Assembly (NCBI GenBank): GCA_002428665.1 | Contig: DIXK01000019.1 | Location: 28,758 to 92,757 of the forward strand | DNA: 64,000 bases | Origin: Verrucomicrobia subdivision 3 bacterium UBA6082 | Lineage (GTDB): Bacteria > Verrucomicrobiota > Verrucomicrobiia > Limisphaerales > UBA8199 | Reading direction: 5' to 3' | Shown here: positions 1-64,000 of the stretch, piece after piece | Layout of the letters: the number at the start of each line of letters is the position of its first letter | Numbering within the stretch: the first letter of the stretch is position 1 | Notes under the pieces: generated by a model | Database searches by the model: none | Told to the model about the DNA's origin: nothing | The model's input: only the letters and a program-made list of their open reading frames with translations | Program-made: the position numbers and the translations under genes

Positions 1-320
1 CATGTATTCCTGGGAACAGGACACGCCTAATCCTCCGCACCAGCCAAAGGCGGGGCCGACAACTCCGCGACTTTCCGCCTCATGAACATGTCCTTAACGC
101 TGAGCCCACAGCCGCCCAGAAAAGTCTGACCCAGGGCGGCATTCTGGTTGTGGTACTGTGAGGCGAACACTGCTTTGCTCATAGTTTAGAAAATAAGAGA
201 GGCCGCGCATTTCGCAACCGCTATACTGACCTGACTTGGGAGGGTCGTAATGCCTCGATGCAGGGGGGAAACCTAGCGGCCATTGAAGTGCGAGGCCCCA
301 AGAACCCAACGAAGGGCACG

Positions 321-893
321 TCACCGAATCACCAAGCCCAGGATGGCCTTGTGGGCGACAGGACCATAACTGCGGCTGTCGACTGAATTCAACCGATTGT
401 CGCCCAGAACATAGACCTGGTCCTGACCACAACGGACTGTGCTGTCAGGACTTCCGTAGGCCAGATCGGTTCGGGTTCCGGAGGGCAAGTATGGCTCCGG
501 CAACCGAACGCCGTTGACCAGAACCTCGCCGTCGCTTACCTGGATGATATCCCCGGGCAGCCCAACGACTCGTTTGACGGAAAAACCGGTTTCGGCGGGG
601 TCCTTAAGAACCACGATTTCCCCACGCTGCGGGTTTCGGACGTAGTAGATCCACCGGTTGAGCAGGTACCGTTCGGAATCATGGAGCGTCGGGATCATGC
701 TCTGGCCGACCACGCTGACGCTCTGAACCAGGAAATGGCTGATGAAGAGGTAACTGGCGAAAGCAAGCGGGATAAGCATCAGGGCCTGCAGAGTTTGACG
801 AAGCATGGGCAGGCGAATTGGCCGGGAGGGCAACCGAGCCAGGAGACCTTCTTCTGTTGCAACCGAGACCGCGCTATTATGAGGCGTTTCCAT
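321..893 (-). CDS. lepB: signal peptidase I
   Basis: 190-aa ORF with an N-terminal TM helix and S26 motifs (GQSMIPTL, VKRVVGLPGD, GDNRLNSVDSRSYGPV). Confidence 0.9.
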   Translation of the reverse strand: METPHNSAVSVATEEGLLARLPSRPIRLPMLRQTLQALMLIPLAFASYLFISHFLVQSVSVVGQSMIPTLHDSERYLLNRWIYYVRNPQRGEIVVLKDPAETGFSVKRVVGLPGDIIQVSDGEVLVNGVRLPEPYLPSGTRTDLAYGSPDSTVRCGQDQVYVLGDNRLNSVDSRSYGPVAHKAILGLVIR

Positions 894-987
894 TGCCGCT
901 TGTTAAGGGAATTATGGCGTTTGGAAGGGCTGACTCAAGACCGGAGATTACTGACACCGGGCCGGGAAAAGTACGGTAGGGATGAAT

Positions 988-1362
988 TCAGTTTTGCTGC
1001 AGGGCTTTCCCGATCGCAGCGCGCAGGTTTTCGAGCAGAAAGGGCTTGCTGATGACCGTCTGGACCCCGGGCACAGGCTCGGTCAATCTCTCCTTGAAGG
1101 CGGTGACCATGATGACCGGCAAATGTGGCTTCCGGACCTGGAGTTCCCTCGCCAGTTCTGTGCCGTTCATATCCGGCATCGAGAAATCAGTGATCACCAG
1201 GTCGAAGTCGTGTTGGTTTAGAAGTTCGAGGGCCTTGGGACCGCTGCTCACCGTAACGACCTCATGACCGTCAAACTCCAACATCATCTGAATGGCCTCG
1301 CAGACGAAGCTTTCATCGTCGACCACCAAAATCTTTCGAGGTGATGCATGTGCGGCACTCAT
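988..1362 (-). CDS. single-domain response regulator (CheY-like receiver)
   Basis: Receiver motifs KILVVDDE ... DLVITDFSMPDMNG ... PVIMVTAF. Start trimmed to the ATG at 1362 (MSAAHASPRK); the longer ORF to 1584 would overlap the divergent kinase gene. Confidence 0.85.
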   Translation of the reverse strand: MSAAHASPRKILVVDDESFVCEAIQMMLEFDGHEVVTVSSGPKALELLNQHDFDLVITDFSMPDMNGTELARELQVRKPHLPVIMVTAFKERLTEPVPGVQTVISKPFLLENLRAAIGKALQQN

Positions 1363-1567
1363 GGCCCGTGGCGGAGTTACTGTAACTACCAGCACGGGAA
1401 AAGCGACGCTTTTGTTGCGTGCCGGGTGGATTTGTTCCACACGGCCGGAACTCCGGCTTGGCCCAGCCAAATGCCGCAAGGAACAAGCAATCCCAGGCGC
1501 CCTGTACCGCCGGACGAAGCGTCTCCTCGGCTTGACTTCAGATTCCGCTTTGACCCAAGATCGTGAC

Positions 1568-2575
1568 GTGGCCTTGTTCACCATTCAAAACGAGTTTCGA
1601 TACGATATCGTTCGCAAGCTGTACGAGGGGGGAATGGGTGTGGTTTACGAAGCGGAGCAGCACGGCGCGAGCGGCTTTGTAAAGCGCGTGGCGATTAAGG
1701 TCATTCGACAAAACTACGCAAGCCAGAAACAGTTTATCGAGAATTTCATCGGCGAAGCTAAGCTGGTAGCGGACCTGATCCATACCAATATTGTCCAAAC
1801 CTACCATCTGGGTGAAACCCGCGGGGTTTATTTCATCGCCATGGAACTGATTCGCGGGGTGAACCTGGAGCAACTGGGGGAACAACTCACGCTGACGAAG
1901 ACAAACCTGCCTCGGGAGTTGGCGGTTTTCATCGTAAGCCGAGTGGCCCGCGGATTGGCTTATGCCCACACAAAAACCGGGCGAGACGGAAAACCGCTGG
2001 GGATCGTCCACCGGGATGTGAGTTTTAAGAACATTATGGTCGCCTGCGAAGGTGACGTGAAACTGACCGATTTTGGGATCGCGAAGGCCAAAGGATTCCT
2101 GATCGACAACGAAGGCGAGGTGGTTGCTGGGAAAGCTGATTACATGAGCCCGGAACAGGCGAATTTCAAAATCACCGACGCCCGCTCCGACCTCTTTTCA
2201 GCCGGCGTGGTACTGGCCCACCTGCTTCTCGGATGGAACCTATTCAAGGGCAAGAACCCGGAGGAATCGCGTCAGCGCATGATTGACATGCTGATTCCCG
2301 ATTTCAGGACGCTGAATCCGCAGGTAGATGACCGACTCAACCAGATTCTGCATCGCACCCTGGCCCGCGACTTGAACTATCGTTATCCGCACGCCGAAGC
2401 CCTGCTCTACGACCTGGAGCATTACATTTACCACGCGGGCTACGGACCCACGAATGAAACCATGGGCAAGTTCATGAGAGAACTCTTTGCCAGCGGATCT
2501 CAGGAAACGCTGCACAGCCCCACTCGCGGCAGCACCGAGCTTCTGGAACCAGTCAGTCATTACTCAAAACCCTGA
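1568..2575 (+). CDS. serine/threonine protein kinase
   Basis: Hanks-type motifs GGMGVVYEA, VAIKVI, HRDVSFKNIMV, DFGIAKA, SPEQ. The stop is firm. The start is uncertain: the ORF is open from 1292, and GTG 1568 is chosen to avoid overlap with the divergent gene. Confidence 0.8.
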   Translation: MALFTIQNEFRYDIVRKLYEGGMGVVYEAEQHGASGFVKRVAIKVIRQNYASQKQFIENFIGEAKLVADLIHTNIVQTYHLGETRGVYFIAMELIRGVNLEQLGEQLTLTKTNLPRELAVFIVSRVARGLAYAHTKTGRDGKPLGIVHRDVSFKNIMVACEGDVKLTDFGIAKAKGFLIDNEGEVVAGKADYMSPEQANFKITDARSDLFSAGVVLAHLLLGWNLFKGKNPEESRQRMIDMLIPDFRTLNPQVDDRLNQILHRTLARDLNYRYPHAEALLYDLEHYIYHAGYGPTNETMGKFMRELFASGSQETLHSPTRGSTELLEPVSHYSKP

Positions 2576-2584
2576 CGCCCCAAG

Positions 2585-3469
2585 ATGTCTTCACGTACCT
2601 CTGTCAAGATTGGCCTCCTCCAGCTTGCCGCTTCTGCCAACCCCGAGGAAAACCTGACCCGCACCCTGGCAGCGGCTGAACGTGCCGCCGAGCAGGGCGC
2701 CCAGATTATCTGCACTCAGGAACTGTTTCGGTCGCAGTATTTTTGTCAAAGCGAGGACCACGATTTCTTCAAGCTGGCTGAAAGCATTCCTGGTCCTTCC
2801 ACCGAGGTGTTTTGCGACTTTGCCAGGAAACACAACACCGTTGTGGTCGCCTCCCTGTTCGAGAAGAGGGCGGCAGGCTTGTATCATAATACGGCGGTCA
2901 TCATCGATGCGGATGGCGCGTTGCTCGGGCGCTACCGCAAGATGCACATCCCGGACGACCCTTTGTTTTACGAGAAGTTTTACTTCACCCCTGGGGACCT
3001 AGGATTTCGTGCGTGGCAAACCCGCTATGCAAAGATCGGGGTGCTGGTTTGCTGGGACCAGTGGTATCCCGAAGCCGCAAGGTTAACAGCGCTGCAAGGT
3101 GCGGAGATTCTCTTCTACCCCACGGCCATCGGGTGGCATCCGTCAGAAAAGGCAGCGGTCGGGGTTCGCCAACACCTGGCTTGGCAAACCATTCAGCGCA
3201 GCCACGCCATAGCCAACGGCTGCTACGTAGCAGTGCCGAATCGGATCGGTCACGAGAAACTGGTTGGCGACGGCATTGAGTTCTGGGGACAGAGCTTCAT
3301 CGCCGGAACTTCGGGAGAAATACTTGCCGAGGCTGGAGTGGATACCGAGGCGGTGTTGGTGACGGAACTGGATCTGTCGGAGTTGGATCAAACCCGAACC
3401 CATTGGCCATTCCTGCGGGATCGGCGCATCGACGCCTACGGCCAGATAACGTGCCGGCTCATCGATTGA
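2585..3469 (+). CDS. aguB: N-carbamoylputrescine amidase (carbon-nitrogen hydrolase family)
   Basis: 294 aa. Nitrilase-superfamily E-K-C context (CTQELF, YRKMHIPDDPLFYEKFYFTPGD, VLVCWDQWYPEAAR). Confidence 0.85.
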   Translation: MSSRTSVKIGLLQLAASANPEENLTRTLAAAERAAEQGAQIICTQELFRSQYFCQSEDHDFFKLAESIPGPSTEVFCDFARKHNTVVVASLFEKRAAGLYHNTAVIIDADGALLGRYRKMHIPDDPLFYEKFYFTPGDLGFRAWQTRYAKIGVLVCWDQWYPEAARLTALQGAEILFYPTAIGWHPSEKAAVGVRQHLAWQTIQRSHAIANGCYVAVPNRIGHEKLVGDGIEFWGQSFIAGTSGEILAEAGVDTEAVLVTELDLSELDQTRTHWPFLRDRRIDAYGQITCRLID

Positions 3470-4311
3470 ACACCGTTTGGGTAACCGGAGCGGGCGGCCT
3501 CATCGGAAGCTACCTGGTCCGCACCGTGGCCACCCTGTCTCCCGACACTCAAGCTGTTGCGCTCACCCGTGCCGAACTCGATCTGACCGATTTCTCCAGT
3601 GTCGCCATTCACTTCCGACGTGATGCACCAGGTGCGGTCTTTCATTGTGCGGCCTTAAGCCGAAGCCCTGAGTGCGAGAAGGATCCAGTCCAAGCACGAC
3701 TGCAGAATGTGGAGGTAACCCGGGTCCTTGCTGAACTCGCGGCTGAAATACCCTTTGTCTTTTTTTCCTCCGACCTCGTTTTTGATGGGGCCGCGGGCTA
3801 CTACAACGAGGAAGCGCCTGCCAACCCCCTGAGCGTCTATGCCGAAACCAAATTGGAGGCCGAACAAATAGTCCTCAACAATCCGCGCCACCTAGTGCTC
3901 CGGACCTCGCTCAACGGCGGGCAGTCGCCCACGGGGGATCGCGGCTTCAATGAGCAGATGCGGCGGGCTTGGCAAAACGGCCAAACACTCAGATTCTTCA
4001 CTGATGAGTTCCGCTGCCCAATCGCTGCAGAGGTGACCGCACGGGCGGCTTGGGAACTCTTTCGGAAAGGTGTGAGCGGACTGTTCCACGTCGCGGGAGC
4101 CGAACGATTGTCGCGCTGGGAACTCGGGCGGATGATCGCGGCTCGCTGCCCGGAATTAGACCCGAAATTCGAAGCAGCATCTCTGCGGAATTATGCTGGC
4201 GCTCCGCGCAGCCCCGACACTTCGTTGGATTGTTCAAGAGTCTTGAAACACCTCTCGTTCACACTACCCCGGTTCAGCGAATGGCTGGGGAATCATAGGG
4301 AGCCCTTTTAG
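3466..4311 (+). CDS. NAD(P)-dependent sugar reductase, RmlD (dTDP-4-dehydrorhamnose reductase)-like SDR
   Basis: Rossmann motif VWVTGAGGLIGSYL followed by YAETK. The TTG start overlaps the aguB stop (ATTGA); the ORF is open from 3403. Confidence 0.65.
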   Translation: MNTVWVTGAGGLIGSYLVRTVATLSPDTQAVALTRAELDLTDFSSVAIHFRRDAPGAVFHCAALSRSPECEKDPVQARLQNVEVTRVLAELAAEIPFVFFSSDLVFDGAAGYYNEEAPANPLSVYAETKLEAEQIVLNNPRHLVLRTSLNGGQSPTGDRGFNEQMRRAWQNGQTLRFFTDEFRCPIAAEVTARAAWELFRKGVSGLFHVAGAERLSRWELGRMIAARCPELDPKFEAASLRNYAGAPRSPDTSLDCSRVLKHLSFTLPRFSEWLGNHREPF

Positions 4312-4386
4312 CACGCCGGGGTTGACTCCTACCAGCAAAGGAGTATTTCTTTAGTATAAATCACATTTAATTCATAAGGGGGTTCG

Positions 4387-6423
4387 ATGAGAGAGAATGG
4401 CCTCAAGTTTCAAAGTTCACCTCTACGTGTCCACCCAGTCTCGAGTTGGGTCACGGTGATAGTGTTCGCACTGGTGTGGTTGAACTCGCCCCATCCAGCC
4501 TGCGGACAGGGGCAAGTAGTTTTTGCCAACCGAATCTCGGGCACACTCATCACTCACGTGTATGTGGGTTCCTGGTTTTCATTGACCGGGAATGGGCCAA
4601 ATGATTTTCCACCTGGTACCAGCGATTGGACAGGTTTTGCATTGGCCACCGGACCTACTTACCGAGCACAGTTGCTGGCTGCCCCGGGAGAAAACGCTCC
4701 CCAGTCAGCGCTGGTGCCAGCGACGCCAAGCACGACCTTCCGCACCGGCTCGGCAGCCGGTTTTGTAGCCATAACCACCGCCACGCTTCACGGGGTGCCG
4801 CAGGATGCGCCTGTGGCCACAATCCAGATGGTAGCCTGGGCTGACCCTCAAGGCTTGTACCCAACGTGGGCCGAGGCCTATCCTGCATGGCTAATGGGCC
4901 GTATCGGGGCAGGCACATCCAACCCGTTTAATGTCTACGCCATCGGCGGCGTGCTCAATACACCTCCCTTCCTGGTTGGACTGCAGAGCTTTAACATCAT
5001 GGGTGGGTATGTGCCGCCTATCGCACCCTATATTACCAGCCAACCCACGAGTCTGACGGTCACCGACGGTCAAGATGCAACTTTTGATGTTGGGGCCTCA
5101 GGAACTGCGCCGCTTAGTTATCAATGGCTGCGCAACGGACAACCCATTCCGGGTGCTACCCAATCCAGCCTGGTTCTTAAACAGGTCACCCGCGCGGATT
5201 CGGGCTCGTACTCTGCCCAAGTCTCGAACTCTGCAGGGTCGGTAGTGAGCGCTGCCGCCCTCTTGGAGGTGCGAAACCTGGGAGTCTATGGAGATGGCCA
5301 GTTGCTGACTGGCTCCAACCACACTTTCCTTGGCAGCGTTGAGTTGGAACTGGTATGCGGGCTCGAGCAGGCCTTCGTATTCTTCACGCTGGACGGTTCG
5401 CCGCCGGACCACACCGGGCACCATTACCTGGGCCCTTTCAGCGTGTCGCGTAGCGTGACACTGCGAGTGGTCGCTTACAGGTGGGATTTTGCCCAAATGG
5501 AGGAGGTTGGCCCGGTGCAAATCGAAGTCATTCCGGCTTACGATCTTATCGCCTTCACCAAAGGTGGCGGGGACATTACCCTGAACCCGCCCACGGGTCC
5601 CTACCCGAGCAATTCCACTGTGACCGTGACTGCCTCACCGCATGCCGGCTGGAGTTTCATGGGCTGGTTTGGGGACGCGTCCGAAGGCCCGGCATCGATT
5701 GCGTTGAGACTGAACCGTCCGATGTGCCTTGAAGCGGTGTTTGGCACTCCGTTGACGGTGGTCGCTGCCGGAAACGGGCTGGTGGAAGGTGCCCCCTCAA
5801 CCGATCTGATACCCTTCGGGACTGCCCTGAGGCTGACGGCGGTGCCGATCCCGGGCAACTACCTCAGCACCTGGGGTGTCCCGGTCTTCACTTCTTCCAA
5901 TCCGATCTCATTGCTGGTAACCAACTCCGAACCGGTAGTTTCCTGTTTGTTTGCGTCGCTGCCGACCGGACGGGTGGCCTTCACGGCGCTGGCCGAGGGA
6001 CTGGGCTCGGTGTTTGTCGATCCAGCCACCAATGCCTATCCCGTTGGTTCAGGGGTGACCTTGACGGCGGTTCCCGGATCAGGCCAAACGTTCCTGGGCT
6101 GGTCTGGGAGTCTGAGCGGGGTGCAAAACCCGGTTTGGGTCAGCCTTAATGATAGCAGGACGATAGTGGCACGATTCAGCGCACGTCCCCAAATAGTCAC
6201 CGGCGGGTGCCTCTTCCGACCGCTGCCCGAGGCGGTTCGTCTGGGAATCGACGGACAACTCGGTGCGGTGTTTGAAGTGCAAGGCTCGACCAATTACCAC
6301 GGCTGGACCACGCTTGGACTGAGCACCAACCTGCTGGGCACCGCCCAGTTCATCGATACTGATGGGCTGGCCTCACCGCAACGTTTCTACCGAACTGTCA
6401 CTCTCGAGGCACTTCAGCCGTGA
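4387..6423 (+). CDS. secreted multidomain protein (Ig-like domain plus InlB-B-repeat-like modules)
   Basis: Signal/TM segment VTVIVFALVWL. Ig-like module ITSQPTSLTVTDGQDATF...PLSYQWLRNGQPIPGAT...DSGSYSAQVSN. Repeated ...GWSFMGWFGD / ...TFLGWSGS modules. Confidence 0.7.
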   Translation: MRENGLKFQSSPLRVHPVSSWVTVIVFALVWLNSPHPACGQGQVVFANRISGTLITHVYVGSWFSLTGNGPNDFPPGTSDWTGFALATGPTYRAQLLAAPGENAPQSALVPATPSTTFRTGSAAGFVAITTATLHGVPQDAPVATIQMVAWADPQGLYPTWAEAYPAWLMGRIGAGTSNPFNVYAIGGVLNTPPFLVGLQSFNIMGGYVPPIAPYITSQPTSLTVTDGQDATFDVGASGTAPLSYQWLRNGQPIPGATQSSLVLKQVTRADSGSYSAQVSNSAGSVVSAAALLEVRNLGVYGDGQLLTGSNHTFLGSVELELVCGLEQAFVFFTLDGSPPDHTGHHYLGPFSVSRSVTLRVVAYRWDFAQMEEVGPVQIEVIPAYDLIAFTKGGGDITLNPPTGPYPSNSTVTVTASPHAGWSFMGWFGDASEGPASIALRLNRPMCLEAVFGTPLTVVAAGNGLVEGAPSTDLIPFGTALRLTAVPIPGNYLSTWGVPVFTSSNPISLLVTNSEPVVSCLFASLPTGRVAFTALAEGLGSVFVDPATNAYPVGSGVTLTAVPGSGQTFLGWSGSLSGVQNPVWVSLNDSRTIVARFSARPQIVTGGCLFRPLPEAVRLGIDGQLGAVFEVQGSTNYHGWTTLGLSTNLLGTAQFIDTDGLASPQRFYRTVTLEALQP

Positions 6424-6549
6424 GGAGGGACTAAACTGCACGCCAGAACTCCGACCGTTTTGGCCAGGCGAACGGTGCGGAACAGCGTCTGGAGAAGGTG
6501 GTGTATTGTAAAGGTGAGGCGCTTTTACCACACTGGGCCTGTGTCCGGG

Positions 6550-7449
6550 ATGTTACAACCTCGACGCCCCTACCGCGGCCGACTGGCTCCTTCGCCGACC
6601 GGGTGGTTGCACTTGGGGCACGCACGCACCTTTTGGACTGCCCAGCAACGTGCGCGTAAGTCTGGTGGCACGCTCGTGCTGCGCATAGAGGACATTGACC
6701 GGGCGAGATGCAAGACCGAATTCCTGAATGGCCTCTACGAAGATATGCAGTGGTTTGGATTTACCTGGAACGAAGGGCCCGACTGTGGCGGGCCTTTCGG
6801 ACCCTACCTTCAGAGTCAGCGCGTGGAGTCCTACCGGGCCGCGCTGGATCGTCTGAAACAGAAGCGTCTCGTTTATCCCTGCGCCTGCTCCCGCCAGGAC
6901 GTGCTGCGATCCGTCTCAGCCCCACACGCGAACAACGAAGATGAACCTCTCTACCCCGGGACCTGCCGTCCATATAAACGAGTGCAAAGCCGGGAAGGAA
7001 TACCAGGGGAAGACGCGCGCGTGAACTGGCGCTTTCAGGTGTCGGATGGCGAGGTCATTTCGTTCGTGGATAACCATTTCGGCCCGCAAACGTTTATCGC
7101 GGGCAAGGATTTCGGGGACTTTATTCTGTGGCGGCACGATGATATACCTTCCTACCAACTCGCAGTGGTTGTTGATGATGCTGCTATGGGTATTACGGAA
7201 GTCGTTCGGGGTGAGGACCTTCTGAAATCAACAGCAAGGCAACTCTTGCTCTACCGGGCGTTGGATTTAAACCCGCCGGCATTCCATCACTGCCCCTTGG
7301 TAACGGACAGTTCGGGCGTACGGCTCGCCAAGCGGCACGATTCGCTCAGCCTGCGAGCGCTGCGCGCCAAAGGCATATCACCGGGGGAGATCCGCGACGA
7401 TTGGGCAATGGTTATGAGCGAAGGGGAAGTGAAACCGGTGGCGGAATAA
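6550..7449 (+). CDS. gluQ: tRNA glutamyl-Q(34) synthetase (GluQRS)
   Basis: Truncated class-I GluRS catalytic domain: YRGRLAPSPTGWLHLGH (HIGH), LRIEDID, VVDD, RLAKR (KMSKS-like), with no anticodon-binding domain. ATG at 6550 (ORF open from 6460). Confidence 0.85.
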   Translation: MLQPRRPYRGRLAPSPTGWLHLGHARTFWTAQQRARKSGGTLVLRIEDIDRARCKTEFLNGLYEDMQWFGFTWNEGPDCGGPFGPYLQSQRVESYRAALDRLKQKRLVYPCACSRQDVLRSVSAPHANNEDEPLYPGTCRPYKRVQSREGIPGEDARVNWRFQVSDGEVISFVDNHFGPQTFIAGKDFGDFILWRHDDIPSYQLAVVVDDAAMGITEVVRGEDLLKSTARQLLLYRALDLNPPAFHHCPLVTDSSGVRLAKRHDSLSLRALRAKGISPGEIRDDWAMVMSEGEVKPVAE

Positions 7450-7454
7450 AAAAG

Positions 7455-7529
7455 TGGCGACCCTAAGGGGACTCGAACCCCTGCCGCCGCCGTGAAAGGG
7501 CGGTGTCCTAACCGCTAGACGATAGGGTC
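7455..7529 (-). tRNA. tRNA-Glu (anticodon UUC)
   Basis: The reverse complement GACCCTATCGTCTAGCGGTTAGGACACCGCCCTTTCACGGCGGCGGCAGGGGTTCGAGTCCCCTTAGGGTCGCCA folds as a cloverleaf. Anticodon loop is CTTTCAC, CCA is encoded, and it is close to E. coli tRNA-Glu. Confidence 0.95.
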
Positions 7530-7629
7530 GCTCAAATTGTGGTGCAACTATATCGCACCGAGCAGTTTTGTCACGGCCAAAAATAGGCTTACCCGCGAAA
7601 ACTGCAAGTCCGGGCTTTTCGGGCATTAG

Positions 7630-9087
7630 TTAAAGTAAGGGGGTGAACAACCGTGCCACTCCGTCCCGTAATCGCACTGGGAGTGATCTGGCGTCCACCT
7701 CAGCGAGGGAGATTTCGCGGCTCTTACGGAGTTGTTCGGCAAACCAACCGTTCAGCGTTCGCGCCAAATCCGGGTCGTAGCACTCGACGTTAAACTCAAA
7801 ATTCAGCCGCAAGCTCCGCGGATCCCAATTGGTGGAGCCAACCAATGCCCAGCAGTCATCCACCAAGAACAATTTCGAATGGTCAAATGGCGGCGGGCTC
7901 AGCCAAATACGGCAACCCCGCTCCAGGACCTGCCACCAATGGGCAGTTGAGGCCCATTGCACAAAAGGCAAGTTGCTCCGAGATGGCAACAGGATGTTCA
8001 CTGAGACACCGCGCATAGCAGCCAGGTTCAGGGCGGCAATGATGGTCGGTTCCGGTAAAAAGTAAGGGGTCGCAATGCAAATGGAGTTCCGGGCGGCTGA
8101 GAGCGCTGCCAGCAGAGTCCAGCGCAGTTTCTCGAAGTCCTCGTCGGGTCCGTCGGCAATTCCGCGCGCAATCACGGGCCCCGCGTGACCCAAGGCCGGA
8201 AACCAGTTTTCACCGCGAAGCGCTTCGCCGGTAGTGAAGAACCAATCGTCCACGAACGCCTCCTGCAGGTGAGCCACGACCGGTCCCTCCAATTCAAAGT
8301 GCAGGTCGCAAGCGGGATGTGAGGGATTCTTCGAAAGCCAATGACCGGCACGGATGTTCAGGCCACCAGTGAAGCCAAGCCGACCGTCCACGACGAGGAT
8401 TTTGCGGTGGTTGCGCAGGTTCATCTCCAACAGGCGCCGAAGTGGAAAGGTCCTCAAGAACCGCGCGTGGGGGACCTTCTCATGGCGCAGGGCTCCGAGA
8501 ACAGACGGCCAGGAATATCTTGTACCCGTAGCGTCGATAAGCACCCGTACGGCCACCCCACGACGCACAGCATCTCCAAGCGCCCGGGCGAACGCCAAGC
8601 CCGCCTCGTCGCGATCGAATATATAAGTCGAAAGTGTGACTGAATGGTGAGCCTCGGAAATGGCCTTCAGCATTGCCGGATAAGCCTGGTCGCCATTAAC
8701 CAGAAGCTGCACACGATTCCCTGGCAGCAGAGGGCGGGTAAACAGTGTCGCGGTAGCCGAAGCGAGCGATCCGAGGTGGCGGCTCTCATCGGGGAGCTGG
8801 GGCAGAAGCTGGTCGAGTGAAAACCCCGCCACTATTTGCCTGGCACGAAAATGCTCCAGGTCACCACGCAGCAGGATGGCCCGGCGCTTAATCCGGTTTA
8901 CGCCAAAGATGAAATAGAGCACTGCTCCAAGTAGAGGGACGAACCATACAAATCCGACCCACAACGCCGCCGCCCGGGGATCGCGGCGATAGAGAATTGC
9001 ATGAGCGGAACTGAGCACCGATAGCAGCAGCGTCAAAGCAACTACCAAATAATGCCAGACCTTAGCCAAGTGTGACAGCCAGTCCAT
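7630..9087 (-). CDS. cls: cardiolipin synthase (PLD superfamily)
   Basis: Two N-terminal TM helices and two HKD motifs (HRKILVVDGRLGFTGGLN; HSKLFLVDDCWALVGSTNWDPRS). Start taken at ATG 9087 (MDWLSHL). Confidence 0.9.
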   Translation of the reverse strand: MDWLSHLAKVWHYLVVALTLLLSVLSSAHAILYRRDPRAAALWVGFVWFVPLLGAVLYFIFGVNRIKRRAILLRGDLEHFRARQIVAGFSLDQLLPQLPDESRHLGSLASATATLFTRPLLPGNRVQLLVNGDQAYPAMLKAISEAHHSVTLSTYIFDRDEAGLAFARALGDAVRRGVAVRVLIDATGTRYSWPSVLGALRHEKVPHARFLRTFPLRRLLEMNLRNHRKILVVDGRLGFTGGLNIRAGHWLSKNPSHPACDLHFELEGPVVAHLQEAFVDDWFFTTGEALRGENWFPALGHAGPVIARGIADGPDEDFEKLRWTLLAALSAARNSICIATPYFLPEPTIIAALNLAAMRGVSVNILLPSRSNLPFVQWASTAHWWQVLERGCRIWLSPPPFDHSKLFLVDDCWALVGSTNWDPRSLRLNFEFNVECYDPDLARTLNGWFAEQLRKSREISLAEVDARSLPVRLRDGVARLFTPLL

Positions 9088-9202
9088 AGCCCGTATTCGT
9101 GCCGAAGCTATAACCGATTTACGTTCGGAAACGAAGCCTGAATCGCTTCCACTCAGCAAAAGAGCGCTTGCGATAAGACGGTTGTATCATCACTATTATG
9201 GT

Positions 9203-10186
9203 ATGTTGAAATTGTGGTTTCGCTCAACCCACGCTGCGGCGGCAACCCCAACCTGCCGCAAGGGTGTGATCCGTACGACTGTGTGGTCCTTTTGCCTGGC
9301 AGTTTGCACGACCACTGTCGCTTCGAGGGAGATCATTCCTGTACCCAACCATTCTTTCGAACTTCCGACTACGGAGTTTGCCGATCCCCGCATTGACTCC
9401 TGGCAGGAGGGTCCAAAACCCGCGTGGTTTGACGAATCCAACGGCTATACGTGGGATCAGTTGACCGGGGTATTCGCCAACACCTTGCCTGGTTCCGCAG
9501 ATCACATCGACAATTGCGATGGAGCCCAGGCCATTTTCCTCTTTGCCGTGCCCCAGGTGGTGATGTTTCAGGATTACGACTCGACGGACTGGACCAATCC
9601 TTTAACTCCCAGTCACGCCTTCAACGCGAAGTATGAGGTCGGGAGGGAATACGACCTAACTGTCGGGTTGATCGGCGGCGGTGGGGGGATGAAACTAGGC
9701 GTAAGCCTCATGCTCAGCCTCTATTACCGTGACACGCCACAAACCATGGCTACCGTAGCCGCAAGCAACGTTGTCTATACCCCCACCCTGTTTTCTAACA
9801 ACACCCACTTTGTAGACATCAACCTGCGTGTGCCAACCGTGAAAGCATCCGATCTTTGGGCGGGAAAGCACATTGGGATCCAAATTCTATCTACCGTCGC
9901 GCCTGATCTCATCGGGGGTTATTGGGACATCGATAATGTCCGGCTAAGTTCGAGTCTCCCGCAGCCGATGCTGGCAACCCCGGTGCTCTCCGAAGGTGCA
10001 TTAAGCTTCAATGTGTTAAGCGAGCCCGGTGCCAGGATAGAGATACTCACGAGCCCAGATGCGAGTGCGCCACTGGCAAACTGGAACCACCTCGATACGG
10101 TCACCAACAGCACGGGATCAATGGTCTTCACCTCTGAGCCCCTTGTGACCAGCCCACGGTTTTACCTCGCCCGCCAACTGCCATAA
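9203..10186 (+). CDS. hypothetical secreted protein
   Basis: Signal-like [15 protein letters not shown]. No recognisable catalytic motif. GC-rich third codon positions in the stretches read by eye. Confidence 0.5.
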
Positions 10187-10209
10187 GTGGCCGGTTGTAC
10201 CGCTGCATT

Positions 10210-11007
10210 ATGGTAGCCGTGAGCCCCTCCCATCCTGGTTTAAAGCGGCAGGGCTTTTCCCTAATCGAACTCCTCGTGGTCGTCGCTATCGTCGCCCTGC
10301 TAGCGGCACTTTTGCTGCCTGCCCTGGTTTCGGCGAGAGCGAGTGCGCGGCGCACCGCGTGTGTTTCGAATCTGCGGCAAATTGGAATTGCGATTCAAAG
10401 CTACAGCCACGACAACAGCGGGAGCATTCCTTATGGCCCCAAGGCGCCTCCTTTCACAAACCCGGCCAACTTCTACCCTTCTACCGGCGCACCAACCAGC
10501 TTGATTTCATTGCAGGGCGGCGCTCCCGTAGCACTGGGCCTCCTGCTTAGCGATTACCTGGCCACCCAACCCAGGGTGGTGTTTTGCCCGGACAATGATC
10601 AACCTGCGGATACCGATGCCGAATTGGCCAGAGTCAATTCGAACCAGGCCCAGGGAAGCTATTACTATCGGCATGGCAGCAATACCCGGTTGTTTGATGA
10701 TCCCCAACCCGCAGGCGGAGAAACTCCACGCCTTCAAAGCTTGGGGCTGAACCGCCGGGGCCAGCCCATTCGAGCGCTGGTGATGGATACCCAATACCTC
10801 TGCCCGCCCGCCGTAGAAGCATTCAACCTGAAAACACGGACGCACCATCGCCAGCGGTTTGAGTCCATCCTCATGGCCGATGGCAGCGCAATATCTGTCA
10901 GGAACAGCGAGGGCCGATTCACGGTGGACGTCAGGAACTACAGCGAAATCCGCGACTCCTTTAGCAAGATTCTCGCTGCTTTCGAAGAAGCCGACGCCGT
11001 TCGCTGA
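10210..11007 (+). CDS. prepilin-type N-terminal cleavage/methylation domain protein (DUF1559, H-X9-DG type)
   Basis: [25 protein letters not shown] ... [19 protein letters not shown], typical of PVC pseudopilin-like proteins. Confidence 0.8.
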
Positions 11008-11012
11008 ACATC

Positions 11013-12644
11013 CTACTCGGAGCGAGGGAGCTTCATCTTCCTGGGGCGACCAGTTACCCGATCAACCGGCCAGGGAGAGTGCATCTTAACCAGACGGTCG
11101 TGGAGTTTGGCGCTCAGTTCCTGCAATTGGGCCGATTCAGTGGCAACCAGATTGCGAGTCTCACCGAGATCCGAGTTGAGGTCATACAGTTCCCATCGCT
11201 CGCCCTCATAGAAGTAAATGGCTTTCCAGTCTCCCAGGCGGATCGAACTATGCGGCTGGTATCCAGCCATGCTGCCTGCTGGATAAGTGATCCACACATT
11301 CGGAAAGTGCCAAAAGAGAGGCGACCGCCGGACTCTCCGAGCCGGATCCTCGAGCAAGTCCGTCAGGTCCTCCCCATCCAATGACAGCCCCGTAGGCACG
11401 GCGACGCCACCCCAGCGAAGGAAAGTGGGAAAAAGATCCTCAACCATTACGGGCCGCGCACACCGAGCGCCGGACCGAATGCGCAGTCTTTGCTGCATCA
11501 ACTCGCCCTGCTTGGGCTCCGCCCAACTGACGATGGCCGGCACCCGCACGCCACCTTCATAAGCCGAACCTTTTCCCTCCCGCAACGGCAGGTTGTGAGT
11601 GTCCTTGCCGTTGCCCAGAATGTGCTGCCCCCGCACCCCATGACTCACGCCGCCGTTGTCCGTGTAGAAAATCACTATCGTTCGTTCAGCCACACCAAGG
11701 GTTTTCAGTTCATCCAACAATTGCCCCAACGATGCGTCCATCCCCTCGACCATCGAGGCATACAAAACTTCGGACCGTGCGACGGGTTTGTCCCGATAAT
11801 GCTCATCATACGGCCGATGAAGCTCCAACGGGGTATGGACAGCATAATGCGCCAGATACAGGAAGAACGGCCGATGCAACTCGGAGACAGCTTTCCGCAC
11901 CTCCTTGCAAGCCTCCCTGGTCAGCGCGTCTGTCAAATGAGTATCCGTGCCTTTGTATTCCTCGAGCCCGGGAACGGCCCATACCTCACGCTTAGTCAAG
12001 CCGTCCCCATACCGCTTTAATCCATCGTAACTTCCGGGAGCCCCTGCGGCGTGACCGGCGACGTTCACCTTGAAACCGAGTTTGAGCGGGTCACTGCCGG
12101 GCGTGCCCACAGCACCCCAGTGCGCTTTGCCGACGTGAATCGTGTGATACCCCGCATCCCGCAACAACTCAACGACCGTGGGTGCGGTCCCCGGTTGGAA
12201 ACCCTCCTTTTTCCAAGGAGGCGGCAAGAGTTGATCTGATTCATGGCCGGTTTCGCCTTTCAACGTCCAATTCGTGACGTGGTGGCGGGTCGCGTTTTGG
12301 CCGCTGAGCCACGACACTCGGGTGGGGGTGCAAACCGCGCAGGCATAGGCCTGTGTAAAACGAACTCCGTTTCGCGCCATTCGCTCCATGCTCGGAGTCC
12401 GAAAGAAATCATTAAACCCTGTCCTCTGGGTGTGAAACTCTACCGAGGTATCCTGCCATCCCATATCATCCACCAGGAAGAACACGATGTTTGGTTTCGG
12501 TTCCTGAACCAGCGCGGCACGGCCAACCGCAACAAGGCACAAGCAGAGCAACAGGACTGCAAAGTGTCCCAACGATACCCGGATGCCTGGTTGGCAGGGA
12601 TGCATCGCAGGGGTACGGCCTTCAACGAGACGGTTCCATTTCAT
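11013..12644 (-). CDS. sulfatase (arylsulfatase family)
   Basis: PNIVFFLVDDMGWQD and the formylglycine motif CTPTRVSWLSG. N-terminal signal sequence; the start could also be the ATG at 12605. Confidence 0.9.
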   Translation of the reverse strand: MKWNRLVEGRTPAMHPCQPGIRVSLGHFAVLLLCLCLVAVGRAALVQEPKPNIVFFLVDDMGWQDTSVEFHTQRTGFNDFFRTPSMERMARNGVRFTQAYACAVCTPTRVSWLSGQNATRHHVTNWTLKGETGHESDQLLPPPWKKEGFQPGTAPTVVELLRDAGYHTIHVGKAHWGAVGTPGSDPLKLGFKVNVAGHAAGAPGSYDGLKRYGDGLTKREVWAVPGLEEYKGTDTHLTDALTREACKEVRKAVSELHRPFFLYLAHYAVHTPLELHRPYDEHYRDKPVARSEVLYASMVEGMDASLGQLLDELKTLGVAERTIVIFYTDNGGVSHGVRGQHILGNGKDTHNLPLREGKGSAYEGGVRVPAIVSWAEPKQGELMQQRLRIRSGARCARPVMVEDLFPTFLRWGGVAVPTGLSLDGEDLTDLLEDPARRVRRSPLFWHFPNVWITYPAGSMAGYQPHSSIRLGDWKAIYFYEGERWELYDLNSDLGETRNLVATESAQLQELSAKLHDRLVKMHSPWPVDRVTGRPRKMKLPRSE

Positions 12645-12772
12645 ACGCGAAAGACAGCGGGACTATGATTTGCGGCCTGGAGGTCGTTCTTTGAAAACAC
12701 ACTTGGCTGCAGGGGTAGATCCGCGGGACCGCGAGCGTCATCGCCAGCCCACAACAAAGAGCGCAGCTAGCT

Positions 12773-13738
12773 TCAGGATGCAGCCCAGGAACGATAAACA
12801 CGGTCGAGTCCGGCGTCCTGCTGGCTTCCGGCGTGCAGAACGACCCGATAACGCATACGCACGGATTTTCCGGCCCCCAGTTCCCACGGTTTCTCCATGA
12901 AGTTCATAGGCGTTGGCGAAGCGAAGCCGTAATCCCTGGTGAACCATGGGGTCGGAGCCCAAGGGTTTCCAGGATGATCCATGATGGCAATTCCCTCCAC
13001 CACGGAAGGCACCGCAGCCCGCTTGCCGTAAAAACCGCACCAACCGGATTTTTGGCCAAAGGTACCTTTTTCACCGGTCAACCCTTCGGCATTAACGAGA
13101 TTGCCACCCGCTTTCGGGGTAATGTCCAAGGCCGCTCGCATGGAAAACAGGGCGTGGTTAGTCTTTTGAACAACGACGCTCTCCACGGCCTGCCACTCTA
13201 TCTCCCAATCAATAAAGCGGAGATTTTCACTCGGAACGGTGAAGGTTAGCTTGCGCCGGTCCTTCATGACTATCGCGCCGTCCGGTTTCTGCCAGTCGCA
13301 TGCATCGAGGATTTCGATAGACTCCTTGGTTGCCTTGGCTAACTTTGGGCTGGAAGAGAGTATCTGACCGGTCTCGAACCCCTCCTGCCAATAATTACCG
13401 CCGTTCACCCGATCACAGCCGAAGAATAGCGAGCGATGATGCGGGTATGGCAAGGTGGTTTCGTCGGTCAACGATAGCCCAGTCACCGGGCCGCTCAACG
13501 GGTAGAGGTAAGGGTATTTCTGCGAACGATGCGCCCGATAACACGTCAACGGCCGGTTATGATAACGAATCCAAATCTGCGGGCCCAACTCATAGGCAGT
13601 TAACCCTGCGGCATCGTCTCCGACCGGGCCCGGTGCGGCGGCAAGTGCCGGAAAGGCCCCGACGATAGGCACAGTGGATGCGAGAGCAGATATTTTCAGG
13701 AATTCACGACGACGGAGCTTGGTAGGCATGGAGCTCAT
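12773..13738 (-). CDS. PmoA-family (methane monooxygenase PmoA-like) protein with TAT signal
   Basis: RRREFLKISALAS twin-arginine leader. KYPYLYPLSGP...PYPHHRSLFFGCDRVNGGNYWQE resembles the PmoA-like family that co-occurs with Gfo/Idh/MocA genes in PVC bacteria. Confidence 0.6.
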   Translation of the reverse strand: MSSMPTKLRRREFLKISALASTVPIVGAFPALAAAPGPVGDDAAGLTAYELGPQIWIRYHNRPLTCYRAHRSQKYPYLYPLSGPVTGLSLTDETTLPYPHHRSLFFGCDRVNGGNYWQEGFETGQILSSSPKLAKATKESIEILDACDWQKPDGAIVMKDRRKLTFTVPSENLRFIDWEIEWQAVESVVVQKTNHALFSMRAALDITPKAGGNLVNAEGLTGEKGTFGQKSGWCGFYGKRAAVPSVVEGIAIMDHPGNPWAPTPWFTRDYGFASPTPMNFMEKPWELGAGKSVRMRYRVVLHAGSQQDAGLDRVYRSWAAS

Positions 13739-14491
13739 GTCTCAAAAAACAAGTCCGCTGCCAAGCACATTTCAGAACATATTTTCGGAGCATCAAGGCC
13801 CATTCCGCAGTCAAGGGAATGTCCGACGCGAGGCACCTCTTTCAGAGGCTCCAAGCTAATCACCCAGCAGACAGTGTTAAGCGTAGAGGTCCGCAAACAG
13901 CCAAGGCCGCCGGCAATTGAGGTAGCTGGACCACAAGGATGACCGGGAAATGGAAACGCAAGATATTGACTTCAACATTGACAAACTAACCACATATGGT
14001 GTACAAGTGTGTTGGGTCTGAGCAGAATCAAGCTATAGGTGTGGACTTTGCTTGGGCGCGTCTAAACCCAAAGAAAGGCAGCAGATGACAAAGACCCATT
14101 TGGCTAAAGCGGCGAGCGAGCCTGAAGACCGATTCCACCGGGTAGAGCCTTGGCAACAACACGAGGAGCAAACCTCCAGAGAATCACTAGGCCTTTCGCC
14201 TGAGAGGATTAAGGAAGGTGCCTCGACAGAAACCACTGTGCTCACGAGGATCCTTGCCCAAACAGAACAGACGCATCAGTGGCGACACTGGGGCATAAAC
14301 GAGTGACACCCCGGAGTTAGCGGAGAGTCACACTGAAGCGGTCGGAGAGCACTCGCCTTTTGAGGGGAGATGCTTTGATGTGGGGGTTTATTGTTTCCCC
14401 CGAAAAAAGATCTGCGCGTAAATCAATCAACAACTGCCCCCCTCCACGACGCCTTTAGCGGTTGAGGAGACGATCGATACTTGGGCGCCTT

Positions 14492-16465
14492 CTAGTTCTG
14501 AAAGGCTTTGGCTTTTTCGGCCGCTGCCCGTGCTCGCTTTGCGAGATCCGCGTTAGCAGTTTTGGCTGCGACCTGATCGAGCACGGGTGCAATTGTGACC
14601 AACCCTTTGGCGAGGTTGCGCTGTTCCACCAACTTTTCCGCCAGATTGACAGCTGCGGTACAGGCTTCCTGGACTACTTCCGGGTCTTCCAAATAAGCGC
14701 TGATTCGCTTGACTGCTTCGGGCGAATTAATGTTCCCGAGGGTGGACACAAGCAACCGCTTCTCGTCTTGCTTTTTCGCGAGAGCGGCGGCCTGCTGGCA
14801 CATATCCAGGCGCTGTTTGGGGCCCATGTCAGATTGGCCCGCAATTCTCAGGTAAGCCCGGAAGCTGATTGCTTTTTCCGCCGAATCCGCAGTCGATTGG
14901 GCCAAATTGAGCAGGTCGGGAGCAACTTCGGGACTATTCCAGCCCGCGAGCGCGCGAATGGCGGCCTGGCGCACGTCCGATTGTGAATCGGTGACCGAGG
15001 TTCGAATTGTCGCCAATGCGGCAGGACCACCAACCGTCGCCAGGATTCGCAACAAGGCCGCTTTTTGCGCTGCATCTGCTTTGGCAAAGCGGGCCTTCAC
15101 CTGGGTAGCAGAGGAGTCGGGATCGTTGGCCGTGACGCACAACGCGGTGACCGTGGCCTCGGCGGCATCTCGCTCGGGCGCGGTCTTGACGGCCACGAGC
15201 AGATCCAGCGCCTTGGGGATTTCATCCGCACCGCCGATTTCGCCGATACGCTTCAAGGCGGCTCCGCGGATCTCAGGGTTGGCAGCCGTCGCCAACTGGA
15301 ACATTTCTGGAAGCAAGGTGCTCATCCGCCGACGTCCTACCATTTCTAGAGCAACCAGACGCTTTACGTCGTCAGTGCCGTTCAACCAACCACGCACTTG
15401 CAGGTCAACGATCGGGAATTGAAGGGAAGCCAGACCCTCGCGCGCAGCCGACGCGACGTCCTGATCAGCAGCGGTCACAAGTCCGGCTAAAGCCGGAACG
15501 GCTTCTGCGTCATTCAATTCCGCCAACCCCCGGACTGCCGCTATCTGGATAGCCTTGTCGGATCGGCTAGCTGCCTCGATGAGACAGGGTGTCGCGGCGA
15601 TGTCCTGCCGCTTGGCCAGGACGTCAATGAGCATAACTTGCTTTTCGGCAGGCAACGTGTTCAGACGCGCCATCAATTCACGGGTGACAGCGGTTCCGGG
15701 CAATTCCACGGCAGCGCGAACACCAGCGGAAAAGACAGCGCGGTCATCACTGCGAAGCGCCTCAGACAAGAGACTGATCCCGGAGTCGCCACGGGCCAGG
15801 ATTTCCCCTCTCCACGCCGCAGTGCGGATGTAGGCAAGTGAGGGTCCTGACTTTCGCACGACCTCGTAAATGGCGATGGCGTCATTGGACTTCCCGTCAG
15901 CCATCCTGGCGGAAGCTATCCGAAACAGCCCCTCGCAGAAGGCCGGTTGGTCCGAAGCAGCAGCGGTTTCACGCGCTTTCTCGAGCGCTTTGGCTGCAGT
16001 CGGTGTGGCCAGCCGGCCCAAGGTCCTCGCGGCAGCCTGCCGCACCTCGGGGTCCTCGTGGTTAAGCATTTTGGCCAACGCCGGCACGGCTTGGGTATCG
16101 CCCCGTACTCCGATGCTACCGATCACCCCGACCAATGGTCGTCCGCTGAGCTTTTCAAGGGCCTCGCGAAAGCCACTGTCAACACTGGCTGCAGGGATCG
16201 GCTCGAGCGCGTATCGGGCCATATGGGACAGCTCAGGATCAGGCAGGAGCGCGAGCAAGGGCGCAACCGCAGACGGGCCACCGATCCGCCCCAAAAGCAT
16301 GCACGCGTCGGCCTTCTCCTTACGGGAAGCACCCGATTTAAGCAGGGCGATGCACTGTTCGGCATCCATGGTTTTGGGTTGCTCCGCTGCCCGCAACCCG
16401 GGAACGACAAACACAGCAAACACTACAGCGGCCACCAAACTCAGATTCGATTTCTTGGTCAGCAT
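14492..16465 (-). CDS. HEAT-repeat protein, secreted
   Basis: Signal peptide MLTKKSNLSLVAAVVFAVFVVPGLRA, then many Ala/Leu-rich HEAT-like repeats (..D..VR.AA..ALG..). ATG at 16465. Confidence 0.75.
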   Translation of the reverse strand: MLTKKSNLSLVAAVVFAVFVVPGLRAAEQPKTMDAEQCIALLKSGASRKEKADACMLLGRIGGPSAVAPLLALLPDPELSHMARYALEPIPAASVDSGFREALEKLSGRPLVGVIGSIGVRGDTQAVPALAKMLNHEDPEVRQAAARTLGRLATPTAAKALEKARETAAASDQPAFCEGLFRIASARMADGKSNDAIAIYEVVRKSGPSLAYIRTAAWRGEILARGDSGISLLSEALRSDDRAVFSAGVRAAVELPGTAVTRELMARLNTLPAEKQVMLIDVLAKRQDIAATPCLIEAASRSDKAIQIAAVRGLAELNDAEAVPALAGLVTAADQDVASAAREGLASLQFPIVDLQVRGWLNGTDDVKRLVALEMVGRRRMSTLLPEMFQLATAANPEIRGAALKRIGEIGGADEIPKALDLLVAVKTAPERDAAEATVTALCVTANDPDSSATQVKARFAKADAAQKAALLRILATVGGPAALATIRTSVTDSQSDVRQAAIRALAGWNSPEVAPDLLNLAQSTADSAEKAISFRAYLRIAGQSDMGPKQRLDMCQQAAALAKKQDEKRLLVSTLGNINSPEAVKRISAYLEDPEVVQEACTAAVNLAEKLVEQRNLAKGLVTIAPVLDQVAAKTANADLAKRARAAAEKAKAFQN

Positions 16466-16484
16466 AAAATAACTCCAGTTGAGT

Positions 16485-17849
16485 TCACAGAATCCAGGGT
16501 TCACGCATCGCACGGGACCGAAGCCGGTTGGCCTCCGGATCGCCGGTAAACTCCTCTTTCGCCGGGTCGTATCGCATATCGCGCTTCAGCCACATGCAGA
16601 TGTTTGCGGCGTGGACGGTGGACATCGAGCCGTGCATCATTTCAGCGTTGGACACCGGCTGCCGCCGGGATTTGATACAATCGAAGAAATTTCGGACGTG
16701 GCTCATGGCACGCTGGGTCCGCGCCACATAATCCTTGACCAGTTTGGAGTAGTCGGACAGCAGGGTCGGTGATGATACCTCGGGGCGTTTGTAACCGTCG
16801 GCGATCGCTACCCAGCCCTCCGTACCTTCGTAGCGCACGCCACAGGAACCGTGCCACCATTTGTCTCCGCGCGAAAGCACCATGGTAACGCCATTGGCAA
16901 ATTTCGTTTCCATGCCGTCGCCGGTCTCGTTTTGGACGTACTTGTATTCGACTGCGGGCGTCTCAGGCGAACCGATAGCCACTTGGCATTGGGCGAAGGT
17001 GTGGGCGCCCCATTCACCGATGCAACTGGTGTGGAAATCATAGAAGCCACGCCAACCGCCGCGCACGTAAGCCGAGTTGTAGGGCCGCCAGGGACAGGGT
17101 CCCAGCCAAAGATCCCAGTCCATTTCATCTTTGCTCGGTTCGGGCTCAGCAGGCAACCAATCGTGCCGCATCTCCGCCGCATCCCAGGGAGCGATATGGG
17201 CGTACACAGTGTTTACCTTGCCGAGACGGCCGGTCCTCAGCAACTCGTTGGCAACGGTGAAATTCTCCTCGCTCAACCGTTGCGTCCCGGTTTGATACAC
17301 CCGCCCATACCGCCGCGCCGCTTCGACTACCGCCTGTCCTTCGGCAATGGTCATCGAGGACGGTTTTTCGGAGTACACGTCCTTCCCGGCGCGCATAGCG
17401 AGCGTGGCCGCCGTGGCGTGCCAGCGGTCACCGGTGGCGATTAACAGGGCATCGATATCCGTCCGTTCCGCTAGAAATTCTCGAATGTCGCGATATGTCT
17501 TGCAGTCGGCGTTGCCATACTTTTCATCGACCCGACGCTTCACCGCTTCGCGTTGCGAGCGTTTGGGGTCGCAGACCGCCACAAACTGAACATCCTTCTC
17601 GGGCAGCATCCAGTTTAGAACCCCGGACCCCCGCCCACCGATACCCAAGCCCCCAAGCACAATGCGCTCACTGGGCAGCACGGCGCCGTCCAACCCCAGG
17701 GCGCTTCCTGGAATTATTGTAGGCAGCACCACAGTCCCGGCTGCGACCGCGGCCCGGCGCAGGAACTGCCGGCGATTGAGACCGTCACCAGCACGTGGTG
17801 GAGTGGAAATAGAGTTGCGAAGCTCGGAGGATAATCGATGATTGAGCAT
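16485..17849 (-). CDS. Gfo/Idh/MocA family oxidoreductase (TAT signal)
   Basis: NRRQFLRRAAVAAG leader, Rossmann GGLGIGGRG, and IDALLIATGDRWH / GKDVYSEKP motifs. Confidence 0.85.
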   Translation of the reverse strand: MLNHRLSSELRNSISTPPRAGDGLNRRQFLRRAAVAAGTVVLPTIIPGSALGLDGAVLPSERIVLGGLGIGGRGSGVLNWMLPEKDVQFVAVCDPKRSQREAVKRRVDEKYGNADCKTYRDIREFLAERTDIDALLIATGDRWHATAATLAMRAGKDVYSEKPSSMTIAEGQAVVEAARRYGRVYQTGTQRLSEENFTVANELLRTGRLGKVNTVYAHIAPWDAAEMRHDWLPAEPEPSKDEMDWDLWLGPCPWRPYNSAYVRGGWRGFYDFHTSCIGEWGAHTFAQCQVAIGSPETPAVEYKYVQNETGDGMETKFANGVTMVLSRGDKWWHGSCGVRYEGTEGWVAIADGYKRPEVSSPTLLSDYSKLVKDYVARTQRAMSHVRNFFDCIKSRRQPVSNAEMMHGSMSTVHAANICMWLKRDMRYDPAKEEFTGDPEANRLRSRAMREPWIL

Positions 17850-18280
17850 AAGCGTGGGCCGAGACTAACACCACCTGTCCGACTTTATCAAAGGTTTTTC
17901 GCAAACTGCCCGCCGCGCAAACGGCACTTCGTCTTTTCGCGCCTATTCGGTGGGAACTGAAAACGCCGAGGATAGACCCCAGCGCGGGCGAAAAAGGACC
18001 GGCAGCAAATCGACTTGTTTACGTGAGCTTGCCAGCCAAACTCACCACCGCCATCCCTGACAACGTGGCGCCGATAGTCGATCGTTTCAATTGGGAGAAC
18101 AAATAACCGAGCAGCAGCAATTCTGCGAGCATTCAGCAAGCTGAGCGGTACTTTGCGTGTCCGACGAACAAGACACGACGAATTACGCCAGTTGCGCATT
18201 TATCACTATTCCCTTATTGTTTCTATAAGTCGCTGTGCTTTGCGGGCAAGTTCGCCCAGGAGACAGCGTTCGCATCCGCC

Positions 18281-19717
18281 ATGGATAAGGCAAATATCGG
18301 TTCCGAGAAGCCAGCCAGGACGAGGGTTCTGGTTGTGGACGACGACCCCGGCACACTGGAGCTCTGTTCAGAGGCTCTTGGTCAGCTCCCGGAGACGGAG
18401 ATTGTCATCGAGTCTCGCAGCTCAAGGGCGGCGGAACGGTTGCAGGCGGAAACCTTCGACCTGCTCGTAACGGACATTCATATGCCAGGGCTCAGCGGCA
18501 TTGAACTGCTGCGGAATGCCCGGAAACGTGACCCCGACATGCCGGCCTTGATGATGACTGGTTATCCCGGCATCGAAACAGCGGTCGAGAGCATGAAGTT
18601 AGGCGCGATGGATTATCTGGCCAAGCCTTTCCTGCCACAGGAATTGGTGGCCAGCGTGCAGTCGCTATTGGAAGGCAAACGTTTGCGTGAGGAGAACCGC
18701 CTGTTGCGTCGCCAAGTCGAACGGACGTATTGCTGCGGCGACCTGTTGGGGAAGAGTGCGGTGATGCAGAAAGTGTGTGACAGAATCCAGCGCGTGGCCC
18801 AAACAGACTTTGACGTCCTGATCGTGGGGGAAACCGGAACGGGAAAGGAGTTGGTCGCCCATGCAATACATCATAGTAGCCGCCGGAGTGAGCGTCCGTT
18901 CGTGCCCGTGAACTGCGGTGCCATTCCGGAGGATTTGCTGGAGAGCGAGTTTTTCGGCCACGAGCGCGGCGCCTTTACGGGCGCGCAGACCCGCAGCCTC
19001 GGCCTGATGGAGTTCGCCAATCACGGAACCTTCTTTCTCGATGAGCTTAACCAGCTCCCACTGCGACTTCAGGGCAAGCTGCTGCGCGTAGTTCAAGAGC
19101 GAAGAATCCGCCGGGTCGGCTCAACCCGGGAGACGGAAATCGACGTGCGGATTATGGCGGCATCGTCTGTATCGCTCGAGGCAGCGGTGAAACACGAGCA
19201 GTTCCGGCCGGATCTCTATCACCGGCTGAACGTGGCCCGGATCGAGCTGCCTCCATTAAGAGAGCGCCTGGACGATATCCCGGTCCTCGTGAAAACCTTT
19301 GTTGAGCGTTACTCAAAGGAACTCGGGAGAGAGCCGGCAGGGGTGACACCGGCGGTCATGGAAGCCCTCATCGACTATTCCTGGCCAGGCAACGTTCGTG
19401 AACTCCAGAACATTGTAAAGCGAGCTCTAACTTGGGCGCGCCACGAAAACCTGATCCTGGAAGATCTGCCGGAGGAGGTCGTCGCCCGGGCAAAAAATTC
19501 CTCCCGGCGCTCCCCTGGTGGTTTCTTTCACCTGCGGGAACGTTGCCTGGCGACCTTTGAGCGGGACTATTTGAACACGGTTCTGCGGGATTGCAGTGGT
19601 GACGTTTCCGCAGCCGCCCGGGAGGCCCAGTTGCCGCGAGGCACACTCTACCGCTTATTGAAGAAGCACCAACTGAAACCGTCGGGTTTCCGTGACGAAA
19701 CTCAGCTCTCCTGCTAG
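18281..19717 (+). CDS. sigma-54-dependent response regulator (NtrC/Fis family)
   Basis: Receiver (VLVVDDD...VTDIHMPGLSG), AAA+ domain (GETGTGKELVA, GAFTGA, ESEFFGHERGAFTG), and C-terminal HTH (AAREAQLPRGTLYRLLKK). Confidence 0.9.
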   Translation: MDKANIGSEKPARTRVLVVDDDPGTLELCSEALGQLPETEIVIESRSSRAAERLQAETFDLLVTDIHMPGLSGIELLRNARKRDPDMPALMMTGYPGIETAVESMKLGAMDYLAKPFLPQELVASVQSLLEGKRLREENRLLRRQVERTYCCGDLLGKSAVMQKVCDRIQRVAQTDFDVLIVGETGTGKELVAHAIHHSSRRSERPFVPVNCGAIPEDLLESEFFGHERGAFTGAQTRSLGLMEFANHGTFFLDELNQLPLRLQGKLLRVVQERRIRRVGSTRETEIDVRIMAASSVSLEAAVKHEQFRPDLYHRLNVARIELPPLRERLDDIPVLVKTFVERYSKELGREPAGVTPAVMEALIDYSWPGNVRELQNIVKRALTWARHENLILEDLPEEVVARAKNSSRRSPGGFFHLRERCLATFERDYLNTVLRDCSGDVSAAAREAQLPRGTLYRLLKKHQLKPSGFRDETQLSC

Positions 19718-19745
19718 CGGCGACTGCCACTTTAAGTCACGAAGT

Positions 19746-19771
19746 GGGGCTCGTTTTTTCGAACGAGCCCC
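19746..19771. terminator. 10-bp-stem hairpin between convergent genes
   Basis: GGGGCTCGTT-TTTTCG-AACGAGCCCC lies between the stops at 19717 (+) and 19801 (-). There is no clear U-tract on either strand. Confidence 0.45.
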
Positions 19772-19800
19772 ATGGGTGGGTTGTCAGGAATACTGCTGAT

Positions 19801-22659
19801 TTACTTAATCGCCGGTGGTTCGTCGGCAACGGCATTTGCTGCCAATCCAAACGCCGAAACCATGTTTGAGTAATCACTTTCTCGCCCGGCATCATCGAGG
19901 GCTGTAACCACGTAGTAATAAGCTCTGCCGCGGACCAGCTGCTTTTCCACGAATTTGGTTCCTGCGCTAATCGTCGCCCGCAAGCTGAAAGGGCCGGTTG
20001 GCGACGTCGCTCGGTATATCCTGTTCTGGGTGATGTTCGGACTCACCGACTGCTTCCATTCAAGCTGGATCCCTTTGCGTTCCAGCGGCTGCACCTGCAA
20101 TTCGGTTGGTGGAAGAACTACTGGCGCTTGAGGTCTGGCGGCAACTTCGTTGGAGTTCGAACTTTCACCGCCGGCATTTGCCGCGGTGACCACGTAATAA
20201 TATGTCGCCCCGTTCAGCACCGCAGTATCGACATAGCTGGTCCCTGTCAGGCCGGACGCCACTATATTGTAAGGTCCACCCGGAAAATCGCTGCGCTTGA
20301 CCTTATAGGTGGTTGCAGTATCCGAGGCATTCCAGGACAGGGCAACACGGGCATCTCCCGCAGAAACCGTTAAACCGGTGGGAGCTGCCGGGGGCGGAGG
20401 CGGGCTCGCTGGAGTTGTAACGCTCGCCAGGGCGGAATAGGGCGACGCGCCGGTGTCGTTGAAGGCGTAGGCACGGTAATAATAGGTCGTTGCGCCGCTC
20501 AGGCCAGGATCGCCGAAGGTCGTAACGTTGGCTCCCAACAAGGCGACTTGGGTAAAGGCCGAGCCGTCCGTTGAACGCTCGATGCCGAATCCCGTTTCGT
20601 TATTTGCATTGTCCGTCCAAGTCAGATCGACCCGGGAAGCGGAAACCGCCGTTGCCGTGAGCGCAGTAGGCATGGCTGGCGGAGGTTCCGTCGGAGACAT
20701 CGAGGTGGGAGTTGCACGACCGGTCATGGAGTAATCCGAAGTGCCTACTGAATTGTAAGAACGGACACGGTAGTAATACGAATTGCCGGCCAGGAGGCCT
20801 GAATCAAAGGCGGCGGTTACGTTTGCGCCCACCATGCCAATTTCGCTGAAGCTGACACCATCCGCGGAACGCTCGATTCTGAAGCCGCTTTCGCTGCTCG
20901 AATTATCGGCCCAAACGAGCTTGATCTCAGTCTCGGACAGCACGGCGGCGGCGGGCCCGCCGGGAGCTGCGGGTCTTATGGCGGACACGCGCGTCAGACC
21001 GCGTTCAGAACGGGAAAAATTGTGGCAGGTGGAACAATCATATCCCTTATCGCGCACGTGTTTATCGTGATTCGCGACGAAACCTTTGGACGTTTTGGTT
21101 CCATGACACTGACTGCAGACCTGGGTCGCTGGGCCCTTGGGCGCATACCCAAGATTGACCTGGAGATTCATGCGGACGGGGCCGCCGCTTGTATAAGAGG
21201 AGTGACAGGCGCCACATTGAAGAGCATTTTCAGAGACTTCCACGCCATGGTTGATGGTTTGGTATTCCTTCACCGGAACGACACTAGCCGGGCCATCCAT
21301 ACCAGAAAGAAGCTGGCCGGCGGCCACGGCCTGGGCAAACTCTCCCGAAGTGAAGAAGGCAAATGTCGAATGAGGAATCAAGAGGCCGGTGGAATCCTGA
21401 ATGGCCGAGTTTGAGCGATGGAGCTTCATGGGAAACAGCTTGGCCCCTGTCGACTGCACGCTGCCGTTTGGCAGAGCCAACAGATATTCGCCCTGGGGGT
21501 CCTGGACCGGAACCTGCCCCAGCACACTGGCCAGGCTGGTGCCATCAAACCATTGGTATGTAGGAACCACGTTCGAGGCACGCACCTCCGACGGCACCCA
21601 ACCGCCTTGCCCGCGGCAGGCGGTCGGCGAGAAATCGGCATGCAACCAGTCCCGCTCCATCTCGGTGCTCTTGTCTTTGGCGAAATGCGGGATGTGGCAG
21701 CTCTGGCACGCGACACGCATGGCGTGCACGTCGCGGCTGGCCCCAGCGCGCGCGCTGAAATCCCCGTGCGGGCGCTCCGTGTGGCAGCGTGCGCAGGCTA
21801 GCGGCTGCGTGCTGTCGTTCGGACGCAAGTCAACGCCGCGTCCCATCACACGATGTCCGCCTGCGCTGTGACAGTTGGCGCAACTGAGATCCGCTCCTGA
21901 CGAACTCATATGGACATCGGAGGTCAATGATGGGTTTGCGTTGACGGTGGAAATGTCGCCTCGCTTGCCACCATCACTGCCGCCAGCACCCGCATGACAA
22001 CGCAGGCATGAGATTCGCGTGGGCAGATGAACGGTCTGCGCCGCCTGGAGAATGGAAATGGCCATTTTTGCGGTGTCCGGAATAAAATCAAATCCAGTTT
22101 CATCCTCGATGACGCTTTGAATCGTATGGAGCGAACCGTCCGCACCGGGAAAAGTCAGCGGCTCGAAAGGGCCCGCAGGGGTCCGTTTGTAGGCGTCCTG
22201 GTGGCACATCATGCAGTCGATGTTTGCCAGTTGACCGAGACTCATTTCTGTCGAGGGAATCCGCCCGTTGCCGACGTGGCAAGTAGCACAAGTCGCCCGG
22301 GATGAGGTGGCTGGGGTGCCGCAGTACGAGTTCATAACCAAGCCACCGTTGCTGCCTTTGCCTGCCGGCCCGTCGATGTTCGCCACATTGGGCGTATTGC
22401 CCATCTCCTGATAATGCACTGATCCGAACATATCTCGTGCTTGTTGCTCGTGGCAGGCGATACAGGTTACCGGCCCTTCGTAGGAGGTGATCGTAGCGTG
22501 AGCCTGCTGCGCTTCGGGGGAGATCGGAATCACTTGTCCTGCGGCGGGCAGCGCCACGGACAAAGCCATGGCTAAGGAGGCGATTGAATGAGCCGAGCTG
22601 CATTGGGCCCGAAAACGTTTACAAGTTTGGTTCAAGAACTTCATAAGGCGGCATTTCAT
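19801..22659 (-). CDS. decaheme c-type cytochrome fused to four fibronectin type III domains
   Basis: Ten CxxCH motifs (CIACH, CATCH, CMMCH, CLRCH, CANCH, CARCH, CQSCH, CGACH, CSQCH, CSTCH). Four C-terminal FN3-like repeats follow (..W.DNS..E.GF.IERS.DG..F...; ..YYYRV.A.N..G.S). Signal peptide after the ATG at 22659; the ORF is open to 23007. Confidence 0.85.
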   Translation of the reverse strand: MKCRLMKFLNQTCKRFRAQCSSAHSIASLAMALSVALPAAGQVIPISPEAQQAHATITSYEGPVTCIACHEQQARDMFGSVHYQEMGNTPNVANIDGPAGKGSNGGLVMNSYCGTPATSSRATCATCHVGNGRIPSTEMSLGQLANIDCMMCHQDAYKRTPAGPFEPLTFPGADGSLHTIQSVIEDETGFDFIPDTAKMAISILQAAQTVHLPTRISCLRCHAGAGGSDGGKRGDISTVNANPSLTSDVHMSSSGADLSCANCHSAGGHRVMGRGVDLRPNDSTQPLACARCHTERPHGDFSARAGASRDVHAMRVACQSCHIPHFAKDKSTEMERDWLHADFSPTACRGQGGWVPSEVRASNVVPTYQWFDGTSLASVLGQVPVQDPQGEYLLALPNGSVQSTGAKLFPMKLHRSNSAIQDSTGLLIPHSTFAFFTSGEFAQAVAAGQLLSGMDGPASVVPVKEYQTINHGVEVSENALQCGACHSSYTSGGPVRMNLQVNLGYAPKGPATQVCSQCHGTKTSKGFVANHDKHVRDKGYDCSTCHNFSRSERGLTRVSAIRPAAPGGPAAAVLSETEIKLVWADNSSSESGFRIERSADGVSFSEIGMVGANVTAAFDSGLLAGNSYYYRVRSYNSVGTSDYSMTGRATPTSMSPTEPPPAMPTALTATAVSASRVDLTWTDNANNETGFGIERSTDGSAFTQVALLGANVTTFGDPGLSGATTYYYRAYAFNDTGASPYSALASVTTPASPPPPPAAPTGLTVSAGDARVALSWNASDTATTYKVKRSDFPGGPYNIVASGLTGTSYVDTAVLNGATYYYVVTAANAGGESSNSNEVAARPQAPVVLPPTELQVQPLERKGIQLEWKQSVSPNITQNRIYRATSPTGPFSLRATISAGTKFVEKQLVRGRAYYYVVTALDDAGRESDYSNMVSAFGLAANAVADEPPAIK

Positions 22660-23151
22660 GGTACCGTCTTTTGAGCAACCCATGTACCAAGAGGGTTGCG
22701 GTCCAAGCCACGTGGAATCCCCATAAACCAACTCGGATAATTCACCTCTGTGGAAGTGGCGTCGTATCAAGCCCCACCCGCGACGACCGCCACCGAATTT
22801 TCCAGGCGAATTCCCGAAGAATATTGTCTGTCGCGGCTTGGGTGCCACCCTCATTTCAATTCGATCTGTCACATACACGTGAAACCGACCCGGAGTTGTC
22901 ACACGCATGCGACAATCGGCGCCGCTGGGACAATGCTGATTACATGCGAATCTATGGTGGACTTCCTGGCGATTTGCCGCGCTGCCAAATGCGGTGAGAA
23001 TCCGCAAGAAAGCAGGGGAGGGGTTTGAACGCTCACCCGGCTTGGCAGACAGGAAACTCGCGGGAGTCGTTATTCGGGGATGAGCATGCTTGCTTTGGCT
23101 GGGTTGGCCAGCATCATGACAGTTGGTGATGTGAAAAACCGGCTATTGATT

Positions 23152-24597
23152 ATGCGACGATCTTTTGCGACTCGTTCGACCTGTGCGGCCCTGCTCCTGG
23201 CCATGGCCACGGCTCCCGCCTTTTCACAGGAAACCCAGGTAATCCATGCGGTTGCGGACCTGGGCCATCAATTCACGTTTTATGCCGATGGCCGATTCCA
23301 CAAGCAATATCTGCCCGACCAGCCGTATGCATCCAGTTGGGGCTCGTTGTTCAACTTCGATTTCTCCAACGCCAACCTGCTCCTGTTGCTGGGATGCGAT
23401 GCCCATCTCTCTTATTGGCCTGAGGATATAAACACCATCACGAGTTTTCTCCAGGAAGGTGGAGGCGTCATCCTTCTGGGAGCCGTCAGCGATGAAGCCC
23501 AGAACGCGCTTGCCCGTACTTTCGGTTGCGCGTTCGACAAACCCGCCGTCAAACCGCTGAAAGCAGCCTCCTCCCCCGTCTCGGGCGAGGTTGCCGGCGG
23601 CGGTGACACACTGCACCTGGACGAAGCCAAACTGTGGCAGGTGCTGGTGACTGATGCTCGGGGAGCCCCGATGTTGGCACGGCGAAAGGTGGGTCGCGGC
23701 ACCTTGGTGGCAGGCGCCCGCGGCTTGGCGGGACAGAATCCAAATGCCAGCGACAATATCAATGCCGCCTGGTGGCAACCGCTCCTTGTGGACGCTGCTT
23801 CCGGCAAGAAAGTCGATTCCAACAAACCTTTTCGGAGCCGCGGTATCGGGGATTTGGAGCATAGCGAGAACCTTGGACAAATCACCCTGCGGTATAGCGA
23901 CTATCTAAAACCTTTTGCCAAGGCGATGGCGGATATTTATCTGCGGTGCCGTCCCGTGATCGAGAAACGCATGGGGGTACCCCTGTCCGAAGGCATGGCG
24001 TCTGAGATTGGCCTGCTCGCCACCGGCGGTGGTGGTTTCTCCTCCGGCCGTATGCTTGGTCTGGCCGTGTTCTGGGGCGATTTCCCGACCCGCGAAGACA
24101 GCATGATTGAATTCATTACTCACGAATCCGTTCATTCCTGGGTCCTGCCTTTCGCCGAAATCTGGAACGAGCCTATTGCCACGTATGTGGGCAACCTGGT
24201 CATGATCGACCTGGGCCACGAAGCCGAAGCTCGTCGCCGCATTGCGAGCACGATCAACCGCGCCTCCCGCCTGGATCCCACGATGAAAATCTACGACTTG
24301 GATGGCCGCGGCCCAACCGGCACGCGAAAGCTCAGTGCCGGTGAAGCCAATGATATCCACTGGGGGAAGACCTACTGGATTCTGGAACAACTGCGCCAGG
24401 AGAATCCAGAGATTCTCCCTCTCTACTTCCAGGCCAAACGCCGTCTGGCCACCCCGGATAAAACCAGGAAATATGACGCCAACATCACCGTAGCCCTGCT
24501 CAGCATCGGGATGAAACGGGATCTGTTCCCCTGGTTCCGGGAGCATGGCATCAATGTAGAACTGTCCAACTCCCCGATCCCTATCACGCAACCATGA
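23152..24597 (+). CDS. secreted hypothetical protein with HExxH zinc-metallopeptidase motif
   Basis: Signal peptide MRRSFATRSTCAALLLAMATAPAFSQ and ITHESVHSW (HExxH). No further family assignment possible by eye. Confidence 0.5.
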   Translation: MRRSFATRSTCAALLLAMATAPAFSQETQVIHAVADLGHQFTFYADGRFHKQYLPDQPYASSWGSLFNFDFSNANLLLLLGCDAHLSYWPEDINTITSFLQEGGGVILLGAVSDEAQNALARTFGCAFDKPAVKPLKAASSPVSGEVAGGGDTLHLDEAKLWQVLVTDARGAPMLARRKVGRGTLVAGARGLAGQNPNASDNINAAWWQPLLVDAASGKKVDSNKPFRSRGIGDLEHSENLGQITLRYSDYLKPFAKAMADIYLRCRPVIEKRMGVPLSEGMASEIGLLATGGGGFSSGRMLGLAVFWGDFPTREDSMIEFITHESVHSWVLPFAEIWNEPIATYVGNLVMIDLGHEAEARRRIASTINRASRLDPTMKIYDLDGRGPTGTRKLSAGEANDIHWGKTYWILEQLRQENPEILPLYFQAKRRLATPDKTRKYDANITVALLSIGMKRDLFPWFREHGINVELSNSPIPITQP

Positions 24598-24606
24598 GAT
24601 ACGCGA

Positions 24607-24630
24607 TGTATGTTGGCGCACAATCTGTCC
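24607..24630 (+). repeat. left terminal inverted repeat of the element
   Basis: TGTATGTTGGCGCACAATCTGTCC, followed by further TGTCC copies at 24641 and 24648 and an inverted GGACC at 24727. Confidence 0.55.
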
Positions 24631-24767
24631 CGTTTTTTCATGTCCAATGTCCGAAAACCAAGGTAAAAGCTCTCAGGCGCCTGCTTTGGAGCTTTTTTAA
24701 AAACGCTCCAAAAAGCGTCTGTTTTCGGACCTAATCGGAACAGCCGGCGGATACCCTGATCTGCCTG

Positions 24768-25283
24768 CTATTGCCTGCTTGAAACGGCCTCTTTTTCCCC
24801 GGCCGTAAATTGGTTCAACTTGGCCCTAAGGGTTCGCTGTAACGCTGCCTTGTAGATGGCCAGGCCGTGCACGGTCTCGCCGCCCGGTGGCAGCACCCGA
24901 GCCTTAATGCCCTGGCAGTAGGAATCCGGGAATCCAAGGGAGGCCAACTGGCCTTCAATGGCCCGGATCTCCGCCTTCAACCCATGGTCAATGTAACGGT
25001 CCCTGCTAGTCTCGGCGCTTGTGTTTTTCTGTGACCAGAACCGTCTTTGCCGAAACACTGCAGAGGGCTTGCAGGGGGCCTGCACTTTGCCCAAATCGAC
25101 CCGGCGCCAGTAAATCGCCTCGAGGTAAGCCAGGCACCTATCCAGGTCCCGGTTGGTTAGCTTGGGATCTGTAGAAGACCTGCAGCCGGCCACAGCCCCT
25201 AGGGCGTCTCGATATTCGCCGTCCTCAAGCCCGGCCTCGCGCTGCGCTCGTTTTAACAGGATCTGTTGGGATCTGGTTAGCAT
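24768..25283 (-). CDS. GemA/gp16-like (DUF1018-like) Mu regulatory protein
   Basis: ILLKRAQREAGLEDGEYRDALGAVAGCRSS...DLDRCLAYLE and EIRAIEGQLASLG resemble Mu GemA/gp16-family proteins. The ATG at 25283 lies 5 nt after the ATPase stop. Confidence 0.5.
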   Translation of the reverse strand: MLTRSQQILLKRAQREAGLEDGEYRDALGAVAGCRSSTDPKLTNRDLDRCLAYLEAIYWRRVDLGKVQAPCKPSAVFRQRRFWSQKNTSAETSRDRYIDHGLKAEIRAIEGQLASLGFPDSYCQGIKARVLPPGGETVHGLAIYKAALQRTLRAKLNQFTAGEKEAVSSRQ

Positions 25284-25287
25284 GCGG

Positions 25288-26895
25288 TCACTGGGGCAAG
25301 AGTTGAGCCACTTCCCGAACGCCTTCCAGGTCATCATCCGAGGCTGGCTGAGCAGCCGGACGAGATCTCAAGGCAAATGGCGATGGCTCCTCGAGCTCTC
25401 CCATCGTCGGCGCAAGGTGCTCTACGTGTCGCGCCCGGCCGCTTCGCGGAGCTACGGCCGCAGCCAGAGCAGCATCGGATGGGATCACGCTGCCAACGAT
25501 GGCCCGGCGCAGGTCCTCTTCCTCAATCTGTGCCCGCCCGGCCTGGTTGGCTAGGTAGCGAGCGCGCCGCGCGGCCGTATCGATCGCGGCCAAATACTTT
25601 GCAGAGGCCTTAGCGTAAAGCACCAGCATCTTAATGGTTCGCCGGTCTCCTTCGGGCAATACGGACCTGGAAACGGCTTCGAGATCCTGATCCGAGAGCT
25701 TTTCTGGCAACTTCTGGTAGTGGCCCAGTCGCCCAGTAAATTGCTCGGATGCCCATCGCGTTTTGGCCTCCATCAGCTTCTGGGTCCTCATAAACTGGGG
25801 CGTAGTCACCAGAGCCACAGGCACCCCCATGTTGACCAGGGCGGTCATTAGCCAGTTCACCCGGCTGGGCAGGGACCTGGGGTCGATTAGGTTCGGCCAA
25901 AGGTAATGTGCTTCGTCCAAAACCAGCATCAGCCCGCCCCGCTGCAAAACATCCTCAATCCTGTCGCGCAGTTCAATCGCCTTACGATTGAGATTCACGG
26001 CCACGCCAAGGCTTTTGGCGATCGACCGGAAAAAACCAATTTCGTCATTCGTGCTCGGGACCTGCACATAGCGAGCTTGCCCTGGGTGCATCTCGCACCA
26101 GGCCTTGGCCGAGTGTGTCTTGCCCGTGCGGGCCAGCCCGTCGATCAGAACCATGCAACCACTCTGCAGTGCGTAGTCGAGCGTGTCGTAAACCTGTTTG
26201 CCGAGGGCTGTAACCACCGTGCGCTGCCGGCACTCCGCGATCTGCCCAGTCATGTATTCACGGAGCGTGCTGACTAGATCAGGGAAATACCACGGCCCGC
26301 CGACGATGGGCATTGATGGGTCCAGGCACAGCCTAGTCAAGTAGTCTAGCAGCCCCGAATCTGCCGCATTCCTGCAGCAGTCCAAAAAGACATCGCCGGG
26401 ATATGACGCCGGCCTGGTCGCGGCCTCGGCGTCGGCGATTTCATTCCTATGAATCGCAGCCTCAGCAATTCGCCTATCTTCAAGCAGGTAACTGTCACCC
26501 TCTGGGACTGCCGGCAAGGTGGCGATAGTCGCCGCCGAAAACTCGCCCCGAAGCAAAAATGACTCGGAGTCCGCATACGGAAGCTCATCTCGGATGGCCT
26601 TAACCCATTCGGCGCGAACCTGTCGACCGCGAGCAACCTTGAACCGTTGCATTGATGGGGTCTGGATTCGATCAGGGTAAGCCTCCACGAGCTGGCGGCA
26701 GAGTAACTGCAAGCCACCCTCAGCATGAGACCGCGCTTGGATAAACCAGATTAGCTCGCGCTCGCTGGGCGATTCCGGCAGCGCACACCGTTGAGCAACT
26801 AAGTTGGCCAGCAGCCCGCGTTGATACTCCAAGCTGCTGGCGTATCGTTCCTGTCGCAGTGGACCTCCGGTCTTAGCTGTTCGGGTGCTACTCAT
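25288..26895 (-). CDS. AAA+ transposition ATPase (MuB/TniB-like)
   Basis: Walker A GLARTGKTHS and Walker B LMLVLDEAHYL. Its start overlaps the transposase stop (ATGA). Confidence 0.8.
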   Translation of the reverse strand: MSSTRTAKTGGPLRQERYASSLEYQRGLLANLVAQRCALPESPSERELIWFIQARSHAEGGLQLLCRQLVEAYPDRIQTPSMQRFKVARGRQVRAEWVKAIRDELPYADSESFLLRGEFSAATIATLPAVPEGDSYLLEDRRIAEAAIHRNEIADAEAATRPASYPGDVFLDCCRNAADSGLLDYLTRLCLDPSMPIVGGPWYFPDLVSTLREYMTGQIAECRQRTVVTALGKQVYDTLDYALQSGCMVLIDGLARTGKTHSAKAWCEMHPGQARYVQVPSTNDEIGFFRSIAKSLGVAVNLNRKAIELRDRIEDVLQRGGLMLVLDEAHYLWPNLIDPRSLPSRVNWLMTALVNMGVPVALVTTPQFMRTQKLMEAKTRWASEQFTGRLGHYQKLPEKLSDQDLEAVSRSVLPEGDRRTIKMLVLYAKASAKYLAAIDTAARRARYLANQAGRAQIEEEDLRRAIVGSVIPSDAALAAAVAPRSGRARHVEHLAPTMGELEEPSPFALRSRPAAQPASDDDLEGVREVAQLLPQ

Positions 26896-29429
26896 GGCGT
26901 TGGCTCGCTTTCGCTGATTTGGTCCCCCGGCCCGTCCGAGTCCTTATCGGGGCTAAATAGATTGGCTATGTCACCGACGGCGAAAGGCTCAGGGCTTATA
27001 TCGTCCTCCGCTGACGGCTTCAGCATGCGATAGAGCTCGATCGCTGACTCCTGCTTTTCAGCGTCCCCCCGGTGAAATTCCAGGGCTGATTGCACGTCCT
27101 GCTCAGTTAAAGGCGTGCTGCGGATACGACGGAGCAGGGCCGCCTCCTGCCGGCGCCGATCGGCGGCTTGTTTCTTTTCCTCATTTAATCTTGATTGCAG
27201 CTCTTCTATCTCCTGGCCAAGCTTGACTGTCTCGGGAGTTGCGAAGACGCGCCTAAAATTAGGGTCGTGTTCCAATCGGAGCGCGCGGTAATAAGCCTTA
27301 GCGGGAGCATTATGTTGTGCAGCCCGCCTTAGTTCCTGGGATAGCAAATCCGGCGGGGCACCCAACCCTGGCACTTTTTGAGATTTCTCTACAATAAACG
27401 GGTTCTGCTGGTCCAAATCTGTAACCACGATCGAGTCAGGTATCTCTTGATCAAACCAGACCAGAACCTTCTGATTGACCAGCCATCCCGTTTTCTCGTT
27501 ACGATAAACACCACCGCCAAATGAACGCGGAAGCCGAATCCCGTTGCGCGTAACTCTCATCATGCTCCCATGATGTGACAGCTTGTAACGAAGCCAGGCA
27601 GGGAGTTTGGTCTGCGGATCGCTCGTTTTTTGCCGGTTTACAAATGCCGCGTCAGGGGACAGTCCCTCGCACAATTTGCCGTCTTGCGGGGTGGCGTTAT
27701 ACTTCGTGCAGATTTCATGCAAGCGCGACACCCATTGATTGGCGCTCAGGAATACATCGCTCGGATTCATCCGTCGCGCTTTAACAGCAAGTATAGCCTT
27801 CTGAACTCGCTCGAACTTGTCTTTACGCTCATCCCGACCAACGTAACCAGGGGTCGCCTCCATGAGGTCCTGAGCCGCCCCAATCACCCGCTCTACCAGC
27901 TTGACTCGCGCCGATCGGGCATGGATGAATTTCAGCCCAATATCACGAAAGCCTTTCTCTACTTCTGCGTTGGAAAAAGCAGTCCCATATGCCTTGCCCC
28001 CGGTAATGAGGCGAGAGGTTTCCCATATTCCGCCCTCAAAAACAAAGCCATATCTCGGCAAGCCGAATTCATCACAGGAGCGAGTCATCAACGTGCGGAT
28101 CGCACGGGCGTTGTAACTCCTGGACGAAAGCAAAATGAAGTCCAGAATTCTAGTAGACCTTAAGTCTATCATTATCAGGCACTGCCCCCTCATTAATGAA
28201 TACCACCCGTTCCCGTCCGGTTCATAATAGTAGACCGGTAATGTGACGTCGTCGGCCTGGTAAGCGTCGCCCGTGAAGACAGGCGACCAGTCGCGGTCAA
28301 TATAAGCACCGTTCAGTTTAGCTTGTTGGGGGCCGCGGTGAATGTTTTTGACAAGTCTGACCTTAGGCTGGACAAGGTCCCGAATCTTCCGGGGCACATG
28401 GGACTTGCTTCGGGGATTTGCGAGGTAATGCCCCGAAACCTCGGGGCCGAGCTTGTCCTTAACGTCCCGCCAGGCCTGAGAAACCCGGCTGCCAGTCTGG
28501 AAAACCGCATGGCCGACAATTCCATCCACGTCAGGCTTGGACAGATCTGGCGCTCTGAAAAACCCGGATTTATGCGGCCTTTGGTCTGTCACGGCCGACG
28601 GAATCCTCCCAGCCCGGACCCAGGCGGAGTATTTCCTGTCCCACTGTTTCCGCAACCCAGCGGGGCTGCCGGCGAGATAGTGGGAGGACTTCTCCAGGAA
28701 GGCCAGCAACCGACGCTTTTCCCGCTTCTGAGGCTTGCCGGCAGCGATCCCACGGTCAAACTCTTCGAACGCACTCACCCAGAGCATGGCCACTTCATCG
28801 CTCGATGGCTTACTCGGGTCCCTAAAGCTGGCGATACGCTTCTGTAGGGCCGGGATGGAAATGACCTGGCCGGTGGCGTTATCTGCGGCTTGAGTGCCGG
28901 CGTTATCGTCCAGGTAGATATCCAACCTTCCCCAATTCTCAACCCCAGCGTCCCTGGCTACCGTTCGATGAAAGAGACGGCGCCAGTGCCTGGCTGAAAT
29001 CGAAAACCCAAAGGCCTGCTTGTAGCCAGCCAGGCCGATGGCCTCGAAGTCCGCCTCCGAAATGCTTAGGTCATTAATCCGGGCGAGCGCAGGCGCTAAG
29101 GCTTTTTGTAGCATGGCTGCCTTCTCCTGGTGCCGGGGGCTGGCGTCCTTGAAGGCCACTGCCGGGTGCCAGGTCTGCTGCGGCGACAAGAGCAACTGCT
29201 CCGCGTTTCTGTAGCTGAGCTTGGCAGCCTGGCTGTTTAAACGCTCCTGCATCGCCGCCGGCAGCGCGCACAGATCCCAAGCGCTGGCCGGATTGCCGGA
29301 CACCACCACGACCCGGCCGGCGGGCGTGGATCGCAGCGCGGACAGCACCCAGCGCTTTGACAGGCCTAAGGCCAGCGCAATCTGCGCCGCAGTGAAGGAT
29401 TGAGTCGAGGTCTGGGGCTCAGAGGTCAT
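26892..29429 (-). CDS. DDE transposase, MuA/TnsB (rve-like) family
   Basis: N-terminal HTH (TAAQIALALGLSKRWVLSAL). Core motifs YQADDVTL, LIMIDLRSTRILDF, GLPRYGFVFEGGIWETS and ARVKLVERVIG parallel the Mu/Tn7 transposase catalytic regions. Confidence 0.8.
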   Translation of the reverse strand: MTSEPQTSTQSFTAAQIALALGLSKRWVLSALRSTPAGRVVVVSGNPASAWDLCALPAAMQERLNSQAAKLSYRNAEQLLLSPQQTWHPAVAFKDASPRHQEKAAMLQKALAPALARINDLSISEADFEAIGLAGYKQAFGFSISARHWRRLFHRTVARDAGVENWGRLDIYLDDNAGTQAADNATGQVISIPALQKRIASFRDPSKPSSDEVAMLWVSAFEEFDRGIAAGKPQKREKRRLLAFLEKSSHYLAGSPAGLRKQWDRKYSAWVRAGRIPSAVTDQRPHKSGFFRAPDLSKPDVDGIVGHAVFQTGSRVSQAWRDVKDKLGPEVSGHYLANPRSKSHVPRKIRDLVQPKVRLVKNIHRGPQQAKLNGAYIDRDWSPVFTGDAYQADDVTLPVYYYEPDGNGWYSLMRGQCLIMIDLRSTRILDFILLSSRSYNARAIRTLMTRSCDEFGLPRYGFVFEGGIWETSRLITGGKAYGTAFSNAEVEKGFRDIGLKFIHARSARVKLVERVIGAAQDLMEATPGYVGRDERKDKFERVQKAILAVKARRMNPSDVFLSANQWVSRLHEICTKYNATPQDGKLCEGLSPDAAFVNRQKTSDPQTKLPAWLRYKLSHHGSMMRVTRNGIRLPRSFGGGVYRNEKTGWLVNQKVLVWFDQEIPDSIVVTDLDQQNPFIVEKSQKVPGLGAPPDLLSQELRRAAQHNAPAKAYYRALRLEHDPNFRRVFATPETVKLGQEIEELQSRLNEEKKQAADRRRQEAALLRRIRSTPLTEQDVQSALEFHRGDAEKQESAIELYRMLKPSAEDDISPEPFAVGDIANLFSPDKDSDGPGDQISESEPTP

Positions 29430-29734
29430 GTTACTCTAAAAAGCAAAGCTGGCCGGTCCCCGATATTCGCCGCTCCTTCAAACGGCCGTTTCGGAAAGCG
29501 CCTTTCGGCAACCGGGCCGCCCCACAGCCCAGACCGACCAGCAAATTCTAAATTAATCCTCAGCGGGGATTCCGACCCCCGATTGCTACCCATTGCAAAA
29601 CGCAGGAAACCCATTGCAAAACGATTGCAGCCAAAAACCCCTAACTGGATACCCAGAAAACGTCCCAGGGCATCCTGGAGCGATTTCGCGGCTTGCCGCC
29701 AAGCCTGAGTTTTTGCAATCCAGGCGTGCATCAT
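29426..29734 (-). CDS. hypothetical 102-aa protein (or non-coding regulatory spacer)
   Basis: Supported only by ATGA start/stop overlaps with both neighbours. Contains the 15-bp direct repeats (peptide RFAMG x2). Third-position GC about 52 percent by my count. Confidence 0.3.
   Translation of the reverse strand: MMHAWIAKTQAWRQAAKSLQDALGRFLGIQLGVFGCNRFAMGFLRFAMGSNRGSESPLRINLEFAGRSGLWGGPVAERRFPKRPFEGAANIGDRPALLFRVT
29588..29623. repeat. two perfect 15-bp direct repeats, 21-bp period
   Basis: ACCCATTGCAAAACG at 29588-29602 and 29609-29623, flanked by CGATTGC at 29580 and 29622. About 160-200 bp upstream of the transposase ATG. Confidence 0.9.
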
Positions 29735-30219
29735 ACCTCGCAGCCTTCTTTGGTTTGGTTTCCAAGCAGCCACCGGGTCACTGCCGCTTGGCGGTCTACC
29801 TCGGCATTCAGTTCCGCGAGCGTGGGCATTGCCAGAACTCCGCCGGCGGTTGGCCACCACAGACGCCACACGTCCTCGCGGGTATCGATCCAGGCAAGCT
29901 GGGCGCAACCTGCCAGCCCAGCGCTAGCCAGGGCGCGCCGAGTCGTTTCCAGCCCGGCGCCTACGTTCTCACACCGGATAAAAACGATTGCGCGGTTTAA
30001 TTCGAGCCCTGCCGTGCATCTTTGCAAGCTAACTCCGTCCGCCCGGAATGATGCCTGCAGGAGCGCGCTTAGCACAATCGTGCCGATCCGGTTGAAAGAC
30101 GGGTAGCAGAGCGCCGGCGCCTCGGCTGGGTCCACTGAGATTTGCAAACGAACCAAAATGTTGAACTCGGTCAGTCCCGCGTTCTGCGAGTTCGGTGAAG
30201 GTTGGGGCTCGCGGTTCAT
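29731..30219 (-). CDS. hypothetical protein (162 aa)
   Basis: ORF linked to its neighbours by ATGA overlaps at both ends; no recognisable motif. Confidence 0.5.
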   Translation of the reverse strand: MNREPQPSPNSQNAGLTEFNILVRLQISVDPAEAPALCYPSFNRIGTIVLSALLQASFRADGVSLQRCTAGLELNRAIVFIRCENVGAGLETTRRALASAGLAGCAQLAWIDTREDVWRLWWPTAGGVLAMPTLAELNAEVDRQAAVTRWLLGNQTKEGCEV

Positions 30220-31538
30220 TTACTTCGAGTGTTGGCGATGAGCTGCTCTGCGCGCGCAATCCGCTGCAGGATGTCTTGCTGCTGGGCACTTAATCGCAGC
30301 AGACCCTGAGCGAATCGAGTATCGGTCTGGTTACCGGATTCGATTTGACTGAGAATCTGCTGTGCCAGGTTGGCGCGCTGTTGGTTGGTGGTAGCCAGGG
30401 CGCCTAGCCAGCCAACGGCGGAATCAGTTGCGGCGCCCGATTGGCGCACGGCCGATTCCTGACGCATGGCGGCTTCCTCACCAGGGAGAGACATATCCAG
30501 CCCAAAGGCCTCGACCGCAGCGCTGGCAGCGCCACTGGTCAGACTGTCGCGCCTGGCTCTGGCGGCATCCCGGCCGGCCCGACGTTCACGAAAGCTGTTG
30601 TATCGGCCGATGATGGCCTGGCTGTCGGCTATTCCGCCCTCTTCGCGGCGACGGGCTTCTTCCCAACCAGTGAAAGGACCCCAACGGTAATACGCCTTGG
30701 GTTGATGGAGCCAATACTTGAACCCTCCGCTCTGCATCTCCCCCAACATCCCCAAATATCCCTGCCGGCTAGCGATGTCCTTTTGGGCAAGCTCAGCTTG
30801 CTTGGCCAACTCGGCTTCGGTCTTATCATCGTCGGCTGAGCTTCCCAGGCGGATCTCGCCCGCCATACCCATTTTCCGACGAGCCTCAAGGATGAGGTTG
30901 GCCCGCCTTCCGTATTTCGCGGACAGTTCGCGTTGCGCGGCAATCTCCTTAATATTCAAACCGGCCTGGCCGTAGCGGTCCTCCAGGGCTTGCCTTGCGA
31001 CTGCATAATCTCCCTCACCCATGCTGTCTCGCTGCGCGTCAAGCCTAGCCATGTCCAGGGCACGCTGCTGCTTCAGAATCTCCATCTGAGCGTCAGCTTG
31101 CCGTTTAATGGAAGCAGCCAGTCGATCGCTGTCGGCTGTTGCTGATTTGTAGTGCTCGGAGGCCTGGCTAATCGCAAGACCGAACTCCCGCCAAGCGTTA
31201 GCGGCAGCCGTCACTCGCCCAACAAAATCAATCTTGATGTTGGGCAGTTCGAACCCAGCCAGGCTGCGCGTGAGTTCATCCACTCGCTTTCTCCAGAGTG
31301 CGAAAGCTGCCACAATTGCCAGGACCGATGCGGTGATGGGGTTGACCATCATGCTCGCCGCTTGGGCCAGCAGCGGGAACTGGAGCGAGAGCCCGCGGAA
31401 AGCGTCCTTGAGTTGGGTCGAGGCCTTGGCCGTCTTGCCGACGGCCGCCTCCACCTTGCCCAACGACTCGGCAGCGCGCTGCGCTCCAGACGTCTCGGCC
31501 TGGGTCCGTATCAGGATGTCAACCTGTTCATCGGCCAT
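30216..31538 (-). CDS. coiled-coil protein with central hydrophobic segments (tape-measure/scaffold-like)
   Basis: About 440 aa from the ATG at 31538 (MADEQVD). Hydrophobic stretch LQFPLLAQAASMMVNPITASVLAIVAAFALW, then long Ala/Arg/Gln/Glu-rich heptad-like regions. Confidence 0.55.
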   Translation of the reverse strand: MADEQVDILIRTQAETSGAQRAAESLGKVEAAVGKTAKASTQLKDAFRGLSLQFPLLAQAASMMVNPITASVLAIVAAFALWRKRVDELTRSLAGFELPNIKIDFVGRVTAAANAWREFGLAISQASEHYKSATADSDRLAASIKRQADAQMEILKQQRALDMARLDAQRDSMGEGDYAVARQALEDRYGQAGLNIKEIAAQRELSAKYGRRANLILEARRKMGMAGEIRLGSSADDDKTEAELAKQAELAQKDIASRQGYLGMLGEMQSGGFKYWLHQPKAYYRWGPFTGWEEARRREEGGIADSQAIIGRYNSFRERRAGRDAARARRDSLTSGAASAAVEAFGLDMSLPGEEAAMRQESAVRQSGAATDSAVGWLGALATTNQQRANLAQQILSQIESGNQTDTRFAQGLLRLSAQQQDILQRIARAEQLIANTRSK

Positions 31539-31542
31539 ACTG

Positions 31543-31830
31543 CTAGATCTTCGGCTTTCTTCCGACCCTGCCGACTTTGGCCTCCAATAGCCCACTGAAC
31601 CCTCTCAGCGCGTAAGCCCGGTCCCATCGGCGCAGTGAAGATTTCGAAGCGGCAAAGCGAAATTCGCGGGCAGTGCGAGCAAGAGCTGCTTCGCTGCCCA
31701 CGCCATCGCGGATTAGGTGCGAAAGCAATCGGACGGCTTGTTCGCGCATTAACGCGCGGCCTAGGGCTGGAGGCGAAAACTTGTCGCGCGCTCGATTGGG
31801 GCGAGCGCTTAGATTATTGGTGTTGGTCAT
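31543..31830 (-). CDS. small HTH DNA-binding protein (IS3/IS481 OrfA-like HTH)
   Basis: 95 aa from the ATG at 31830. ...AALARTAREFRFAASKSSLRRWDRAYALRGFSGLLEAKVGRVGRKPK resembles transposase-type N-terminal HTH domains. Confidence 0.55.
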   Translation of the reverse strand: MTNTNNLSARPNRARDKFSPPALGRALMREQAVRLLSHLIRDGVGSEAALARTAREFRFAASKSSLRRWDRAYALRGFSGLLEAKVGRVGRKPKI

Positions 31831-32028
31831 ATACTGAAGGAAAAGAATGCACCCTACCCGGACGATACGGGCAGGGTGCCAGGGAGAGGTAAAATCCACT
31901 GCTTGAGCAGGTGAGCAAAGCGGCGGCAAAACAACTCCCCCAACCAGCGCCCGACGGGGAAACAAACGACCCCTGCGGCTGCTGGTTAAATTTTTGTTTC
32001 ATGAATAATCCTATGCCTCGGAACGCAC

Positions 32029-32601
32029 TCAGTCGTAACGCACCGTTATTGCGTCCAGGCTACAGGCGCTCGTTCCGTCGAGCACCACGCGCACAGGCCG
32101 GCCACGATTGCCGCTGTAGATGGCCTCGCCCTGGTAGTTAACCGTGGCTGCAGCGCATTTGAGCGTGGTTGCGGCGCTCATCTTGTAAACCTCATCACCA
32201 GGCAGGGTCACAACGCCATTCGTGGCGACCAGGGTAACGTTGGTTGTGTTCGCGAACGCGGCAATAACCGCGCTCGTGTGCGTGCCGTCGGCATTCACGA
32301 TCACCAGGACGTCATCGGCCGCGAGGCCGTTGGTGCTGGTGACGCTTATCGTCCCGCCGCTGGCGTTGCTGGAGCCAATCACATAGGGAGTGGTCCCTGT
32401 GCGAATGGAGAGCACGCTCGCGGCCTTGTCGCTCGTTGCAATAGCCCCGACTAGCCGAATCTGCGCTTGCGGATTGGCAGGGAAATGCACTTCGCACGAT
32501 GCAGTGCCGGATGCGTTCTTAGTCACGTAATCGGCGCCTGCGGCCGGGAGGGCGACAATTGCCGCCAAAGCCAGGCCAAGAAGATTTCTAGTTCTGTTCA
32601 T
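32029..32601 (-). CDS. secreted beta-rich hypothetical protein
   Basis: Signal peptide MNRTRNLLGLALAAIVALPAAGA. Thr/Val/Ala/Gly-rich mature part. Lies immediately downstream of the capsid gene. Confidence 0.6.
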   Translation of the reverse strand: MNRTRNLLGLALAAIVALPAAGADYVTKNASGTASCEVHFPANPQAQIRLVGAIATSDKAASVLSIRTGTTPYVIGSSNASGGTISVTSTNGLAADDVLVIVNADGTHTSAVIAAFANTTNVTLVATNGVVTLPGDEVYKMSAATTLKCAAATVNYQGEAIYSGNRGRPVRVVLDGTSACSLDAITVRYD

Positions 32602-32642
32602 ATCGATGTTCTATTTCTCGATTGCGGTTGATTCGTTACGGC

Positions 32643-34028
32643 TTATGCCGCCGGCGTTTTGAGCGCAGAGGCTGCTTCCAGGCTCGCGTAATCGAAGTCG
32701 ACTAACTCCAGGAACCGAGTCGCCAGCTGGTCATACACAAAATAGACATGCTCGCTGGTATCGATGCGCGGCGTGCCCCGTTGGCCCATCCACCAAAAGC
32801 GCAGATTGCCAAAGACTGCCAGGTTCTTGCTAGCTGCAGCCGCTGTGCTGTAGGGTTGCAGAACCTCGGTCCATGTGATCGGGAACCCATCAAGGCGAGC
32901 GGTGCCGTCGGGCGTATAAACAAAGGCGTAAGGATCGCCTGCGGTGTTGAACGCACGCAACCGCGATTCCCACGACTGATTGAGGAAATACCGCGCACCC
33001 GAAAGTGCCCCGGTGGAAACCAAGCGCCTCATTTCACGGAAGTCTTCCAAATCGGCATCGCTGGGCTTGGTGTTGCCTGCAGCAAGCTCAATGACTTTAG
33101 CGTTCTCAGATGCGATCTGACACACGCCTTTGATTTCGCCATACGTGGCAGTGCCGTCTGCCAGGAAGCCCCAGGTATCTTCAGCACGAGCGAACTCGAT
33201 TGCCCCATAGCGAGCCAGGAATTGGCCCATAGCCACGGCGGAGCCAGTGTCAATCTCGGTAGGAACAATCACAATGCCACCAAGCTTGTGAGGCTCAAGG
33301 CTAGCAAAGGTTAAGGTCGGTTTCTTCTCGAGCACCTCGCCGCTCATATCGATAGCCCCGAAGGCAGGCCGCGTTCCCATCCGGGGCGGTTTGGCAACGC
33401 CCCCGGCCATGGGGTAGATAGTCATGGCCCTGCGGACAACGCCGAACTCCGCGATGAGTTCGACGAGCTCTGAACCGTAAATCTCCGGCAGCGGCACTTC
33501 GGTAGTGCTCAGCGCTCGAGTCGAGCCCACCAAGCTGCGGGCCTCGGCGAGCAAAGAGTCTCGGTGACTCGCGGTTGGAATGAAAGACTCCAGCTTGCCT
33601 GAGCGTTCCGCATGCAGCACCACGGACGCGGTTAGCGACCTTGCGCATTCGTCGCTCACCTGGCCCGGCCGGCGCGCAGTGAAACTGCCTGTCAGTCGAG
33701 CTCGTCGCAGCGAGACCAAGTGATCTGCCTGCTCGTTTGCAACCTGTTCCAACTTATCGGTCCGGCTCTTCAGGTTTCTCGTGTCTGTAGCCAACTCGGC
33801 GACACCAGAGAGAACGCGCTTCTGGAACTCGCCCCGATCCAATGGCTCATCGTCTCCTTCAGCCCGAGAGCGGCTGGCTGCAAGCCCAACTGGGAAAGCC
33901 GCGAGCACGCCGGCTTCTGGGATGCTGTAAATGACAGCGATCAGAGCCAGCACTGACAAGGTTACCAAGCCCAGCACCAGGACCCACGAGGGGACACTGT
34001 GCTGCCGTTCGTTAAATCGTTCATTCAT
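32643..34028 (-). CDS. HK97-family phage major capsid protein with N-terminal TM helix and coiled-coil (delta-like) region
   Basis: LPEIYGSELVELIAEFGVVRRAMTIYPM...LEKKPTLTFASLEPHKLGGIVIVPTEI...FLARYGAIEFARAEDTWGFLADGTATYGEIKG follows the Phage_capsid (HK97) consensus. N-terminal hydrophobic segment VPSWVLVLGLVTLSVLALIAVIY. ATG at 34028. Confidence 0.75.
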   Translation of the reverse strand: MNERFNERQHSVPSWVLVLGLVTLSVLALIAVIYSIPEAGVLAAFPVGLAASRSRAEGDDEPLDRGEFQKRVLSGVAELATDTRNLKSRTDKLEQVANEQADHLVSLRRARLTGSFTARRPGQVSDECARSLTASVVLHAERSGKLESFIPTASHRDSLLAEARSLVGSTRALSTTEVPLPEIYGSELVELIAEFGVVRRAMTIYPMAGGVAKPPRMGTRPAFGAIDMSGEVLEKKPTLTFASLEPHKLGGIVIVPTEIDTGSAVAMGQFLARYGAIEFARAEDTWGFLADGTATYGEIKGVCQIASENAKVIELAAGNTKPSDADLEDFREMRRLVSTGALSGARYFLNQSWESRLRAFNTAGDPYAFVYTPDGTARLDGFPITWTEVLQPYSTAAAASKNLAVFGNLRFWWMGQRGTPRIDTSEHVYFVYDQLATRFLELVDFDYASLEAASALKTPAA

Positions 34029-34047
34029 ACTAATTAATCTCGAAAAT

Positions 34048-34320
34048 TTAGATTCTGTTCCCCCGGACCGGAGCTGGGTATTCGCCAAGGGCGACCCCAA
34101 AAGGCCGGGTCAAAATCTGGTTGTTCCAGCCCTCTAAATCGGGCGCGCCGCTGGTCGATAGGCATAGGCGCGCATAAGGCCTGATCGACTGTCTCCGATC
34201 CATTCTGCCGGATTCTAACTGCACTAACAGGTGTGATGCCTGGCCATCCACCGGCGGCTGCCCAGGCTGCAAGCCTGCCGGATCTCTCACACCAAAATTC
34301 ACATTTGCCGCAACAATCAT
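34048..34320 (-). CDS. hypothetical 90-aa protein
   Basis: Fills the gap between the Ner-like gene (stop 34328) and the capsid ATG (34028) exactly; there is no other support. Confidence 0.3.
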   Translation of the reverse strand: MIVAANVNFGVRDPAGLQPGQPPVDGQASHLLVQLESGRMDRRQSIRPYARLCLSTSGAPDLEGWNNQILTRPFGVALGEYPAPVRGNRI

Positions 34321-34327
34321 GTCGCAA

Positions 34328-34714
34328 TTACTGCCCAGCCTGCTGGGTGCTGGCCTCGGCAGTCATTTCTTTGAGCTCCTGATTGCTTTTTTGCATGGTC
34401 AAAACAATCTTTCGCAGCCGGGCAAGTCGATAGTTCGCGGACTGGATCATAGCCGCGTTACCCCTCTTGCAGTCCTCAATGGCCCCCAGGATTTTTTCCT
34501 GGAACTCTAGCGAATACGGATTTGGCTGTTTCATAATTTCACTGATCTCGCGATACCCTGCCAGGAGCTTTGGGTCTTGACGCCTGCCGAGCAGGGTAAA
34601 CCGAAGGTGATTGTATGAGCACCCAAGGATCACAGCTGCATCCGCCAGCCCCGGCCACCGTCTTCGATTATGGCACACACTATGTTTTGCCAATTCTTTA
34701 TTGCAACGCGTCAT
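34328..34714 (-). CDS. Ner/Cro-like small HTH regulator
   Basis: WPGLADAAVILGCSYNHLRFTLLGRR resembles Ner/Nlp-type HTH domains. Divergent from the repressor gene. ATG at 34714 (ORF open to 34753). Confidence 0.5.
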   Translation of the reverse strand: MTRCNKELAKHSVCHNRRRWPGLADAAVILGCSYNHLRFTLLGRRQDPKLLAGYREISEIMKQPNPYSLEFQEKILGAIEDCKRGNAAMIQSANYRLARLRKIVLTMQKSNQELKEMTAEASTQQAGQ

Positions 34715-34798
34715 TGTGGGTAATAGGAAACACTCTTCCCGCTCTCCCGTCAAGGATTTCTTTGTTTTTTAATTCGACGGGTTAACATCGGCTTTTCG

Positions 34799-35620
34799 AT
34801 GCCTAGAAAGAACCCAGTACCAGCGCGCGACGTCGAAATTGGACGAAGGCTTGCGACGTTCCGTAAAGCCCGCAGATGCCCACGATCTTATTTGGCCGCG
34901 CAGACCGGAATGGATAGCTCCGCAATTGCGAGAATCGAACAAGGCCGGGTCCCTTTAAAATATCATCAAGCCAGGGAGATCCTGCGCTTCTTCAAGCTAA
35001 ACCCCATGTGGGTAGCCACCGGAATGGGATTAAAACAAGCATATTGGGAGCTTCCAAATTTCGAAAAAAGTGCGGAAAACGATGACTTTTCAAAGGTCAT
35101 GGAGTATTTTGGTGAGAGAATTTTTCCCCAGTATTCCTCGGATGTGATAAGGGAGGCCGAGCAGAGGTCTTCGGAACGGGAGCCAGCCATTGAACTGATA
35201 ACACTAGCTGCGCGAGAGTGGTGCGGAATGGTCAACGAGTCCTCATTCAATAGCTTTTTCAGTTCCTTGATAGACTACGGTTACTTCCTGGCGGAGAAAT
35301 ACCAACAAAACGCCATTCCCGACAATGCTCTAAGCAATCCAACCCCCCCTAGACCCCGCCCAGAGAATGAAATCAAAAAAAAGGACTTGCACGATGTTAA
35401 CGCAAAAGTTAATGATGGAGACGTGAACCAAATGGCCAGTCTGATAAACCGACTCCTGGTAGCAACCCAAGCTCGAGGCAAGAAATCTGAACTTGCGAGG
35501 TTCTTGGGCCTTCCGTTGGCTAGTGTTTCTCAGTGGCTGTCTGGCAAGCGATCCCCGTCCGGGGAAACCACGCTTAAGCTGCTGGAATGGGTTGAACGGC
35601 GAGAGCGTGAAACCAAATAA
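34799..35620 (+). CDS. repressor-like protein with two XRE-type HTH domains
   Basis: N-terminal IGRRLATFRKARRCPRSYLAAQTGMDSSAIARIEQGR and C-terminal KKSELARFLGLPLASVSQWLSGKRSPSGETTLKLLEW. Confidence 0.75.
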   Translation: MPRKNPVPARDVEIGRRLATFRKARRCPRSYLAAQTGMDSSAIARIEQGRVPLKYHQAREILRFFKLNPMWVATGMGLKQAYWELPNFEKSAENDDFSKVMEYFGERIFPQYSSDVIREAEQRSSEREPAIELITLAAREWCGMVNESSFNSFFSSLIDYGYFLAEKYQQNAIPDNALSNPTPPRPRPENEIKKKDLHDVNAKVNDGDVNQMASLINRLLVATQARGKKSELARFLGLPLASVSQWLSGKRSPSGETTLKLLEWVERRERETK

Positions 35621-35650
35621 AAACCCCAGCGATGCTGAAACATCGCAGGG

Positions 35651-36484
35651 GTGAATCGACCCAGGAGAAAGCACCGCATGCAAAGCAATACTAACAACCG
35701 GGCCAACGGCCACAGTAATAAAAAACGCACACGAAAGCAAACCGGACGTTTACTGGCCGATGATACCCAATCCTGCCAGCCCGCATCCATCTTCAACAAT
35801 GATGATCAGCTCAAAAAGTTGAGTGTCGATGAAATGGCCGAGCTTTGTGCAAAACATGAATCCAAATTCGGCCAGACGCCGGATTTTAATGATCTTGCAG
35901 ATATCTATGTCTATGATCTATCTGACGCCCAGATACTGGACTCGGTGTCCCTCCTGGTGGATGAGTTTGCGGACGATCTGAGCCAGCTGGTAAAGAAAAC
36001 CCTGGTGATCATGCCCGGCCGATTCAGAATCTGGGCTATGCACATGCTGTCATCTGTAGCCGCAGCGCGCGAAGCTGCCCGGCGTTGCCGGTGGTATGGG
36101 CTCAAGTCCGCGCCTGGTCGCATGGCAGAAAAAGAGGGTCATGGCCGCGAGCCGATGCTCCTGGATCTCTACGGATTCAGTGGGCGCGTGGCCTTTAGCG
36201 ATGGGGATCTGCTATCTCACATCTGTGATAATGTGTATGGCTGGCGCACTGAAATTCAAGAAAAGCTCCTTAGCCAGTATCACGGGCAGAGGCGCAGCAG
36301 AATGCTCGAGCTTCTCAGTCTTTGCGAGAAGGTTTGCCTGCGCGACGGAACGGCTGATGAGGCACTGTTAAGTGAAATGCGGTGCGGTTCCACTCCGACA
36401 GTCAACCTTGTCATGGACGATCGTAGTGATCGCTTTCTGCAGGCCATTAATACCCACCGGACCCCGGAAAAAGTAAGCCGGTAA
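35651..36484 (+). CDS. hypothetical protein (basic N-terminus)
   Basis: 277-aa ORF in the AT-richer segment with no recognisable motif. Alternative ATG start at 35678. Confidence 0.5.
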   Translation: MNRPRRKHRMQSNTNNRANGHSNKKRTRKQTGRLLADDTQSCQPASIFNNDDQLKKLSVDEMAELCAKHESKFGQTPDFNDLADIYVYDLSDAQILDSVSLLVDEFADDLSQLVKKTLVIMPGRFRIWAMHMLSSVAAAREAARRCRWYGLKSAPGRMAEKEGHGREPMLLDLYGFSGRVAFSDGDLLSHICDNVYGWRTEIQEKLLSQYHGQRRSRMLELLSLCEKVCLRDGTADEALLSEMRCGSTPTVNLVMDDRSDRFLQAINTHRTPEKVSR

Positions 36485-36497
36485 CCAGGTCTTCGCC

Positions 36498-36953
36498 GTG
36501 GACGCAAGCAGTAACCAATCGCCAGAGCCAACCCTGGAGACCATTACTGACGTCCAGGAACAGCTGATTGCGGCTATCGCCGGCCTGGACTCCGACCAGA
36601 GCCGGCGCGCTGAGGTCATTGGTAGGCTGCGCAGCCTCCGAAATATAGTAATATCAACCCTTGTCTGGATTCACGTGAAGGACGGTTTCAAAGAGGAAAT
36701 CGATCTCAAATTCGTTGGCGAGCCGGAAGGCCCCCATCGGCAAGTAACCAACTCCGACGCGGTCGTTTACCTGCGGGAGCTCCGGAGCATCGTTGAGGGT
36801 GCCCTGGACCTATCCAAGGAGGCCCCGCGCGATGGACTCGAGCAAGCCTTCGCCAGTGACCACGAGGTAGACGCGCAAGCAGTGAAAGACGCCCTATTCG
36901 ATAGCCGCGTTCGGCGCCTCCGCCAGGCGGTCGACAACTTCCGAGGCAATTAG
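36498..36953 (+). CDS. hypothetical protein (151 aa)
   Basis: GTG-initiated ORF 13 nt after the previous stop, followed by a rho-independent terminator. Confidence 0.5.
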   Translation: MDASSNQSPEPTLETITDVQEQLIAAIAGLDSDQSRRAEVIGRLRSLRNIVISTLVWIHVKDGFKEEIDLKFVGEPEGPHRQVTNSDAVVYLRELRSIVEGALDLSKEAPRDGLEQAFASDHEVDAQAVKDALFDSRVRRLRQAVDNFRGN

Positions 36954-36972
36954 GCCTACCCCACTCCCTAAC

Positions 36973-37009
36973 CGCCGGCTTGGCTAACCCCCTGGCCGGC
37001 GTCTTTTTT
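36973..37009 (+). terminator. rho-independent terminator
   Basis: CGCCGG-17 nt loop-CCGGCG followed by TCTTTTTT. Confidence 0.65.
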
Positions 37010-37075
37010 GCCGGTGGTGCCCCAGATCAGCGGCCGGGATCTCGCCCCCCTAGCCAGGCAACCCCCTTGTAAGCC

Positions 37076-37093
37076 GATTGCGCCAAGCTTGCA
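37076..37093 (-). repeat. third, internal end-like sequence
   Basis: The reverse complement TGCAAGCTTGGCGCAATC shares TG and the TTGGCGCA..ATC core with the left tip. Confidence 0.4.
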
Positions 37094-37345
37094 CCCCCTC
37101 AGAAATCGCCCTTCAGGGCAACTCAACCAGCCCCAAAACCCCCGTTTTTCGCTTCACACCTCACACCCCCCCCACCGCCACCGACAATTTGTCCACTTTG
37201 CATGTCCAACCCAATATTTACAGGGGTTTGCTCGCTGTCTGGTCTGGACATCCATTTTGGACAGATTATGAAAACTGGACAACTTATGGATTTCGACGCC
37301 TTTAATAACGTCGCTGTAAGCCATTGATTTTAAGGCCAATAAACC

Positions 37346-37365
37346 CTAATCAAGGCTAATCAAGG
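37346..37365 (+). repeat. perfect tandem 10-mer x2
   Basis: CTAATCAAGG CTAATCAAGG inside the right end. CCTAATC also occurs at 24730 in the left end. Confidence 0.9.
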
Positions 37366-37378
37366 AAAACCCCATTTC

Positions 37379-37402
37379 GGACAATTTGTCAGCCAAGGGA
37401 CA
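37379..37402 (-). repeat. right terminal inverted repeat of the element
   Basis: The reverse complement TGTCCCTTGGCTGACAAATTGTCC matches the left tip at 17 of 24 ungapped positions. Additional GGACA copies at 37246, 37259 and 37277. Confidence 0.55.
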
Positions 37403-37415
37403 ACGAATCGAAGAC

Positions 37416-37492
37416 TGGTACGCGAGGCGGGGGTCGAACCCACAACCTTCGGCTCCGGAGGCCGACGCTCTATCCAATTGAGCTACTCGCGC
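37416..37492 (-). tRNA. tRNA-Arg (anticodon CCG)
   Basis: The reverse complement GCGCGAGTAGCTCAATTGGATAGAGCGTCGGCCTCCGGAGCCGAAGGTTGTGGGTTCGACCCCCGCCTCGCGTACCA folds as a cloverleaf. Anticodon loop is CTCCGGA and CCA is encoded. Confidence 0.95.
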
Positions 37493-37706
37493 AATCCTTC
37501 GGGAAGGTAGGACAAGCGTTCATAAACAGCAACCGTTTTATACCAGTCCGCTCTTACCAACCCCGGGAGACGGGAACGCATTTGACTTGCTGATTTCAAA
37601 GGGCAGCCTTGCAGGTTGGGCCAACCGCAGACCCTAATGCAGAGCCGATTCGGGTACCATGCAAGGCTGCAGAACCGATAATTCGGGCACGGGTTGGGAA
37701 ATGGAT

Positions 37707-39824
37707 TCAGCCCGTATTGACACTTTCCAACCTAGCCAGGCAAACCCGCACCTGATCGCGGAGTTCTGACCGCTCGCTGCCGGTCAACCCCAACGGGTCA
37801 AAGCGATACCGGTAATGCAGCGCCAGTACCCGTTGCAACGGCAGGTTGATTTCGGCTAGGGCCGGGTCCGACACTGCCCGTGACAACCAAATTGAAAGAG
37901 GTTCTCCAGGCTCCCTCACCACCCCATGCTGACCGACTCGCTTTTCCAGTTGGTAGAATTCCGAGTCCAGGCCCGGCCAATCCTCCCTCCGCCCCGCTTT
38001 CCCCAGCCCTCGCCTTTTTCGCGCCCGACTCCGAAAGATAATTCGATAGAGCAGCACCGCCAGCACCGGGATCAAGCCCCAGATTACATATTGCCGCAAC
38101 TGAGTCTGGCCCCAGCGCACTTTGGAAAACTCAAACCGAATGCGCGACCAGATGTCGGCCAAGAACTGGTAAGCGGGCGGGCGGCTGGATTCGATATCTA
38201 TCCATGAACCAGGTGTGGTATCAAAATCCTCCCAGATGCCGGTCGCCTGATTCCAGACCAGGCACCATGCGTGCGCATCCTTCGAACGCACCACATACTC
38301 GTCGTTTCCGGACTCCTCATGCACCGCGTAGCCGACCGCGTAGCGCGCGGGAATGCCCAACCGGCGCAACAAAAGCGTGGTTGCCGTGGCAAAATACTCG
38401 CAGTGTCCGCTACGGGAGGTGAACAGAAAATGTTCCAACGCCGTTTCCTCTTCCCGAGTCCGTCGCGACCGTTCCTGCCAGAGGCTGTACGTGAATTTAC
38501 TCGCGAAAAACTGAGCAATTCCCTGGCGGATTTCCTCCGGCGAATGCACGTCGGTCAACCCCATCTCGACCACCGCCCGTTCCAGGGCGTATCGTTCCCG
38601 CCCGGGAAAATCCAGGTCATCCACTAGGTTTGGGGGCGAATCCAGCGTCGGCCCCGGGTCATAAAGCGCTTCGAAAATCACCAACCCGGGCCCCTGCGCC
38701 ATCACCGAGCCCAGGCTGTTTTTCTGCAGGAGGTATGCCCCCAGGTTTTCCAACCGCCCGACCCCGCTGGGCAGCGGCAACAAGCCGTTGCCCCCCGGCA
38801 GATAACAGGCAATTTCAACCGAGTTATAAGTCTCCTTGCCAGGCACCAGCACCCAGGTGGTCTGATTGGTATCACTGGGATTCGGAATGTTTTCGAAGGC
38901 ACCTTGCGAAATCTCCGAGAGCCAGGTAATGCCCTTGAAGGTTCGATAACTGGCCTCCCGCAATAACGGTGGCGGCCCGAGCCCTGCTTGGGTGTTAAGC
39001 CGGAGCAGTATTTTGTTCGAGGCTTTCAGACGACCAATCCGCCCCATTTCCGTCCGGCTCTGGGCATGGTCAAAACGCCCGCGGGCCAACCGCGACAGCA
39101 ATTGAGAATTGAACCCCTCGATGTACTGGGTCAACCGACCGACGCCCAACTGAGCCCAGTAGCCCAGACCAATAGCCAGAAGCATGGATCCCCCCCACGC
39201 AAAAAGCCCATACCGGCGCGAACGCAGGGGCCAAAGGCCCCAACCCAGGAGAATCGCCAGGCCCCAGAAGAAAGGCGAGCCATCGTCGGTATGAATGCAC
39301 GAGGCAAAAAGGCACAATCCAAAATAAAAGTAAGAGACGTTCAGATCCTGTCCCAAAGCACGCGGTTCCCCGCTCTCACTGGCTTTCCGCCAGCGGCGGC
39401 GCAGGATGAGCGAAATGGTCTCCAGCGGAATTGAATCGCGGGTGCTGTAGGCCTGCATCGCGACAAACGGGAAAAAGATCATCGGCAACCATCGGATCAC
39501 CGACGCCGCGGTTCTCGCGCTGGCCGCCCCGGCATTGCGCTGGTTGTAGTAACTGGGATTCTGGAAAAGTCCCCGGAAATCCGCCGGTCCATCGTTGGTA
39601 TTGAAGGCATAAACCAGCGACGCAAGGAGAACCAACGCGCAAAAGGTCCAGATCCGCTGGAAATCGTCATTGGAAAACTCCCAACGGTTTCTGACCAACC
39701 GCACGCCCTCCAGCGCCAACCCCATACCGACCCCAATGATCAGGAAACCGGATTGCCAACCCCAGAAGACCAGAGCAGCCCCGAGCAAGAGGGGAGGCGG
39801 TTTTATAAAGGGTTGTGGGCTCAT
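37707..39824 (-). CDS. transglutaminase-domain membrane protein (TgpA-like)
   Basis: Multiple N-terminal TM helices and a transglutaminase core (SGHCEYFATATTLLLRRLGIPARYAVGY ... DAHAWCLVW). Its start overlaps the DUF58 stop (ATGA). Confidence 0.85.
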   Translation of the reverse strand: MSPQPFIKPPPLLLGAALVFWGWQSGFLIIGVGMGLALEGVRLVRNRWEFSNDDFQRIWTFCALVLLASLVYAFNTNDGPADFRGLFQNPSYYNQRNAGAASARTAASVIRWLPMIFFPFVAMQAYSTRDSIPLETISLILRRRWRKASESGEPRALGQDLNVSYFYFGLCLFASCIHTDDGSPFFWGLAILLGWGLWPLRSRRYGLFAWGGSMLLAIGLGYWAQLGVGRLTQYIEGFNSQLLSRLARGRFDHAQSRTEMGRIGRLKASNKILLRLNTQAGLGPPPLLREASYRTFKGITWLSEISQGAFENIPNPSDTNQTTWVLVPGKETYNSVEIACYLPGGNGLLPLPSGVGRLENLGAYLLQKNSLGSVMAQGPGLVIFEALYDPGPTLDSPPNLVDDLDFPGRERYALERAVVEMGLTDVHSPEEIRQGIAQFFASKFTYSLWQERSRRTREEETALEHFLFTSRSGHCEYFATATTLLLRRLGIPARYAVGYAVHEESGNDEYVVRSKDAHAWCLVWNQATGIWEDFDTTPGSWIDIESSRPPAYQFLADIWSRIRFEFSKVRWGQTQLRQYVIWGLIPVLAVLLYRIIFRSRARKRRGLGKAGRREDWPGLDSEFYQLEKRVGQHGVVREPGEPLSIWLSRAVSDPALAEINLPLQRVLALHYRYRFDPLGLTGSERSELRDQVRVCLARLESVNTG

Positions 39825-41158
39825 GTCATTCCGGCCAAATCCCGTGCTACTTGCCCGGCCTCAAGCACGCGAAAATCCTCCGGGCAGTCCCGCAAGGGGC
39901 CAGGATCCAGGTCTCGAGAACTACCCGGCTCTACCAACAGAAAGACACGCAGCGGCAGGCCGGCAGCTTTGAGTTCCCGCACAAACTCCCGTCGCTCGTC
40001 GTCCCATGACAGGAATACGCATACCACCCCGCTGACCAGACGGATGTGGTTCTGGACACTATGCCGCAAGACCTCAAACGTGTGGTCATGACACGGCTGC
40101 ACGGCGGCCAGAATCTCCAGCATTTGGTCGGCATGTGCCAACCCACGACCGGCGGTGAAACAATAGGATTGCGCCCCCACAAATAGCAAATCCAGCAGCG
40201 ATTCCTGGGTGAGAATGGTGCAGGCGAACGAGGCGGCCACCGACACCGCCTCTTCAAAGGCCGCGCTCAGTGGGTTGGCAGTGAAGGTATCCAACACCAA
40301 TGCGTGCCGCATAAAGAACTCGTCTTCGAATTCGCGCACCACCGGTTTGCCGGCCCGAGCCCAGGTCCGCCAGTGAATGTGGCGCAGGGGGTCTCCGCGA
40401 CGATAGTCCCGCAATCCCACGAACTCCTCGCTTTGTCCCACATGAGAAGCCATGGCCACCCCACCCTGCTGGTACTGCATGGAGCCCGGCAGTGCAACCG
40501 GCGGCAGCGCATACCGCCGCGGCAGAATCAGGGCATACTGCGGGGCCGGCACGCGCACAAAGGAACGGAAAAGCCCGAAGGGATCCGTACGTGCCAGAGT
40601 CGTTCCGTCAAATCGCAGCAAGCCACGTTGCCTGGGCAGCAACTCCATCTCCACATCCGCACCCTGCCCCGGCGGCAGCGGCGGCACCAGGGGCATGGCC
40701 CGGGGAAACTGGCGCAAAGGAAACAGTCGTTTGGGACGGCCGACACGAAATGACCTCAGGTCGCGGGCAGCAGCTTTGTGAGCGGCAGCAAAGTCACGGT
40801 AAGCCGGTCGGGAATCAGCCAGGTCCTCGAGCAGGACCAATCCGCGCTGGGGCCGCTTGCCCACGTTCCTGATCCGCACCCGGTAATGCAAGGGCAGACC
40901 CACGGTTCCGAACCGCGGCAAGCCCCGCTCGATGGCGAATCGGCCCCGGAAAAACCAACTCCAAACAATCCCCATGCCGAGCAGGACAAACAACAAAGCC
41001 GCCGCCTGGTAGGCCACGTTGTTTTCCACATCCGGGCTCACCATCACGACCACCGCAGTCGCACCGATCACTACCAGTCCCGCGGGCGTAAACCGCCGCT
41101 CCGTCCAGTATCTCAAGGACGTGTGCCAGCGATAAAAGCGATAGATCAGACGCAACAC
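39821..41158 (-). CDS. DUF58 domain protein
   Basis: EEFVGLRDYRRGDPLRHIHWRTWAR motif and two N-terminal TM helices. GTG start. Confidence 0.85.
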   Translation of the reverse strand: MLRLIYRFYRWHTSLRYWTERRFTPAGLVVIGATAVVVMVSPDVENNVAYQAAALLFVLLGMGIVWSWFFRGRFAIERGLPRFGTVGLPLHYRVRIRNVGKRPQRGLVLLEDLADSRPAYRDFAAAHKAAARDLRSFRVGRPKRLFPLRQFPRAMPLVPPLPPGQGADVEMELLPRQRGLLRFDGTTLARTDPFGLFRSFVRVPAPQYALILPRRYALPPVALPGSMQYQQGGVAMASHVGQSEEFVGLRDYRRGDPLRHIHWRTWARAGKPVVREFEDEFFMRHALVLDTFTANPLSAAFEEAVSVAASFACTILTQESLLDLLFVGAQSYCFTAGRGLAHADQMLEILAAVQPCHDHTFEVLRHSVQNHIRLVSGVVCVFLSWDDERREFVRELKAAGLPLRVFLLVEPGSSRDLDPGPLRDCPEDFRVLEAGQVARDLAGMT

Positions 41159-41214
41159 AAACCCGTTCCTCTAAGACTTCTCCGCATTGCCGGTCCGAGT
41201 TCTTCCGATTCCTC

Positions 41215-42243
41215 TCAAGCCGGAACCTTGGTCTTCTTAAGGATGCCCTCCAAGGCACCCCGTGCAGTCTGGCCGGAGAAGCGCGCTTGGGGCTCCATAA
41301 TCAACCGGTGCGCAATCACCGGCACCGCCAGTTCCTGGATCTGCTCGGGAGTCACGAAACTCGACCCATCGAATAGAGCCAATGCCTGGGCCGCTTTCAT
41401 GAGCGCGATAGACGCCCGCGGACTCCCGCCAAGCTGCACCCCGGGGGCGGTCCGTGTGGCTCCCACCAGGTCCACCACATAACGCTTCAACTCCTCGCTG
41501 ATCCGAATAGTCTGCACACCCTGCTTCATGGCGATCACTTCAGCCAGCGAAACAGTCGCCCGCAGATCCGCGAGGGGATGGTTCTTCTGCTGCGCGCTTA
41601 AGATGGCTACTTCTTCCTCGCTGTGAACATAACCCAACGAAAACTGCATCGCGAAACGGTCCATTTGGGCTTCAGGCAAAGGGTAGGTTCCGCGGAACTC
41701 TACAGGGTTCTGGGTCGCGATCACAAAGAAAAGATCCTCCAGTTCCCGTTGCACCCCGTCCACGCTCACCTGAGCTTCCGCCATCGCTTCCAACAGGGCC
41801 GACTGCGTGCGCGGTGAGGCCCGGTTGATCTCATCCGCCAGCAGAATGTTCGTGAATACCGGACCCTCGTGAAAATGAAACAGCTGGTCCCGCTGGCTGA
41901 ACACCGAGACCCCCAAAATATCCGAAGGCAGCAAGTCCGGAGTAAACTGAATGCGTTTGAATTGTGCATCGATCGATCGCGCCAGCGCCTTGGCCAAAGT
42001 AGTCTTTCCCGTCCCGGGAAAATCGTCCAGCAATACGTGCCCGCCACTGGCCAACGCCACGAGCAATTTCCGGATCGCTGGCCCCTGCCCTTTCATAATC
42101 CGGCTAATGTTGTCACTGACCCGACGGTAGACATCCCGAGCCACACGCTGGGCTTCCGCGTAACCACCCGAATCTTCGGGGGGAAGCAAAGGCGTGCTCA
42201 CCGTTGCGGGATCGACAGAAGCAGTGGATGGACTTTCCAACAT
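41215..42243 (-). CDS. MoxR-family AAA+ ATPase
   Basis: HVLLDDFPGTGKTTLAKALARS, ADEINRASPRTQSALLEAM, ATQNPVEFRGTYPLPEAQMDRF. Confidence 0.9.
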   Translation of the reverse strand: MLESPSTASVDPATVSTPLLPPEDSGGYAEAQRVARDVYRRVSDNISRIMKGQGPAIRKLLVALASGGHVLLDDFPGTGKTTLAKALARSIDAQFKRIQFTPDLLPSDILGVSVFSQRDQLFHFHEGPVFTNILLADEINRASPRTQSALLEAMAEAQVSVDGVQRELEDLFFVIATQNPVEFRGTYPLPEAQMDRFAMQFSLGYVHSEEEVAILSAQQKNHPLADLRATVSLAEVIAMKQGVQTIRISEELKRYVVDLVGATRTAPGVQLGGSPRASIALMKAAQALALFDGSSFVTPEQIQELAVPVIAHRLIMEPQARFSGQTARGALEGILKKTKVPA

Positions 42244-42368
42244 AGGGTAATTCTATGTCCTACCCGGTCTTCGGGCGAATAAAAACATTGGGGTGTACCG
42301 GGCAAGCCCCAAGTCTGACCGCACGAGCCAGCAACTGGAAAACCCCTGGGCATCGCGGCCGGGTCAGC

Positions 42369-43715
42369 TCAGCGAAAATCCGCCCGTTGCAGCCCCCGCT
42401 GCAGCACCGGGCTGCGCCTCATGCGTTTCCACACCGCCCCGGTACGGTAGTTCTCGATCATCAGGATTATGGGACCCTGGTCGATACCGATAGCGTCCGG
42501 TCCCCACCAGCCCGCCTTTACATTATACGCATCCCTAAAACCAAGGTTCGTCCAGAGATTCGTACCATAATGCGAGTAGAAATGGCGAAGCGCCGGCAGG
42601 CAAACCTCGGGGGCAAATGGCAGGGAAGCAATCGCCGCTGTAGGAGCAATCGTCCCGTCATCAAATCCACCTGGGGCTCCCCTGGCCGAGTATGCCTCGT
42701 AGCGCACTCCGCCCACGGTGGTGCCAGGCCCATCACACGCGGTGAGCCCCCACTCTTTGCTGCTATAGTTCGGAAAGCGCAAAGGATTGCGGATGGCGTA
42801 TTCTCTTTGGGCGAGCGTGGCACGGCGGGAATTCTCAAAATAATCCAACCGCCGCGCCCGCATCCAGGGGTCAGCGATGCCGCGAAAATCGATCCAGCAA
42901 TGGGAATAATGGTGAGTGAATAGCGGCGGGCACTCGGCAAAACCGTAACCATAATAATTGGTCCACCGATAAGCCGCGGTCCAGCCCCCCCACGATTCAG
43001 CAGGCAATGGGTCCTTCTCGGCTCCAATCCCCAGGAGATACAAACAGTTGGCCTCGTTATAGCCTTCCCAGCCCGTCCGACTGAACCCTCGCTCCGGCCG
43101 CCACTCCATACTCACCCGAAGGTCATTGGTTCGCAGCATAAACCCCCAATCGATGCGATCGAATAACAGTGCCGCCAACCGACGAATTTCTTTCTCAGAC
43201 AAGGATGGCCCATCGAAAAACAATCCACTGTCGATCACCCCCATCATCAGCAACGCCGTGTCGATTGTAGACAACTCCGACCGCCAGGCCCGCTGTCCTG
43301 TTTTCATGTCCAGGAAATGATAATACCAACCTCGATACCCGGCGTAACCGTTGGTTCCCGGACCCTGGGGCAAAGCGGCAAAGGTCTTGAGGGTCAGCAA
43401 CGCGCGCGAAGCGCCGGCTTCACGGCTTATCCAATCACGTTCCACAGCGATGTTGATGGCGCTGAGTCCGAAACCCACTGCCGCTATGCTGCAATGAGAC
43501 GCGGGGGTAGAACGGTCACGAATCAACCCATTCTCTGGGTTAACCTCCTGCCAGAAGTAATTAAAGGTCTGCCGCTGCACATACTCCAGGAATGCATCGT
43601 CGTCGGCAAACTCCGTTGGCCCGACCACCGGCTCTAACCCGGAAGCCGAAATCAGCCAACACCCAACCAGTAGTAAAACAATCTCGCGGCAAAGGCCTGT
43701 TAATCGGCTTGGCAT
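42369..43715 (-). CDS. glucoamylase-family / GH144-like glycoside hydrolase (putative beta-1,2-glucanase)
   Basis: Signal peptide. FNYFWQEVNPENGLIRDRS...HCSIAAVGFGLSAI resembles the family annotated as glucoamylase family protein. Confidence 0.6.
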   Translation of the reverse strand: MPSRLTGLCREIVLLLVGCWLISASGLEPVVGPTEFADDDAFLEYVQRQTFNYFWQEVNPENGLIRDRSTPASHCSIAAVGFGLSAINIAVERDWISREAGASRALLTLKTFAALPQGPGTNGYAGYRGWYYHFLDMKTGQRAWRSELSTIDTALLMMGVIDSGLFFDGPSLSEKEIRRLAALLFDRIDWGFMLRTNDLRVSMEWRPERGFSRTGWEGYNEANCLYLLGIGAEKDPLPAESWGGWTAAYRWTNYYGYGFAECPPLFTHHYSHCWIDFRGIADPWMRARRLDYFENSRRATLAQREYAIRNPLRFPNYSSKEWGLTACDGPGTTVGGVRYEAYSARGAPGGFDDGTIAPTAAIASLPFAPEVCLPALRHFYSHYGTNLWTNLGFRDAYNVKAGWWGPDAIGIDQGPIILMIENYRTGAVWKRMRRSPVLQRGLQRADFR

Positions 43716-43741
43716 AAGAACCCTTCACCGAATCAGGGCGC

Positions 43742-44110
43742 TCATTTTCTAGCAGCCAGCGCCAGATCTAAAACGCCTTTCAAGAGCTCGGAATCGAACG
43801 GTTTGCTCAGCAAAAAGACTTCTCCCGATCGAAAGGCAGATTCCGCGACCTCCACGGTACCGTGACCGGTGAGGATCACGACCTGGGCTAGCGGCCAGTG
43901 GCGCTTGACCTCCGGCAACAGGTCCAACCCGTGCCCGTCGGGCAATTCCAAATCCAGCAGGAGCACATCAGGACTGGATTCATCAAATCGCGATCGCAGC
44001 CCCGCCATCGTGCCCTCTTCCCGAACGTCATATCCGGACATCTGAAGGTCCTCACGAACCACCGCCCTGAGTGCGGTATCGTCTTCCAGGATGAAGATAT
44101 TGTGGGGCAT
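43742..44110 (-). CDS. single-domain response regulator
   Basis: IFILEDD...VLLLDLELPDGHG...VVILTGHG...KPF receiver motifs. ATG at 44110. Confidence 0.8.
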   Translation of the reverse strand: MPHNIFILEDDTALRAVVREDLQMSGYDVREEGTMAGLRSRFDESSPDVLLLDLELPDGHGLDLLPEVKRHWPLAQVVILTGHGTVEVAESAFRSGEVFLLSKPFDSELLKGVLDLALAARK

Positions 44111-44321
44111 AAATCGGCGATTGGCTTGTTTACGAGGTCTCGAACATTCAGCTCGCCAAAACTCCACCCCAAAACCCACCTGCAATCAAGTGCGAAATTC
44201 GGGCGCATTGCTTCAAAACCCACCCCGGCGCGCTCGGTGCACTCAACACGCCCGAATACCAAAGCAACCGCACCACAACCCCACGCTTGCGCGACACCGA
44301 GTTTCGCTGAAACCTGTGCTG

Positions 44322-46241
44322 ATGAATAAGGTTCTGCTCATTGCCGCCCTAACCACCTCCCTCACAACAGGCCTGGGGGAGGAAAGCGTTTCCCATTGGA
44401 GGGGCTTTGACCGGCACCACTTCACCTGCGAAGGCCGGCCGGCCTTTGTCACTCGTCCAGTGATTTCGGCACCAGGCAAACCCTGGGTCTGGCGCACCTC
44501 GTTCCCGGATTTTCACCCTGAGGTCGATCTTGAACTGCTCCGCACCGGCCACCACATAGCGTATCTGGATTGCGTGGACATGCTCGGATCCGATGGCGCA
44601 CTGGACCTGATGGACCGGTTCTATGACCAATTGATCGGGACCTGGAAACTTTCCCCGCGCCCGGCTCTGGAGGGGGTGAGCCGTGGCGGCCTCCACGCCT
44701 ATCGCTACGCTGCCCGGCATCCCGAACGCATCGCCTGCATTTACGCCGACACCCCGGTCATGGACTTAAAGTCCTGGCCACTGAACTGGCCGGAATCTAA
44801 AGCCCAGGTTCAGGATGCCTTGAGGCACTACGGCTTGCCCGATGAGGCAATGCTGCGCCGCTTCCGCGGAAATCCGGTGGATCTTCTCGAACCGATCGCT
44901 CGCGCCAGAATCCCTCTCCGCCACGTCATCAGCCTGGATGACCGGGTCGTGCCACCGGAGCAAAACACCCTGGAGGCACGCCGGCGCCTCCTGCAATTAG
45001 GTCACTCAATGGATCTGGTCACCGTCGAAAAGGGCACCGTGGACAGCCACGGCCACCATTTCCCTTTACCCCAGGTCTTCGCGTCCGCCCGGTTCATCTC
45101 GCGGCACACTTATAGGCTCCCCAAGAAACGCGAGTATTTTCAAATCCGGACCGGTCTGAACAACTGCCGGTCCCGTTTTCATGAAGCCAGAACCGGGCGA
45201 GTCGCCTTCCTGGGCGGCTCCATCACGTACAACCCGGGCTGGCGCGACGAGGTGATGCGCTACCTGAAACTGCGTTTCCCGGAAACGAAGTTCGAGTTCC
45301 TGGCGGCAGGCATCCCCTCCCTCGGCTCCGTGCCGCACGCGTTTCGCTTGCAACGCGACGTGCTCGCTCACGGCCCGGTGGACCTTCTGTTCATTGAAGC
45401 TGCCGTGAATGACACCACGAATATTCCGGATCAGCCCGAACGGATGTTGCGCGGCATGGAGGGGACGGTCCGCCAGGCACGCCTTGCGAATCCGTTCATC
45501 GACATTGTTCACTTGCACTTTGTGATGCCGGAGCACATGGAAGACTATGGAAAGGGCACTGTCCCGGCGTCAGTCGCCCAGCATGAGAGGGTGGCCGCCT
45601 GCTATGGAAACCCCTCCTTGAACCTGTCACTGGAGGTCACGGAACGAATTGCTGCCGGACAATTCTCCTGGGACAATGAGTTTCGCGATCTGCATCCCTC
45701 TCCTTACGGCCAACTCGTGTATGCTAACAGCATCCTTCGTCTGCTTGATGTCGCGTTTGAAGCTCCCTTGGATCCGCGCCGGGAACACGCCATGCCAGAG
45801 GCACCATTGGACCCCCTGAGCTACGGGCACGGGCGCTTCGGCGCATTGAATGAGGCAAAGTTGTCGAATGGGTTCCGGTGGGTTGCTAATTGGACTCCAC
45901 CGCTGCCCGCCGGAACCCGGGAAGGTTTTGTCGACCTGCCCGCCTTAACCGCCACGAGTCCGGGTGCGGAATTTGAATTCCAATTCGAGGGCACCGCTGC
46001 GGGGCTAATGATCGGCGCCGGCCCGGATACCGGGATCATTGAGTTCACTATTGATGATGGGCCTGCTAAAACGCTCGACACTTTCACTCAGTGGAGCACG
46101 GGGCTCTACCTCCCTTGGGCCGTGATCCTCGACGATACCTTAGCGCCGGGGAAACACCTCGTGCGCGTTCGTCTGACGCGGGATCACAATCCCCGCGGCA
46201 AGGCAACCGGATTGCATGTTTTCCAGATCCTGCAGAATTGA
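44322..46241 (+). CDS. secreted alpha/beta-hydrolase fused to an SGNH/GDSL-type hydrolase domain
   Basis: Signal peptide MNKVLLIAALTTSL. N-terminal hydrolase region (GVSRGGLHAY). SGNH blocks VAFLGGSITYNPGW, IEAAVNDT, DLHPSPYG. Confidence 0.7.
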   Translation: MNKVLLIAALTTSLTTGLGEESVSHWRGFDRHHFTCEGRPAFVTRPVISAPGKPWVWRTSFPDFHPEVDLELLRTGHHIAYLDCVDMLGSDGALDLMDRFYDQLIGTWKLSPRPALEGVSRGGLHAYRYAARHPERIACIYADTPVMDLKSWPLNWPESKAQVQDALRHYGLPDEAMLRRFRGNPVDLLEPIARARIPLRHVISLDDRVVPPEQNTLEARRRLLQLGHSMDLVTVEKGTVDSHGHHFPLPQVFASARFISRHTYRLPKKREYFQIRTGLNNCRSRFHEARTGRVAFLGGSITYNPGWRDEVMRYLKLRFPETKFEFLAAGIPSLGSVPHAFRLQRDVLAHGPVDLLFIEAAVNDTTNIPDQPERMLRGMEGTVRQARLANPFIDIVHLHFVMPEHMEDYGKGTVPASVAQHERVAACYGNPSLNLSLEVTERIAAGQFSWDNEFRDLHPSPYGQLVYANSILRLLDVAFEAPLDPRREHAMPEAPLDPLSYGHGRFGALNEAKLSNGFRWVANWTPPLPAGTREGFVDLPALTATSPGAEFEFQFEGTAAGLMIGAGPDTGIIEFTIDDGPAKTLDTFTQWSTGLYLPWAVILDDTLAPGKHLVRVRLTRDHNPRGKATGLHVFQILQN

Positions 46242-46305
46242 GGGAGCCCAAAAACGCCAAAAAATCAGTTGGCTTTTGGCTTGGGCCTATGGTAGTTAAG
46301 TCGTT

Positions 46306-46335
46306 CGCTCCGCGACGGGAGCGGCTCTATTTTTG
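46306..46335 (+). terminator. rho-independent terminator
   Basis: CGCTCC-GCGACG-GGAGCG followed by GCTCTATTTTTGTT. Confidence 0.55.
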
Positions 46336-46360
46336 TTAACCTTTTAGTTTTTTTGCATTT

Positions 46361-46516
46361 ATGTCACAGCATCGTAGTTTGCGGGCGGCGGCCACTTTGG
46401 GCGGCAAGCGCAACGTACTCAAGCGGTTCGAGCGCGTGGAAGTCTTGAAAAAGCAGGGCCATTGGAAAGAAGGCGACCGGATCACCGGTCTTCGGAAGAC
46501 CAAGGTGGTTGCCTAG
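46361..46516 (+). CDS. small basic protein (51 aa)
   Basis: MSQHRSLRAAATLGGKRNVLKRFERVEVLKKQGHWKEGDRITGLRKTKVVA. It is below the ORF-track size cutoff and resembles the conserved small-basic-protein family of PVC and delta-proteobacteria (from memory). Confidence 0.6.
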   Translation: MSQHRSLRAAATLGGKRNVLKRFERVEVLKKQGHWKEGDRITGLRKTKVVA

Positions 46517-46605
46517 TCCAGTTTACCCCTGATCCACTCTGAAGCCCGGAGTTGACCTCCGCCACGGCGCGGGTTCGGCTCGGGCTTTTTCATTATCGAG
46601 CCGTT

Positions 46606-47319
46606 ATGCCTGCCCTGGTACGTCTGCAAAAGTTCCTGGCCGATGGAGGCGTAGCGTCACGCCGGGCCAGTGAGCAAATGATTCTGGACGGCCGGATCGC
46701 CATCAACGGCCAGATCGTTAAGGAACTGGGCACGAAAGTGGAGCCGGGGCGCGACCGGGTCTCGGTGGACGGCAAGCCCGTCAACGTTAAAAGGAAGGTC
46801 TACCTGGCACTCAACAAGCCGAGAGGCATGGTTTGCTCGCGCAAGGACGAACACCAACGTCCCCGAATTTACGACCTGCTCCCGCGCGAATGGGAGCACC
46901 TGCACTCTGTTGGCCGGCTGGACTACAATAGCGAAGGCCTGATCTTTCTAACCAACGATGGCGAATTCAGCCTCCGCCTTACCCATCCGCGTTATGGCGT
47001 GCGCAAGAAATACATCGCCGTTGTGGAAGGCTTGGTGTCGCCTGACTTGCTGCGGGAGTTTTGCGTGGGCATTTACCATGAGGGTGACCGCTTAAAAGCG
47101 GAAAGAGCCCGCCTGATTTCCTCGACATCCGGCCAAAGTACCGTTGAATTGGAACTGGCCGAAGGCAAGTACCGCGAAGTGCGGCGTTTGTTCGAATCGC
47201 GAGGCCGGACAATGAAGCGCTTGGTGCGAGTTCAGATCGGCAAAATCAAGCTGGGTGAATTGCGTCCCGGCAAATGGCGAACATTGACAGAAACCGAAAT
47301 AAAATCTCTACTGAGCTGA
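46606..47319 (+). CDS. rluB: pseudouridine synthase, RsuA/RluB family
   Basis: S4 domain (LQKFLADGGVASRRASEQMILDGRIAING) and catalytic GRLDYNSEGLIFLTNDG. Confidence 0.85.
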   Translation: MPALVRLQKFLADGGVASRRASEQMILDGRIAINGQIVKELGTKVEPGRDRVSVDGKPVNVKRKVYLALNKPRGMVCSRKDEHQRPRIYDLLPREWEHLHSVGRLDYNSEGLIFLTNDGEFSLRLTHPRYGVRKKYIAVVEGLVSPDLLREFCVGIYHEGDRLKAERARLISSTSGQSTVELELAEGKYREVRRLFESRGRTMKRLVRVQIGKIKLGELRPGKWRTLTETEIKSLLS

Positions 47320-47322
47320 GTT

Positions 47323-48414
47323 ATGAACAAGACTTTCTGCTGGATTTTCGCAGCCATGCTCTCCACAGGTTTGGTGGCCCAGCCGGCGACCAATGCGGTT
47401 GCTGCCGCCACGGTCGAAGCTCCCTCACCCGCCGCCCCCAAGACCAAGGTTGCCGCACAAAAACCTGACTTGGCCTCGCTGGTTCGCAGTGACCCTCTGG
47501 CCCCCGGTCCAGCCGTCGTAGTGGCCAGCAACGTCAACGTACGCGGCCAGGCCAAGCTGAAGAGCGAGGTCGTCACCCGCGTTACGAAAGATCAGCAGGT
47601 AACGGTGCTCGAGGAAATCATCCTGAAACGGTCCGCCCCGGATGAGCCGTCCGCCTGGGCCAAGATTCTACTGCCCGCCGGCACTCGCGTGTGGGTCAAT
47701 ACCGCGTATGTGAATGCCGCCACAAAGGCCGTTATCCCCAAGAAGCTCAACCTGAGAGCCGGCCCGGGCGAGAATTACAGTGTCCTTGGCACTATCGTTC
47801 AAGGTGACACCGTAACCGAAGTCACCACCAAAGGTGATTGGATGCAGATCGAGGCCCCCACTAACGCTTTTGCCTTCATGGCCGCCCAGTACCTTAGGCA
47901 GGAACCGGCCACACCCGCCTTGGTCGCCGCCACCACCCCAACGGAACCGACACCCACAGAACCAACTCCTTCCGAAACAGCCCCGGTGCCCGCCAGCGTG
48001 CCCGAGGCCCCGGTGATGGTAGCCGCCCCCGACACTGCCCCGGCAGTTCCGGCGACGGAACCGGGCGTCACGCCTGCCGAACCTGCTGTGACCGACCCGA
48101 TGGAAGTAGCGGATATCAAACCCGCTCCTGTTGAAATCGAGCCTGCCCCGCCGGTCGAAGAACCGCCGCCGCCGCGCATTGTTCAGCGTGAAGGCTGGGT
48201 TCGCAGCACGACCAGCATCCAAGCTCCGAGTCCCTTCGCGCTCATCAGCCCGGAGACCGGACGCACCATCAACTATCTCTACACCACCTCCCCGAACCTG
48301 GACCTCATGCGCTACAAGGGTCTGCGCATCGTGGTCACCGGCGAGGAAAGCCTCGACCGCCGCTGGAAGAATACTCCGGTCATTACGATACAACGCATCC
48401 AAGTGATCGAGTAG
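47323..48414 (+). CDS. secreted SH3b-domain protein with Pro/Thr-rich linker
   Basis: Signal peptide. Two SH3b-like segments (VNVRGQAKLKSEVV..., LNLRAGPGENYSVLGTIVQGDTV). TEPTPTEPTPSE linker. Confidence 0.65.
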   Translation: MNKTFCWIFAAMLSTGLVAQPATNAVAAATVEAPSPAAPKTKVAAQKPDLASLVRSDPLAPGPAVVVASNVNVRGQAKLKSEVVTRVTKDQQVTVLEEIILKRSAPDEPSAWAKILLPAGTRVWVNTAYVNAATKAVIPKKLNLRAGPGENYSVLGTIVQGDTVTEVTTKGDWMQIEAPTNAFAFMAAQYLRQEPATPALVAATTPTEPTPTEPTPSETAPVPASVPEAPVMVAAPDTAPAVPATEPGVTPAEPAVTDPMEVADIKPAPVEIEPAPPVEEPPPPRIVQREGWVRSTTSIQAPSPFALISPETGRTINYLYTTSPNLDLMRYKGLRIVVTGEESLDRRWKNTPVITIQRIQVIE

Positions 48415-48417
48415 ATC

Positions 48418-49305
48418 ATGCCCGCCGATAACCTTATCGATGGGCGCGCTATCGCGTCCCAGCTCCTGGGAGAGCTGGCCGCTCGTATTTCCTTGCTCAA
48501 GTCCCGTGGAATTCGACCGGGACTCGCCTTCGTTCGCGTCGGGGAGGACCCTGCCTCGAAGGTCTACGTCGGGCGCAAGGAAAAGACCTGCTCCGAGCTG
48601 GGCATTCTCTCTGAAACCCATGTCCTGCCCGCGACCGCTACCGAAGCGGAGCTGCTGGGGTTGCTTGAGCAGTTGAACCAGAACCCACACCTGCACGGAA
48701 TCCTCGTGCAGGCTCCGTTGCCGCCACAGATTCGGCAGTCGATCGTTTATTCCGCGATCCTGCCGGAGAAGGATGTCGACGGTTTTCATCCGGTGAGTAT
48801 GGGCAAACTCTTGCTTGGCGATACGGGCGGGTTTGTCCCTTGCACACCAGCTGGAGTCGTAGAATTGCTTGCCCGCTCGGGGATATCCACCACGGGTGCT
48901 GAGGTCGTCGTCCTCGGCCGTGGCAACATCGTAGGCAAACCCTTAGCCGCTCTGCTCTGTCAGAAACACCGGCTCGCCAACGCCACCGTCACGCTCTGTC
49001 ACTCGGCTTCCCGCAACATCAAGGCCCATTGTCTGCGAGCCGACATCATTGTCGCCGCTATGGGTGTGCCCGAATTCCTTAAAGCCGATATGGTCCGGCC
49101 CGGCGCCACCGTCATTGACGTGGGCGTTAACCGCGTTCCGGATCCGTCTGCGAAGAGCGGCTCGCGCCTGGTCGGCGATGTCGATTTTGCCGCGGTTCAG
49201 CCGATCGCCGGCCGCATCACTCCGAACCCGGGAGGGGTTGGCCCCATGACCATCGCCATGCTGATGCAAAACACCGTCCGAGCCGGCGAAAACGCCTGCC
49301 GCTAA
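48418..49305 (+). CDS. folD: bifunctional methylenetetrahydrofolate dehydrogenase/cyclohydrolase
   Basis: GLAFVRVGEDPASKVYVGRKEK, HGILVQAPLP, VVVLGRGNIVGKPLA, PGGVGPMTIAML. Confidence 0.92.
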   Translation: MPADNLIDGRAIASQLLGELAARISLLKSRGIRPGLAFVRVGEDPASKVYVGRKEKTCSELGILSETHVLPATATEAELLGLLEQLNQNPHLHGILVQAPLPPQIRQSIVYSAILPEKDVDGFHPVSMGKLLLGDTGGFVPCTPAGVVELLARSGISTTGAEVVVLGRGNIVGKPLAALLCQKHRLANATVTLCHSASRNIKAHCLRADIIVAAMGVPEFLKADMVRPGATVIDVGVNRVPDPSAKSGSRLVGDVDFAAVQPIAGRITPNPGGVGPMTIAMLMQNTVRAGENACR

Positions 49306-49331
49306 CTCCTTTCCCCACCTTGTCTCAATCT

Positions 49332-49805
49332 ATGCAGCCCACGCGAATTCTCCCCGACCTCCAATGTTCCTTGCTCTGCGAGGAAATCCGCCAGGAAATT
49401 AATGGCAATTTCATTCTCATCGGAGTCGTTAATTTTCTGCGGGTCCCCCAGTTGCCGGTGGTGGCGCTCAAGTTGAGTGTCTTTAACCGCTGGACAGCCG
49501 GAGTGGGCCAGTTCACCGAGACGGTTCGTCTGGTGGCCCCCGACCAGACCACCCTGCTGCGAAAAGGCGAGGTCAAATTTGCGTTGCAGGACGCGGCTCT
49601 GCATGCCACCAACGTCACCCTCTTCGGCCAGGTCGAGTTCAAAACCGCCGGCACATATTATCTTGAGGTCCTGGTGGATGACGTGATGAAGCTGCGCTAT
49701 CCCGTGCCTGTGATCCTCGCCCCGCAACAAGCACAGCAGGGGCCTCAGGGGCAGCACCCCCACCCACCCCAAACCGGCCCCACACCGGGTGCGAACCCAG
49801 CCTGA
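49332..49805 (+). CDS. hypothetical protein
   Basis: ORF from the ATG at 49332 with no recognisable motif. C-terminal Gln/Pro-rich tail. Confidence 0.5.
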   Translation: MQPTRILPDLQCSLLCEEIRQEINGNFILIGVVNFLRVPQLPVVALKLSVFNRWTAGVGQFTETVRLVAPDQTTLLRKGEVKFALQDAALHATNVTLFGQVEFKTAGTYYLEVLVDDVMKLRYPVPVILAPQQAQQGPQGQHPHPPQTGPTPGANPA

Positions 49806-49920
49806 ACTGTTGGGCTAAGCCTCCCCGCGGCTAAATCCCAGGCCCGATCGTTAAGTTCGCGTGGGCCGAAAAGTTTCTGGTCAGCAAATCAACCAACCGG
49901 ACCGCACGAACCGAGGTGGT

Positions 49921-51909
49921 TCAATCCCTCACCCGATAGAACGCTGCGGTGTGGTTCGTAGGCCAATCCACCAGGTACTCGTAAGCCGAAGTGGCACTGC
50001 CAATCAGTGCCAGGTCTACCCAATCTGACAGGTTCGTTGACCCTTGCACGGTGTAAACGAATCCCGGATCTGCAGTCCACCGTAACAGGCTGCGCCCATC
50101 CTCCAGATTGACGATCGGTTCCATGAGGGCAGGTCCAGGTAACAGCACCGCCAGCGACGCTGCCGCGCTGTGCACCGTCCCCACAGTGTTCGTCACGGTT
50201 ACCCCGTATGCGCCCGCATCCGCTGGCTGAATGTTGGTGCGGGTATAAGCGCTACCAGTAGCGCCCGCGATCGGCGAGCTGACGAACTTCCATTGGTAGC
50301 CAAGCGGCGCACTACCCGTGACCGTCACCGAAAACACCGCGTTGCTGCCCCGCCGCACGGACTGGCTCATGGGCTGGCTCACGATCGCCGGCGCCTGCTC
50401 CACGTTCAGCACGAAATCCCGCGTCGCCACAGCACCCAGCGCGACCGGAACGCTGTAGGAGGCAGGCACGTATCCGGGGAACGAAACGGATACCGTATAG
50501 TTACCCGGCGGCACGTTGGCGAAACCGTAAAACCCGGTCGCGTCATTGGTTTGCACTTTGGACACCGGTCCCTGCAAACGAACCACAGCACCGTCCAGAG
50601 TTTGGTTAAGCCCGCCCCCATATATAGTGCCTTTAATGTGGCCCACAGTCGGAGAGGTCTTCCATGGCATCGAGGGCACGCTTGCCGCCTGCGCAAAGAT
50701 GGCGGGCGAGACAGGGTCGTAGGTGTTCGGGCTGCTCGTCAAGTAACCACGAAAGGTACTGAATTTGCCCGCACCATCCTTGTATGGCGTGTTGTAATCG
50801 TAGCCGCAAACACCCACAGCGCGATTTCCCGACGGCGAAGCCACACGCGTGTAACGCATCTGGGTAATCGCGTTGGCGATGCTGTTTAAGTATGTGCCCG
50901 GGCCAATTGCCGCCTGCCGGGTGTATTGATGATCCTTGATGAAATTATTCCAATTCGTCCATGCCAACGTGTAATTCCCCGACTGGTCGAAGTAGGCCAT
51001 CGGCAGGTTCAAATCCATAATTCCCTCTTCCATCCACCCGCGCCAATCCTGCAGCACGTTGTTCCACGCCGCCGTGGAACTGTACCAAGCCGAAAGGTTC
51101 GCCGGCCCCGGCGACCACGTAATCGTGTCGCACGAAATCTTGATCCCAGGTCTCACCGCAATCGCATTGAGATACACCTTGCGCAAAAAACCGGTGATCT
51201 GGTCCCGCCGAAATTGCTTCCAGACCCCGTCCGATGGCGACGGTTTTCCCGTCCGCCCAAATCGTTGGTTAAACCGTGCCACGGTCACCGGGTTGTAACC
51301 TTCGTTCGCGCTCGAATACCGAACGTAATCGAAATTGAGGCCGTCGACGTTGTAATTCGTGATGATGTCCATGCACACATTGAACGTGTGCTTCTGCACC
51401 TCCGGATGGCCTGGGTCGAAGGTGTATTGATTTCCAATGAACACATTGCCGTCGTAATCCTGCAGCAGCCAGTCCGGGTGAAGCCGCAACGGATGATTCG
51501 CCTGCGGTGGCGTCGTGGCATTCGTAGCTCCACTCCAGATGTGATAGGTCACAACCCACGCATGCACCTCCACATAGCGTCCGGCGCTGGTATTATGCGC
51601 CTTGCTGATTAAATCCCCGAGTGCATCGAAATCAGAGGGCGTGGTGCCGGTAACATGAGGCTCATACTTGGAATTGTAGAAGGCATCGCCGCGACGCCGC
51701 ACCTGCGCCACAATCGCGTTCGCATTCGCCGCCCGCACGTCATTCACCAGCGTGCTGACCTGTGTGGCGCTCTTCAGGCCGGTGTTCCAGCCGTTGACCC
51801 AAAAGCCCCGAAACTCAGGGTTTTGAGCAGGCACATGCCATACGGAACCAAGAAGTACCAACGGGACTAACGAATAACGAAGCCAGGATCGGACACTACA
51901 TAAGAACAT
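49921..51909 (-). CDS. glycoside-hydrolase-like (GHL10/DUF187-type) protein with carboxypeptidase-regulatory-like and Ig-like domains
   Basis: Signal peptide. FRGFWVNGWN... TIM-barrel-like N-terminal region. GTIYGG...VRLQG...TNDATGFYGF. Ig-like IVSQPMSQSV..GSNAVFSV...PLGYQW. Confidence 0.65.
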   Translation of the reverse strand: MFLCSVRSWLRYSLVPLVLLGSVWHVPAQNPEFRGFWVNGWNTGLKSATQVSTLVNDVRAANANAIVAQVRRRGDAFYNSKYEPHVTGTTPSDFDALGDLISKAHNTSAGRYVEVHAWVVTYHIWSGATNATTPPQANHPLRLHPDWLLQDYDGNVFIGNQYTFDPGHPEVQKHTFNVCMDIITNYNVDGLNFDYVRYSSANEGYNPVTVARFNQRFGRTGKPSPSDGVWKQFRRDQITGFLRKVYLNAIAVRPGIKISCDTITWSPGPANLSAWYSSTAAWNNVLQDWRGWMEEGIMDLNLPMAYFDQSGNYTLAWTNWNNFIKDHQYTRQAAIGPGTYLNSIANAITQMRYTRVASPSGNRAVGVCGYDYNTPYKDGAGKFSTFRGYLTSSPNTYDPVSPAIFAQAASVPSMPWKTSPTVGHIKGTIYGGGLNQTLDGAVVRLQGPVSKVQTNDATGFYGFANVPPGNYTVSVSFPGYVPASYSVPVALGAVATRDFVLNVEQAPAIVSQPMSQSVRRGSNAVFSVTVTGSAPLGYQWKFVSSPIAGATGSAYTRTNIQPADAGAYGVTVTNTVGTVHSAAASLAVLLPGPALMEPIVNLEDGRSLLRWTADPGFVYTVQGSTNLSDWVDLALIGSATSAYEYLVDWPTNHTAAFYRVRD

Positions 51910-51963
51910 GTTAGCTTAAAGTATCCGATCCTCGCCCGAAATCGTCAAGCTTACGTTGCCCGA

Positions 51964-53385
51964 TTAGAGCGCCCAGCCTGCCCGGTATTCACGCCGAATA
52001 AACTGATTAGCTTCGGGCAAATTGGTGACTTTCAATTCTGCAGAATCCCACTGCAATTTGCAGAGCGTCAGATCTTCACGCAATTGGACACGCAACGCGA
52101 CGTTGCCCAGCAGCACGGCCTCGGCGAGTGGACCAGCCCAATCAAAGTTTGCACCGGCGGGAACCCCGCCCTTACAAGCTTCAACCCATTCACGATAGTG
52201 GCCGGGAGACCGCGGTATCGACTGCGCCACCTGGACCCCCGCAGCCTCGGCGGGATAGACTTTATTGCCGAGGATGAACCCTTTGTCACCGATTAAGAGC
52301 CGCCCGTTGTCGCCCATCAGGGTCCCGTTCGGGAGTCCCTGAGGCCGCGGCGGACGCAATCCCCCGTCGTACCAGACGAGCTTGCAGGCTGCCATTTCGA
52401 CTTCGCCAGCGCCCACGCCGGACACGCCGCGCAAATGGGGATTGTTTGCCTGCCGAGCCGCCGTGCGGGCGGGGAAACTGTAGGTCACCATCGATCCAAG
52501 TGGGAAAGAATCGCCGTTGCAGCGCGTGGAGGCGGCCTGAACGTCTGTAGGAGCGCCCAACTTCAGGGCGCGGAACACCGGGTCCATGGCGTGGCAACCT
52601 ATGTCGCCTAACGCGCCCGTCCCGAAATCCCACCACCCGCGCCACCGGAAGGGCGCGTATGCCGGGTGATACGGCCGCTCAGGTGCGGGCCCGAGCCAGA
52701 GATTCCAGTCAATATGGCCTGGCACCGGTGGTGTGTCAGATGGCCGCGGCACGCCTTGCGGCCAGTATTCCTCAAACAATCCCCGAGAAGGCCGATCGGT
52801 CCAGATGTGCGCCTCACGCACCGCTCCAATGGCACCGCTCCAGACAATCTCACACAGACGCCGCGTGTCTTCCGAAGCCTGACCCTGGTTGCCCATCTGC
52901 GTGCACACTTTGGCCCCCCGCGCCGCTTGCGCTAAATGCCTTGCTTCCCACACGCTGTGGGTCAGCGGCTTCTCGCAATAAACATGTTTGCCTCGCTTGA
53001 TGCCCTCCATCGCGGCGAACGCGTGATGATGATCCGGCGTGGCCACCACTATCCCGTCGATGTCCTTCACTTCCTCCAGCATCTTCCGGTAGTCGGTAAA
53101 CCGCTTCGCATCGGCAAAACGCTTAAAGGATCCAGCGGCCTGGCTTTGATCCACGTCGCAGAGGGCCACAATGTTTTCTGTGCTCAGTTCCCGAAGGTCC
53201 GACGCACCTTGCCCGCCCACCCCAATCCCGGCCAGGTTCATTTTGTTGTTTGGCGAAGTCGCGCCGTTCAACCCGAGTACCGAGCCGGGAACCACGAGGA
53301 AACCGAAACTGGTCACGGCGCTGGCGCGGAGAAATTGCCGGCGATTCAAGGAAGGAAGTGTTTGTGAAGAGCGTTTCATAGACAT
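51964..53385 (-). CDS. Gfo/Idh/MocA family oxidoreductase (TAT signal)
   Basis: NRRQFLRASAVTSFG leader, GIGVGGQG Rossmann motif, IDGIVVATPDHHH, GKHVYCEKP. ATG at 53385 (the ORF track extends to a TTG at 53448). Confidence 0.85.
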   Translation of the reverse strand: MSMKRSSQTLPSLNRRQFLRASAVTSFGFLVVPGSVLGLNGATSPNNKMNLAGIGVGGQGASDLRELSTENIVALCDVDQSQAAGSFKRFADAKRFTDYRKMLEEVKDIDGIVVATPDHHHAFAAMEGIKRGKHVYCEKPLTHSVWEARHLAQAARGAKVCTQMGNQGQASEDTRRLCEIVWSGAIGAVREAHIWTDRPSRGLFEEYWPQGVPRPSDTPPVPGHIDWNLWLGPAPERPYHPAYAPFRWRGWWDFGTGALGDIGCHAMDPVFRALKLGAPTDVQAASTRCNGDSFPLGSMVTYSFPARTAARQANNPHLRGVSGVGAGEVEMAACKLVWYDGGLRPPRPQGLPNGTLMGDNGRLLIGDKGFILGNKVYPAEAAGVQVAQSIPRSPGHYREWVEACKGGVPAGANFDWAGPLAEAVLLGNVALRVQLREDLTLCKLQWDSAELKVTNLPEANQFIRREYRAGWAL

Positions 53386-53449
53386 TGCTGTATTTCTGTA
53401 CGATCTCCAAAGAACACAGCCCACACCCTGCCGCAAGCTCGAAATCAAA

Positions 53450-53920
53450 TCAGAAGCCCGAGGGCTTCAAGCGCCGCGCCACGTCGTCAAGAAGCTCCTG
53501 CCACGTGCCTTTGCGTCTCACGCGAATTTCCTCCTCCATGGTCCCGCCCCGATCCCGCAACGTGAAACCCTCGCACTGCAGCCGGAATACTCCTTCGCGC
53601 ACCGGCACAATCGCCGCCTTCACCCGTACCCACACTCCGGTTTCGTTCATCCAATTGCCGTAGGCGATTTGGTCCATCTTGCTTCCCTTCTTCTCGAACA
53701 CCAACCGCGTCAGACCCGATTGCGCCACCGTGTAGCCCGCTTCTTCAAACACCTCTTTCGCTGCCTGCCCAATCTGCCCCGGTGTATTGCCCTCGATCGT
53801 CACTGCCGCAAACCCGGACGGCGCCCCGTTGTCGGTCGAGGAGCACCCAGTGCCCCATCCTGCCAAACCGACCAGGACCGCCGCTAACAACCCTCGCCAC
53901 ACATTCTGGATCTCGTTCAT
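53450..53920 (-). CDS. hypothetical lipoprotein
   Basis: MNEIQNVWRGLLAAVLVGLAGWGTGCSS lipobox-like leader. No other motif. Confidence 0.5.
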   Translation of the reverse strand: MNEIQNVWRGLLAAVLVGLAGWGTGCSSTDNGAPSGFAAVTIEGNTPGQIGQAAKEVFEEAGYTVAQSGLTRLVFEKKGSKMDQIAYGNWMNETGVWVRVKAAIVPVREGVFRLQCEGFTLRDRGGTMEEEIRVRRKGTWQELLDDVARRLKPSGF

Positions 53921-54098
53921 TCCCGCCCAGCCTCCAGCAAACCGGGCAGCCTGGCAATCTTCAAAATGACCTCGCTTCTGGACTCCCTGCCGCCGCGGCA
54001 GATATTTCATTTGTCAGCCTCCGTCAAGCGCTTTAAGGTCTCCTCGTAAGGCCCCCATCGGGGGGCTGCATGACTGCCCCGACACGCGGTCCAAGACG

Positions 54099-54440
54099 AT
54101 GCACGAGTTATCCATCATGGATTCCGCAATGAACATGGCACTGGCACAGGCCCGCGAGGCCGGCGCTACCCGGATTCATGAAATCCGGCTGCGCGTCGGC
54201 GCCCTCAGCGGCGTCGTGCCCGAGGCGCTTCAGTTCGCCTTTGAAGCCCTCGCCCCCGGCACCTTGGCCGAAAGCGCGAAATTGCGGATGGATTCGGTTC
54301 CCGCTCGCTTTTGGTGCGAAGCCTGCCAGGCGGAGTTTGCGGCGGACGATTTCCTTGCCGCGTGCCCCCATTGCCAAACCATCAGCCGCCACTTGCGCGC
54401 CGGCCGCGAACTGGAACTGGCCTCCCTGGAGATTGAATAA
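54099..54440 (+). CDS. hypA: hydrogenase/urease nickel insertion protein HypA
   Basis: MHELSI N-terminus and zinc motifs CEAC...CPHC. 113 aa. Confidence 0.9.
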   Translation: MHELSIMDSAMNMALAQAREAGATRIHEIRLRVGALSGVVPEALQFAFEALAPGTLAESAKLRMDSVPARFWCEACQAEFAADDFLAACPHCQTISRHLRAGRELELASLEIE

Positions 54441-55366
54441 TGTGTACTGATTGCGGATGCGGTTTACCGGGCGAGAATCCTCCTACATTCTCCAACCCCA
54501 AGCACCCCCATGACCACCCTCACTCGCATGGCGACGGCCACGTGCACAGCCACCCCCACTCTCACGACGAGGGTCATATCCACGATCACCACCACCCCCA
54601 TTCACACGAGGCCGATCAGATTCACGACCACTCTCACGCCGATCCTCAAACGCCGGCTCCCGCCCCGGGACTGCCCCAGGACGACCCACGTCGCACCCTG
54701 AACGTTCGGCGGGCCATTCTCGAAAAGAATGACCGGCTGGCAGAGCGCAACCGCGGCTTCTTTCTCGGGCGCGGATTACTGGCTTTGAATGTCCTGTCCG
54801 CCCCGGGTTCCGGCAAGACCACGTTTCTTCGCGAGACGCTGCGAGCCCTGCCGCCACCTCTGCGCGCCGGGGTGATCGTTGGCGACTTGGCCACGGATAA
54901 TGATGCGCAACGCCTCCGCGATACCGGCGCCCCGGTCGTGCAAATCACCACCGGCACTGTCTGCCATCTCGAGGCTGAGATGGTCGCCCGCGCTCTGGGG
55001 CAACTGGATCTCTCCGGGCTCAATGTGCTGATCATCGAGAATGTCGGCAACCTGGTCTGCCCCGCCTCCTACGATCTCGGCGAACATCTCCGCGTGGTGC
55101 TGCTCTCCGTCACCGAGGGCGAAGACAAACCTTTGAAGTATCCCCCAATGTTCCAGGCTGCCGACGTCGTCATCCTTAGCAAATCAGACCTTGCCGAAGT
55201 TTGCGGCTGTGATCGCGCTGCCGTTCGGCAAAACCTCCGCCAAATCGCGCCCAACGCCACCGTGTTCGAACTCTCCGCCCGAACGGGTGCCGGCATGCCT
55301 GACTGGATCAACTTCCTCGTGCAAAAGCACCGAGTGATGACGGATTCCGCACCTAAACATCCTTAA
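54440..55366 (+). CDS. hypB: nickel-binding GTPase HypB
   Basis: CxxCGC N-terminus, long His-rich tract, GTPase motifs LSAPGSGKTT, ENVGNLVCP, SKSDL. Confidence 0.9.
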   Translation: MCTDCGCGLPGENPPTFSNPKHPHDHPHSHGDGHVHSHPHSHDEGHIHDHHHPHSHEADQIHDHSHADPQTPAPAPGLPQDDPRRTLNVRRAILEKNDRLAERNRGFFLGRGLLALNVLSAPGSGKTTFLRETLRALPPPLRAGVIVGDLATDNDAQRLRDTGAPVVQITTGTVCHLEAEMVARALGQLDLSGLNVLIIENVGNLVCPASYDLGEHLRVVLLSVTEGEDKPLKYPPMFQAADVVILSKSDLAEVCGCDRAAVRQNLRQIAPNATVFELSARTGAGMPDWINFLVQKHRVMTDSAPKHP

Positions 55367-55495
55367 GCTCCCGCCCATGTATCGGGTTCACATGGGAGCG
55401 AGAAACTCAAAAGGAGGCGTTTTCCGCTCTCTCGCCGCCTTGCCTGCTTCAAAACCTAAGCTTGCGAACAACTTAAGGAGCGTTAACCTGCTATA

Positions 55496-56323
55496 GTGGA
55501 TTGGTTCACTGAGCGGCATTGCTTCATGGTGGCTGTGGTTTTCTACGGCCTCAGCGTGGTGTACTCGGTTTTCTTGTGGCGGAAGGGCTTCCGGCAGGAT
55601 AACCGAGTGAACTATATTCTTTTGCTGGCCGCTTTCGGTTTTCACACTGCGGCCATGCTCATCCGGGGCTATCGCCTCAATCATTGCCCCGTCTCGAACC
55701 TGTACGAGGCAACCCTGTTTTCCAGTTGGACGATTGTCGCGTTTTACCTGGTGGTTGGCTTGTGGTCGCGTCTGCGGTTCTTGGGGGCGTTCGCCTCACC
55801 TTTATTGTTTGCCATGGGGGTGCTGGCGCTCACCTCCGGTCTGGACACCCCAGGCACCAATATCCCGGAGGTGCCGAAAGTCTGGACCAGCCTCCACGCC
55901 GCGTTCCTGTCGCTCGCGTACGGAGCTTTCGGCCTGAGTTTTGTGGCTGCCATCATGTATCTGACGCAGGAGCGGAATCTCAAATTTCACAAGCTGCGGG
56001 CAATTTTCTCGCTGATGCCGTCCATCCAGCGCTTGGAATCCGTAGCCGGTCGGATGCTGGTATCGGGTTTCATCCTTCTAACAGTAGGCCTGGCTGTAGG
56101 TGTCCTGGGCTTAGGGTATCTGGATTCGTCCAGGAACGTTCGCGGCGATCCCAAAATCATCTGGTCGGCCCTGGTGTGGCTAATCTACCTGGGCCTCATT
56201 GTCATGCGTTGGGTTTTTGCGCAAACAGGCCGCCGCTTCGCGCTTGGCGCTGTGGGCAGCTTTGCCTTTGTGCTCTTGACGTTTTGGGGCACCAACATGC
56301 TGTCGCCGCTGCATAACCCGTGA
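55496..56323 (+). CDS. cytochrome c assembly (CcsA/HemX-like) membrane protein
   Basis: Eight predicted TM helices and a Trp-rich segment (IWSALVWLIYLGLIVMRW). Position ahead of hemA as in hemAXCD-type clusters. GTG start uncertain. Confidence 0.7.
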   Translation: MDWFTERHCFMVAVVFYGLSVVYSVFLWRKGFRQDNRVNYILLLAAFGFHTAAMLIRGYRLNHCPVSNLYEATLFSSWTIVAFYLVVGLWSRLRFLGAFASPLLFAMGVLALTSGLDTPGTNIPEVPKVWTSLHAAFLSLAYGAFGLSFVAAIMYLTQERNLKFHKLRAIFSLMPSIQRLESVAGRMLVSGFILLTVGLAVGVLGLGYLDSSRNVRGDPKIIWSALVWLIYLGLIVMRWVFAQTGRRFALGAVGSFAFVLLTFWGTNMLSPLHNP

Positions 56324-56380
56324 TCCGGGAATGACCTTTAATCGTCCATGACTTCTATTTAACGGTTTCCCTTTTCAGAC

Positions 56381-57466
56381 ATGCCTATCCTGGTTCTAGG
56401 CCTGAGTTTTCGATCGTCACCCGTGGAGGTGCGGGAGCGTTTCGCTTTTGCTGAAAACCGCATCCCCGAAGCTCTCAGCCTCCTCCGCCAATCCGGCGCT
56501 GCGGATGAAGCCGTGATCCTGTCGACCTGCAACCGCGTGGAAATCTACGCCTCCAGCCACCTGGAAGACCCTTCGGCCTTTGCCGCCGTGGAACGTTGGC
56601 TGGGCGATTGCCATAGCTGCCCCGCAACCCATCAGGATGGACTCTATCGCCTCACTGAACCCCAGAGCATACAGCACCTCTTCAAAGTTGCCGCCGGCCT
56701 CGATTCCATGGTCTTGGGCGAAACAGAGATTCTCGGCCAGCTCAAAAAGGCCTATGATCTGGCCCTGCAAAGCGGTCACACTGGCAGCCGCCTCAACAAA
56801 ACCTTTCAGCGCGCGTTTAACGTCGCCAAACACATCCGCACCCACACCAACATCCAGCGAGGGAGCATTTCCGTGGGATCCGTAGCCGTCGAACTGGCCG
56901 AAAAAGTCTTCACCGAACTGGCCGGAAAACACGTCATGGTCATCGGCGCCGGCGATACCAGCGAAAAAACCGCACGCTCCCTCCTCTCCCGCGGAGCCGG
57001 GCGCATTACCGTCACAAACCGCTCCCACGAAAAGGCCCAGGCCCTCGCCGCGGAACTGGGCGGACGCGCCCTCCCCTTTGATCAGTGGGCCGGCGAATTC
57101 GACTCCGTAGACATCGTCGTCAGCAGCACTTCCGCCCCGCATTACGTGCTCGACCGCGCCAGGCTCGAACCCCTGATGAAAGCCCGGCGCAACCGACCCC
57201 TCCTCCTCATCGACATCGCCGTGCCCCGGGACATCGAACCCGAGGTCAACTTCATGGAGAACGCTTATTTGTACAATATTGATGACCTCCAGGCGATTGC
57301 CGCCGATTACCTGCGCCAGCGGCAGGAAGAAGTCGCCCTCTGCGAAGCCATCATCCGCGAAAAAGCCGCCAGTTTGCTCCATTCTCCCTCGCCTCGACCG
57401 GCCGACACCGCCGCACTGGCTACCCCGGCGCATCCAAAAGCCGCAACCCATTCAGCCACGCAATGA
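56381..57466 (+). CDS. hemA: glutamyl-tRNA reductase
   Basis: ILSTCNRVEIY, DSMVLGETEILGQLK, VIGAGDTSE. Confidence 0.9.
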   Translation: MPILVLGLSFRSSPVEVRERFAFAENRIPEALSLLRQSGAADEAVILSTCNRVEIYASSHLEDPSAFAAVERWLGDCHSCPATHQDGLYRLTEPQSIQHLFKVAAGLDSMVLGETEILGQLKKAYDLALQSGHTGSRLNKTFQRAFNVAKHIRTHTNIQRGSISVGSVAVELAEKVFTELAGKHVMVIGAGDTSEKTARSLLSRGAGRITVTNRSHEKAQALAAELGGRALPFDQWAGEFDSVDIVVSSTSAPHYVLDRARLEPLMKARRNRPLLLIDIAVPRDIEPEVNFMENAYLYNIDDLQAIAADYLRQRQEEVALCEAIIREKAASLLHSPSPRPADTAALATPAHPKAATHSATQ

Positions 57467-58455
57467 CCTACCCCCAACGACCCCTCATCCTCGCCACACG
57501 TGGCAGCGCGCTCGCTCTCGCCCAGGCCAACCTGATTCTGGCCCAATGCCAAACCGCTTTTCCCGAATGGCAGTTCGAGATCCGCACGTTTAAGACCACC
57601 GGTGACAAACTCCAGACCGCCTCGCTCGCCCAGGAAGGTCACGCTCTCCCAAAAGGCCTCTTCACCAAGGAACTCGAGGTCGCACTCTTGAATCACGAAG
57701 CCGATCTGGCCGTGCATAGTCTCAAGGACCTCCCCACGGACCTCCCTAACGGCCTCACCCTTGGCGCCGTAGCTCAGCGCGCCGATGTGCGCGATGTCCT
57801 CATCTATCGCGATGCGCAAGCCAGTCACACCCCCGGTCGTCGCGGGTTTGGACCCAACCTCCGGATCCGGGCCCTCCCGGACGGCGCCGTCGTAGCCACG
57901 AGCAGCACCCGCCGAAAAGCGCAATTGCTGGCCCACAATCCCGGACTCAAAACCCCCGACATCCGGGGAAACGTGGCGACCCGCCTCCAGAAAATCGCCG
58001 ATCAGCCAGGCCTGGACGCCACCATTCTCGCCCTCGCCGGCATGAACCGCCTCGGCTTTCGCATCACTGAAGACGGCCGCATCCTCGGCGACGCCGTCCC
58101 TCCCGGCCTCCTCGCCACCGTGCTCGATATCACAGAAATGCTCCCGTGCGTCGGCCAAGGTGCAATTGGCATCGAAATCCGCTCCGACGACGAACGGTTG
58201 GCGGCCGTCTGCCAGCGGCTAAACCACGACCACACCTTCCAAGCCGTCACCGCCGAACGCGCCTTCCTCGCCGCCATGGGCGGCGGTTGCCAAAGCCCCG
58301 TAGCTGCCTTTGCCGAAGTCTCGGGCCATCGGCTCTCCATGCGCGCCCTCTCGTTCGCCACCGGCCCCATGCAAAACGCTGAAGGCGAGAAATCAGCCCC
58401 CGAAGCCGCCGAACTCGGCCGCGAACTCGCCGCAAAATTAAAACCCCGATCGTGA
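57463..58455 (+). CDS. hemC: hydroxymethylbilane synthase (porphobilinogen deaminase)
   Basis: LATRGSALALAQA, TTGDK, DLAVHSLKDLP, RGNVATRL, GGGCQSP. ATGA overlap with hemA. Confidence 0.9.
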   Translation: MTYPQRPLILATRGSALALAQANLILAQCQTAFPEWQFEIRTFKTTGDKLQTASLAQEGHALPKGLFTKELEVALLNHEADLAVHSLKDLPTDLPNGLTLGAVAQRADVRDVLIYRDAQASHTPGRRGFGPNLRIRALPDGAVVATSSTRRKAQLLAHNPGLKTPDIRGNVATRLQKIADQPGLDATILALAGMNRLGFRITEDGRILGDAVPPGLLATVLDITEMLPCVGQGAIGIEIRSDDERLAAVCQRLNHDHTFQAVTAERAFLAAMGGGCQSPVAAFAEVSGHRLSMRALSFATGPMQNAEGEKSAPEAAELGRELAAKLKPRS

Positions 58456-60023
58456 AACCAACTTCAAAAGGTGCCGTTTACCTGGTCGGCGCCGGACCCG
58501 GCGACCCCGGCCTCCTCACCCTCCGCGGCGCCGAACTCCTCGCCCTCGCCGATGTCGTCGTCTACGACGCCCTCGTCAACACCGAAATCCTGCGCCTCGC
58601 CCCCAAATCCGCAGAAATCATCTTCGGCGGCAAACGCGCCAAAGACCACTCCATCTCCCAGGACGAACTCAACCAATTGCTCCTCGCCAAAGCCCGCGAA
58701 GGTAAAACCGTCGTGCGCCTCAAAGGGGGCGACCCCTACGTATTCGGTCGAGGCGGCGAAGAAGCCAGCCAGCTCGCCGAAGCCGGAATCGCGTTCGAAG
58801 TCGTCCCCGGCGTCTCTTCGTTCGTCGCTGTTCCCAATTACGCCGGCATCCCCCTCACCCACCGCAACTATTGCTCCCGCCTCACCCTCGTGGCCGGTCA
58901 AACCGACCCGGACAAGGAGGACTCCAGCATCGACTGGCCCCAACTCGCTGCCACCCCCGGGACCAAAGTCATCATGATGGGCACCGACCGCGTCGGCCAT
59001 TTCGCTGACACCCTCATCCGCCACGGCATGAGCCCCTCCACCCCCATTGCCATGATCCAATGGGGCACCACCAGCCGCCAACTCTCCATCGCCGCCACCC
59101 TCGAAACCATCGCCGCCGTCGCCAAAACTTCCGGCATTGCCCCTCCCACAATCATCGTCATCGGCGACGTGGTAAACCTCCGCCAACACCTTAACTGGTT
59201 CGAGCACCGACCCCTCTTCGGACAACGCATCGTCGTCACCCGCTCCCGCGAACAAGCCGGCACCCTCGCCCACCGCCTCCACAACCTCGGCGCCAACGTC
59301 CTCGAAGTCCCCACCATCAAACTCGACCCCCCAACCCGCCGCCAGGACCTCGTCGACGCCCTCCTCGAACTCAACACCTACGATTGGCTCGTCTTTACCA
59401 GCCCCAACGGCGTAGACACCTTCTTCGACTATTTCTTCCGCCAGTTTCACGACCTGCGCGATATCGGCGGCGCCCGCATCGCCGCCGTCGGCCCCGGCAC
59501 CGCCGCCCGCCTCCAAAACCTCCACCTCCAGGTCGACCTCATGCCCGAAGAAGCCCTCGCCACCGCCGTAGCAAAGGCCTTCGCCAAATACGAAAGCATC
59601 GAAAACCTCAAAATCTGCCTCCTCCGCGCCGAAGTCGCCAACCCCGAACTCCCCCAGCAACTCGAAGCCCTCGGCGCCATCGTCGACGACATCGCCTGCT
59701 ACAAAACCGTCCCCGACCTCGACGACCCAACCCAAACCGCCGCCGCCCTCACCCAAAACGGCGCCGACTGGATCACCTTCACCAGCGGCTCCACCGTCAG
59801 GAACTTCCACTCCCGCTTCGACCTCCCGGCTCTCCTCAAAAAATTCCCGGCCCTCAAACTCGCCTCCATCGGACCCGAAACCTCCAAAACCATCCGCACC
59901 CTGGGCCTCGAACCCACCGTAGAAGCCAAACACCACACCATCGACGGCCTCCTAACCTCCCTCCTAACCGCCGCCTCCAAACCCAAGAAACCCCTGAGGC
60001 CCACTGGTCCCATAGTCGCATAG
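58452..60023 (+). CDS. cobA: uroporphyrinogen-III C-methyltransferase fused to uroporphyrinogen-III synthase
   Basis: N-terminal SUMT motifs (VYLVGAGPGDPGLLTLRG, VVYD, RLKGGDP) and a C-terminal HemD-like domain (RIVVTR...WLVFTSPNGV...ITFTSGSTV). Confidence 0.88.
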   Translation: MKPTSKGAVYLVGAGPGDPGLLTLRGAELLALADVVVYDALVNTEILRLAPKSAEIIFGGKRAKDHSISQDELNQLLLAKAREGKTVVRLKGGDPYVFGRGGEEASQLAEAGIAFEVVPGVSSFVAVPNYAGIPLTHRNYCSRLTLVAGQTDPDKEDSSIDWPQLAATPGTKVIMMGTDRVGHFADTLIRHGMSPSTPIAMIQWGTTSRQLSIAATLETIAAVAKTSGIAPPTIIVIGDVVNLRQHLNWFEHRPLFGQRIVVTRSREQAGTLAHRLHNLGANVLEVPTIKLDPPTRRQDLVDALLELNTYDWLVFTSPNGVDTFFDYFFRQFHDLRDIGGARIAAVGPGTAARLQNLHLQVDLMPEEALATAVAKAFAKYESIENLKICLLRAEVANPELPQQLEALGAIVDDIACYKTVPDLDDPTQTAAALTQNGADWITFTSGSTVRNFHSRFDLPALLKKFPALKLASIGPETSKTIRTLGLEPTVEAKHHTIDGLLTSLLTAASKPKKPLRPTGPIVA

Positions 60024-60072
60024 TCCCATAGTCCTGTAGTCCTGTAGTCCATCGTCCCATAGTCGGTAGTCC
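60007..60072 (+). repeat. tandem array of about 9 degenerate octamers (GTCC-NATA/TGTA)
   Basis: GTCCCATA GTCGCATA GTCCCATA GTCCTGTA GTCCTGTA GTCCATC GTCCCATA GTCGGTA GTCC. The first units encode the last residues of cobA/hemD. Confidence 0.9.
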
Positions 60073-60123
60073 ATTTTCGCTTTCAGTCTCTCATGCACCT
60101 TTCAGCAACCGAGGGGGTTCTTT

Positions 60124-60158
60124 GCACTTTTCCGCACTTTTTTGCACTTTTTTGCACC
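60124..60158 (+). repeat. three and a half tandem 10-mers, phased T/A-tracts
   Basis: GCACTTTTCC GCACTTTTTT GCACTTTTTT GCACC. Confidence 0.9.
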
Positions 60159-60175
60159 GAATCTAAAAGGAATAT

Positions 60176-60210
60176 GGGACTACGAACGATGGACGATGGG
60201 ACTACCGACT
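60176..60210 (+). repeat. inverted cluster of the same octamer family (GGGACTAC type)
   Basis: GGGACTACGAACGATGGACGATGGGACTACCGACT. A third cluster, GGACTATGGGACTGCGGACTT, lies at 60500-60520. Confidence 0.85.
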
Positions 60211-60532
60211 TGACCGACACCGAACATGGGCAGGCGCGGGCGCGCGCGTTCGGGGCGCAGCGCCCGGCGCCCCGGGCCGCATGGTCCTGGGTGCCTTGCC
60301 TTGCTGATTTAACCGTATATGTCAAAGAACAGGATCCTGACCGGAGCCGGGTGGCGGCTGCAGGCGACCACGGGGCAACCGGTTCAAAGGACCCAAAAAC
60401 GGAGGTAATTTAGCAGACAGAAGAGGCGCTTCGCTACTGACAGTTCATGACAATTGATGACATCGAGGTGACTGGAGTGGACAGTTCATGACACAAGCAG
60501 GACTATGGGACTGCGGACTTGCAGCCAGGCAC

Positions 60533-60609
60533 GGTTTAAGCCGGTGACACACCGGCGCTCCGTTGCGTTCGCCTGCGGTCGGAGCGCTGGTGTGTCACCG
60601 GCTTTAAGC
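60533..60609. repeat. long imperfect palindrome (about 30-bp stem, 17-nt loop)
   Basis: GGTTTAAGCCGGTGACACACCGGCGCTCCG ... CGGAGCGCTGGTGTGTCACCGGCTTTAAGC. Confidence 0.85.
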
Positions 60610-60878
60610 ACACCCGGCCATTGAGAAGCAAGAATGATCAGATCGCCCACACCGCCCCCGTCCTTCGGTTTTCCGCCATTCACCATTGGACGTTCCACGT
60701 CGACGTTCGACCAGCCGTCCCGGAGGGACGATTGACTTCGCGAAACGGTTCCGTCATCGCGAGGACTTCGACGCGACGGCACCAGAGGCACAGGATGTAT
60801 GTGTTTTACCGGCCTGTACCGGCAGACGCCTTCCCGGGCCCTTGAGGGGCCGGGAAGGCTTCCAAGGCTGACACAGAA

Positions 60879-61097
60879 TTATTGACCGGAGCAGGCCGCA
60901 GCCAGGTCATTACTCACACTAAGGAGCCAGGTCTTGAAGGAACATCGCGTTGGGTCATAGTGGAATCCAGGCAAATGCCGCACCATATGGTTTTGTGAAA
61001 GAAAACCGAAATCGGGTCGTTTAAAGGAGCGAGACCAACACGATCCAGGCCCAATGCGGGGCCAATGCGTTGCAAACGAGCAAGAAACAGAACTCAA
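60879..61097 (-). pseudogene. fragment of a sigma-70/ECF-type sigma factor (region 2 only)
   Basis: ...HLPGFHYDPTRCSFKTWLLSVSN... resembles sigma region 2.1-2.3 of PVC sigma-70-family proteins. The ORF is only 72 aa and lacks region 4. Confidence 0.35.
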
Positions 61098-61412
61098 GCA
61101 CCAGGATCTTCAACCCACTGCCAAAGCTTAAACCGTGTGGCGTCCATGGCGTCATCAAAGTTCGGAGCGTTTTCTCCGGATCGTCCTGAATATGCCGCAG
61201 TTGTTTTCATCCTATCGCACCGCGCGGCCACAAAGCACCGCCTGGAGGGCACTTACACCTTGCTCAAATTCTGCAATTTATTTTGCAGGACCAGGGAGGC
61301 CTCGCCGTATAGGGGATGAAACCAATCATTTTTGTACGCCAGCGGGAACTTATGACTCGATAACGCAACGGGAAAGTAAACAAACGGCAAACAACCCAAC
61401 TCACAGAACATC

Positions 61413-64000
61413 ATGAAAACCACAACAGATTCACGCACTACGGTATCCACTAGGTGGTGCACCTTCGTAACGATCCTCACGACCTGGCTCTGTCTTCAGG
61501 CCGGCGCGGCGCAGTTTGAGGATGTGACTGTGTCGGCGGGAGTCACCAACCTGCCGGGCCCTGCCTACGGCGCAGCTTGGGGCGACTACAACAACGATGG
61601 GTTCGTTGATCTGCATTTGGCTCTCGGCGCCAATACGGCCCGTCCCAACGCCCTTTTCCGCAACAACCGCAATGGCACGTTCACCCGGGTGGGCGTTGAA
61701 GCAGGCCCCATCACCACTGACGCTCACGATTCCTTTGGTTGTGTGTGGACGGACTTTAACAACGACGGGTTCCGTGACTTGTTCGTCCTGAACGGCGGCT
61801 GGTCACCGGGTCGCAATGACCTGTACTGGAACAACGGCGATGGGACCTTCGGGCACTCCTATCTGACCCCGCAGCCCTGGGCGGAGTATGCCTGGCAGGC
61901 GTGCGCCGATTATGATGGTGATGGCTGGCTTGACATCTTCCTGGCCCAGGGAACCTCATCGTCCGGTCCATTCACGCTCCGACTGTACCACAACAACGCC
62001 AACGGCACCTTCACACCGGTCGCCCCATTTGGGCCTCCGATATCCTGGGCCAACACCGGGGCATGGGGGGACTATGACAACGACGGTGATCCGGACCTCT
62101 TCGCCGCCAATGTCTCGGCCCCGAGTGCTCTCTGGCGCAACGACGGGAACGGGCAATTCACCCAAGTGAACCTCGGCCTGCCCACTTCAGACGTCATCAC
62201 CCACTGCGCCTGGGCGGATTTCGACCACGACGGGTATCTGGATCTAGCGATGGGTACCGCTGCCGGAGCCCTCGTGTACCGGAACCAAGGGGGCAGCAAC
62301 TTTGTCCTCGTTGCGCAGTTTGCCAACGGGGCGTATTCGATCCCAGCGTGGGCTGACTACGACAATGACGGAAACCTAGACCTGTTCCTCAGTTGCTTCG
62401 GGGACCCACCCAGGAAGTCAGCGCTATACCATAACAACGGCAACGGCACATTCAGTAACGTTGCCGATGTAATCACCGCGACCGCGAGAATCTTGACGGC
62501 TTGCCCGTGGGGCGACTTTGACAACGACGGCTTCATGGATGTAATGCTCGCCGAGGAATATGGTCGCCACACGCTTTACCGAAACCTCGGCAACACCAAT
62601 CACTGGGTTAAGTTCCGTCTGGTCGGCGCCGCCTCGAACAAAGACGCCATTGGCGCCAAAGTACGCATTCAAGCCACCATCGGCGGCGAGTCTGTTTGGC
62701 AAATGCAGGAGGTGAACGGCGGTTACGCCATGCAGAATGACACCCGGCTGAACTTCGGGCTGGGGGATGCCACGGTTGTCGACAGGGTGGTGATTGAATG
62801 GCCCTCGGGCAATGTGCAGGAACTCGCAAGTGTTGCCAGCGATCGGATCCTGACCGTTACGGAGCAAGTCTTAATCACCCCGGTGCGCCCGACGGCAAGC
62901 CTGGGCGGCAGTGTCGCGCTCACTTCGCAACGGAGCGGCACCCGTCAGTGGTATCACGAGGGCGTCCTCCTGGAAGGTCAGACCAGCTCAACCCTCAGCA
63001 TTACGGATATCCAACTCTCTGATGGTGGCCGTTACAGCGTGGTGACGGATTCCGGCGGCATTTTCTACACGAACTTTGTTTACCTGCTCGTGGACACGCA
63101 GTTCACGAAGATTAACGAGGGGCCGGTGGTGACCGACACCGGCATGTGCCCTGGAATCTCCTCGGCGGATTATGACGGTGACGGCTACGCCGACCTGTTC
63201 GCCTGCCGATACCAACTGGGGACCAGTGCAGTTTACCGAAATAACCGGGATGGCACATTCGCCCGAATTCAGGACCTCCCATTCGGACGACAAGCTAATG
63301 AGGTGGGCGTGTGGGGGGATTTCGACAATGACGGATTCGTGGACCTGCTGCGCGACTTGGTCACGACGCTCGGCGGTCCCTGTGCTTCAGCTTCGGTGTA
63401 CTTTAACAATGGAGATGGCACGTACAATCTGCGTGACAGGGGGTCTGTAATCGGCTTCGGGAATTGCGCCCTGCTTGACTTCAACAACGATGGATTCCTG
63501 GATGTGTACTACTCCCGAAGCGGGACCGTGAATTCCCTTTACCGGAACAACGGGGATCGGACGTTCACACGCATGACCGCGACCGCAGTCGGCCCTGTGG
63601 TCAGTGTGGCAACCTGGGGTGGGGCGTGCTGGGCAGACTTCAACGATGATGGCTGGCCCGATCTCTTCGCTCCAAGCGTTGGGACCAGTCAGAGCCCGAT
63701 GTTCCGCAACGATGGCACCGGTCGGTTTGTGGCAGTCGACAACCTGGTGACCCGGACCATTGCTCCAGCCATCGCCGGCGCCTGGGGCGACTACGATAAC
63801 GACGGACGGCTGGATCTCTCGGTCGCCGTCGGTGATGGAACGAGTGTGGTGTATCGCAATCTAGGCAATGGCGAGTTTGAGCGTCCTGGGGGCACCCCCA
63901 CCCTCACCGATAGCCATAACTTCACCGCCTGGGCCGACTACGACAACGATGGGTTCCTGGACTTGTTCTTTTCGGGTGGCTTTAGCGGAAACAAGCTCTT
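61413..64000 (+). CDS. FG-GAP/VCBS-repeat protein with ASPIC/UnbV domain (CRTAC1-like), 3'-partial
   Basis: Signal peptide, then repeated ..WGDYDNDG..DL.. FG-GAP motifs. UnbV/ASPIC block NHWVKFRLVGAASNKDAIGAKVRIQA...EVNGGYAMQNDTRLNFGLG. I translated it by hand as open to the window end; it is absent from the ORF track because no stop lies in the window. Confidence 0.85.
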   Translation, partial: MKTTTDSRTTVSTRWCTFVTILTTWLCLQAGAAQFEDVTVSAGVTNLPGPAYGAAWGDYNNDGFVDLHLALGANTARPNALFRNNRNGTFTRVGVEAGPITTDAHDSFGCVWTDFNNDGFRDLFVLNGGWSPGRNDLYWNNGDGTFGHSYLTPQPWAEYAWQACADYDGDGWLDIFLAQGTSSSGPFTLRLYHNNANGTFTPVAPFGPPISWANTGAWGDYDNDGDPDLFAANVSAPSALWRNDGNGQFTQVNLGLPTSDVITHCAWADFDHDGYLDLAMGTAAGALVYRNQGGSNFVLVAQFANGAYSIPAWADYDNDGNLDLFLSCFGDPPRKSALYHNNGNGTFSNVADVITATARILTACPWGDFDNDGFMDVMLAEEYGRHTLYRNLGNTNHWVKFRLVGAASNKDAIGAKVRIQATIGGESVWQMQEVNGGYAMQNDTRLNFGLGDATVVDRVVIEWPSGNVQELASVASDRILTVTEQVLITPVRPTASLGGSVALTSQRSGTRQWYHEGVLLEGQTSSTLSITDIQLSDGGRYSVVTDSGGIFYTNFVYLLVDTQFTKINEGPVVTDTGMCPGISSADYDGDGYADLFACRYQLGTSAVYRNNRDGTFARIQDLPFGRQANEVGVWGDFDNDGFVDLLRDLVTTLGGPCASASVYFNNGDGTYNLRDRGSVIGFGNCALLDFNNDGFLDVYYSRSGTVNSLYRNNGDRTFTRMTATAVGPVVSVATWGGACWADFNDDGWPDLFAPSVGTSQSPMFRNDGTGRFVAVDNLVTRTIAPAIAGAWGDYDNDGRLDLSVAVGDGTSVVYRNLGNGEFERPGGTPTLTDSHNFTAWADYDNDGFLDLFFSGGFSGNKL

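Follow-up and report, generated by a model that had tools for sequence, protein, structure and literature searches.

The 64-kb window (the whole stretch of DNA analysed) contains an intact mobile element of 12,796 bp at positions 24607-37402, with TG...CA tips that are imperfect inverted repeats, TGTATGTTGGCGCACAATCTGTCC and TGTCCCTTGGCTGACAAATTGTCC (Table 1). Three TGTCC-type sites are present at the left end and seven at the right end, with six in a single 300-bp bin for 0.5 expected. Such TG...CA tips with several putative transposase-binding sites per end are characteristic of Mu-type termini, and together with the clustering of the sites they uphold the limits and the 24-bp ends proposed in a preliminary description of this DNA. 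The repressor-side terminus also harbors four tandem 10-bp repeats of the CCTTGATTAG type (37326-37365). Similar TTGATT repeats lie near one end of the full Mu-like phages L090 and L093; TTGATT-type 10-bp repeats and a TGTCC(C)G core are common to the ends of the element and of the phages.

Table 1. Features of the element and its immediate flanks (window positions)
Feature	Position	Strand	Remark
Candidate 4-bp target duplication, left flank GCGA	24603..24606	.	partner ACGA at 37403-37406, match 3/4
A-B-side terminus	24607..24660	.	TG tip, 24-bp terminal site TGTATGTTGGCGCACAATCTGTCC, two more TGTCC sites
GemA-like gene, nearest the tip in the operon	24768..25283	-	Pfam GemA E 0.002, under cut-off
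B, predicted MuB/TnsC-family AAA+ target-DNA activator, 535 aa	25288..26895	-	AAA_22, TniB, phrog_296
A, MuA/TnsB-fold DDE-type transposase, 845 aa	26892..29429	-	phrog_310 4.6e-26; AF2 fold match
Small ORF, 102 aa	29426..29734	-	ATGA overlap at each side
o162, 162-aa protein	29731..30219	-	in this analysis found in compact elements only
o459, 440/459-aa coiled-coil protein, one hydrophobic segment	30216..31538	-	found only in compact elements here
Small HTH protein, about 95 aa	31543..31830	-	homologous to the N-terminal domain of the full Mu-like phage transposase
Terminator-like hairpin, 12-bp stem, past the capsid-o190 pair	31849..31879	-	consensus scan only
o190, capsid-linked beta-rich protein, 190 aa	32029..32601	-	85% identity to phage L001 gene
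HK97-type major capsid protein, 461 aa	32643..34028	-	PF05065, phrog_10
90-aa ORF between ner-like and capsid genes	34048..34320	-	no family match
"Ner-like" gene, first in the leftward operon	34328..34714	-	name from position only
Repressor-like protein, two Xre/cI-type HTH domains	34799..35620	+	divergent from ner-like gene
Accessory ORFs (277 aa; 151 aa) past the repressor gene	35651..36953	+	
Terminator-like hairpin past the accessory ORFs	36980-36999		
Repressor-side terminus	37190..37402	.	CA tip and seven TGTCC-type sites
tRNA-Arg(CCG), intact	37416..37492	-	3' end 13 bp from element tip

Transposition and regulatory genes

The transposase A has no match in Pfam, NCBIfam, PDB sequences or cultured phages. 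Besides its PHROG match, it is identified by an AF2 model (pLDDT 64.6, moderate) whose first structural match is the Mu transpososome 4fcy (E 4e-10), followed by TnsB 7svw and 1bcm (MuA). Residues D393/D394, E465 and E513 are invariant in the alignment and are predicted, from it alone, to be catalytic, and identity to the A proteins of full phages is about 25-29%. The gene for the ATPase B is joined to A by an ATGA overlap and its product matches AAA_22 (2e-11), TniB (8e-5, at threshold) and phrog_296 (1e-14). The B family profile has MuB 8xvb as its best PDB match (4.6e-5), then ShCAST TnsC (4e-4), and some 220 aa at the N-terminus of B form an extension that is conserved. The repressor matches HTH_31 (1e-11), HTH_3 (2e-11, in two stretches) and phrog_2328 (2e-13). 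The MuA/TnsB-type transposase, the MuB/TniB-type ATPase and the dual-HTH repressor recognised in the preliminary description are all upheld by these data, and the four successive ATGA start/stop overlaps of the leftward operon are real on re-check.

Other assignments of that description stand in part. The GemA-like protein scores 19.5 bits against PF06252 for a cut-off of 27, and this profile matches two of the seven members of its family; its position is conserved, phages L090-L093 (full Mu-like phages) having a gene with 42-47% identity close to the corresponding end. The gene called Ner-like is indeed the first of its operon and divergent from the repressor, but it has no Pfam or PHROG match that would place it in a Ner or HTH family; its own family is common to 26 loci, full phages among them. 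The small HTH protein turns out, further, to be homologous to the N-terminal domain of the phage-type transposase, with 45% identity in 71 aligned aa; in phages L090-L095 this region is part of the A ORF. Finally, the gene order was said to mirror the early region of Mu: it corresponds to the early arm of Verrucomicrobial Mu-like phages rather than to that of Mu itself, with A, B and gemA reading outward at one tip.

The remaining genes are less informative. The 102-aa ORF is weakly similar (E 0.001) to a 75-aa gene lying between terminase and portal in phage L001, with 44 nt at 86%. As to o162, a protein of about 150-190 aa precedes A in many related elements. No match to o459 was found in Pfam, PHROG, PADLOC or NCBIfam; homologues are present in the compact elements L010, L016 and L024, and proteins of 450-704 aa occupy its position in other members of the family, as RadC-like genes do that of the accessory ORFs. 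No ORF of the element matches TnsA, TniQ or TnsD in Pfam, NCBIfam or PHROG, very divergent versions being possible, and no Cas12k or CRISPR array was detected. Family searches of all ORFs also gave no terminase, portal, tail or lysis match, as previously described, and no such genes were found elsewhere in the 64-kb window. The only components of a virion module are the capsid gene and one partner gene.

The capsid gene and its phage relatives

The capsid protein aligns with positions 9-276 of the 280 of PF05065 (E 2e-17, 63.8 bits for a cut-off of 24.2) and matches phrog_10 (E 2e-20), confirming the HK97-type assignment made earlier. It has a hydrophobic and coiled-coil N-terminal region of about 190 aa. 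More than 669 homologues were found, the closest of which sit in complete phage head modules; identity is 58% to the capsid of the full Mu-like phage L001 and 62% to that of the compact element L010. Its neighbor o190, first taken for a signal-peptide protein, is better described as a capsid-linked protein: the counterpart in phage L001 comes right after the capsid gene, and the family is a downstream neighbor of the capsid gene in many phages. The AF2 model of o190 (pLDDT 86.5) is all-beta, without informative structural match.

Nucleotide identity to phage L001 is 82-90% in o190 versus about 60-65% in the capsid gene, and this sharp jump at the boundary points to recombination between the element and phage lineages. 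Phage L001 was found in the same two metagenomes as the element, whereas the o190 protein of this candidate helper is absent from the NCBI source holding the proteins of the element. More generally, relatives of the capsid, o190, gemA-like, ner-like and A genes are harbored by full Mu-like phages of 36-39 kb. Having related capsids, these phages represent a plausible type of helper; none was found within the window. In these phages the capsid gene lies among the late genes, on the strand opposite to the A operon, whereas in the element it lies within the A-B operon.

Encapsulins share the HK97 fold, and this, with the unusual N-terminal hydrophobic segment, could mean that the capsid protein serves the element or its host otherwise, for instance in a compartment of the encapsulin type or in a GTA-like particle of the element's own making. 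Such a use appears most improbable, as the best matches are phage capsid families and not encapsulin families, the nearest homologues belong to complete phage head modules, and the element has no cargo-enzyme or packaging genes.

A family of compact elements beside tRNA genes

The same compact backbone was identified at 34 genome loci and at further metagenome loci, nearly all labelled Verrucomicrobiota, so that the search for related elements of about 13 kb suggested in the preliminary description was positive. The 13 measured elements range from 6.4 to 13.8 kb, and no terminase was found in 37 loci. The transposase A family comprises 945 clusters at 50% identity (464 with E <= 1e-30). The A proteins of compact elements group separately from those of the 36-39-kb Mu-like phages. 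This separation argues for an old lineage and not for recent deletions. The capsid genes of compact elements fall at scattered positions among those of phages, a pattern to be expected if they were captured repeatedly from co-resident phages. A capsid gene is present in about 40% of the members with enough upstream sequence, and the others have a portal or a protease-like gene, no gene that can be recognised or, in a single member, apparent defence genes. The sets of head genes observed are capsid, protease and capsid, portal with protease and capsid, or portal and protease-like, and in more than half of the family no head gene is recognisable. In the exceptional member, apparently type I R-M and DarT/Macro genes lie beside A-B instead of head genes.

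Three capsid-bearing elements measure 12,796, 12,825 and 12,701 bp, about 0.34 of the length of the phage contigs (36.0-38.8 kb), although their A proteins are only 35-47% identical. The present element was seen in three assemblies, identical in sequence and always at the one site, and one related element occupies a single site among 24 contigs examined. Three contigs (L010, L011 and L038) end at, or within 20 bp of, element tips, which suggests junctions varying within the population. One of 2.9 million IMG/VR contigs carries this type of A.

The element is an intact representative of a large family of compact transposons in Verrucomicrobiota, which has as its basis the regulatory and transposition arm of that phylum's Mu-like phages; no description of this family was found in the literature consulted. 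That it would instead be a defective Mu-like prophage, decaying after loss of its late genes by deletion and rearrangement, is very unlikely, even though every recognisable gene has homologues in full Mu-like phages and no current mobility was observed. All reading frames and both ends are intact, four junctions are translationally coupled, and o459 and o162 were not seen in the phages sampled. The location and strand of the capsid gene differ from those in full phages, a layout that simple deletion cannot yield. Moreover, the compact plan is kept by dozens of divergent relatives, and the clade of their A proteins contains no full phage. Decay had already been doubted in the preliminary description, and no full-length prophage, which would have spoken for it, was found among the relatives.

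The tRNA-Arg(CCG) gene next to the repressor end is presumably the target landmark of the element. Insertion 11-17 bp downstream of tRNA genes was observed for 11 of 13 elements with confirmed ends; the geometry seen here is repeated in at least 11 related elements, and a perfect 4-bp target duplication is present in seven of 13. Orientation at the tRNA sites is biased, the repressor end being proximal in at least 12 cases and the A-B end in two. Mu has near-random targets and a 5-bp duplication, neither of which is found in this family. A fixed short distance downstream of a "safe" gene that is left intact rather resembles, by analogy, the behavior of Tn7-type elements, which use safe sites beside tRNA genes (PMC8649781). 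Having a few dozen tRNA sites as targets fits poorly with Mu-style replication by repeated transposition.

Proposed packaging by helper phages and alternative lifestyles

An incomplete set of virion genes, combined with its own regulation and integration functions and a size about one third that of the candidate helpers (12.70-12.83 kb vs 36.0-38.8 kb), is what characterizes a phage satellite. The best reading in our view, about as likely as not, is that the element is a transposable, capsid-supplying satellite of Mu-like phages, by which it would be packaged. In favor of it are also the recurrence of the compact plan with varying head genes, the genes and end repeats in common with full Mu-like phages, the signs of exchange with the L001 lineage and the tight size of three capsid-bearing elements. 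Against it can be set the single site at which the element was seen, the absence of the o190 protein of L001 from the NCBI source, the many members devoid of recognisable head genes, the choice of tRNA sites, the compatibility with helper parts that the capsid protein would need, and the single IMG/VR contig with this A type, although that count fits packaging as well as its absence. Growth of a Mu-like helper of about 37 kb in the cell would lift the repressor of the element, and the leftward operon would then deliver the element's own major capsid protein together with the 190-aa partner at an early stage, and A and B next. For protease, portal, terminase, tail and lysis functions the element would depend on the helper. 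Encoded without a portal or scaffold, the capsid protein would have to assemble together with components of the helper, and it would form, or divert assembly to, heads that hold some 13 kb, a third of what the helper genome measures. Headful packaging by the helper, starting near one end of the element, would fill these small heads. In a new cell, A and B would act on the TG...CA ends with their several binding sites and insert the DNA beside a tRNA gene as a safe site. The stand-alone DNA-binding domain of the helper-type transposase may interfere with helper transposition or exploit it.

Several traits are shared with cfPICIs, P4, SaPI, PICI, PLE and PICMI, namely compactness, about one third of the putative helper genome, a partial head module, a repressor switch, the lack of packaging motor, tail and lysis genes, and the exchange of genes with a phage lineage. 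A similar ratio of satellite to helper size is known for P4/P2 and SaPI1/80alpha. Known satellites differ in that they integrate via recombinases of the tyrosine or serine type and have a primase or replicase of their own for replication, whereas the element has only MuA/MuB-type transposition proteins; to our knowledge, all known satellite families (P4-like, PICI, cfPICI, PLE and PICMI) integrate by site-specific recombinases. In addition, cfPICIs harbor capsid, portal, head-tail connectors, a small terminase and a tyrosine integrase, whereas the element has only the capsid and its partner protein, and no integrase. A transposing satellite is not mentioned in a review of these elements (PMC11389934). 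Somewhat more doubtfully, the family could be the first of transposable phage satellites: natural mini-Mu elements living at the expense of Verrucomicrobial Mu-like phages and combining repeated capture of helper head genes, for capsids fitted to their own size, with re-insertion by MuA/MuB-type proteins and protein-only tRNA targeting without a recognisable TniQ, TnsD or guide RNA.

The likeness to Mu and Mu-like phages lies in the MuA-fold transposase, the MuB-family ATPase, the multi-site TG...CA ends, the repressor divergent from the early operon and, weakly, the GemA-like gene. The differences are the size (12.8 kb vs about 37 kb), the lack of terminase, portal, tail and lysis genes, the capsid gene in the early operon, the tRNA-proximal insertion with a 4-bp duplication, and an A protein distant from phage A and without Pfam match. 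Mini-Mu derivatives were made by deletion in the laboratory, whereas the lineage described here is natural and diversified. Polintons/Mavericks, eukaryotic transposons encoding capsid proteins, likewise unite capsid genes and a DDE-type integrase or transposase within a single element. This is an analogy only (PMC4028283), given that their proteins are unrelated (double jelly-roll capsid, protein-primed polymerase), their hosts eukaryotic and their morphogenetic set full.

With Tn7-like and Tn5053-like elements and V-K CAST, the element shares the TnsB-like fold of A and a TnsC-like ATPase, TnsB and TnsC being the second-best matches, and with V-K CAST also the absence of TnsA. As in Tn7-like elements, orientation is biased and insertion takes place a little way downstream, at a set spacing, of a conserved gene, in many cases one for a tRNA, which stays intact (PMC8649781). 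However, TniQ/TnsD, Cas12k and a CRISPR array were not detected, structure and profile comparisons rank MuA and MuB first, the element has head genes of phages and a repressor/ner switch of phage type, the duplication is of 4 bp and not 5 bp, and no more than 11-17 bp separate the insertion from the 3' end of the tRNA.

This resemblance bears on another reading, rather unlikely in our view, in which the element would lead a Tn7-like life as a transposon directed to tRNA genes, without ever being packaged. A and B would keep it at safe sites, and its phage-derived cargo would interfere with infecting Mu-like phages. A capsid or DNA-binding-domain "decoy" would poison head assembly or transposition, to the benefit of both host and element, as defence cargo does. 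Besides safe-site insertion as in Tn7-like elements (PMC8649781), it would account for the variable cargo, with one member carrying type I R-M and DarT/Macro genes beside A-B, for the lack of head genes in many members, for the stand-alone homologue of the phage transposase N-terminal domain and for the near absence of this element type from IMG/VR. On the other hand, the uncharacterised proteins of the element match no known defence family, interference alone does not predict the tight 12.7-12.8 kb of three capsid-bearing elements at one third of the phage size, and subsets of capsid, partner, protease and portal genes resemble building parts more than single decoys. Interference and packaging as a satellite are not exclusive, and known satellites also interfere with their own helpers.

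If true, satellites relying on proteins of replicative transposition would represent a new way of being a satellite and extend the reach of satellites into an understudied phylum. As the transposase has no Pfam, NCBIfam or cultured-phage match, standard annotation probably misses the family. Regardless of the satellite question, tRNA-proximal insertion with a 4-bp duplication is of interest: a MuA/MuB-type pair that uses selected sites without a known target selector links Mu, with its random targets, to Tn7-like elements, with their selected ones. Being compact, such a pair is a candidate for insertion systems that are programmable or directed to safe sites, and protein-only safe-site targeting, if true, would be new in the Mu/Tn7 superfamily.

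Gene content, ends and surroundings of the element

The gene map proposed in the preliminary description was reproduced by ORF listing and profile searches, including the HK97-type capsid gene, the MuB/TniB-type ATPase (B), the dual-HTH repressor-like gene and the MuA/TnsB-type transposase (A), for which profile evidence is given in the table. Two further assignments are weak: the GemA-like gene scores under the Pfam threshold, and the Ner-like gene is named by its position alone. At the sequence level, A has no match in Pfam, NCBIfam, the PDB (profile search) or 50,697 phage genomes, and it is placed by PHROG and fold comparison only. Its AlphaFold model, built from 11 homologues and of moderate confidence (pLDDT 64.6), resembles in order the Mu transpososome, TnsB of ShCAST and Tn7, and IstA. 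As a single sequence, B retrieved nothing from the PDB and a family profile was required; with 18 homologues, this gave MuB as best match and ShCAST TnsC as second.

Features of the element and its surroundings (positions in the window)
Feature	Position	Strand	Characteristics
Element	24607-37402		12,796 bp; starts with TG, ends with CA
B, MuB/TnsC-family ATPase	26895-25288	-	535 aa; matches AAA_22, TniB and PHROG 'DNA transposition protein'
A, MuA/TnsB-fold transposase	29429-26892	-	845 aa; PHROG transposase family, 4.6e-26
o190, capsid-linked protein gene	32029-32601	-	190 aa
HK97-type capsid gene	34028-32643	-	Pfam Phage_capsid, 63.8 bits (cut-off 24.2); also phrog_10
Repressor-like gene		+	273 aa; two Xre/cI-type HTH domains
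Tandem 10-bp repeats	37326-37365		repressor-side end
tRNA-Arg(CCG) gene			intact; 3' end 13 bp from the right tip
Flanking host genes, left	19801-23007		ordinary in appearance
Flanking host genes, right	37707-41158		ordinary in appearance
Strong GC skew	57-60 kb		coincides with apparent haem-biosynthesis-like genes, read from translations

The 24-bp tips of the element are imperfect inverted repeats of each other, and TGTCC-type sites are clustered at both ends (a single 300-bp bin holds 6, where 0.5 are expected). A terminator-like hairpin follows the capsid-o190 pair. When compared for variation between copies as a test of selection, the element sequence in three assemblies was 100% identical to the window, and the 30-bp right-tip sequence is also present in a JGI locus (L008). 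In a metagenome contig collection that does not include the L008 sample, neither an empty site (the stop of the HExxH gene joined to tRNA-Arg) nor the 30-bp right tip at another insertion site gave a match. The surroundings are host-like: to the left lie a multihaem cytochrome (1068 aa, with fn3 domains) and a 505-aa ORF, earlier called the HExxH gene, and to the right a MoxR-AAA/DUF58/transglutaminase operon. The 64-kb window holds no phage genes besides those of the element, the tRNA is the sole match of an Rfam scan, with no small RNA or guide, and a PADLOC search of the unknown ORFs of the element for defence cargo gave no match.

A family of compact elements and its links to Mu-like phages

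Relatives of the capsid protein number in the hundreds at 50-65% identity and occur in two kinds of context: complete head-tail modules of Mu-like phages (L001-L003, L006), with Mu gp27, terminase, a portal-MuF fusion, a protease-like gene, capsid, a 190-aa gene and tail genes, and compact elements with a build like that in the window (L004, L010). Scanning a single genome per species gave 34 A-type loci, nearly all labelled Verrucomicrobiota, and the A family returned by a full HMMER search forms 945 clusters at 50% identity, of which 464 reach E <= 1e-30. The relatives of A are about 800 aa long and none has a Pfam domain. Both ends could be located in 13 elements of 6.4-13.8 kb, whose tips start with TG, rarely TA, and carry a common motif in the terminal 25 bp. 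Iterated HMMs with Pfam confirmation identified a capsid gene in 11 of 37 compact loci, a protease/scaffold-like gene in five and a portal in three; a terminase (large subunit or gp27-like) was found in none of the 37. In a JGI relative of the A/B pair (3300067032), the genes directly beside A are a short HTH gene and, in one block, type I restriction-modification, DarT and Macro (DarG-like) genes, which suggests that some family members bear defence cargo. Three different A-clade copies (L018, L026, L042), 38-48% identical to A of the window, occur in one MAG labelled Candidatus Limnocylindria (Chloroflexota) and reflect either several elements in one genome or mis-binned contigs.

In simple neighbour-joining distance trees, with compact loci gathered by their own transposase as bait, the transposases of compact elements group together and apart from those of phages, while their capsids fall at six or more places among phage capsids. 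Given this clustering of transposases and scattering of capsids, the A-B backbone is, as judged from sequence, old and diversified, and head genes were apparently captured on repeated occasions. Moreover, the phages have the capsid gene on the strand opposite A, whereas compact elements have it inside the A operon. A simple recent deletion of a phage is excluded by this orientation and by the transposase tree. A decaying prophage is a very unlikely origin, and the four ATGA overlaps claimed for the operon are all present.

The candidate helper L001, a full Mu-like phage, was found in the two metagenomes that also yielded the contig of the window, and IMG/VR holds many of its relatives, with contigs clustering at 36-39 kb. 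L001-type phages have a transposase of 480-690 aa, 25-29% identical to A, whose N-terminal domain is homologous (45%) to the separate small HTH protein of the element. A gemA-like gene with 42-47% identity likewise lies near the same end, ner-like genes are among the early genes that these phages share with compact elements, and they have capsid plus o190 pairs. The capsids of L001 and the element are 58% identical and the products of the next gene, o190, 85%, and nucleotide identity rises from about 60-65% to 82-90% at the capsid/o190 boundary. We interpret this as an exchange of genes between phage and element lineages, which would therefore have shared a host; a tetranucleotide comparison of L001 with the host gave no discrimination. 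L001 also has, at its positions 5015-5398 just before the terminase gene, a Pfam match to the Acb2/Tad1-hairpin (anti-CBASS/Thoeris sponge) family.

The phage ends have the same TGTCC(C)G core as the element ends and, in two cases, TTGATT-type 10-bp tandem repeats such as lie 38-77 bp from the repressor-side tip of the element. The repressor-side ends have three or four 10-bp repeats in tandem, at a distance of about 35-75 bp from the tip. The window element, L021 and L024, which encode a separate HTH protein, have the TTGATT type, which also occurs near one end of phages L090 and L093, whose transposase carries the HTH-protein domain; in a small sample, elements lacking the separate protein have a CCGAA type. 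The repeats could be a binding site of the HTH domain or a pac-like site.

Insertion beside tRNA genes

A tRNA gene adjoins 11 of the 13 elements with both ends confirmed by inverted repeat, with the repressor end proximal in 10 and the A-B end in one (L029). At most loci, with A set on the plus strand, the tRNA gene reads toward the repressor-side tip, and its CCA end lies 11-17 bp from the TG. A tRNA gene is also at the expected place in five more loci, whose ends are unconfirmed, and lies directly upstream in two further independent metagenome loci (L104, L105); L096 is the L013 site again. P0132, a widespread relative, did not differ in context among the 24 contigs read. The tRNAs used are Leu-CAA, Leu-TAG, Leu-GAG, Val-TAC, Val-GAC, Gly-TCC, Arg-CCG, Arg-TCG and Glu-CTC, and the tRNA-to-tip spacers show no conservation. 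By a rough estimate, random insertion would give such a tRNA-proximal position about 2 times in 10,000. The flanks of the window show no synteny with other occupied tRNA sites; therefore, the other insertions were independent or their surroundings have been rearranged.

A perfect 4-bp direct repeat flanks 7 of the 13 elements (six independent sites), and three of the four bases agree in the window. Mu and Tn7 duplicate 5 bp of target, in contrast to the 4 bp of this family. Searches of the element ORFs against Pfam, PHROG and NCBIfam, together with Rfam, revealed no TniQ/TnsD target selector, TnsA, Cas gene or Rfam RNA. Tn7-like elements with dedicated selectors use safe sites downstream of tRNA genes (PMC8649781); no report of such insertion by a Mu-type A/B pair was found in the literature searched. 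Candidate selectors are a conserved 220-aa N-terminal extension of B and the proteins of 450-704 aa and 150-190 aa that precede A in many members.

Two elements that differ in size, L023 (8.9 kb) and L033 (6.4 kb), share a tRNA-Gly(TCC) site, TCGA flanks and similar upstream sequence, and may represent one old inherited, shrinking insertion or repeated use of one site. The assemblies of L010, L011 and L038 end exactly at the element tip or 4-20 bp past it, as would be expected if junctions vary among cells; such variation could come from more than one insertion site, from an element present in only some cells, or from packaged DNA whose host ends vary.

Possible life cycle and place among mobile elements

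Three capsid-bearing elements measure 12,796, 12,825 and 12,701 bp, with transposases only 35-47% identical. Relative to the phage length this gives a ratio of about 0.34, close to those of P4/P2 and SaPI/80alpha. The structure of the o190 protein is predicted confidently, and the model gave no informative match in the PDB or BFVD; the 'decoration protein' role is guessed from where the gene lies. A different use of the capsid, for instance as a compartment, is very unlikely.

The preliminary description had proposed a transposable phage satellite, the reading that we favour, at about an even chance. Of that proposal, the parts, ends, family, target preference and phage relationship were observed, whereas induction, assembly, packaging and interference are inferred. 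The repressor would hold the leftward operon silent until a Mu-like helper grows, when the capsid and o190 proteins would be made first, followed by the HTH protein, the 440-aa and 162-aa family-specific proteins, A, B and the GemA-like protein. Protease, portal, terminase, tail and lysis functions would come from the helper, and headful packaging that starts at one end would fill heads of a size for about 13 kb. In the next host, A and B would then place the DNA next to a tRNA gene. Alternatively, and with rather low probability, the element would be a transposon that targets tRNA genes, is not packaged at any stage and has phage-derived cargo that interferes with phages; this reading overlaps the satellite model, and the data do not separate the two.

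A full-text literature search of partial coverage found no transposing satellite, capsid-bearing Mu-type mini-element or tRNA-targeting Mu-type transposon, and a 2024 review of helper-dependent elements (PMC11389934) mentions none either. The element unites features of satellites, transposable phages and safe-site transposons.

Follow-up and report, generated by a model that had tools for sequence, protein, structure and literature searches.

A capsid gene on a 12.8-kb transposable element

The window analysed here (a stretch of 64,000 nucleotides from the Verrucomicrobia subdivision 3 bacterium UBA6082) contains a phage-type capsid gene whose carrier is a 12,796-bp transposable element, located at positions 24607-37402 and flanked by chromosomal genes on both sides. 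All ORFs of the element are intact, as are both of its termini. The features are the following (window coordinates, strand, description and, in brackets, basis):

24607-24660, no strand: terminus on the ATPase side, TGTATGTTGGCGCACAATCTGTCC with a tandem ATGTCCAATGTCCGAAAAC motif after it (inverted match to the other terminus; family alignment)
24768-25337, minus: GemA-like protein (weak match), 189 aa, the last gene of the element (Pfam, PHROG, homolog in element L021)
25288-26895, minus: MuB/TnsC-like AAA+ transposition ATPase, 535 aa (Pfam, PHROG, PADLOC)
26892-29429, minus: distant MuA/TnsB-like transposase, 845 aa (PHROG 310, weak Pfam match)
29426-29734, minus: 102-aa ORF whose start and stop overlap both neighbours (translation; called as a gene in locus L008)
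29731-30219, minus: 162-aa protein; relatives have a similar-sized gene before the transposase
30216-31538, minus: 440-aa helical protein (459 aa from a GTG at 31595) with one hydrophobic segment, conserved and element-specific
31849-31879, minus: terminator-like hairpin closing the capsid-190 cassette, with a 12-bp stem and 9 G-C pairs (strongest such site in the element)
32029-32601, minus: 190-aa all-beta protein with a Sec-type signal peptide (MNRTRNLLGLALAAIVALPAAGA, cleavage before DY) (62-member family, AlphaFold2, homology)
32643-34028, minus: major capsid protein precursor of HK97 fold, 461 aa (ORF, Pfam/PHROG, AlphaFold2, Foldseek)
33690-33836, minus: long delta-like helix, capsid codons 65-113 (AlphaFold2; identity to the capsid of the co-resident phage)
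33930-33986, minus: transmembrane (TM)-grade hydrophobic helix WVLVLGLVTLSVLALIAVI, capsid codons 15-33 (apparent insertion energy, dG_app; AlphaFold2 helix 14-34)
34048-34320, minus: 90-aa ORF
34328-34753, minus: 141-aa protein, whose gene opens the leftward operon, with a 31% identical homolog in the equivalent position of element L005
34799-35620, plus: repressor-like (CI-like) protein, 273 aa, with two HTH domains (HTH_31, E=1.1e-11; HTH_3, E=1.6e-11)
35651-36953, plus: two genes downstream of the repressor, encoding 277 aa and 151 aa
37180-37402, no strand: terminus on the tRNA side, ending in ...GGACAATTTGTCAGCCAAGGGACA-3', with 5 GGACA copies and GCCTTGATTAG repeats inside
37416-37492, minus: tRNA-Arg(CCG), apparently the target; 13 bp separate its 3' end from the element (ARAGORN)

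The termini were set by alignment of 25 family ends. Those suggested by a pairwise inverted repeat (24614 and 37395) proved 7 bp too internal in this alignment and were moved to 24607 and 37402; with neither choice of ends could a target-site duplication be seen, and the empty site, in which the left flank is joined to the tRNA flank, had no match in metagenomes. The ATPase-side terminus can be aligned with 24 other family ends, matches the tRNA-side terminus in inverted orientation at 17 of 24 positions, and holds four copies of TGTCC in ~90 bp, as against 0.8 per kb in the window. A tandem ATGTCCAATGTCCGAAAAC motif is also present at the equivalent end of L005. The original prediction had missed the transposase genes, the boundaries of the element and the tRNA target.

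The repressor gene is divergent from the capsid/transposase operon, from which it is separated by 45 bp, and homologous divergent repressors occur in L005, L030 and L032. The 189-aa protein matches the Pfam GemA family below cut-off (E=0.002) and PHROG 286 with E=3.6e-5, and its homolog in L021, located after MuB, is 48% identical. The 440/459-aa protein has a 32% identical homolog at the equivalent position of L005 and belongs to a family of 254 representative clusters, none of which is annotated: searches with Pfam, PHROGs, NCBIfam, PADLOC, exhaustive HMMER and a PDB profile returned this unannotated family and generic coiled-coil noise. A match of the L005 homolog to a post-tape-measure phage gene was discarded, as it involves only an N-terminal domain that is absent from the window's protein. 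No family match was obtained for the 162-aa protein in Pfam, PHROG, NCBIfam or PADLOC, or for the 277-aa and 151-aa proteins in profile searches that included the latter two collections. A further ORF of 140 aa (31543-31965) is doubtful as a gene because the terminator-like hairpin overlaps it.

The capsid precursor and its N-terminal segment

The capsid ORF is 461 aa long from its ATG and 485 aa from a TTG at 34100, the upstream ORF stopping at 34048. That it encodes an HK97-type capsid protein, as originally predicted, is agreed upon by Pfam, PHROG, AlphaFold2 and Foldseek. The match to PF05065 (Phage_capsid) passes the family threshold (E=2.2e-17, 63.8 bits versus a cut-off of 24.2) and spans aa 208-478 in the numbering of the 485-aa form, and the match to PHROG 10 ('major head protein') has E=2.2e-20. 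In the AlphaFold2 model (mean pLDDT 84.5), an isolated helix (residues 14-34) is followed by a disordered linker (35-64), a 49-residue helix (65-113), more helices up to residue 167 and then the body, which has the HK97 fold (Foldseek probability of 1.0 to many virion capsids over ~280-300 aligned columns). The best structural match of the body is the RcGTA capsid (6tb9, E=5e-14); next come the capsids of actinophages, T5, SaPI1 and cf-PICI, and encapsulins rank lower (~3e-9). In all, 669 homologs were found, and every family-invariant residue is retained in the window's protein. It is thus a genuine, normal HK97 protein of phage type.

The membrane helix claimed for the N-terminus was also found: the apparent insertion energy summed over residues 15-33 is ~-3.4 kcal/mol, and these residues coincide with the first helix of the model. 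Among 120 homologs, a TM-grade 19-mer occurs within the first 120 aa in 42 and within the body in none, so that the segment is not a chance feature. The concern that another start codon, namely the TTG at 34100, would remove it did not materialize, since both candidate starts keep it. TM-bearing precursors are encoded by most compact elements and by about one fifth of the complete phages of the family (11 of 53 capsids); this compact-versus-complete association, like that between the 190-family gene and the TM segment, was counted without phylogenetic correction. The segment is therefore a trait of the capsid family, complete phages included, and is not peculiar to the window locus, which weakens the earlier notion that a TM-bearing capsid would be atypical for a virion.

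As to the ~120-aa coiled coil that had been likened to a delta domain, delta-like helices are indeed predicted, whereas the coiled coil is not: the region consists of a single long helix (65-113) plus conserved helices at 126-167. The start of the long helix (EPLDRGEFQKRVLSGVAEL) is 85% identical to the capsid of the co-resident phage described below, compared with 15-50% in the flanking blocks. In the complete phages, the S78 protease would be expected to cut away the TM helix and linker together with the delta-like helix. Being located upstream of a region whose removal by the protease is expected, the TM helix would most likely be a transient assembly anchor, possibly to the membrane, that is absent from the finished particle. 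Delta domains facing the interior of a closed prohead are hard to square with a membrane-tethered N-terminus.

An internal start could be dominant instead, in which case most subunits would lack the TM segment and the long form would serve as a minor isoform with a regulatory role. An AGGAG motif does lie 11 nt upstream of an in-frame TTG (codon 63), at the very position where the conserved delta-like block starts, and a methionine directly follows the Gly/acidic linker in 8 of ~17 'type A' homologs, while homologs of ~406 aa begin at the equivalent position. A conserved internal start was nevertheless rejected, as it finds no support at the DNA level across loci: the complete-phage locus L001 has no in-frame start there, and at other loci the methionine is not preceded by a Shine-Dalgarno-like motif. 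An obvious Shine-Dalgarno is also absent from most genes of the element. Moreover, the TM segment has stayed open and hydrophobic across dozens of divergent homologs. Predominant use of codon 63 is therefore unlikely.

The 190-aa protein

The gene following the capsid encodes a 190-aa protein for which a Sec signal peptide had been proposed. By inspection, a basic n-region and a hydrophobic core can be recognized at its N-terminus, ahead of a cleavage motif (AGA before DY) with small residues at -3 and -1 and no lipobox cysteine, and this tripartite organization is kept in nearly all of the 62 homologs. The AlphaFold2 model (pLDDT 86) consists of beta strands throughout, and a structure search gave no fold relative with a TM-score above 0.4. 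The protein is 84.7% identical to the product of the gene that follows the capsid in L001. A recent recombination between element and phage was considered as the source of this similarity and rejected, with nucleotide identity at 66-89% in the 190 gene and 45-69% in the capsid gene. The 190-aa protein would most likely be a truly exported phage accessory protein rather than a capsid decoration.

The transposition genes

The 535-aa ATPase matches AAA_22 (E=2.4e-11) and, marginally, TniB (22.7 bits versus a cut-off of 22.4) in Pfam, as well as PHROG 296 'DNA transposition protein' (E=1.4e-14) and the PADLOC model TnsC_V-K (E=9.4e-8). The 845-aa transposase matches PHROG 310 'transposase' with E=4.6e-26. 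The Pfam Mu-transpos_C domain is weakly matched in 15 of 36 family members, the window's own match (aa 625-680, E=0.018) being below cut-off, and no match was found in the PDB, solved MuA and TnsB structures included, or in 50,697 phage genomes. The label 'Mu-type' for this protein thus rests on PHROG profiles and sub-threshold Pfam matches, which do not discriminate between MuA and TnsB. Neither the transposase nor the 440/459-aa protein retrieved relatives when used as queries of viral contigs, and no TnsA, TniQ/TnsD or CRISPR component was recognized among the proteins of the element with Pfam and NCBIfam.

The element family

The element is a member of a family of Verrucomicrobiota elements, of which 156 relatives were detected and 80 fetched. 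At least 25 of 46 loci have a tRNA or tmRNA gene on the same strand at the repressor-side boundary. In the 22 aligned relatives with a complete tRNA/tmRNA call, the element lies 12-16 nt downstream of the RNA 3' end, always in the same orientation, and at least eight different RNA genes are targeted across the family. Precise homing in the absence of a detectable TniQ/TnsD points to an unknown target selector. Nine of the 15 members with reliable termini measure 12.3-13.15 kb. Compared with the window's element, L005 has the identical gene order and a 62% identical capsid, while the 141-aa, 459-aa, MuA, MuB and repressor proteins are 29-35% identical. Assignment of hosts by tetranucleotide similarity was uninformative, as all Verrucomicrobiota loci scored 0.82-0.93.

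A census of head genes at the 80 loci revealed a capsid gene in 12, with a 190-family gene in addition in 5, an S78 protease in 3 and a portal in 1, and TerL in none. That is, the head module varies from one element to another, from none through capsid, capsid plus 190 and protease plus capsid to portal plus protease plus capsid. Elements with S78 and capsid are compact as well, and have housekeeping genes as flanks. The capsids of compact elements group in clades of their own, which speaks for a working gene that has been kept over the long term. Since most family members have no recognizable head gene, carriage of a capsid appears optional, and satellite behaviour is perhaps not the basic lifestyle of the family; furthermore, the sizes of capsid-less members cluster likewise, so that having a capsid of its own is not what constrains an element's size.

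Complete phages of the same capsid family

The capsid (+190) cassette is not peculiar to the window and is also found in complete Verrucomicrobiota phages. The order TerL-portal-S78 protease-capsid was seen in 36 of 36 IMG/VR loci and in ~16 of 21 genome loci with capsid orthologs, Pfam confirming the S78 protease and the portal, and complete Mu-like prophages have the order TerL, portal, S78 protease, capsid, (190), connector. The related complete-phage contigs measure 35.6-36.6 kb, which gives an element/phage size ratio of ~0.35. A cultured representative of this phage group is lacking, and among deposited phages the best match is 20-24% identical.

Candidate helpers could be identified by co-occurrence, which here means presence in the same samples or the same MAG, a level above the single cell. 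One complete phage (L001-L003), which encodes protease, portal and terminase, was found in the same three data sources that yielded the window's element, and its capsid is 58% identical overall to that of the window. In another case, a compact element (L021) and a complete phage (L025) are in one MAG and are mutual best matches for capsid (60%) and protease (70%). The proposed lack of a protease and a portal is hence true of the element, no homolog of portal, terminase, S78 protease, connector or tail genes being found in the 64-kb window (best tblastn E 0.2-1), and untrue of the system as a whole, given that the complete phage in the same samples has both. The transposase of the co-resident phage is of a different lineage from that of the element, which is why a MuA homolog search did not reach this phage's transposase and ends. 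The element is therefore not a deletion derivative of the co-resident phage.

Possible functions of the element

Because the capsid gene rides on a tRNA-side transposon without other virus-particle genes, the gene content suggests that the element may be a transposon-based, helper-dependent phage satellite, a natural 'mini-Mu' with its own capsid gene; we give this reading, the most likely of those considered, about an even chance. Its virion gene set is incomplete, it has its own regulation and its own replication/mobilization genes, and it is 12.8 kb long, within a narrow size range, versus 35.6-36.6 kb for the related phage contigs. Upon derepression, the capsid-190 cassette and the transposition genes would be expressed from the leftward operon, protease, portal, terminase and tail would be supplied by a complete co-resident phage whose capsid belongs to the same family, and the element would be packaged in heads made wholly or partly of its own capsid protein. 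Such heads would probably be small, since the phage genomes, at ~36 kb, are about three times as long as the element. Of the functions first proposed, a protein redirecting capsid size comes closest to the evidence, the gene now being placed on a 12.8-kb transposable element without other virion genes. A transposon-based phage satellite of this kind was not found described in the literature.

A less probable alternative is that capsid (+190) is interference cargo of a tRNA-homing transposon that is itself unpackaged, and poisons the head assembly of related infecting phages, e.g. by co-assembly into defective or mis-sized proheads, thereby protecting the host and so the element. Tn7-like transposons often carry defensive cargo, and most family members have other, unannotated cargo where the head genes would be. 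Moreover, the capsid gene appears from the gene arrangement to be co-transcribed in a repressor-controlled early operon rather than a late one, and the start of its delta-like helix mimics the co-resident phage's capsid as closely as a decoy would need. Interference alone, however, does not explain the variants to which protease, or portal and protease, have been added, or the tight clustering at 12.3-13.15 kb, and PADLOC defence models match no gene of the element except the transposition ATPase. The two readings overlap, as known phage satellites both interfere with their helper and are packaged.

It is rather improbable that the capsid and 190 genes are the now functionless remains of a Mu-like prophage that has been stripped of its other late genes through deletion or rearrangement. 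Such decay would be in keeping with head genes adjoining transposition genes, an order unseen in Mu, with the different head-module fragments of family members and with the absent target-site duplication, which might reflect a rearrangement. Yet the compact gene order is kept between elements whose other proteins are just 29-35% identical, and the separate capsid clades, the intact ORFs and termini, the retained invariant residues and confidently predicted fold, and the different transposase lineage of the co-resident complete phage all argue against a remnant.

Finally, a non-viral HK97 shell, i.e. an encapsulin-like or membrane-attached compartment or a GTA-like particle serving the host, with the TM helix as anchor and the 190-aa protein as partner, was rejected on gene context and fold ranking and is very improbable: in spite of the TM-grade helix, the lack of protease and portal in cis, the RcGTA capsid as best single structural match and the presence of encapsulins among the fold matches, orthologs reside in ordinary head modules of tailed phages that are complete, the gene is carried by a mobile element and not by a fixed chromosomal locus, many virion capsids outrank encapsulins, no cargo protein, Linocin_M18 or other encapsulin Pfam match, or GTA-like cluster was found, and the 190-aa protein, its export signal being cleavable, would sit in a different compartment from the shell.

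Returning to the satellite reading, a more specific and decidedly more tentative proposal is that these elements could represent the first transposon-based satellites: Mu/Tn7-type elements of ~12.7 kb that home to tRNA/tmRNA genes without a recognizable TniQ/TnsD, replicate by transposition, and form or reshape small heads with their own HK97 capsid, whose membrane-tethered precursor would later lose its N-terminal TM module to the helper's protease. If true, the tethered precursor would imply that an HK97-type phage lineage assembles its proheads on a membrane template; TM-bearing HK97 precursors in any case raise the testable question of the site and manner of prohead assembly. With a satellite that relies on a Mu/Tn7-type transposition module, phage parasitism would have a new route, one that joins transposable phages and targeted transposons, and the selector behind the precise tRNA/tmRNA homing, for which only an A/B-type core is recognized, might be of use in genome engineering.

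Comparison with known systems

Like HK97 gp5-type capsids (PF05065), the window's capsid combines the HK97 fold with an N-terminal helical, scaffolding-like region, and its complete relatives have an S78 prohead protease gene directly upstream. It differs by an extra module of ~64 residues before the delta-like helix, made up of the TM-grade helix and a disordered acidic or Gly-rich linker; no comparable module preceding an HK97 delta domain was found in the literature searched.

With cf-PICIs, P4, SaPIs, PICIs and PLEs the element shares a size of about one third of a phage genome, a repressor of its own, its own replication or mobilization genes and an incomplete virion gene set including an HK97 capsid. 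The P4/P2 and SaPI1/80alpha size ratios are likewise ~0.35. A family-level gradient of head-module content is also common to both, and the capsids of cf-PICI EcCI2 and SaPI1 are among the structural matches of the window's capsid. cf-PICIs, however, have more of the head genes (portal, protease, adaptors, small terminase), whereas the window's element has only the capsid and the secreted protein. To our knowledge, all described satellite families integrate by tyrosine or serine recombinases, in contrast to the predicted DDE transposase and AAA+ ATPase of the element.

The tRNA-homing Tn7-like/CAST systems (types V-K, I-B2 and I-D; see also bioRxiv 10.1101/2021.02.06.429022) resemble the element in inserting a fixed short distance downstream of a tRNA in one orientation, and in having TG(T)-terminated ends with internal repeat arrays; the element's ATPase matches TnsC_V-K and, at threshold, TniB. 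Tn7-like homing has been reported to occur 30-33 nt downstream of the tRNA, and MuB has been placed as a sister clade of TnsC (PMC10293859). The spacer of the element is shorter (12-16 nt), and the element adds a phage-type repressor, a GemA-like gene (weak match) and phage head-gene cargo.

Similarities to Mu and mini-Mu include the A-B-like transposase/ATPase pair, with the MuB-type AAA+ ATPase directly downstream of the transposase, the divergent CI-like repressor, the weakly matching GemA-like gene and the TG...CA termini with internal repeated sites; in addition, Mu gp27 and a portal-MuF fusion are encoded by the related complete phages. On the other hand, Mu inserts nearly at random, whereas the element family inserts 12-16 bp from tRNA/tmRNA genes in one orientation, and the 5-bp target duplication of Mu is not seen at the window's element. 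The element's transposase is too distant for sequence matches to MuA structures or to any deposited phage, and the full head, tail and lysis modules of Mu are missing from it. Mini-Mu elements that retain the ends and the A/B genes are replicated and packaged by a helper; these laboratory constructs are engineered, while the element described here is natural and carries a capsid gene in its early operon.

A capsid gene in a compact transposon

In the window, the gene for a phage-type capsid precursor has a stable carrier, a tRNA-homing element of Mu/Tn7 type that is devoid of the remaining virion genes. That a protease and portal were lacking beside the capsid gene had been pointed out originally, and this absence extends further: no homolog of a portal, terminase, S78 prohead protease, connector or tail protein was found across the 64-kb window.

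Genes of the element and the adjacent tRNA gene
37416-37492: tRNA-Arg(CCG), 13 bp outside the element
Divergent from the capsid operon across 45 bp: repressor-like protein with two HTH domains
Divergent side, with the repressor-like gene: two genes of no known family
Ending at 34048: 90-aa ORF upstream of the capsid gene, 20 nt before the capsid ATG
32643-34028, minus strand: capsid ORF, 461 aa from ATG or 485 aa from TTG at 34100
32029-32601, minus strand: 190-aa ORF, the second of the two ORFs originally noted
Downstream of capsid, same strand: 440/459-aa helical protein
Downstream of capsid, same strand: 162-aa and 102-aa ORFs
Downstream of capsid, same strand: GemA-like protein (weak match)
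Downstream of capsid, same strand: 845-aa protein, PHROG 310 'transposase' (E=4.6e-26)
Downstream of capsid, same strand: 535-aa AAA+ protein, PHROG 296 'DNA transposition protein', AAA_22, TniB at threshold, PADLOC TnsC_V-K

The transposase matched nothing among solved structures or in 50,697 phage genomes, and weak Mu-transpos_C matches were obtained for 15 of 36 members of its family; it is very distant from known transposases. A strong terminator-like hairpin (31849-31879), the strongest such site in the element, follows the 190-aa gene, so that the capsid and 190-aa genes look like a discrete cassette. The hairpin is overlapped by a 140-aa ORF (31543-31965) in a region that is called differently in three assemblies of the same DNA and is probably intergenic. 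GC content was 0.506 over 34001-36000 (repressor and divergent-promoter region) versus 0.57-0.60 elsewhere. The flanks are chromosomal, with a MoxR/DUF58/transglutaminase operon on one side and a multihaem cytochrome on the other. The latter, a 1068-aa c-type protein with MtrC/MtrF-like and fibronectin type III domains (19801-23007), lies on the ATPase side and is separated from the element by an unannotated 505-aa ORF.

The capsid and 190-aa proteins

The HK97-type identity proposed for the capsid ORF was borne out by matches to Pfam Phage_capsid (63.8 bits; cut-off 24.2) and PHROG 10 'major head protein', and by a confident AlphaFold2 model built on 68 homologs (mean pLDDT 84.5). That model has the HK97 fold, and Foldseek placed virion capsids above encapsulins: the body matched RcGTA best (5e-14), followed by actinophages, T5, the SaPI1 capsid, cf-PICI EcCI2 and HK97 itself, encapsulins being weaker matches (~3e-9). 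The predicted layout comprises a lone helix (residues 14-34), a disordered linker (35-64), a single long helix (65-113) and helices at 126-167, followed by the body; the delta-like helix begins with EPLDRGEFQKRVLSGV. The suspected N-terminal membrane helix is also real by prediction, as the apparent membrane-insertion energy summed over residues 15-33 is about -3.4 kcal/mol, and a second hydrophobic stretch (residues 39-53; +5.6) would not span a membrane. An alternative start had been named as a way to lose the hydrophobic segment, and the segment is retained from both the ATG and the TTG at 34100. An in-frame TTG also occurs at codon 63 (33842-33862), with AGGAG 11 nt upstream, exactly where the conserved delta-like block begins, and a Met directly follows the Gly/acidic linker in 8 of about 17 'type A' related capsids. 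A start there could yield a second capsid isoform lacking the membrane helix; among relatives, no conservation of this start was seen at the DNA level.

The 190-aa protein carries the Sec signal peptide that had been predicted for it, of textbook type and shared by nearly all of its 62 homologs, and it is probably exported. Its model is all-beta (pLDDT 86), and no convincing structural relative was found. The gene also lies between capsid and connector in complete phages (7 of 36 IMG/VR loci) and goes with capsids bearing the membrane helix (10/14 vs 12/54; Fisher p ~0.001, phylogeny ignored).

The capsid family in phages

Homologs of the capsid (669 detectable, ~50-60% identity) come nearly all from Verrucomicrobiota. 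All 36 related IMG/VR loci, and about 16 of the 21 genome loci, are arranged as TerL, portal, S78 protease, capsid, connector; Pfam confirmed the protease and portal. No deposited phage genome was closer to the family than 20-24% identity, and the phage group is therefore uncultured. A membrane-grade N-terminal segment is a trait of the family, found in 42 of 120 capsid homologs and in the body of none. Two architectures were seen: either the membrane helix leads through a P-K/E-x-x-A-G turn and another hydrophobic stretch to a linker that is acidic or Gly-rich, or a hydrophobic hairpin is fused directly to '...APLALTEEQVKEF'. The original prediction had taken the helix as the mark of a non-virion protein. 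With the segment present in 11 of 53 complete-phage loci, and the capsid gene in the head-module order given above, this premise falls. Two Verrucomicrobiota MAG contigs, L012 (9085-11167) and L014 (9060-11131), have an S78 protease and a membrane-helix-bearing capsid with neither TerL nor portal within 9 kb upstream, nor a MuA-like gene, and may be minimal head-gene islands of a different kind.

The element family

The transposase family numbers 68 clusters among database proteins and 156 loci on metagenome contigs; a census took in the 80 loci that were fetched. Habitats in which such elements occur include the sources of ERZ27315036 / JGI 3300002498 and, for L072, the Hainich groundwater set. 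The loci have a common skeleton set among housekeeping genes: the repressor lies to one side, and small genes are followed by a 440-704-aa protein, one of ~160 aa, the transposase and then the ATPase. A capsid of the window's family was located upstream of the transposase in 12 of the 80 loci, accompanied by a 190-family gene in five, by S78 in three and by both portal and S78 in one; two S78-plus-capsid variants are likewise compact, and no terminase was found among the 80. The fullest head module observed beside this transposase family was on the 6.6-kb contig L074 (26-6584): portal (Pfam 133 bits), 171-aa gene, S78, a 366-aa capsid without membrane helix, 97-aa gene and transposase. Six further loci (L077, L079, L080, L113, L139, L142) have S78 about 5 kb upstream of the transposase without a capsid of the family, and may carry a different capsid lineage. 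The related element L005 has the window's gene order, with non-capsid proteins 29-35% identical. The N-terminal ~140 aa (6444-6870) of its 525-aa protein matched the start (L046, 18381-18845; 32% identity, E=4e-12) of a 542-aa gene that, in a complete phage, comes after the putative tape-measure gene; the 459-aa homolog in the window does not have this part.

Element ends and target site

Termini were located from motif clusters (TGTCC on one side, GGACA on the other) and by comparison with L005 and another capsid-bearing element, L072, and were fixed by aligning 25 family ends. Here 12-16 nt of non-conserved spacer separate the 3′ end of the tRNA or tmRNA gene from an invariant T (mostly TG), with which a conserved block opens that ends ...AAGTTGTCC; the ATPase-side ends of the window's element and L072 match this block in inverted-repeat orientation. 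In the window the element spans 24607 (TGTATGTTGGCGCACAATCTGTCC) to 37402 (...GGACAATTTGTCAGCCAAGGGACA), a length of 12,796 bp. At least 25 of 46 related loci scanned had a same-strand tRNA or tmRNA at the repressor-side boundary, and most of those that did not had too little upstream sequence. Across the family, insertion is always in the same orientation, 12-16 bp downstream of genes for Val, Arg, Met, Leu, Gly, Glu and SeC tRNAs or tmRNA. This pattern is not the random insertion of Mu. Neither a target-site duplication at the element ends nor an empty insertion site was found when searched for.

Loci adjacent to a tRNA or tmRNA gene
Window (37416-37492), L009, L030, L032, L033, L078, L079, L087, L090-L092, L099
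L110, L111, L113, L115, L124, L127, L129, L130, L134, L137, L138, L145

The contigs of L005 (12,943 bp) and L072 (12,574 bp) stop 12-230 bp from the element termini, and the L005 element was assembled six times as 10-20-kb contigs. Both observations are what heterogeneous flanks would give, whether these arose from insertion at multiple sites or from packaged DNA.

Candidate helper phages

The three data sources that yielded the window's element also contain a complete Mu-like prophage (L001-L003). It encodes Mu gp27, TerL, portal fused to MuF, an S78-like protease of 231 aa, a membrane-helix-bearing capsid, a 190-aa gene, connectors and tail. Identity to the window's protein is 84.7% for the 190-aa protein and 58% overall for the capsid. 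Where the delta-like helix starts, a block of 20 columns (EPLDRGEFQKRVL.GV.EL) reaches 85%, versus 15-50% in neighbouring blocks; L005, the window's nearest relative overall, has only ~25% in this block. The HK97 protease is recruited via the delta domain, as mentioned in PMC4351075 with reference to Duda et al. 2013. In a second pair, a compact element (L021) and a complete phage (L025) of one MAG are mutual best matches (capsid 60%, protease 70%). The link of either phage to its element as a helper is circumstantial. Just before its terminase, L001 also encodes an Acb2/Tad1 hairpin-domain protein (5015-5398) of the anti-CBASS/Thoeris sponge family.

A satellite reading and its alternatives

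We infer that the element is a satellite that depends on a helper. Transposition would multiply it, a co-resident phage would supply protease, portal, terminase and tail, and the heads in which it is packaged would include its own capsid protein and would probably be small. The membrane module, being N-terminal to the delta-like helix, would be removed with it by the protease and would thus be a transient device during assembly; the mature capsid is predicted to have lost residues 1 to about 115-170. Length was 12.3-13.15 kb in 9 of 15 elements with reliable termini, and 35.6-36.6 kb for related complete-phage contigs, a ratio of ~0.35; the ratio is likewise ~0.35 for P4/P2 and SaPI1/80alpha.

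The chief alternative reads the cassette as cargo for interference or defence, a role that overlaps satellite biology. A decaying remnant is a weaker alternative, since the capsids of compact elements form clades of their own, (window, L005), (L030, L106, L111, L123), (L071, L072, L076, L081) and (L073, L074), which argues against recent deletion and for long retention of a working gene. A non-viral shell, such as the encapsulin-like one originally suggested, is also weaker, being disfavoured by the phage head-module context and by the membrane helix in complete phages.

Comparison with known systems

In full-text literature searches of incomplete coverage, we met no description of Mu- or Tn7-type elements with capsid genes, of transposon-based satellites or of HK97 capsid precursors bearing a membrane helix. 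In its tRNA homing the element resembles Tn7-like CASTs, for which insertion 30-33 nt downstream of a tRNA is reported (PMC10293859), but neither TnsA nor TniQ/TnsD was detectable among its proteins. MuB forms a sister clade of TnsC (PMC10293859). The nearest known kinds are phage satellites, targeted transposons and HK97 capsids.

Follow-up and report, generated by a model that had tools for sequence, protein, structure and literature searches.

Positions 37,076 to 37,415 of the window (the whole stretch of DNA analysed, 64 kb long) carry a series of GGACA repeats that stops 13 nt short of a tRNA-Arg gene, and they raise the question of whether this is the end of a transposon, where exactly that end lies and what brought it to the side of a tRNA gene. 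An earlier note, made from the sequence alone, had proposed an end of the Mu/Tn7 kind with a boundary at either 37402 or 37093. We read the region as the functional tRNA-proximal end of a Mu-type DDE transposon that occupies 24607-37402, followed by a 4-bp target-site duplication (TSD) and a 13-nt host spacer, with a Mu-type end plan and targeted docking (probability about 0.85).

Empty site and limits of the element

24607-37402, minus strand: the whole mobile element, 12,796 bp (12.8 kb), with genes mainly on the minus strand; delimited from the empty site, the terminal inverted repeat (TIR) and the tips and TSDs of the family
24603-24606: left copy of the TSD, GCGA, the same as the single copy of the empty site
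37403-37406: right copy of the TSD, ACGA, one base off GCGA
37403-37415: host spacer of 13 nt from the tip to the tRNA 3' end, retained in the empty site of metagenome run X8
37416-37492, minus strand: tRNA-Arg(CCG) gene of the host, intact, the docking landmark (ARAGORN; Rfam tRNA 66 bits)

An unoccupied version of the site was found in metagenome run X8 as a contig of 184 nt composed of 24498-24599, AAACG and 37404-37480, with 0 mismatches in either flank. Five nucleotides bridge 24599 to 37404, and 24607-37402 is missing entirely, including 37094-37402. The contig has a depth of 2.85, which is low, and its strain of origin differs slightly (T to AA at 24600). Its site reads ...CATGAGAAAACG-CGA-ATCGAAGAC-tRNA and holds GCGA once, and in the window the duplication is imperfect (GCGA vs ACGA, a 3/4 match), with the substitution in the tRNA-proximal copy. 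Comparison with the empty site showed no duplicated tRNA sequence: the junctions carry only the 4-bp duplication, which lies outside the tRNA. The GGACA-rich DNA, which might have been host sequence resident beside tRNA-Arg, is absent from the X8 site and hence is not host DNA. The tRNA itself stands 13 nt from the tip, as the earlier note had it. Two other routes to an empty site were less informative. A synteny search yielded none, since the left-flank gene is present in just one relative, G024, where no tRNA follows it, and runs X5 and X7, which contain a ~96% relative of the tRNA flank with the left flank absent, say nothing on the matter.

The two tips match as had been described, the left one (24607-24630, TGTATGTTGGCGCACAATCTGTCC) and the reverse complement of 37379-37402 (TGTCCCTTGGCTGACAAATTGTCC) being identical at 17/24 positions, a likeness that is not significant alone (it is the sole such pair in a 400 x 426 search, with 0.8 expected by chance). 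What identifies 24607 and 37402 as real TG...CA transposon ends is the empty site together with the tips of related elements.

Transposition proteins and relatives

25288-26895, minus strand: AAA+ ATPase of the MuB/TnsC/TniB type with a conserved N-terminal helical extension of ~220 aa (Pfam AAA_22 and TniB; phrog_296; fold)
26892-29429, minus strand: MuA/TnsB-type DDE transposase, 845 aa (phrog_310, E 4.6e-26; Foldseek matches to 4FCY and TnsB)

According to their predicted structures, the transposase is folded like MuA/TnsB and the ATPase like MuB/TnsC. The transposase model (pLDDT 75), compared with the PDB using Foldseek, matched the Mu transpososome 4FCY (E 7e-13) and TnsB of CAST/Tn7, with 8EA3, 9BW1 and 1BCO among the hits, and the closest folds to the ATPase model (pLDDT 82) were TnsC of ShCAST (7PLH) and MuB filaments (8XVB/8XVC), at target TM scores of 0.76-0.82. 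The first ~220 residues of the ATPase lie outside these fold matches and form a helical extension conserved in the alignment. At the level of sequence profiles, the transposase was assigned to phrog_310 ("transposase") and weakly to Mu-transpos_C (E 0.018), with Pfam rve unmatched, and the ATPase to AAA_22, to TniB (22.7 bits vs a cut-off of 22.4) and to phrog_296 ("DNA transposition protein"). Searches of the PDB by sequence, run with a 29-sequence profile and with the two proteins themselves, returned no match to MuA, TnsB or MuB, which the fold search alone found. Profile searches of the window ORFs detected no Cas-like gene, and no TnsA, integrase or TniQ/TnsD even at E <= 1, in agreement with the absence of a TniQ/TnsD-like gene remarked on earlier.

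Besides these two, the minus strand of the element carries a weakly GemA-like ORF and a gene for an HK97 capsid, and the plus strand has a repressor-like gene with a double HTH near the tRNA-proximal end; several more ORFs on both strands belong to no recognised family. Of the gene set of a Mu-like virus (head, tail, packaging, lysis) only the HK97 capsid was recognised, and at 12.8 kb the element differs in size from such a virus, which has ~35-40 kb.

Homologues of the transposase, at 30-50% identity (~50% maximum), come mostly from Verrucomicrobiota metagenomes, and one is present in 51/401 genomes of the same order; for the ATPase, at least 435 homologues were counted. Complete related elements were recovered from metagenome contigs and genomes. 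They share a core of repressor, variable cargo, transposase and ATPase, of which the transposase and ATPase are the only universal proteins across the 9 elements compared, with no third one found. Their tips begin with TG, and both window tips conform to the family consensus, TGnnnnTTnnCGGATAAnTTGTCC. An exact 4-bp TSD is present in 17/17 elements with both tips mapped and a 5-bp TSD in 0/17, the duplicated sequences being unrelated, with the proviso that in 9 of the 17 the exact duplication was itself a search criterion, along with a 28-nt tip match of at least 18. Mapping was incomplete elsewhere: ends are unmapped in 11/31 order-wide loci, the far tip of L039 was not found, L048 was ambiguous, and the tips of L033 and of L025, a paralogue in the same genome, are of the family type yet lack a matching duplication and a neighbouring tRNA. 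A TIR scan picked out a spurious internal pair in L036 and gave no clear pair in L025, L027 or L035, cases that were resolved by reading from the tRNA ends; a scan of genome contigs with the transposase gave no match.

Two-protein modules of this kind are known from IS21, which pairs the IstA transposase with the AAA+ helper IstB and has TG/CA ends, repeated subterminal sites and short (4-bp) duplications. The element resembles it in its transposase/ATPase module, TG/CA ends, subterminal repeats and 4-bp duplication, but matches neither the IstA (HTH + rve) nor the IstB_IS21 profile; its ATPase fold matches are to TnsC/MuB rather than IstB, and the elements of its family measure 6-15 kb, carry cargo and a repressor, and dock at tRNA genes. 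With Mu it shares the MuA-fold transposase, the MuB-type ATPase fold and TG...CA tips, but its transposase has no sequence-level match to MuA in the PDB, its ATPase has the extra 220-aa N-terminal domain, and its family duplicates 4 bp, in contrast to the 5 bp of Mu, Tn7 and Tn5053. Full-text literature searches returned no description of a tRNA-docking Mu-type family. The element apparently belongs to an undescribed one, whose right end is ordinary Mu-type in kind and whose notable point is its generic docking at tRNA and tmRNA genes.

Docking beside tRNA and tmRNA genes

In 24 independent insertions the tip lies 11-17 nt (mode 14) beyond the 3' end of a tRNA or tmRNA gene, and where CCA is not encoded the same distance holds counted from the discriminator base (16-17 nt). 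The genes used cover some ten identities, namely tRNA-Arg (CCG, CCT), Val (TAC, GAC), Leu, Met, Sec, Asp, Glu and Gly, with one tmRNA. The repressor-side end adjoins the gene in 23/24 cases, L059 being reversed. An alignment of the sites anchored at the insertion point shows conservation of the T-arm (GGTTCRAnnCC) and CCA alone, and none in the spacer. Across the order, a same-strand tRNA occurs within ~11 kb upstream in 18/31 loci, against ~5% expected by our own estimate from typical tRNA gene density. These data support targeted insertion beside the tRNA, as the earlier note had surmised from the single case in the window. Five mapped relatives (L025, L033, L053, L067 and L077) lie away from a tRNA; L053, L067 and L077 have clean ends and duplications at these sites, and L077 is nested in the end of another element.

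Such docking sets the family apart from phage Mu, whose insertion is near-random. It brings the element closer to Tn7-like transposons and CASTs, with which it has in common a TnsB/TnsC-type pair, TGT...ACA tips, several asymmetric candidate end sites and insertion in one orientation at a fixed distance downstream of a tRNA gene. To our knowledge, however, oriented docking of Tn7-like elements always requires one cognate site and a dedicated selector, be it TnsD/TniQ, TnsE or a CRISPR effector. PmcCAST, like CyCAST, homes to a tRNA gene through TnsD. In eukaryotes the retroelements Ty3 and TRE5-A (Dictyostelium), which recognise Pol III factors upstream of tRNA genes, likewise use tRNA genes of any kind as a safe haven and keep a fixed short distance from them, but the likeness is only an analogy, as ours is a bacterial DNA transposon that inserts downstream of the gene. 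CyCAST inserts 30-33 nt after tRNA-Leu, directed by TnsD to that single tRNA (PMC10293859). In contrast, our searches found no TnsA, TniQ/TnsD or Cas gene and no guide in the element, its family uses about ten tRNA identities and tmRNA instead of one cognate site, its distance is 13-14 nt vs 30 or more, and its duplication is 4 bp.

We propose that the 3' part of any tRNA-like gene (T-arm and acceptor) is the reference point for target choice, so that the tip would land 13-14 nt after CCA, and that the two universal proteins, the transposase-ATPase pair, most likely contain the selector. Within that pair our tentative choice, at slightly less than even odds, is the 220-aa N-terminal extension of the MuB/TnsC-like ATPase, on the basis of its conservation and of the absence of other candidates. 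For the wider proposal the chances seem to us evenly balanced: it would be a new mode of target choice among MuA/TnsB-type transposons, in which a selector within the transposase-ATPase pair, most likely the ATPase N-terminal domain, reads a feature common to tRNA-like genes (T-arm and acceptor, tmRNA included) and places the element in one orientation 10-14 bp past the gene, without TniQ/TnsD, Cas or an element-encoded guide. A bolder version is that the host tRNAs themselves may be the guide. A Mu-clade module that docks 3' of apparently any tRNA or tmRNA gene and lacks a recognisable selector would, if confirmed, be a new solution to target choice, and a compact two-protein system with a safe-harbour site in every bacterium.

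Selection through RNA, by a small RNA from the conserved non-coding end or by host tRNAs paired with their own genes, with the transposition proteins reading the hybrid, is an unlikely alternative. It would suit the ~400 nt of conserved non-coding sequence at the docking end and the fact that the targets are all genes for abundant structured RNAs, tmRNA included, and there is a precedent in the V-K CASTs, which a guide RNA takes to tRNA genes (bioRxiv 10.1101/2021.02.06.429022). Yet no element has a match of at least 11 nt to its neighbouring tRNA, the end region has neither an Rfam match nor a promoter-like site, the profile searches of the window ORFs revealed no Cas-like gene, and the conserved blocks are common to elements docked at different tRNAs.

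Far less probable still is random, Mu-like insertion in which the tRNA neighbourhood merely reflects the survival of harmless insertions. The clean duplications of L053, L067 and L077 at non-tRNA sites speak for it, but selection cannot account for tip distances of 14 +/- 3 nt and one orientation preferred 23:1 over 24 insertions at about ten kinds of tRNA-like gene.

Layout of the tRNA-proximal end

Nucleotide numbers (nt) below are counted inwards from the tip.

24607-24652, plus strand: ATPase-side end, with tip TGTATGTTGGCG, site 1 core ACAATCTGTCCCG (nt 14-26) and further TGTCC copies at 24641 and 24648
36980-37009, plus strand: terminator-like hairpin at the close of the plus-strand genes, beyond which the non-coding end region starts
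37076-37093, minus strand: the "spare end-like copy" TGCAAGCTTGGCGCAATC, an internal motif YTTGGCG(N1-2)AA, 310-327 nt from the tip; conserved in relatives, absent from the empty site
37152-37167, minus strand: tandem heptamer GGTGTGA-GGTGTGA-AG, immediately inward of the inverted site, at ~nt 236-251
37183-37210, plus strand: candidate inverted accessory sites GACAATTTGTCCAC...CATGTCCAA, nt 196-213, oriented as at the opposite end and with no TG tip
37243-37290, minus strand: three candidate direct subterminal sites, with TGTCC at nt 122, 140 and 153 from the tip (sites span nt 122-157)
37317-37329, minus strand: IHF-consensus-like box AATCAATGGCTTA (WATCAANNNNTTR) in the spacer that separates site 1 from the subterminal sites
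37346-37365: perfect tandem 10-mer, CTAATCAAGG twice, immediately inward of site 1
37377-37402, minus strand: right tip TGTCCCTTGGCTG and site 1 core ACAAATTGTCCGA (nt 14-26), the core near-palindromic; fits the family tip consensus

The repeats are as the earlier note had recorded them: GGACA is at 37246, 37259, 37277, 37379 and 37398, TTTCGGACA at 37375-37383 is mirrored by TGTCCGAAA at 24648, GACAATTTGTC occurs at 37183 and 37380, and both the tandem 10-mer and the end-like 18-mer at 37076-37093 are in place. TGTCC in the opposite orientation at 37190 and 37203, not counted then, corresponds to the conserved inverted accessory site. Clustering of TGTCC/GGACA is significant, with 7 copies in 220 nt where 0.385 would be expected (P 1.8e-7), and the two proposed ends rank first and second among the 220-nt segments of the 64 kb. 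The near-palindromes that had been remarked on arise because the site core is itself near-palindromic, GGAYAAnTTGTCC.

The ends of 9 elements, including the one in the window, were each scanned with the element's own tip site, and revealed a common plan: nt 14-26 holds one site, direct sites follow at ~108-157, and an inverted one lies at ~200. A direct site at nt ~108-134 is present in 7/9 elements (6/8 relatives), and an inverted site at nt 169-232, each resembling the element's own tip site, in 8/9. The cores vary by element (TTGTCC, TCTTAAC, TTGTACA, TTGTGCA, TCTGCCG) and the internal sites match their own tips, a co-variation expected if the element's own transposase binds them all. The GGACA/TGTCC repeats hence behave as subterminal transposase sites are expected to, and on the strength of their repetition, conserved position and co-variation with the tips we regard them as candidates for such sites; the repeats recur at the same positions in related elements, which have TG tips in common. 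Since the inverted site has no TG at the cleavage distance, it would be an accessory site and not a second end. A cleavable mini-element of 220 bp, made up of the tip and the inverted site, was considered and rejected, as neither the window nor L017 has a TG properly spaced from the inverted site. An ORF at 37008-37271 in the end region has no homologue in the other elements of the 9-element comparison of universal proteins.

Between site 1 and the direct sites lies a spacer of ~90 nt that holds the 10-nt repeat and the IHF-like box. Exact 10-nt tandem repeats at nt 29-60 occur in 4/9 elements vs 0.5% of random segments, and the IHF-like ATCAANNNNTT at nt 66-76, in one orientation, in 6/18 elements vs 1% of random interior segments. 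In Mu attL, L1 is followed by an HU-bent spacer of ~80 bp and then by L2-L3. The element has a similar arrangement of candidate sites, its repressor-proximal end consisting of a terminal site, a ~90-nt spacer and further sites, its opposite end being compact like attR with a cluster of sites only, and its repressor gene lying, as in Mu, near the former (here tRNA-proximal) end. By analogy, the MuA/TnsB-like transposase would bind the tip site and the accessory sites, and the spacer, with its phased 10-nt repeat and IHF-like box, might be bent by a host factor so that the distal sites fold back onto the tip. Asymmetry between this end and the compact cluster at the other would fix the orientation of insertion, and strand transfer would take place with a 4-bp stagger. 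The mapped end, comprising the tip site, a putatively bent spacer, and direct and inverted accessory sites, defines the minimal DNA for transposition tests; and the end map, combined with the 4-bp TSD and the tRNA landmark, should allow related elements to be delimited automatically in metagenomes, where they are common.

That the element might end at 37093, 37094-37402 being what an older insertion at this tRNA left behind, had been put forward because TGCAAGCTTGGCGCAATC has the TTGGCGCA core in common with the left tip, and nested insertion into the end of another element does occur in the family (L077). It is now very improbable. The X8 empty site lacks 37094-37402 together with the rest of the element, and 37093 is therefore not the right boundary; there is, moreover, no duplication at 37093 and no TGTCC site after the motif. 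YTTGGCG(N1-2)AA recurs in the same orientation at nt 295-328 in 5/25 ends, the relatives being L017, L027, L035 and L062, which are docked at other tRNAs; in these it lies 295-328 nt inside the tip and is unlike their own tips (L027 and L035 being the cases compared). Furthermore, the plan of 37094-37402, with direct and inverted sites, is kept in complete elements with perfect TSDs. Least credible of all is a classical tRNA-associated island inserted by a site-specific recombinase, with the repeats as recombinase arm sites, for although the element adjoins the tRNA 3' end and the left flank shares a 7-mer, TACGCGA, with the tRNA acceptor stem, no integrase was found, insertion is outside the tRNA gene, the empty site shows no duplicated tRNA sequence, the tips are TG...CA with 4-bp duplications of unrelated sequence in 17 relatives, and the enzymes have MuA and MuB folds.

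The tandem heptamer GGTGTGAGGTGTGA at nt 218-250 occurs in 5/25 ends, with a near-identical block in L027, L035, L038 and L042. The heptamer and the TTGGCG motif, each confined to 5/25 ends, are hence features of a clade.

End-specific tips and docking orientation

Comparison of the terminal sequences across loci of the family revealed that the first six bases are end-specific, differing between the repressor-side and ATPase-side tips: most tRNA-proximal tips start with TGAGTC, TGAATC or TGTCCC, whereas the far tips begin TGTAA, TGTAG or TGTAT. These end-specific bases are an additional asymmetry, one that may contribute to setting orientation. Only one element, L059 (16196-16284), was docked in reverse orientation: its ATPase-side tip (TGTAAC...) and the 3' end of a tRNA-Gly are 14 nt apart, and its GGGT duplication is perfect. 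Another relative, L077 (1100-1230), is nested in the repressor-side end of a further family member and flanked by a perfect AATT duplication; the sequence outside it shares AAAATCAATGGCTTAC with window positions 37316-37331.

The genome that bears the window also has a second, distant paralogous element:

G000:C108:80764-83052, L025, paralogous element

Its transposase is 36% identical. The element, of about 11.2 kb, resembles the family in its tips and carries an internal site in inverted orientation, but it has neither an adjoining tRNA nor a matching duplication.

Left flank and the unoccupied site

The element is abutted by a 505-aa ORF, upstream of which lies a cytochrome c gene:

19801-23007, minus strand, multihaem cytochrome c with an FN3 domain, 1068 aa (left flank)

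Across 179 aligned flank bases, the window and the empty-site strain of metagenome run X8 differ solely at position 24600, which is T in the window versus AA in that strain.

Invariant acidic residues of the transposase

In alignment A1, the invariant acidic residues of the transposase (26892-29429, minus strand) are D393/D394, E465 and E513. MuA-type enzymes usually have Asp at the second acidic position; judging from the aligned sequence, Glu (motif FYFExG) appears to take its place here.

Cargo genes

The window's transposon carries one phage-type structural gene:

32643-34100, minus strand, HK97-type major capsid gene (TIGR01554, E 7e-25)

This transposon lacks genes for a portal, a terminase or a tail. 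Cargo differs among relatives: L017 and L026 each have a capsid, and L036 encodes Portal_Mu together with a protein of 970 aa. One family member, at the P0055 locus, has what looks like defence cargo: immediately upstream of a short HTH gene, the transposase and the ATPase are DarT, a gene with a Macro domain and a restriction-modification system of type I.
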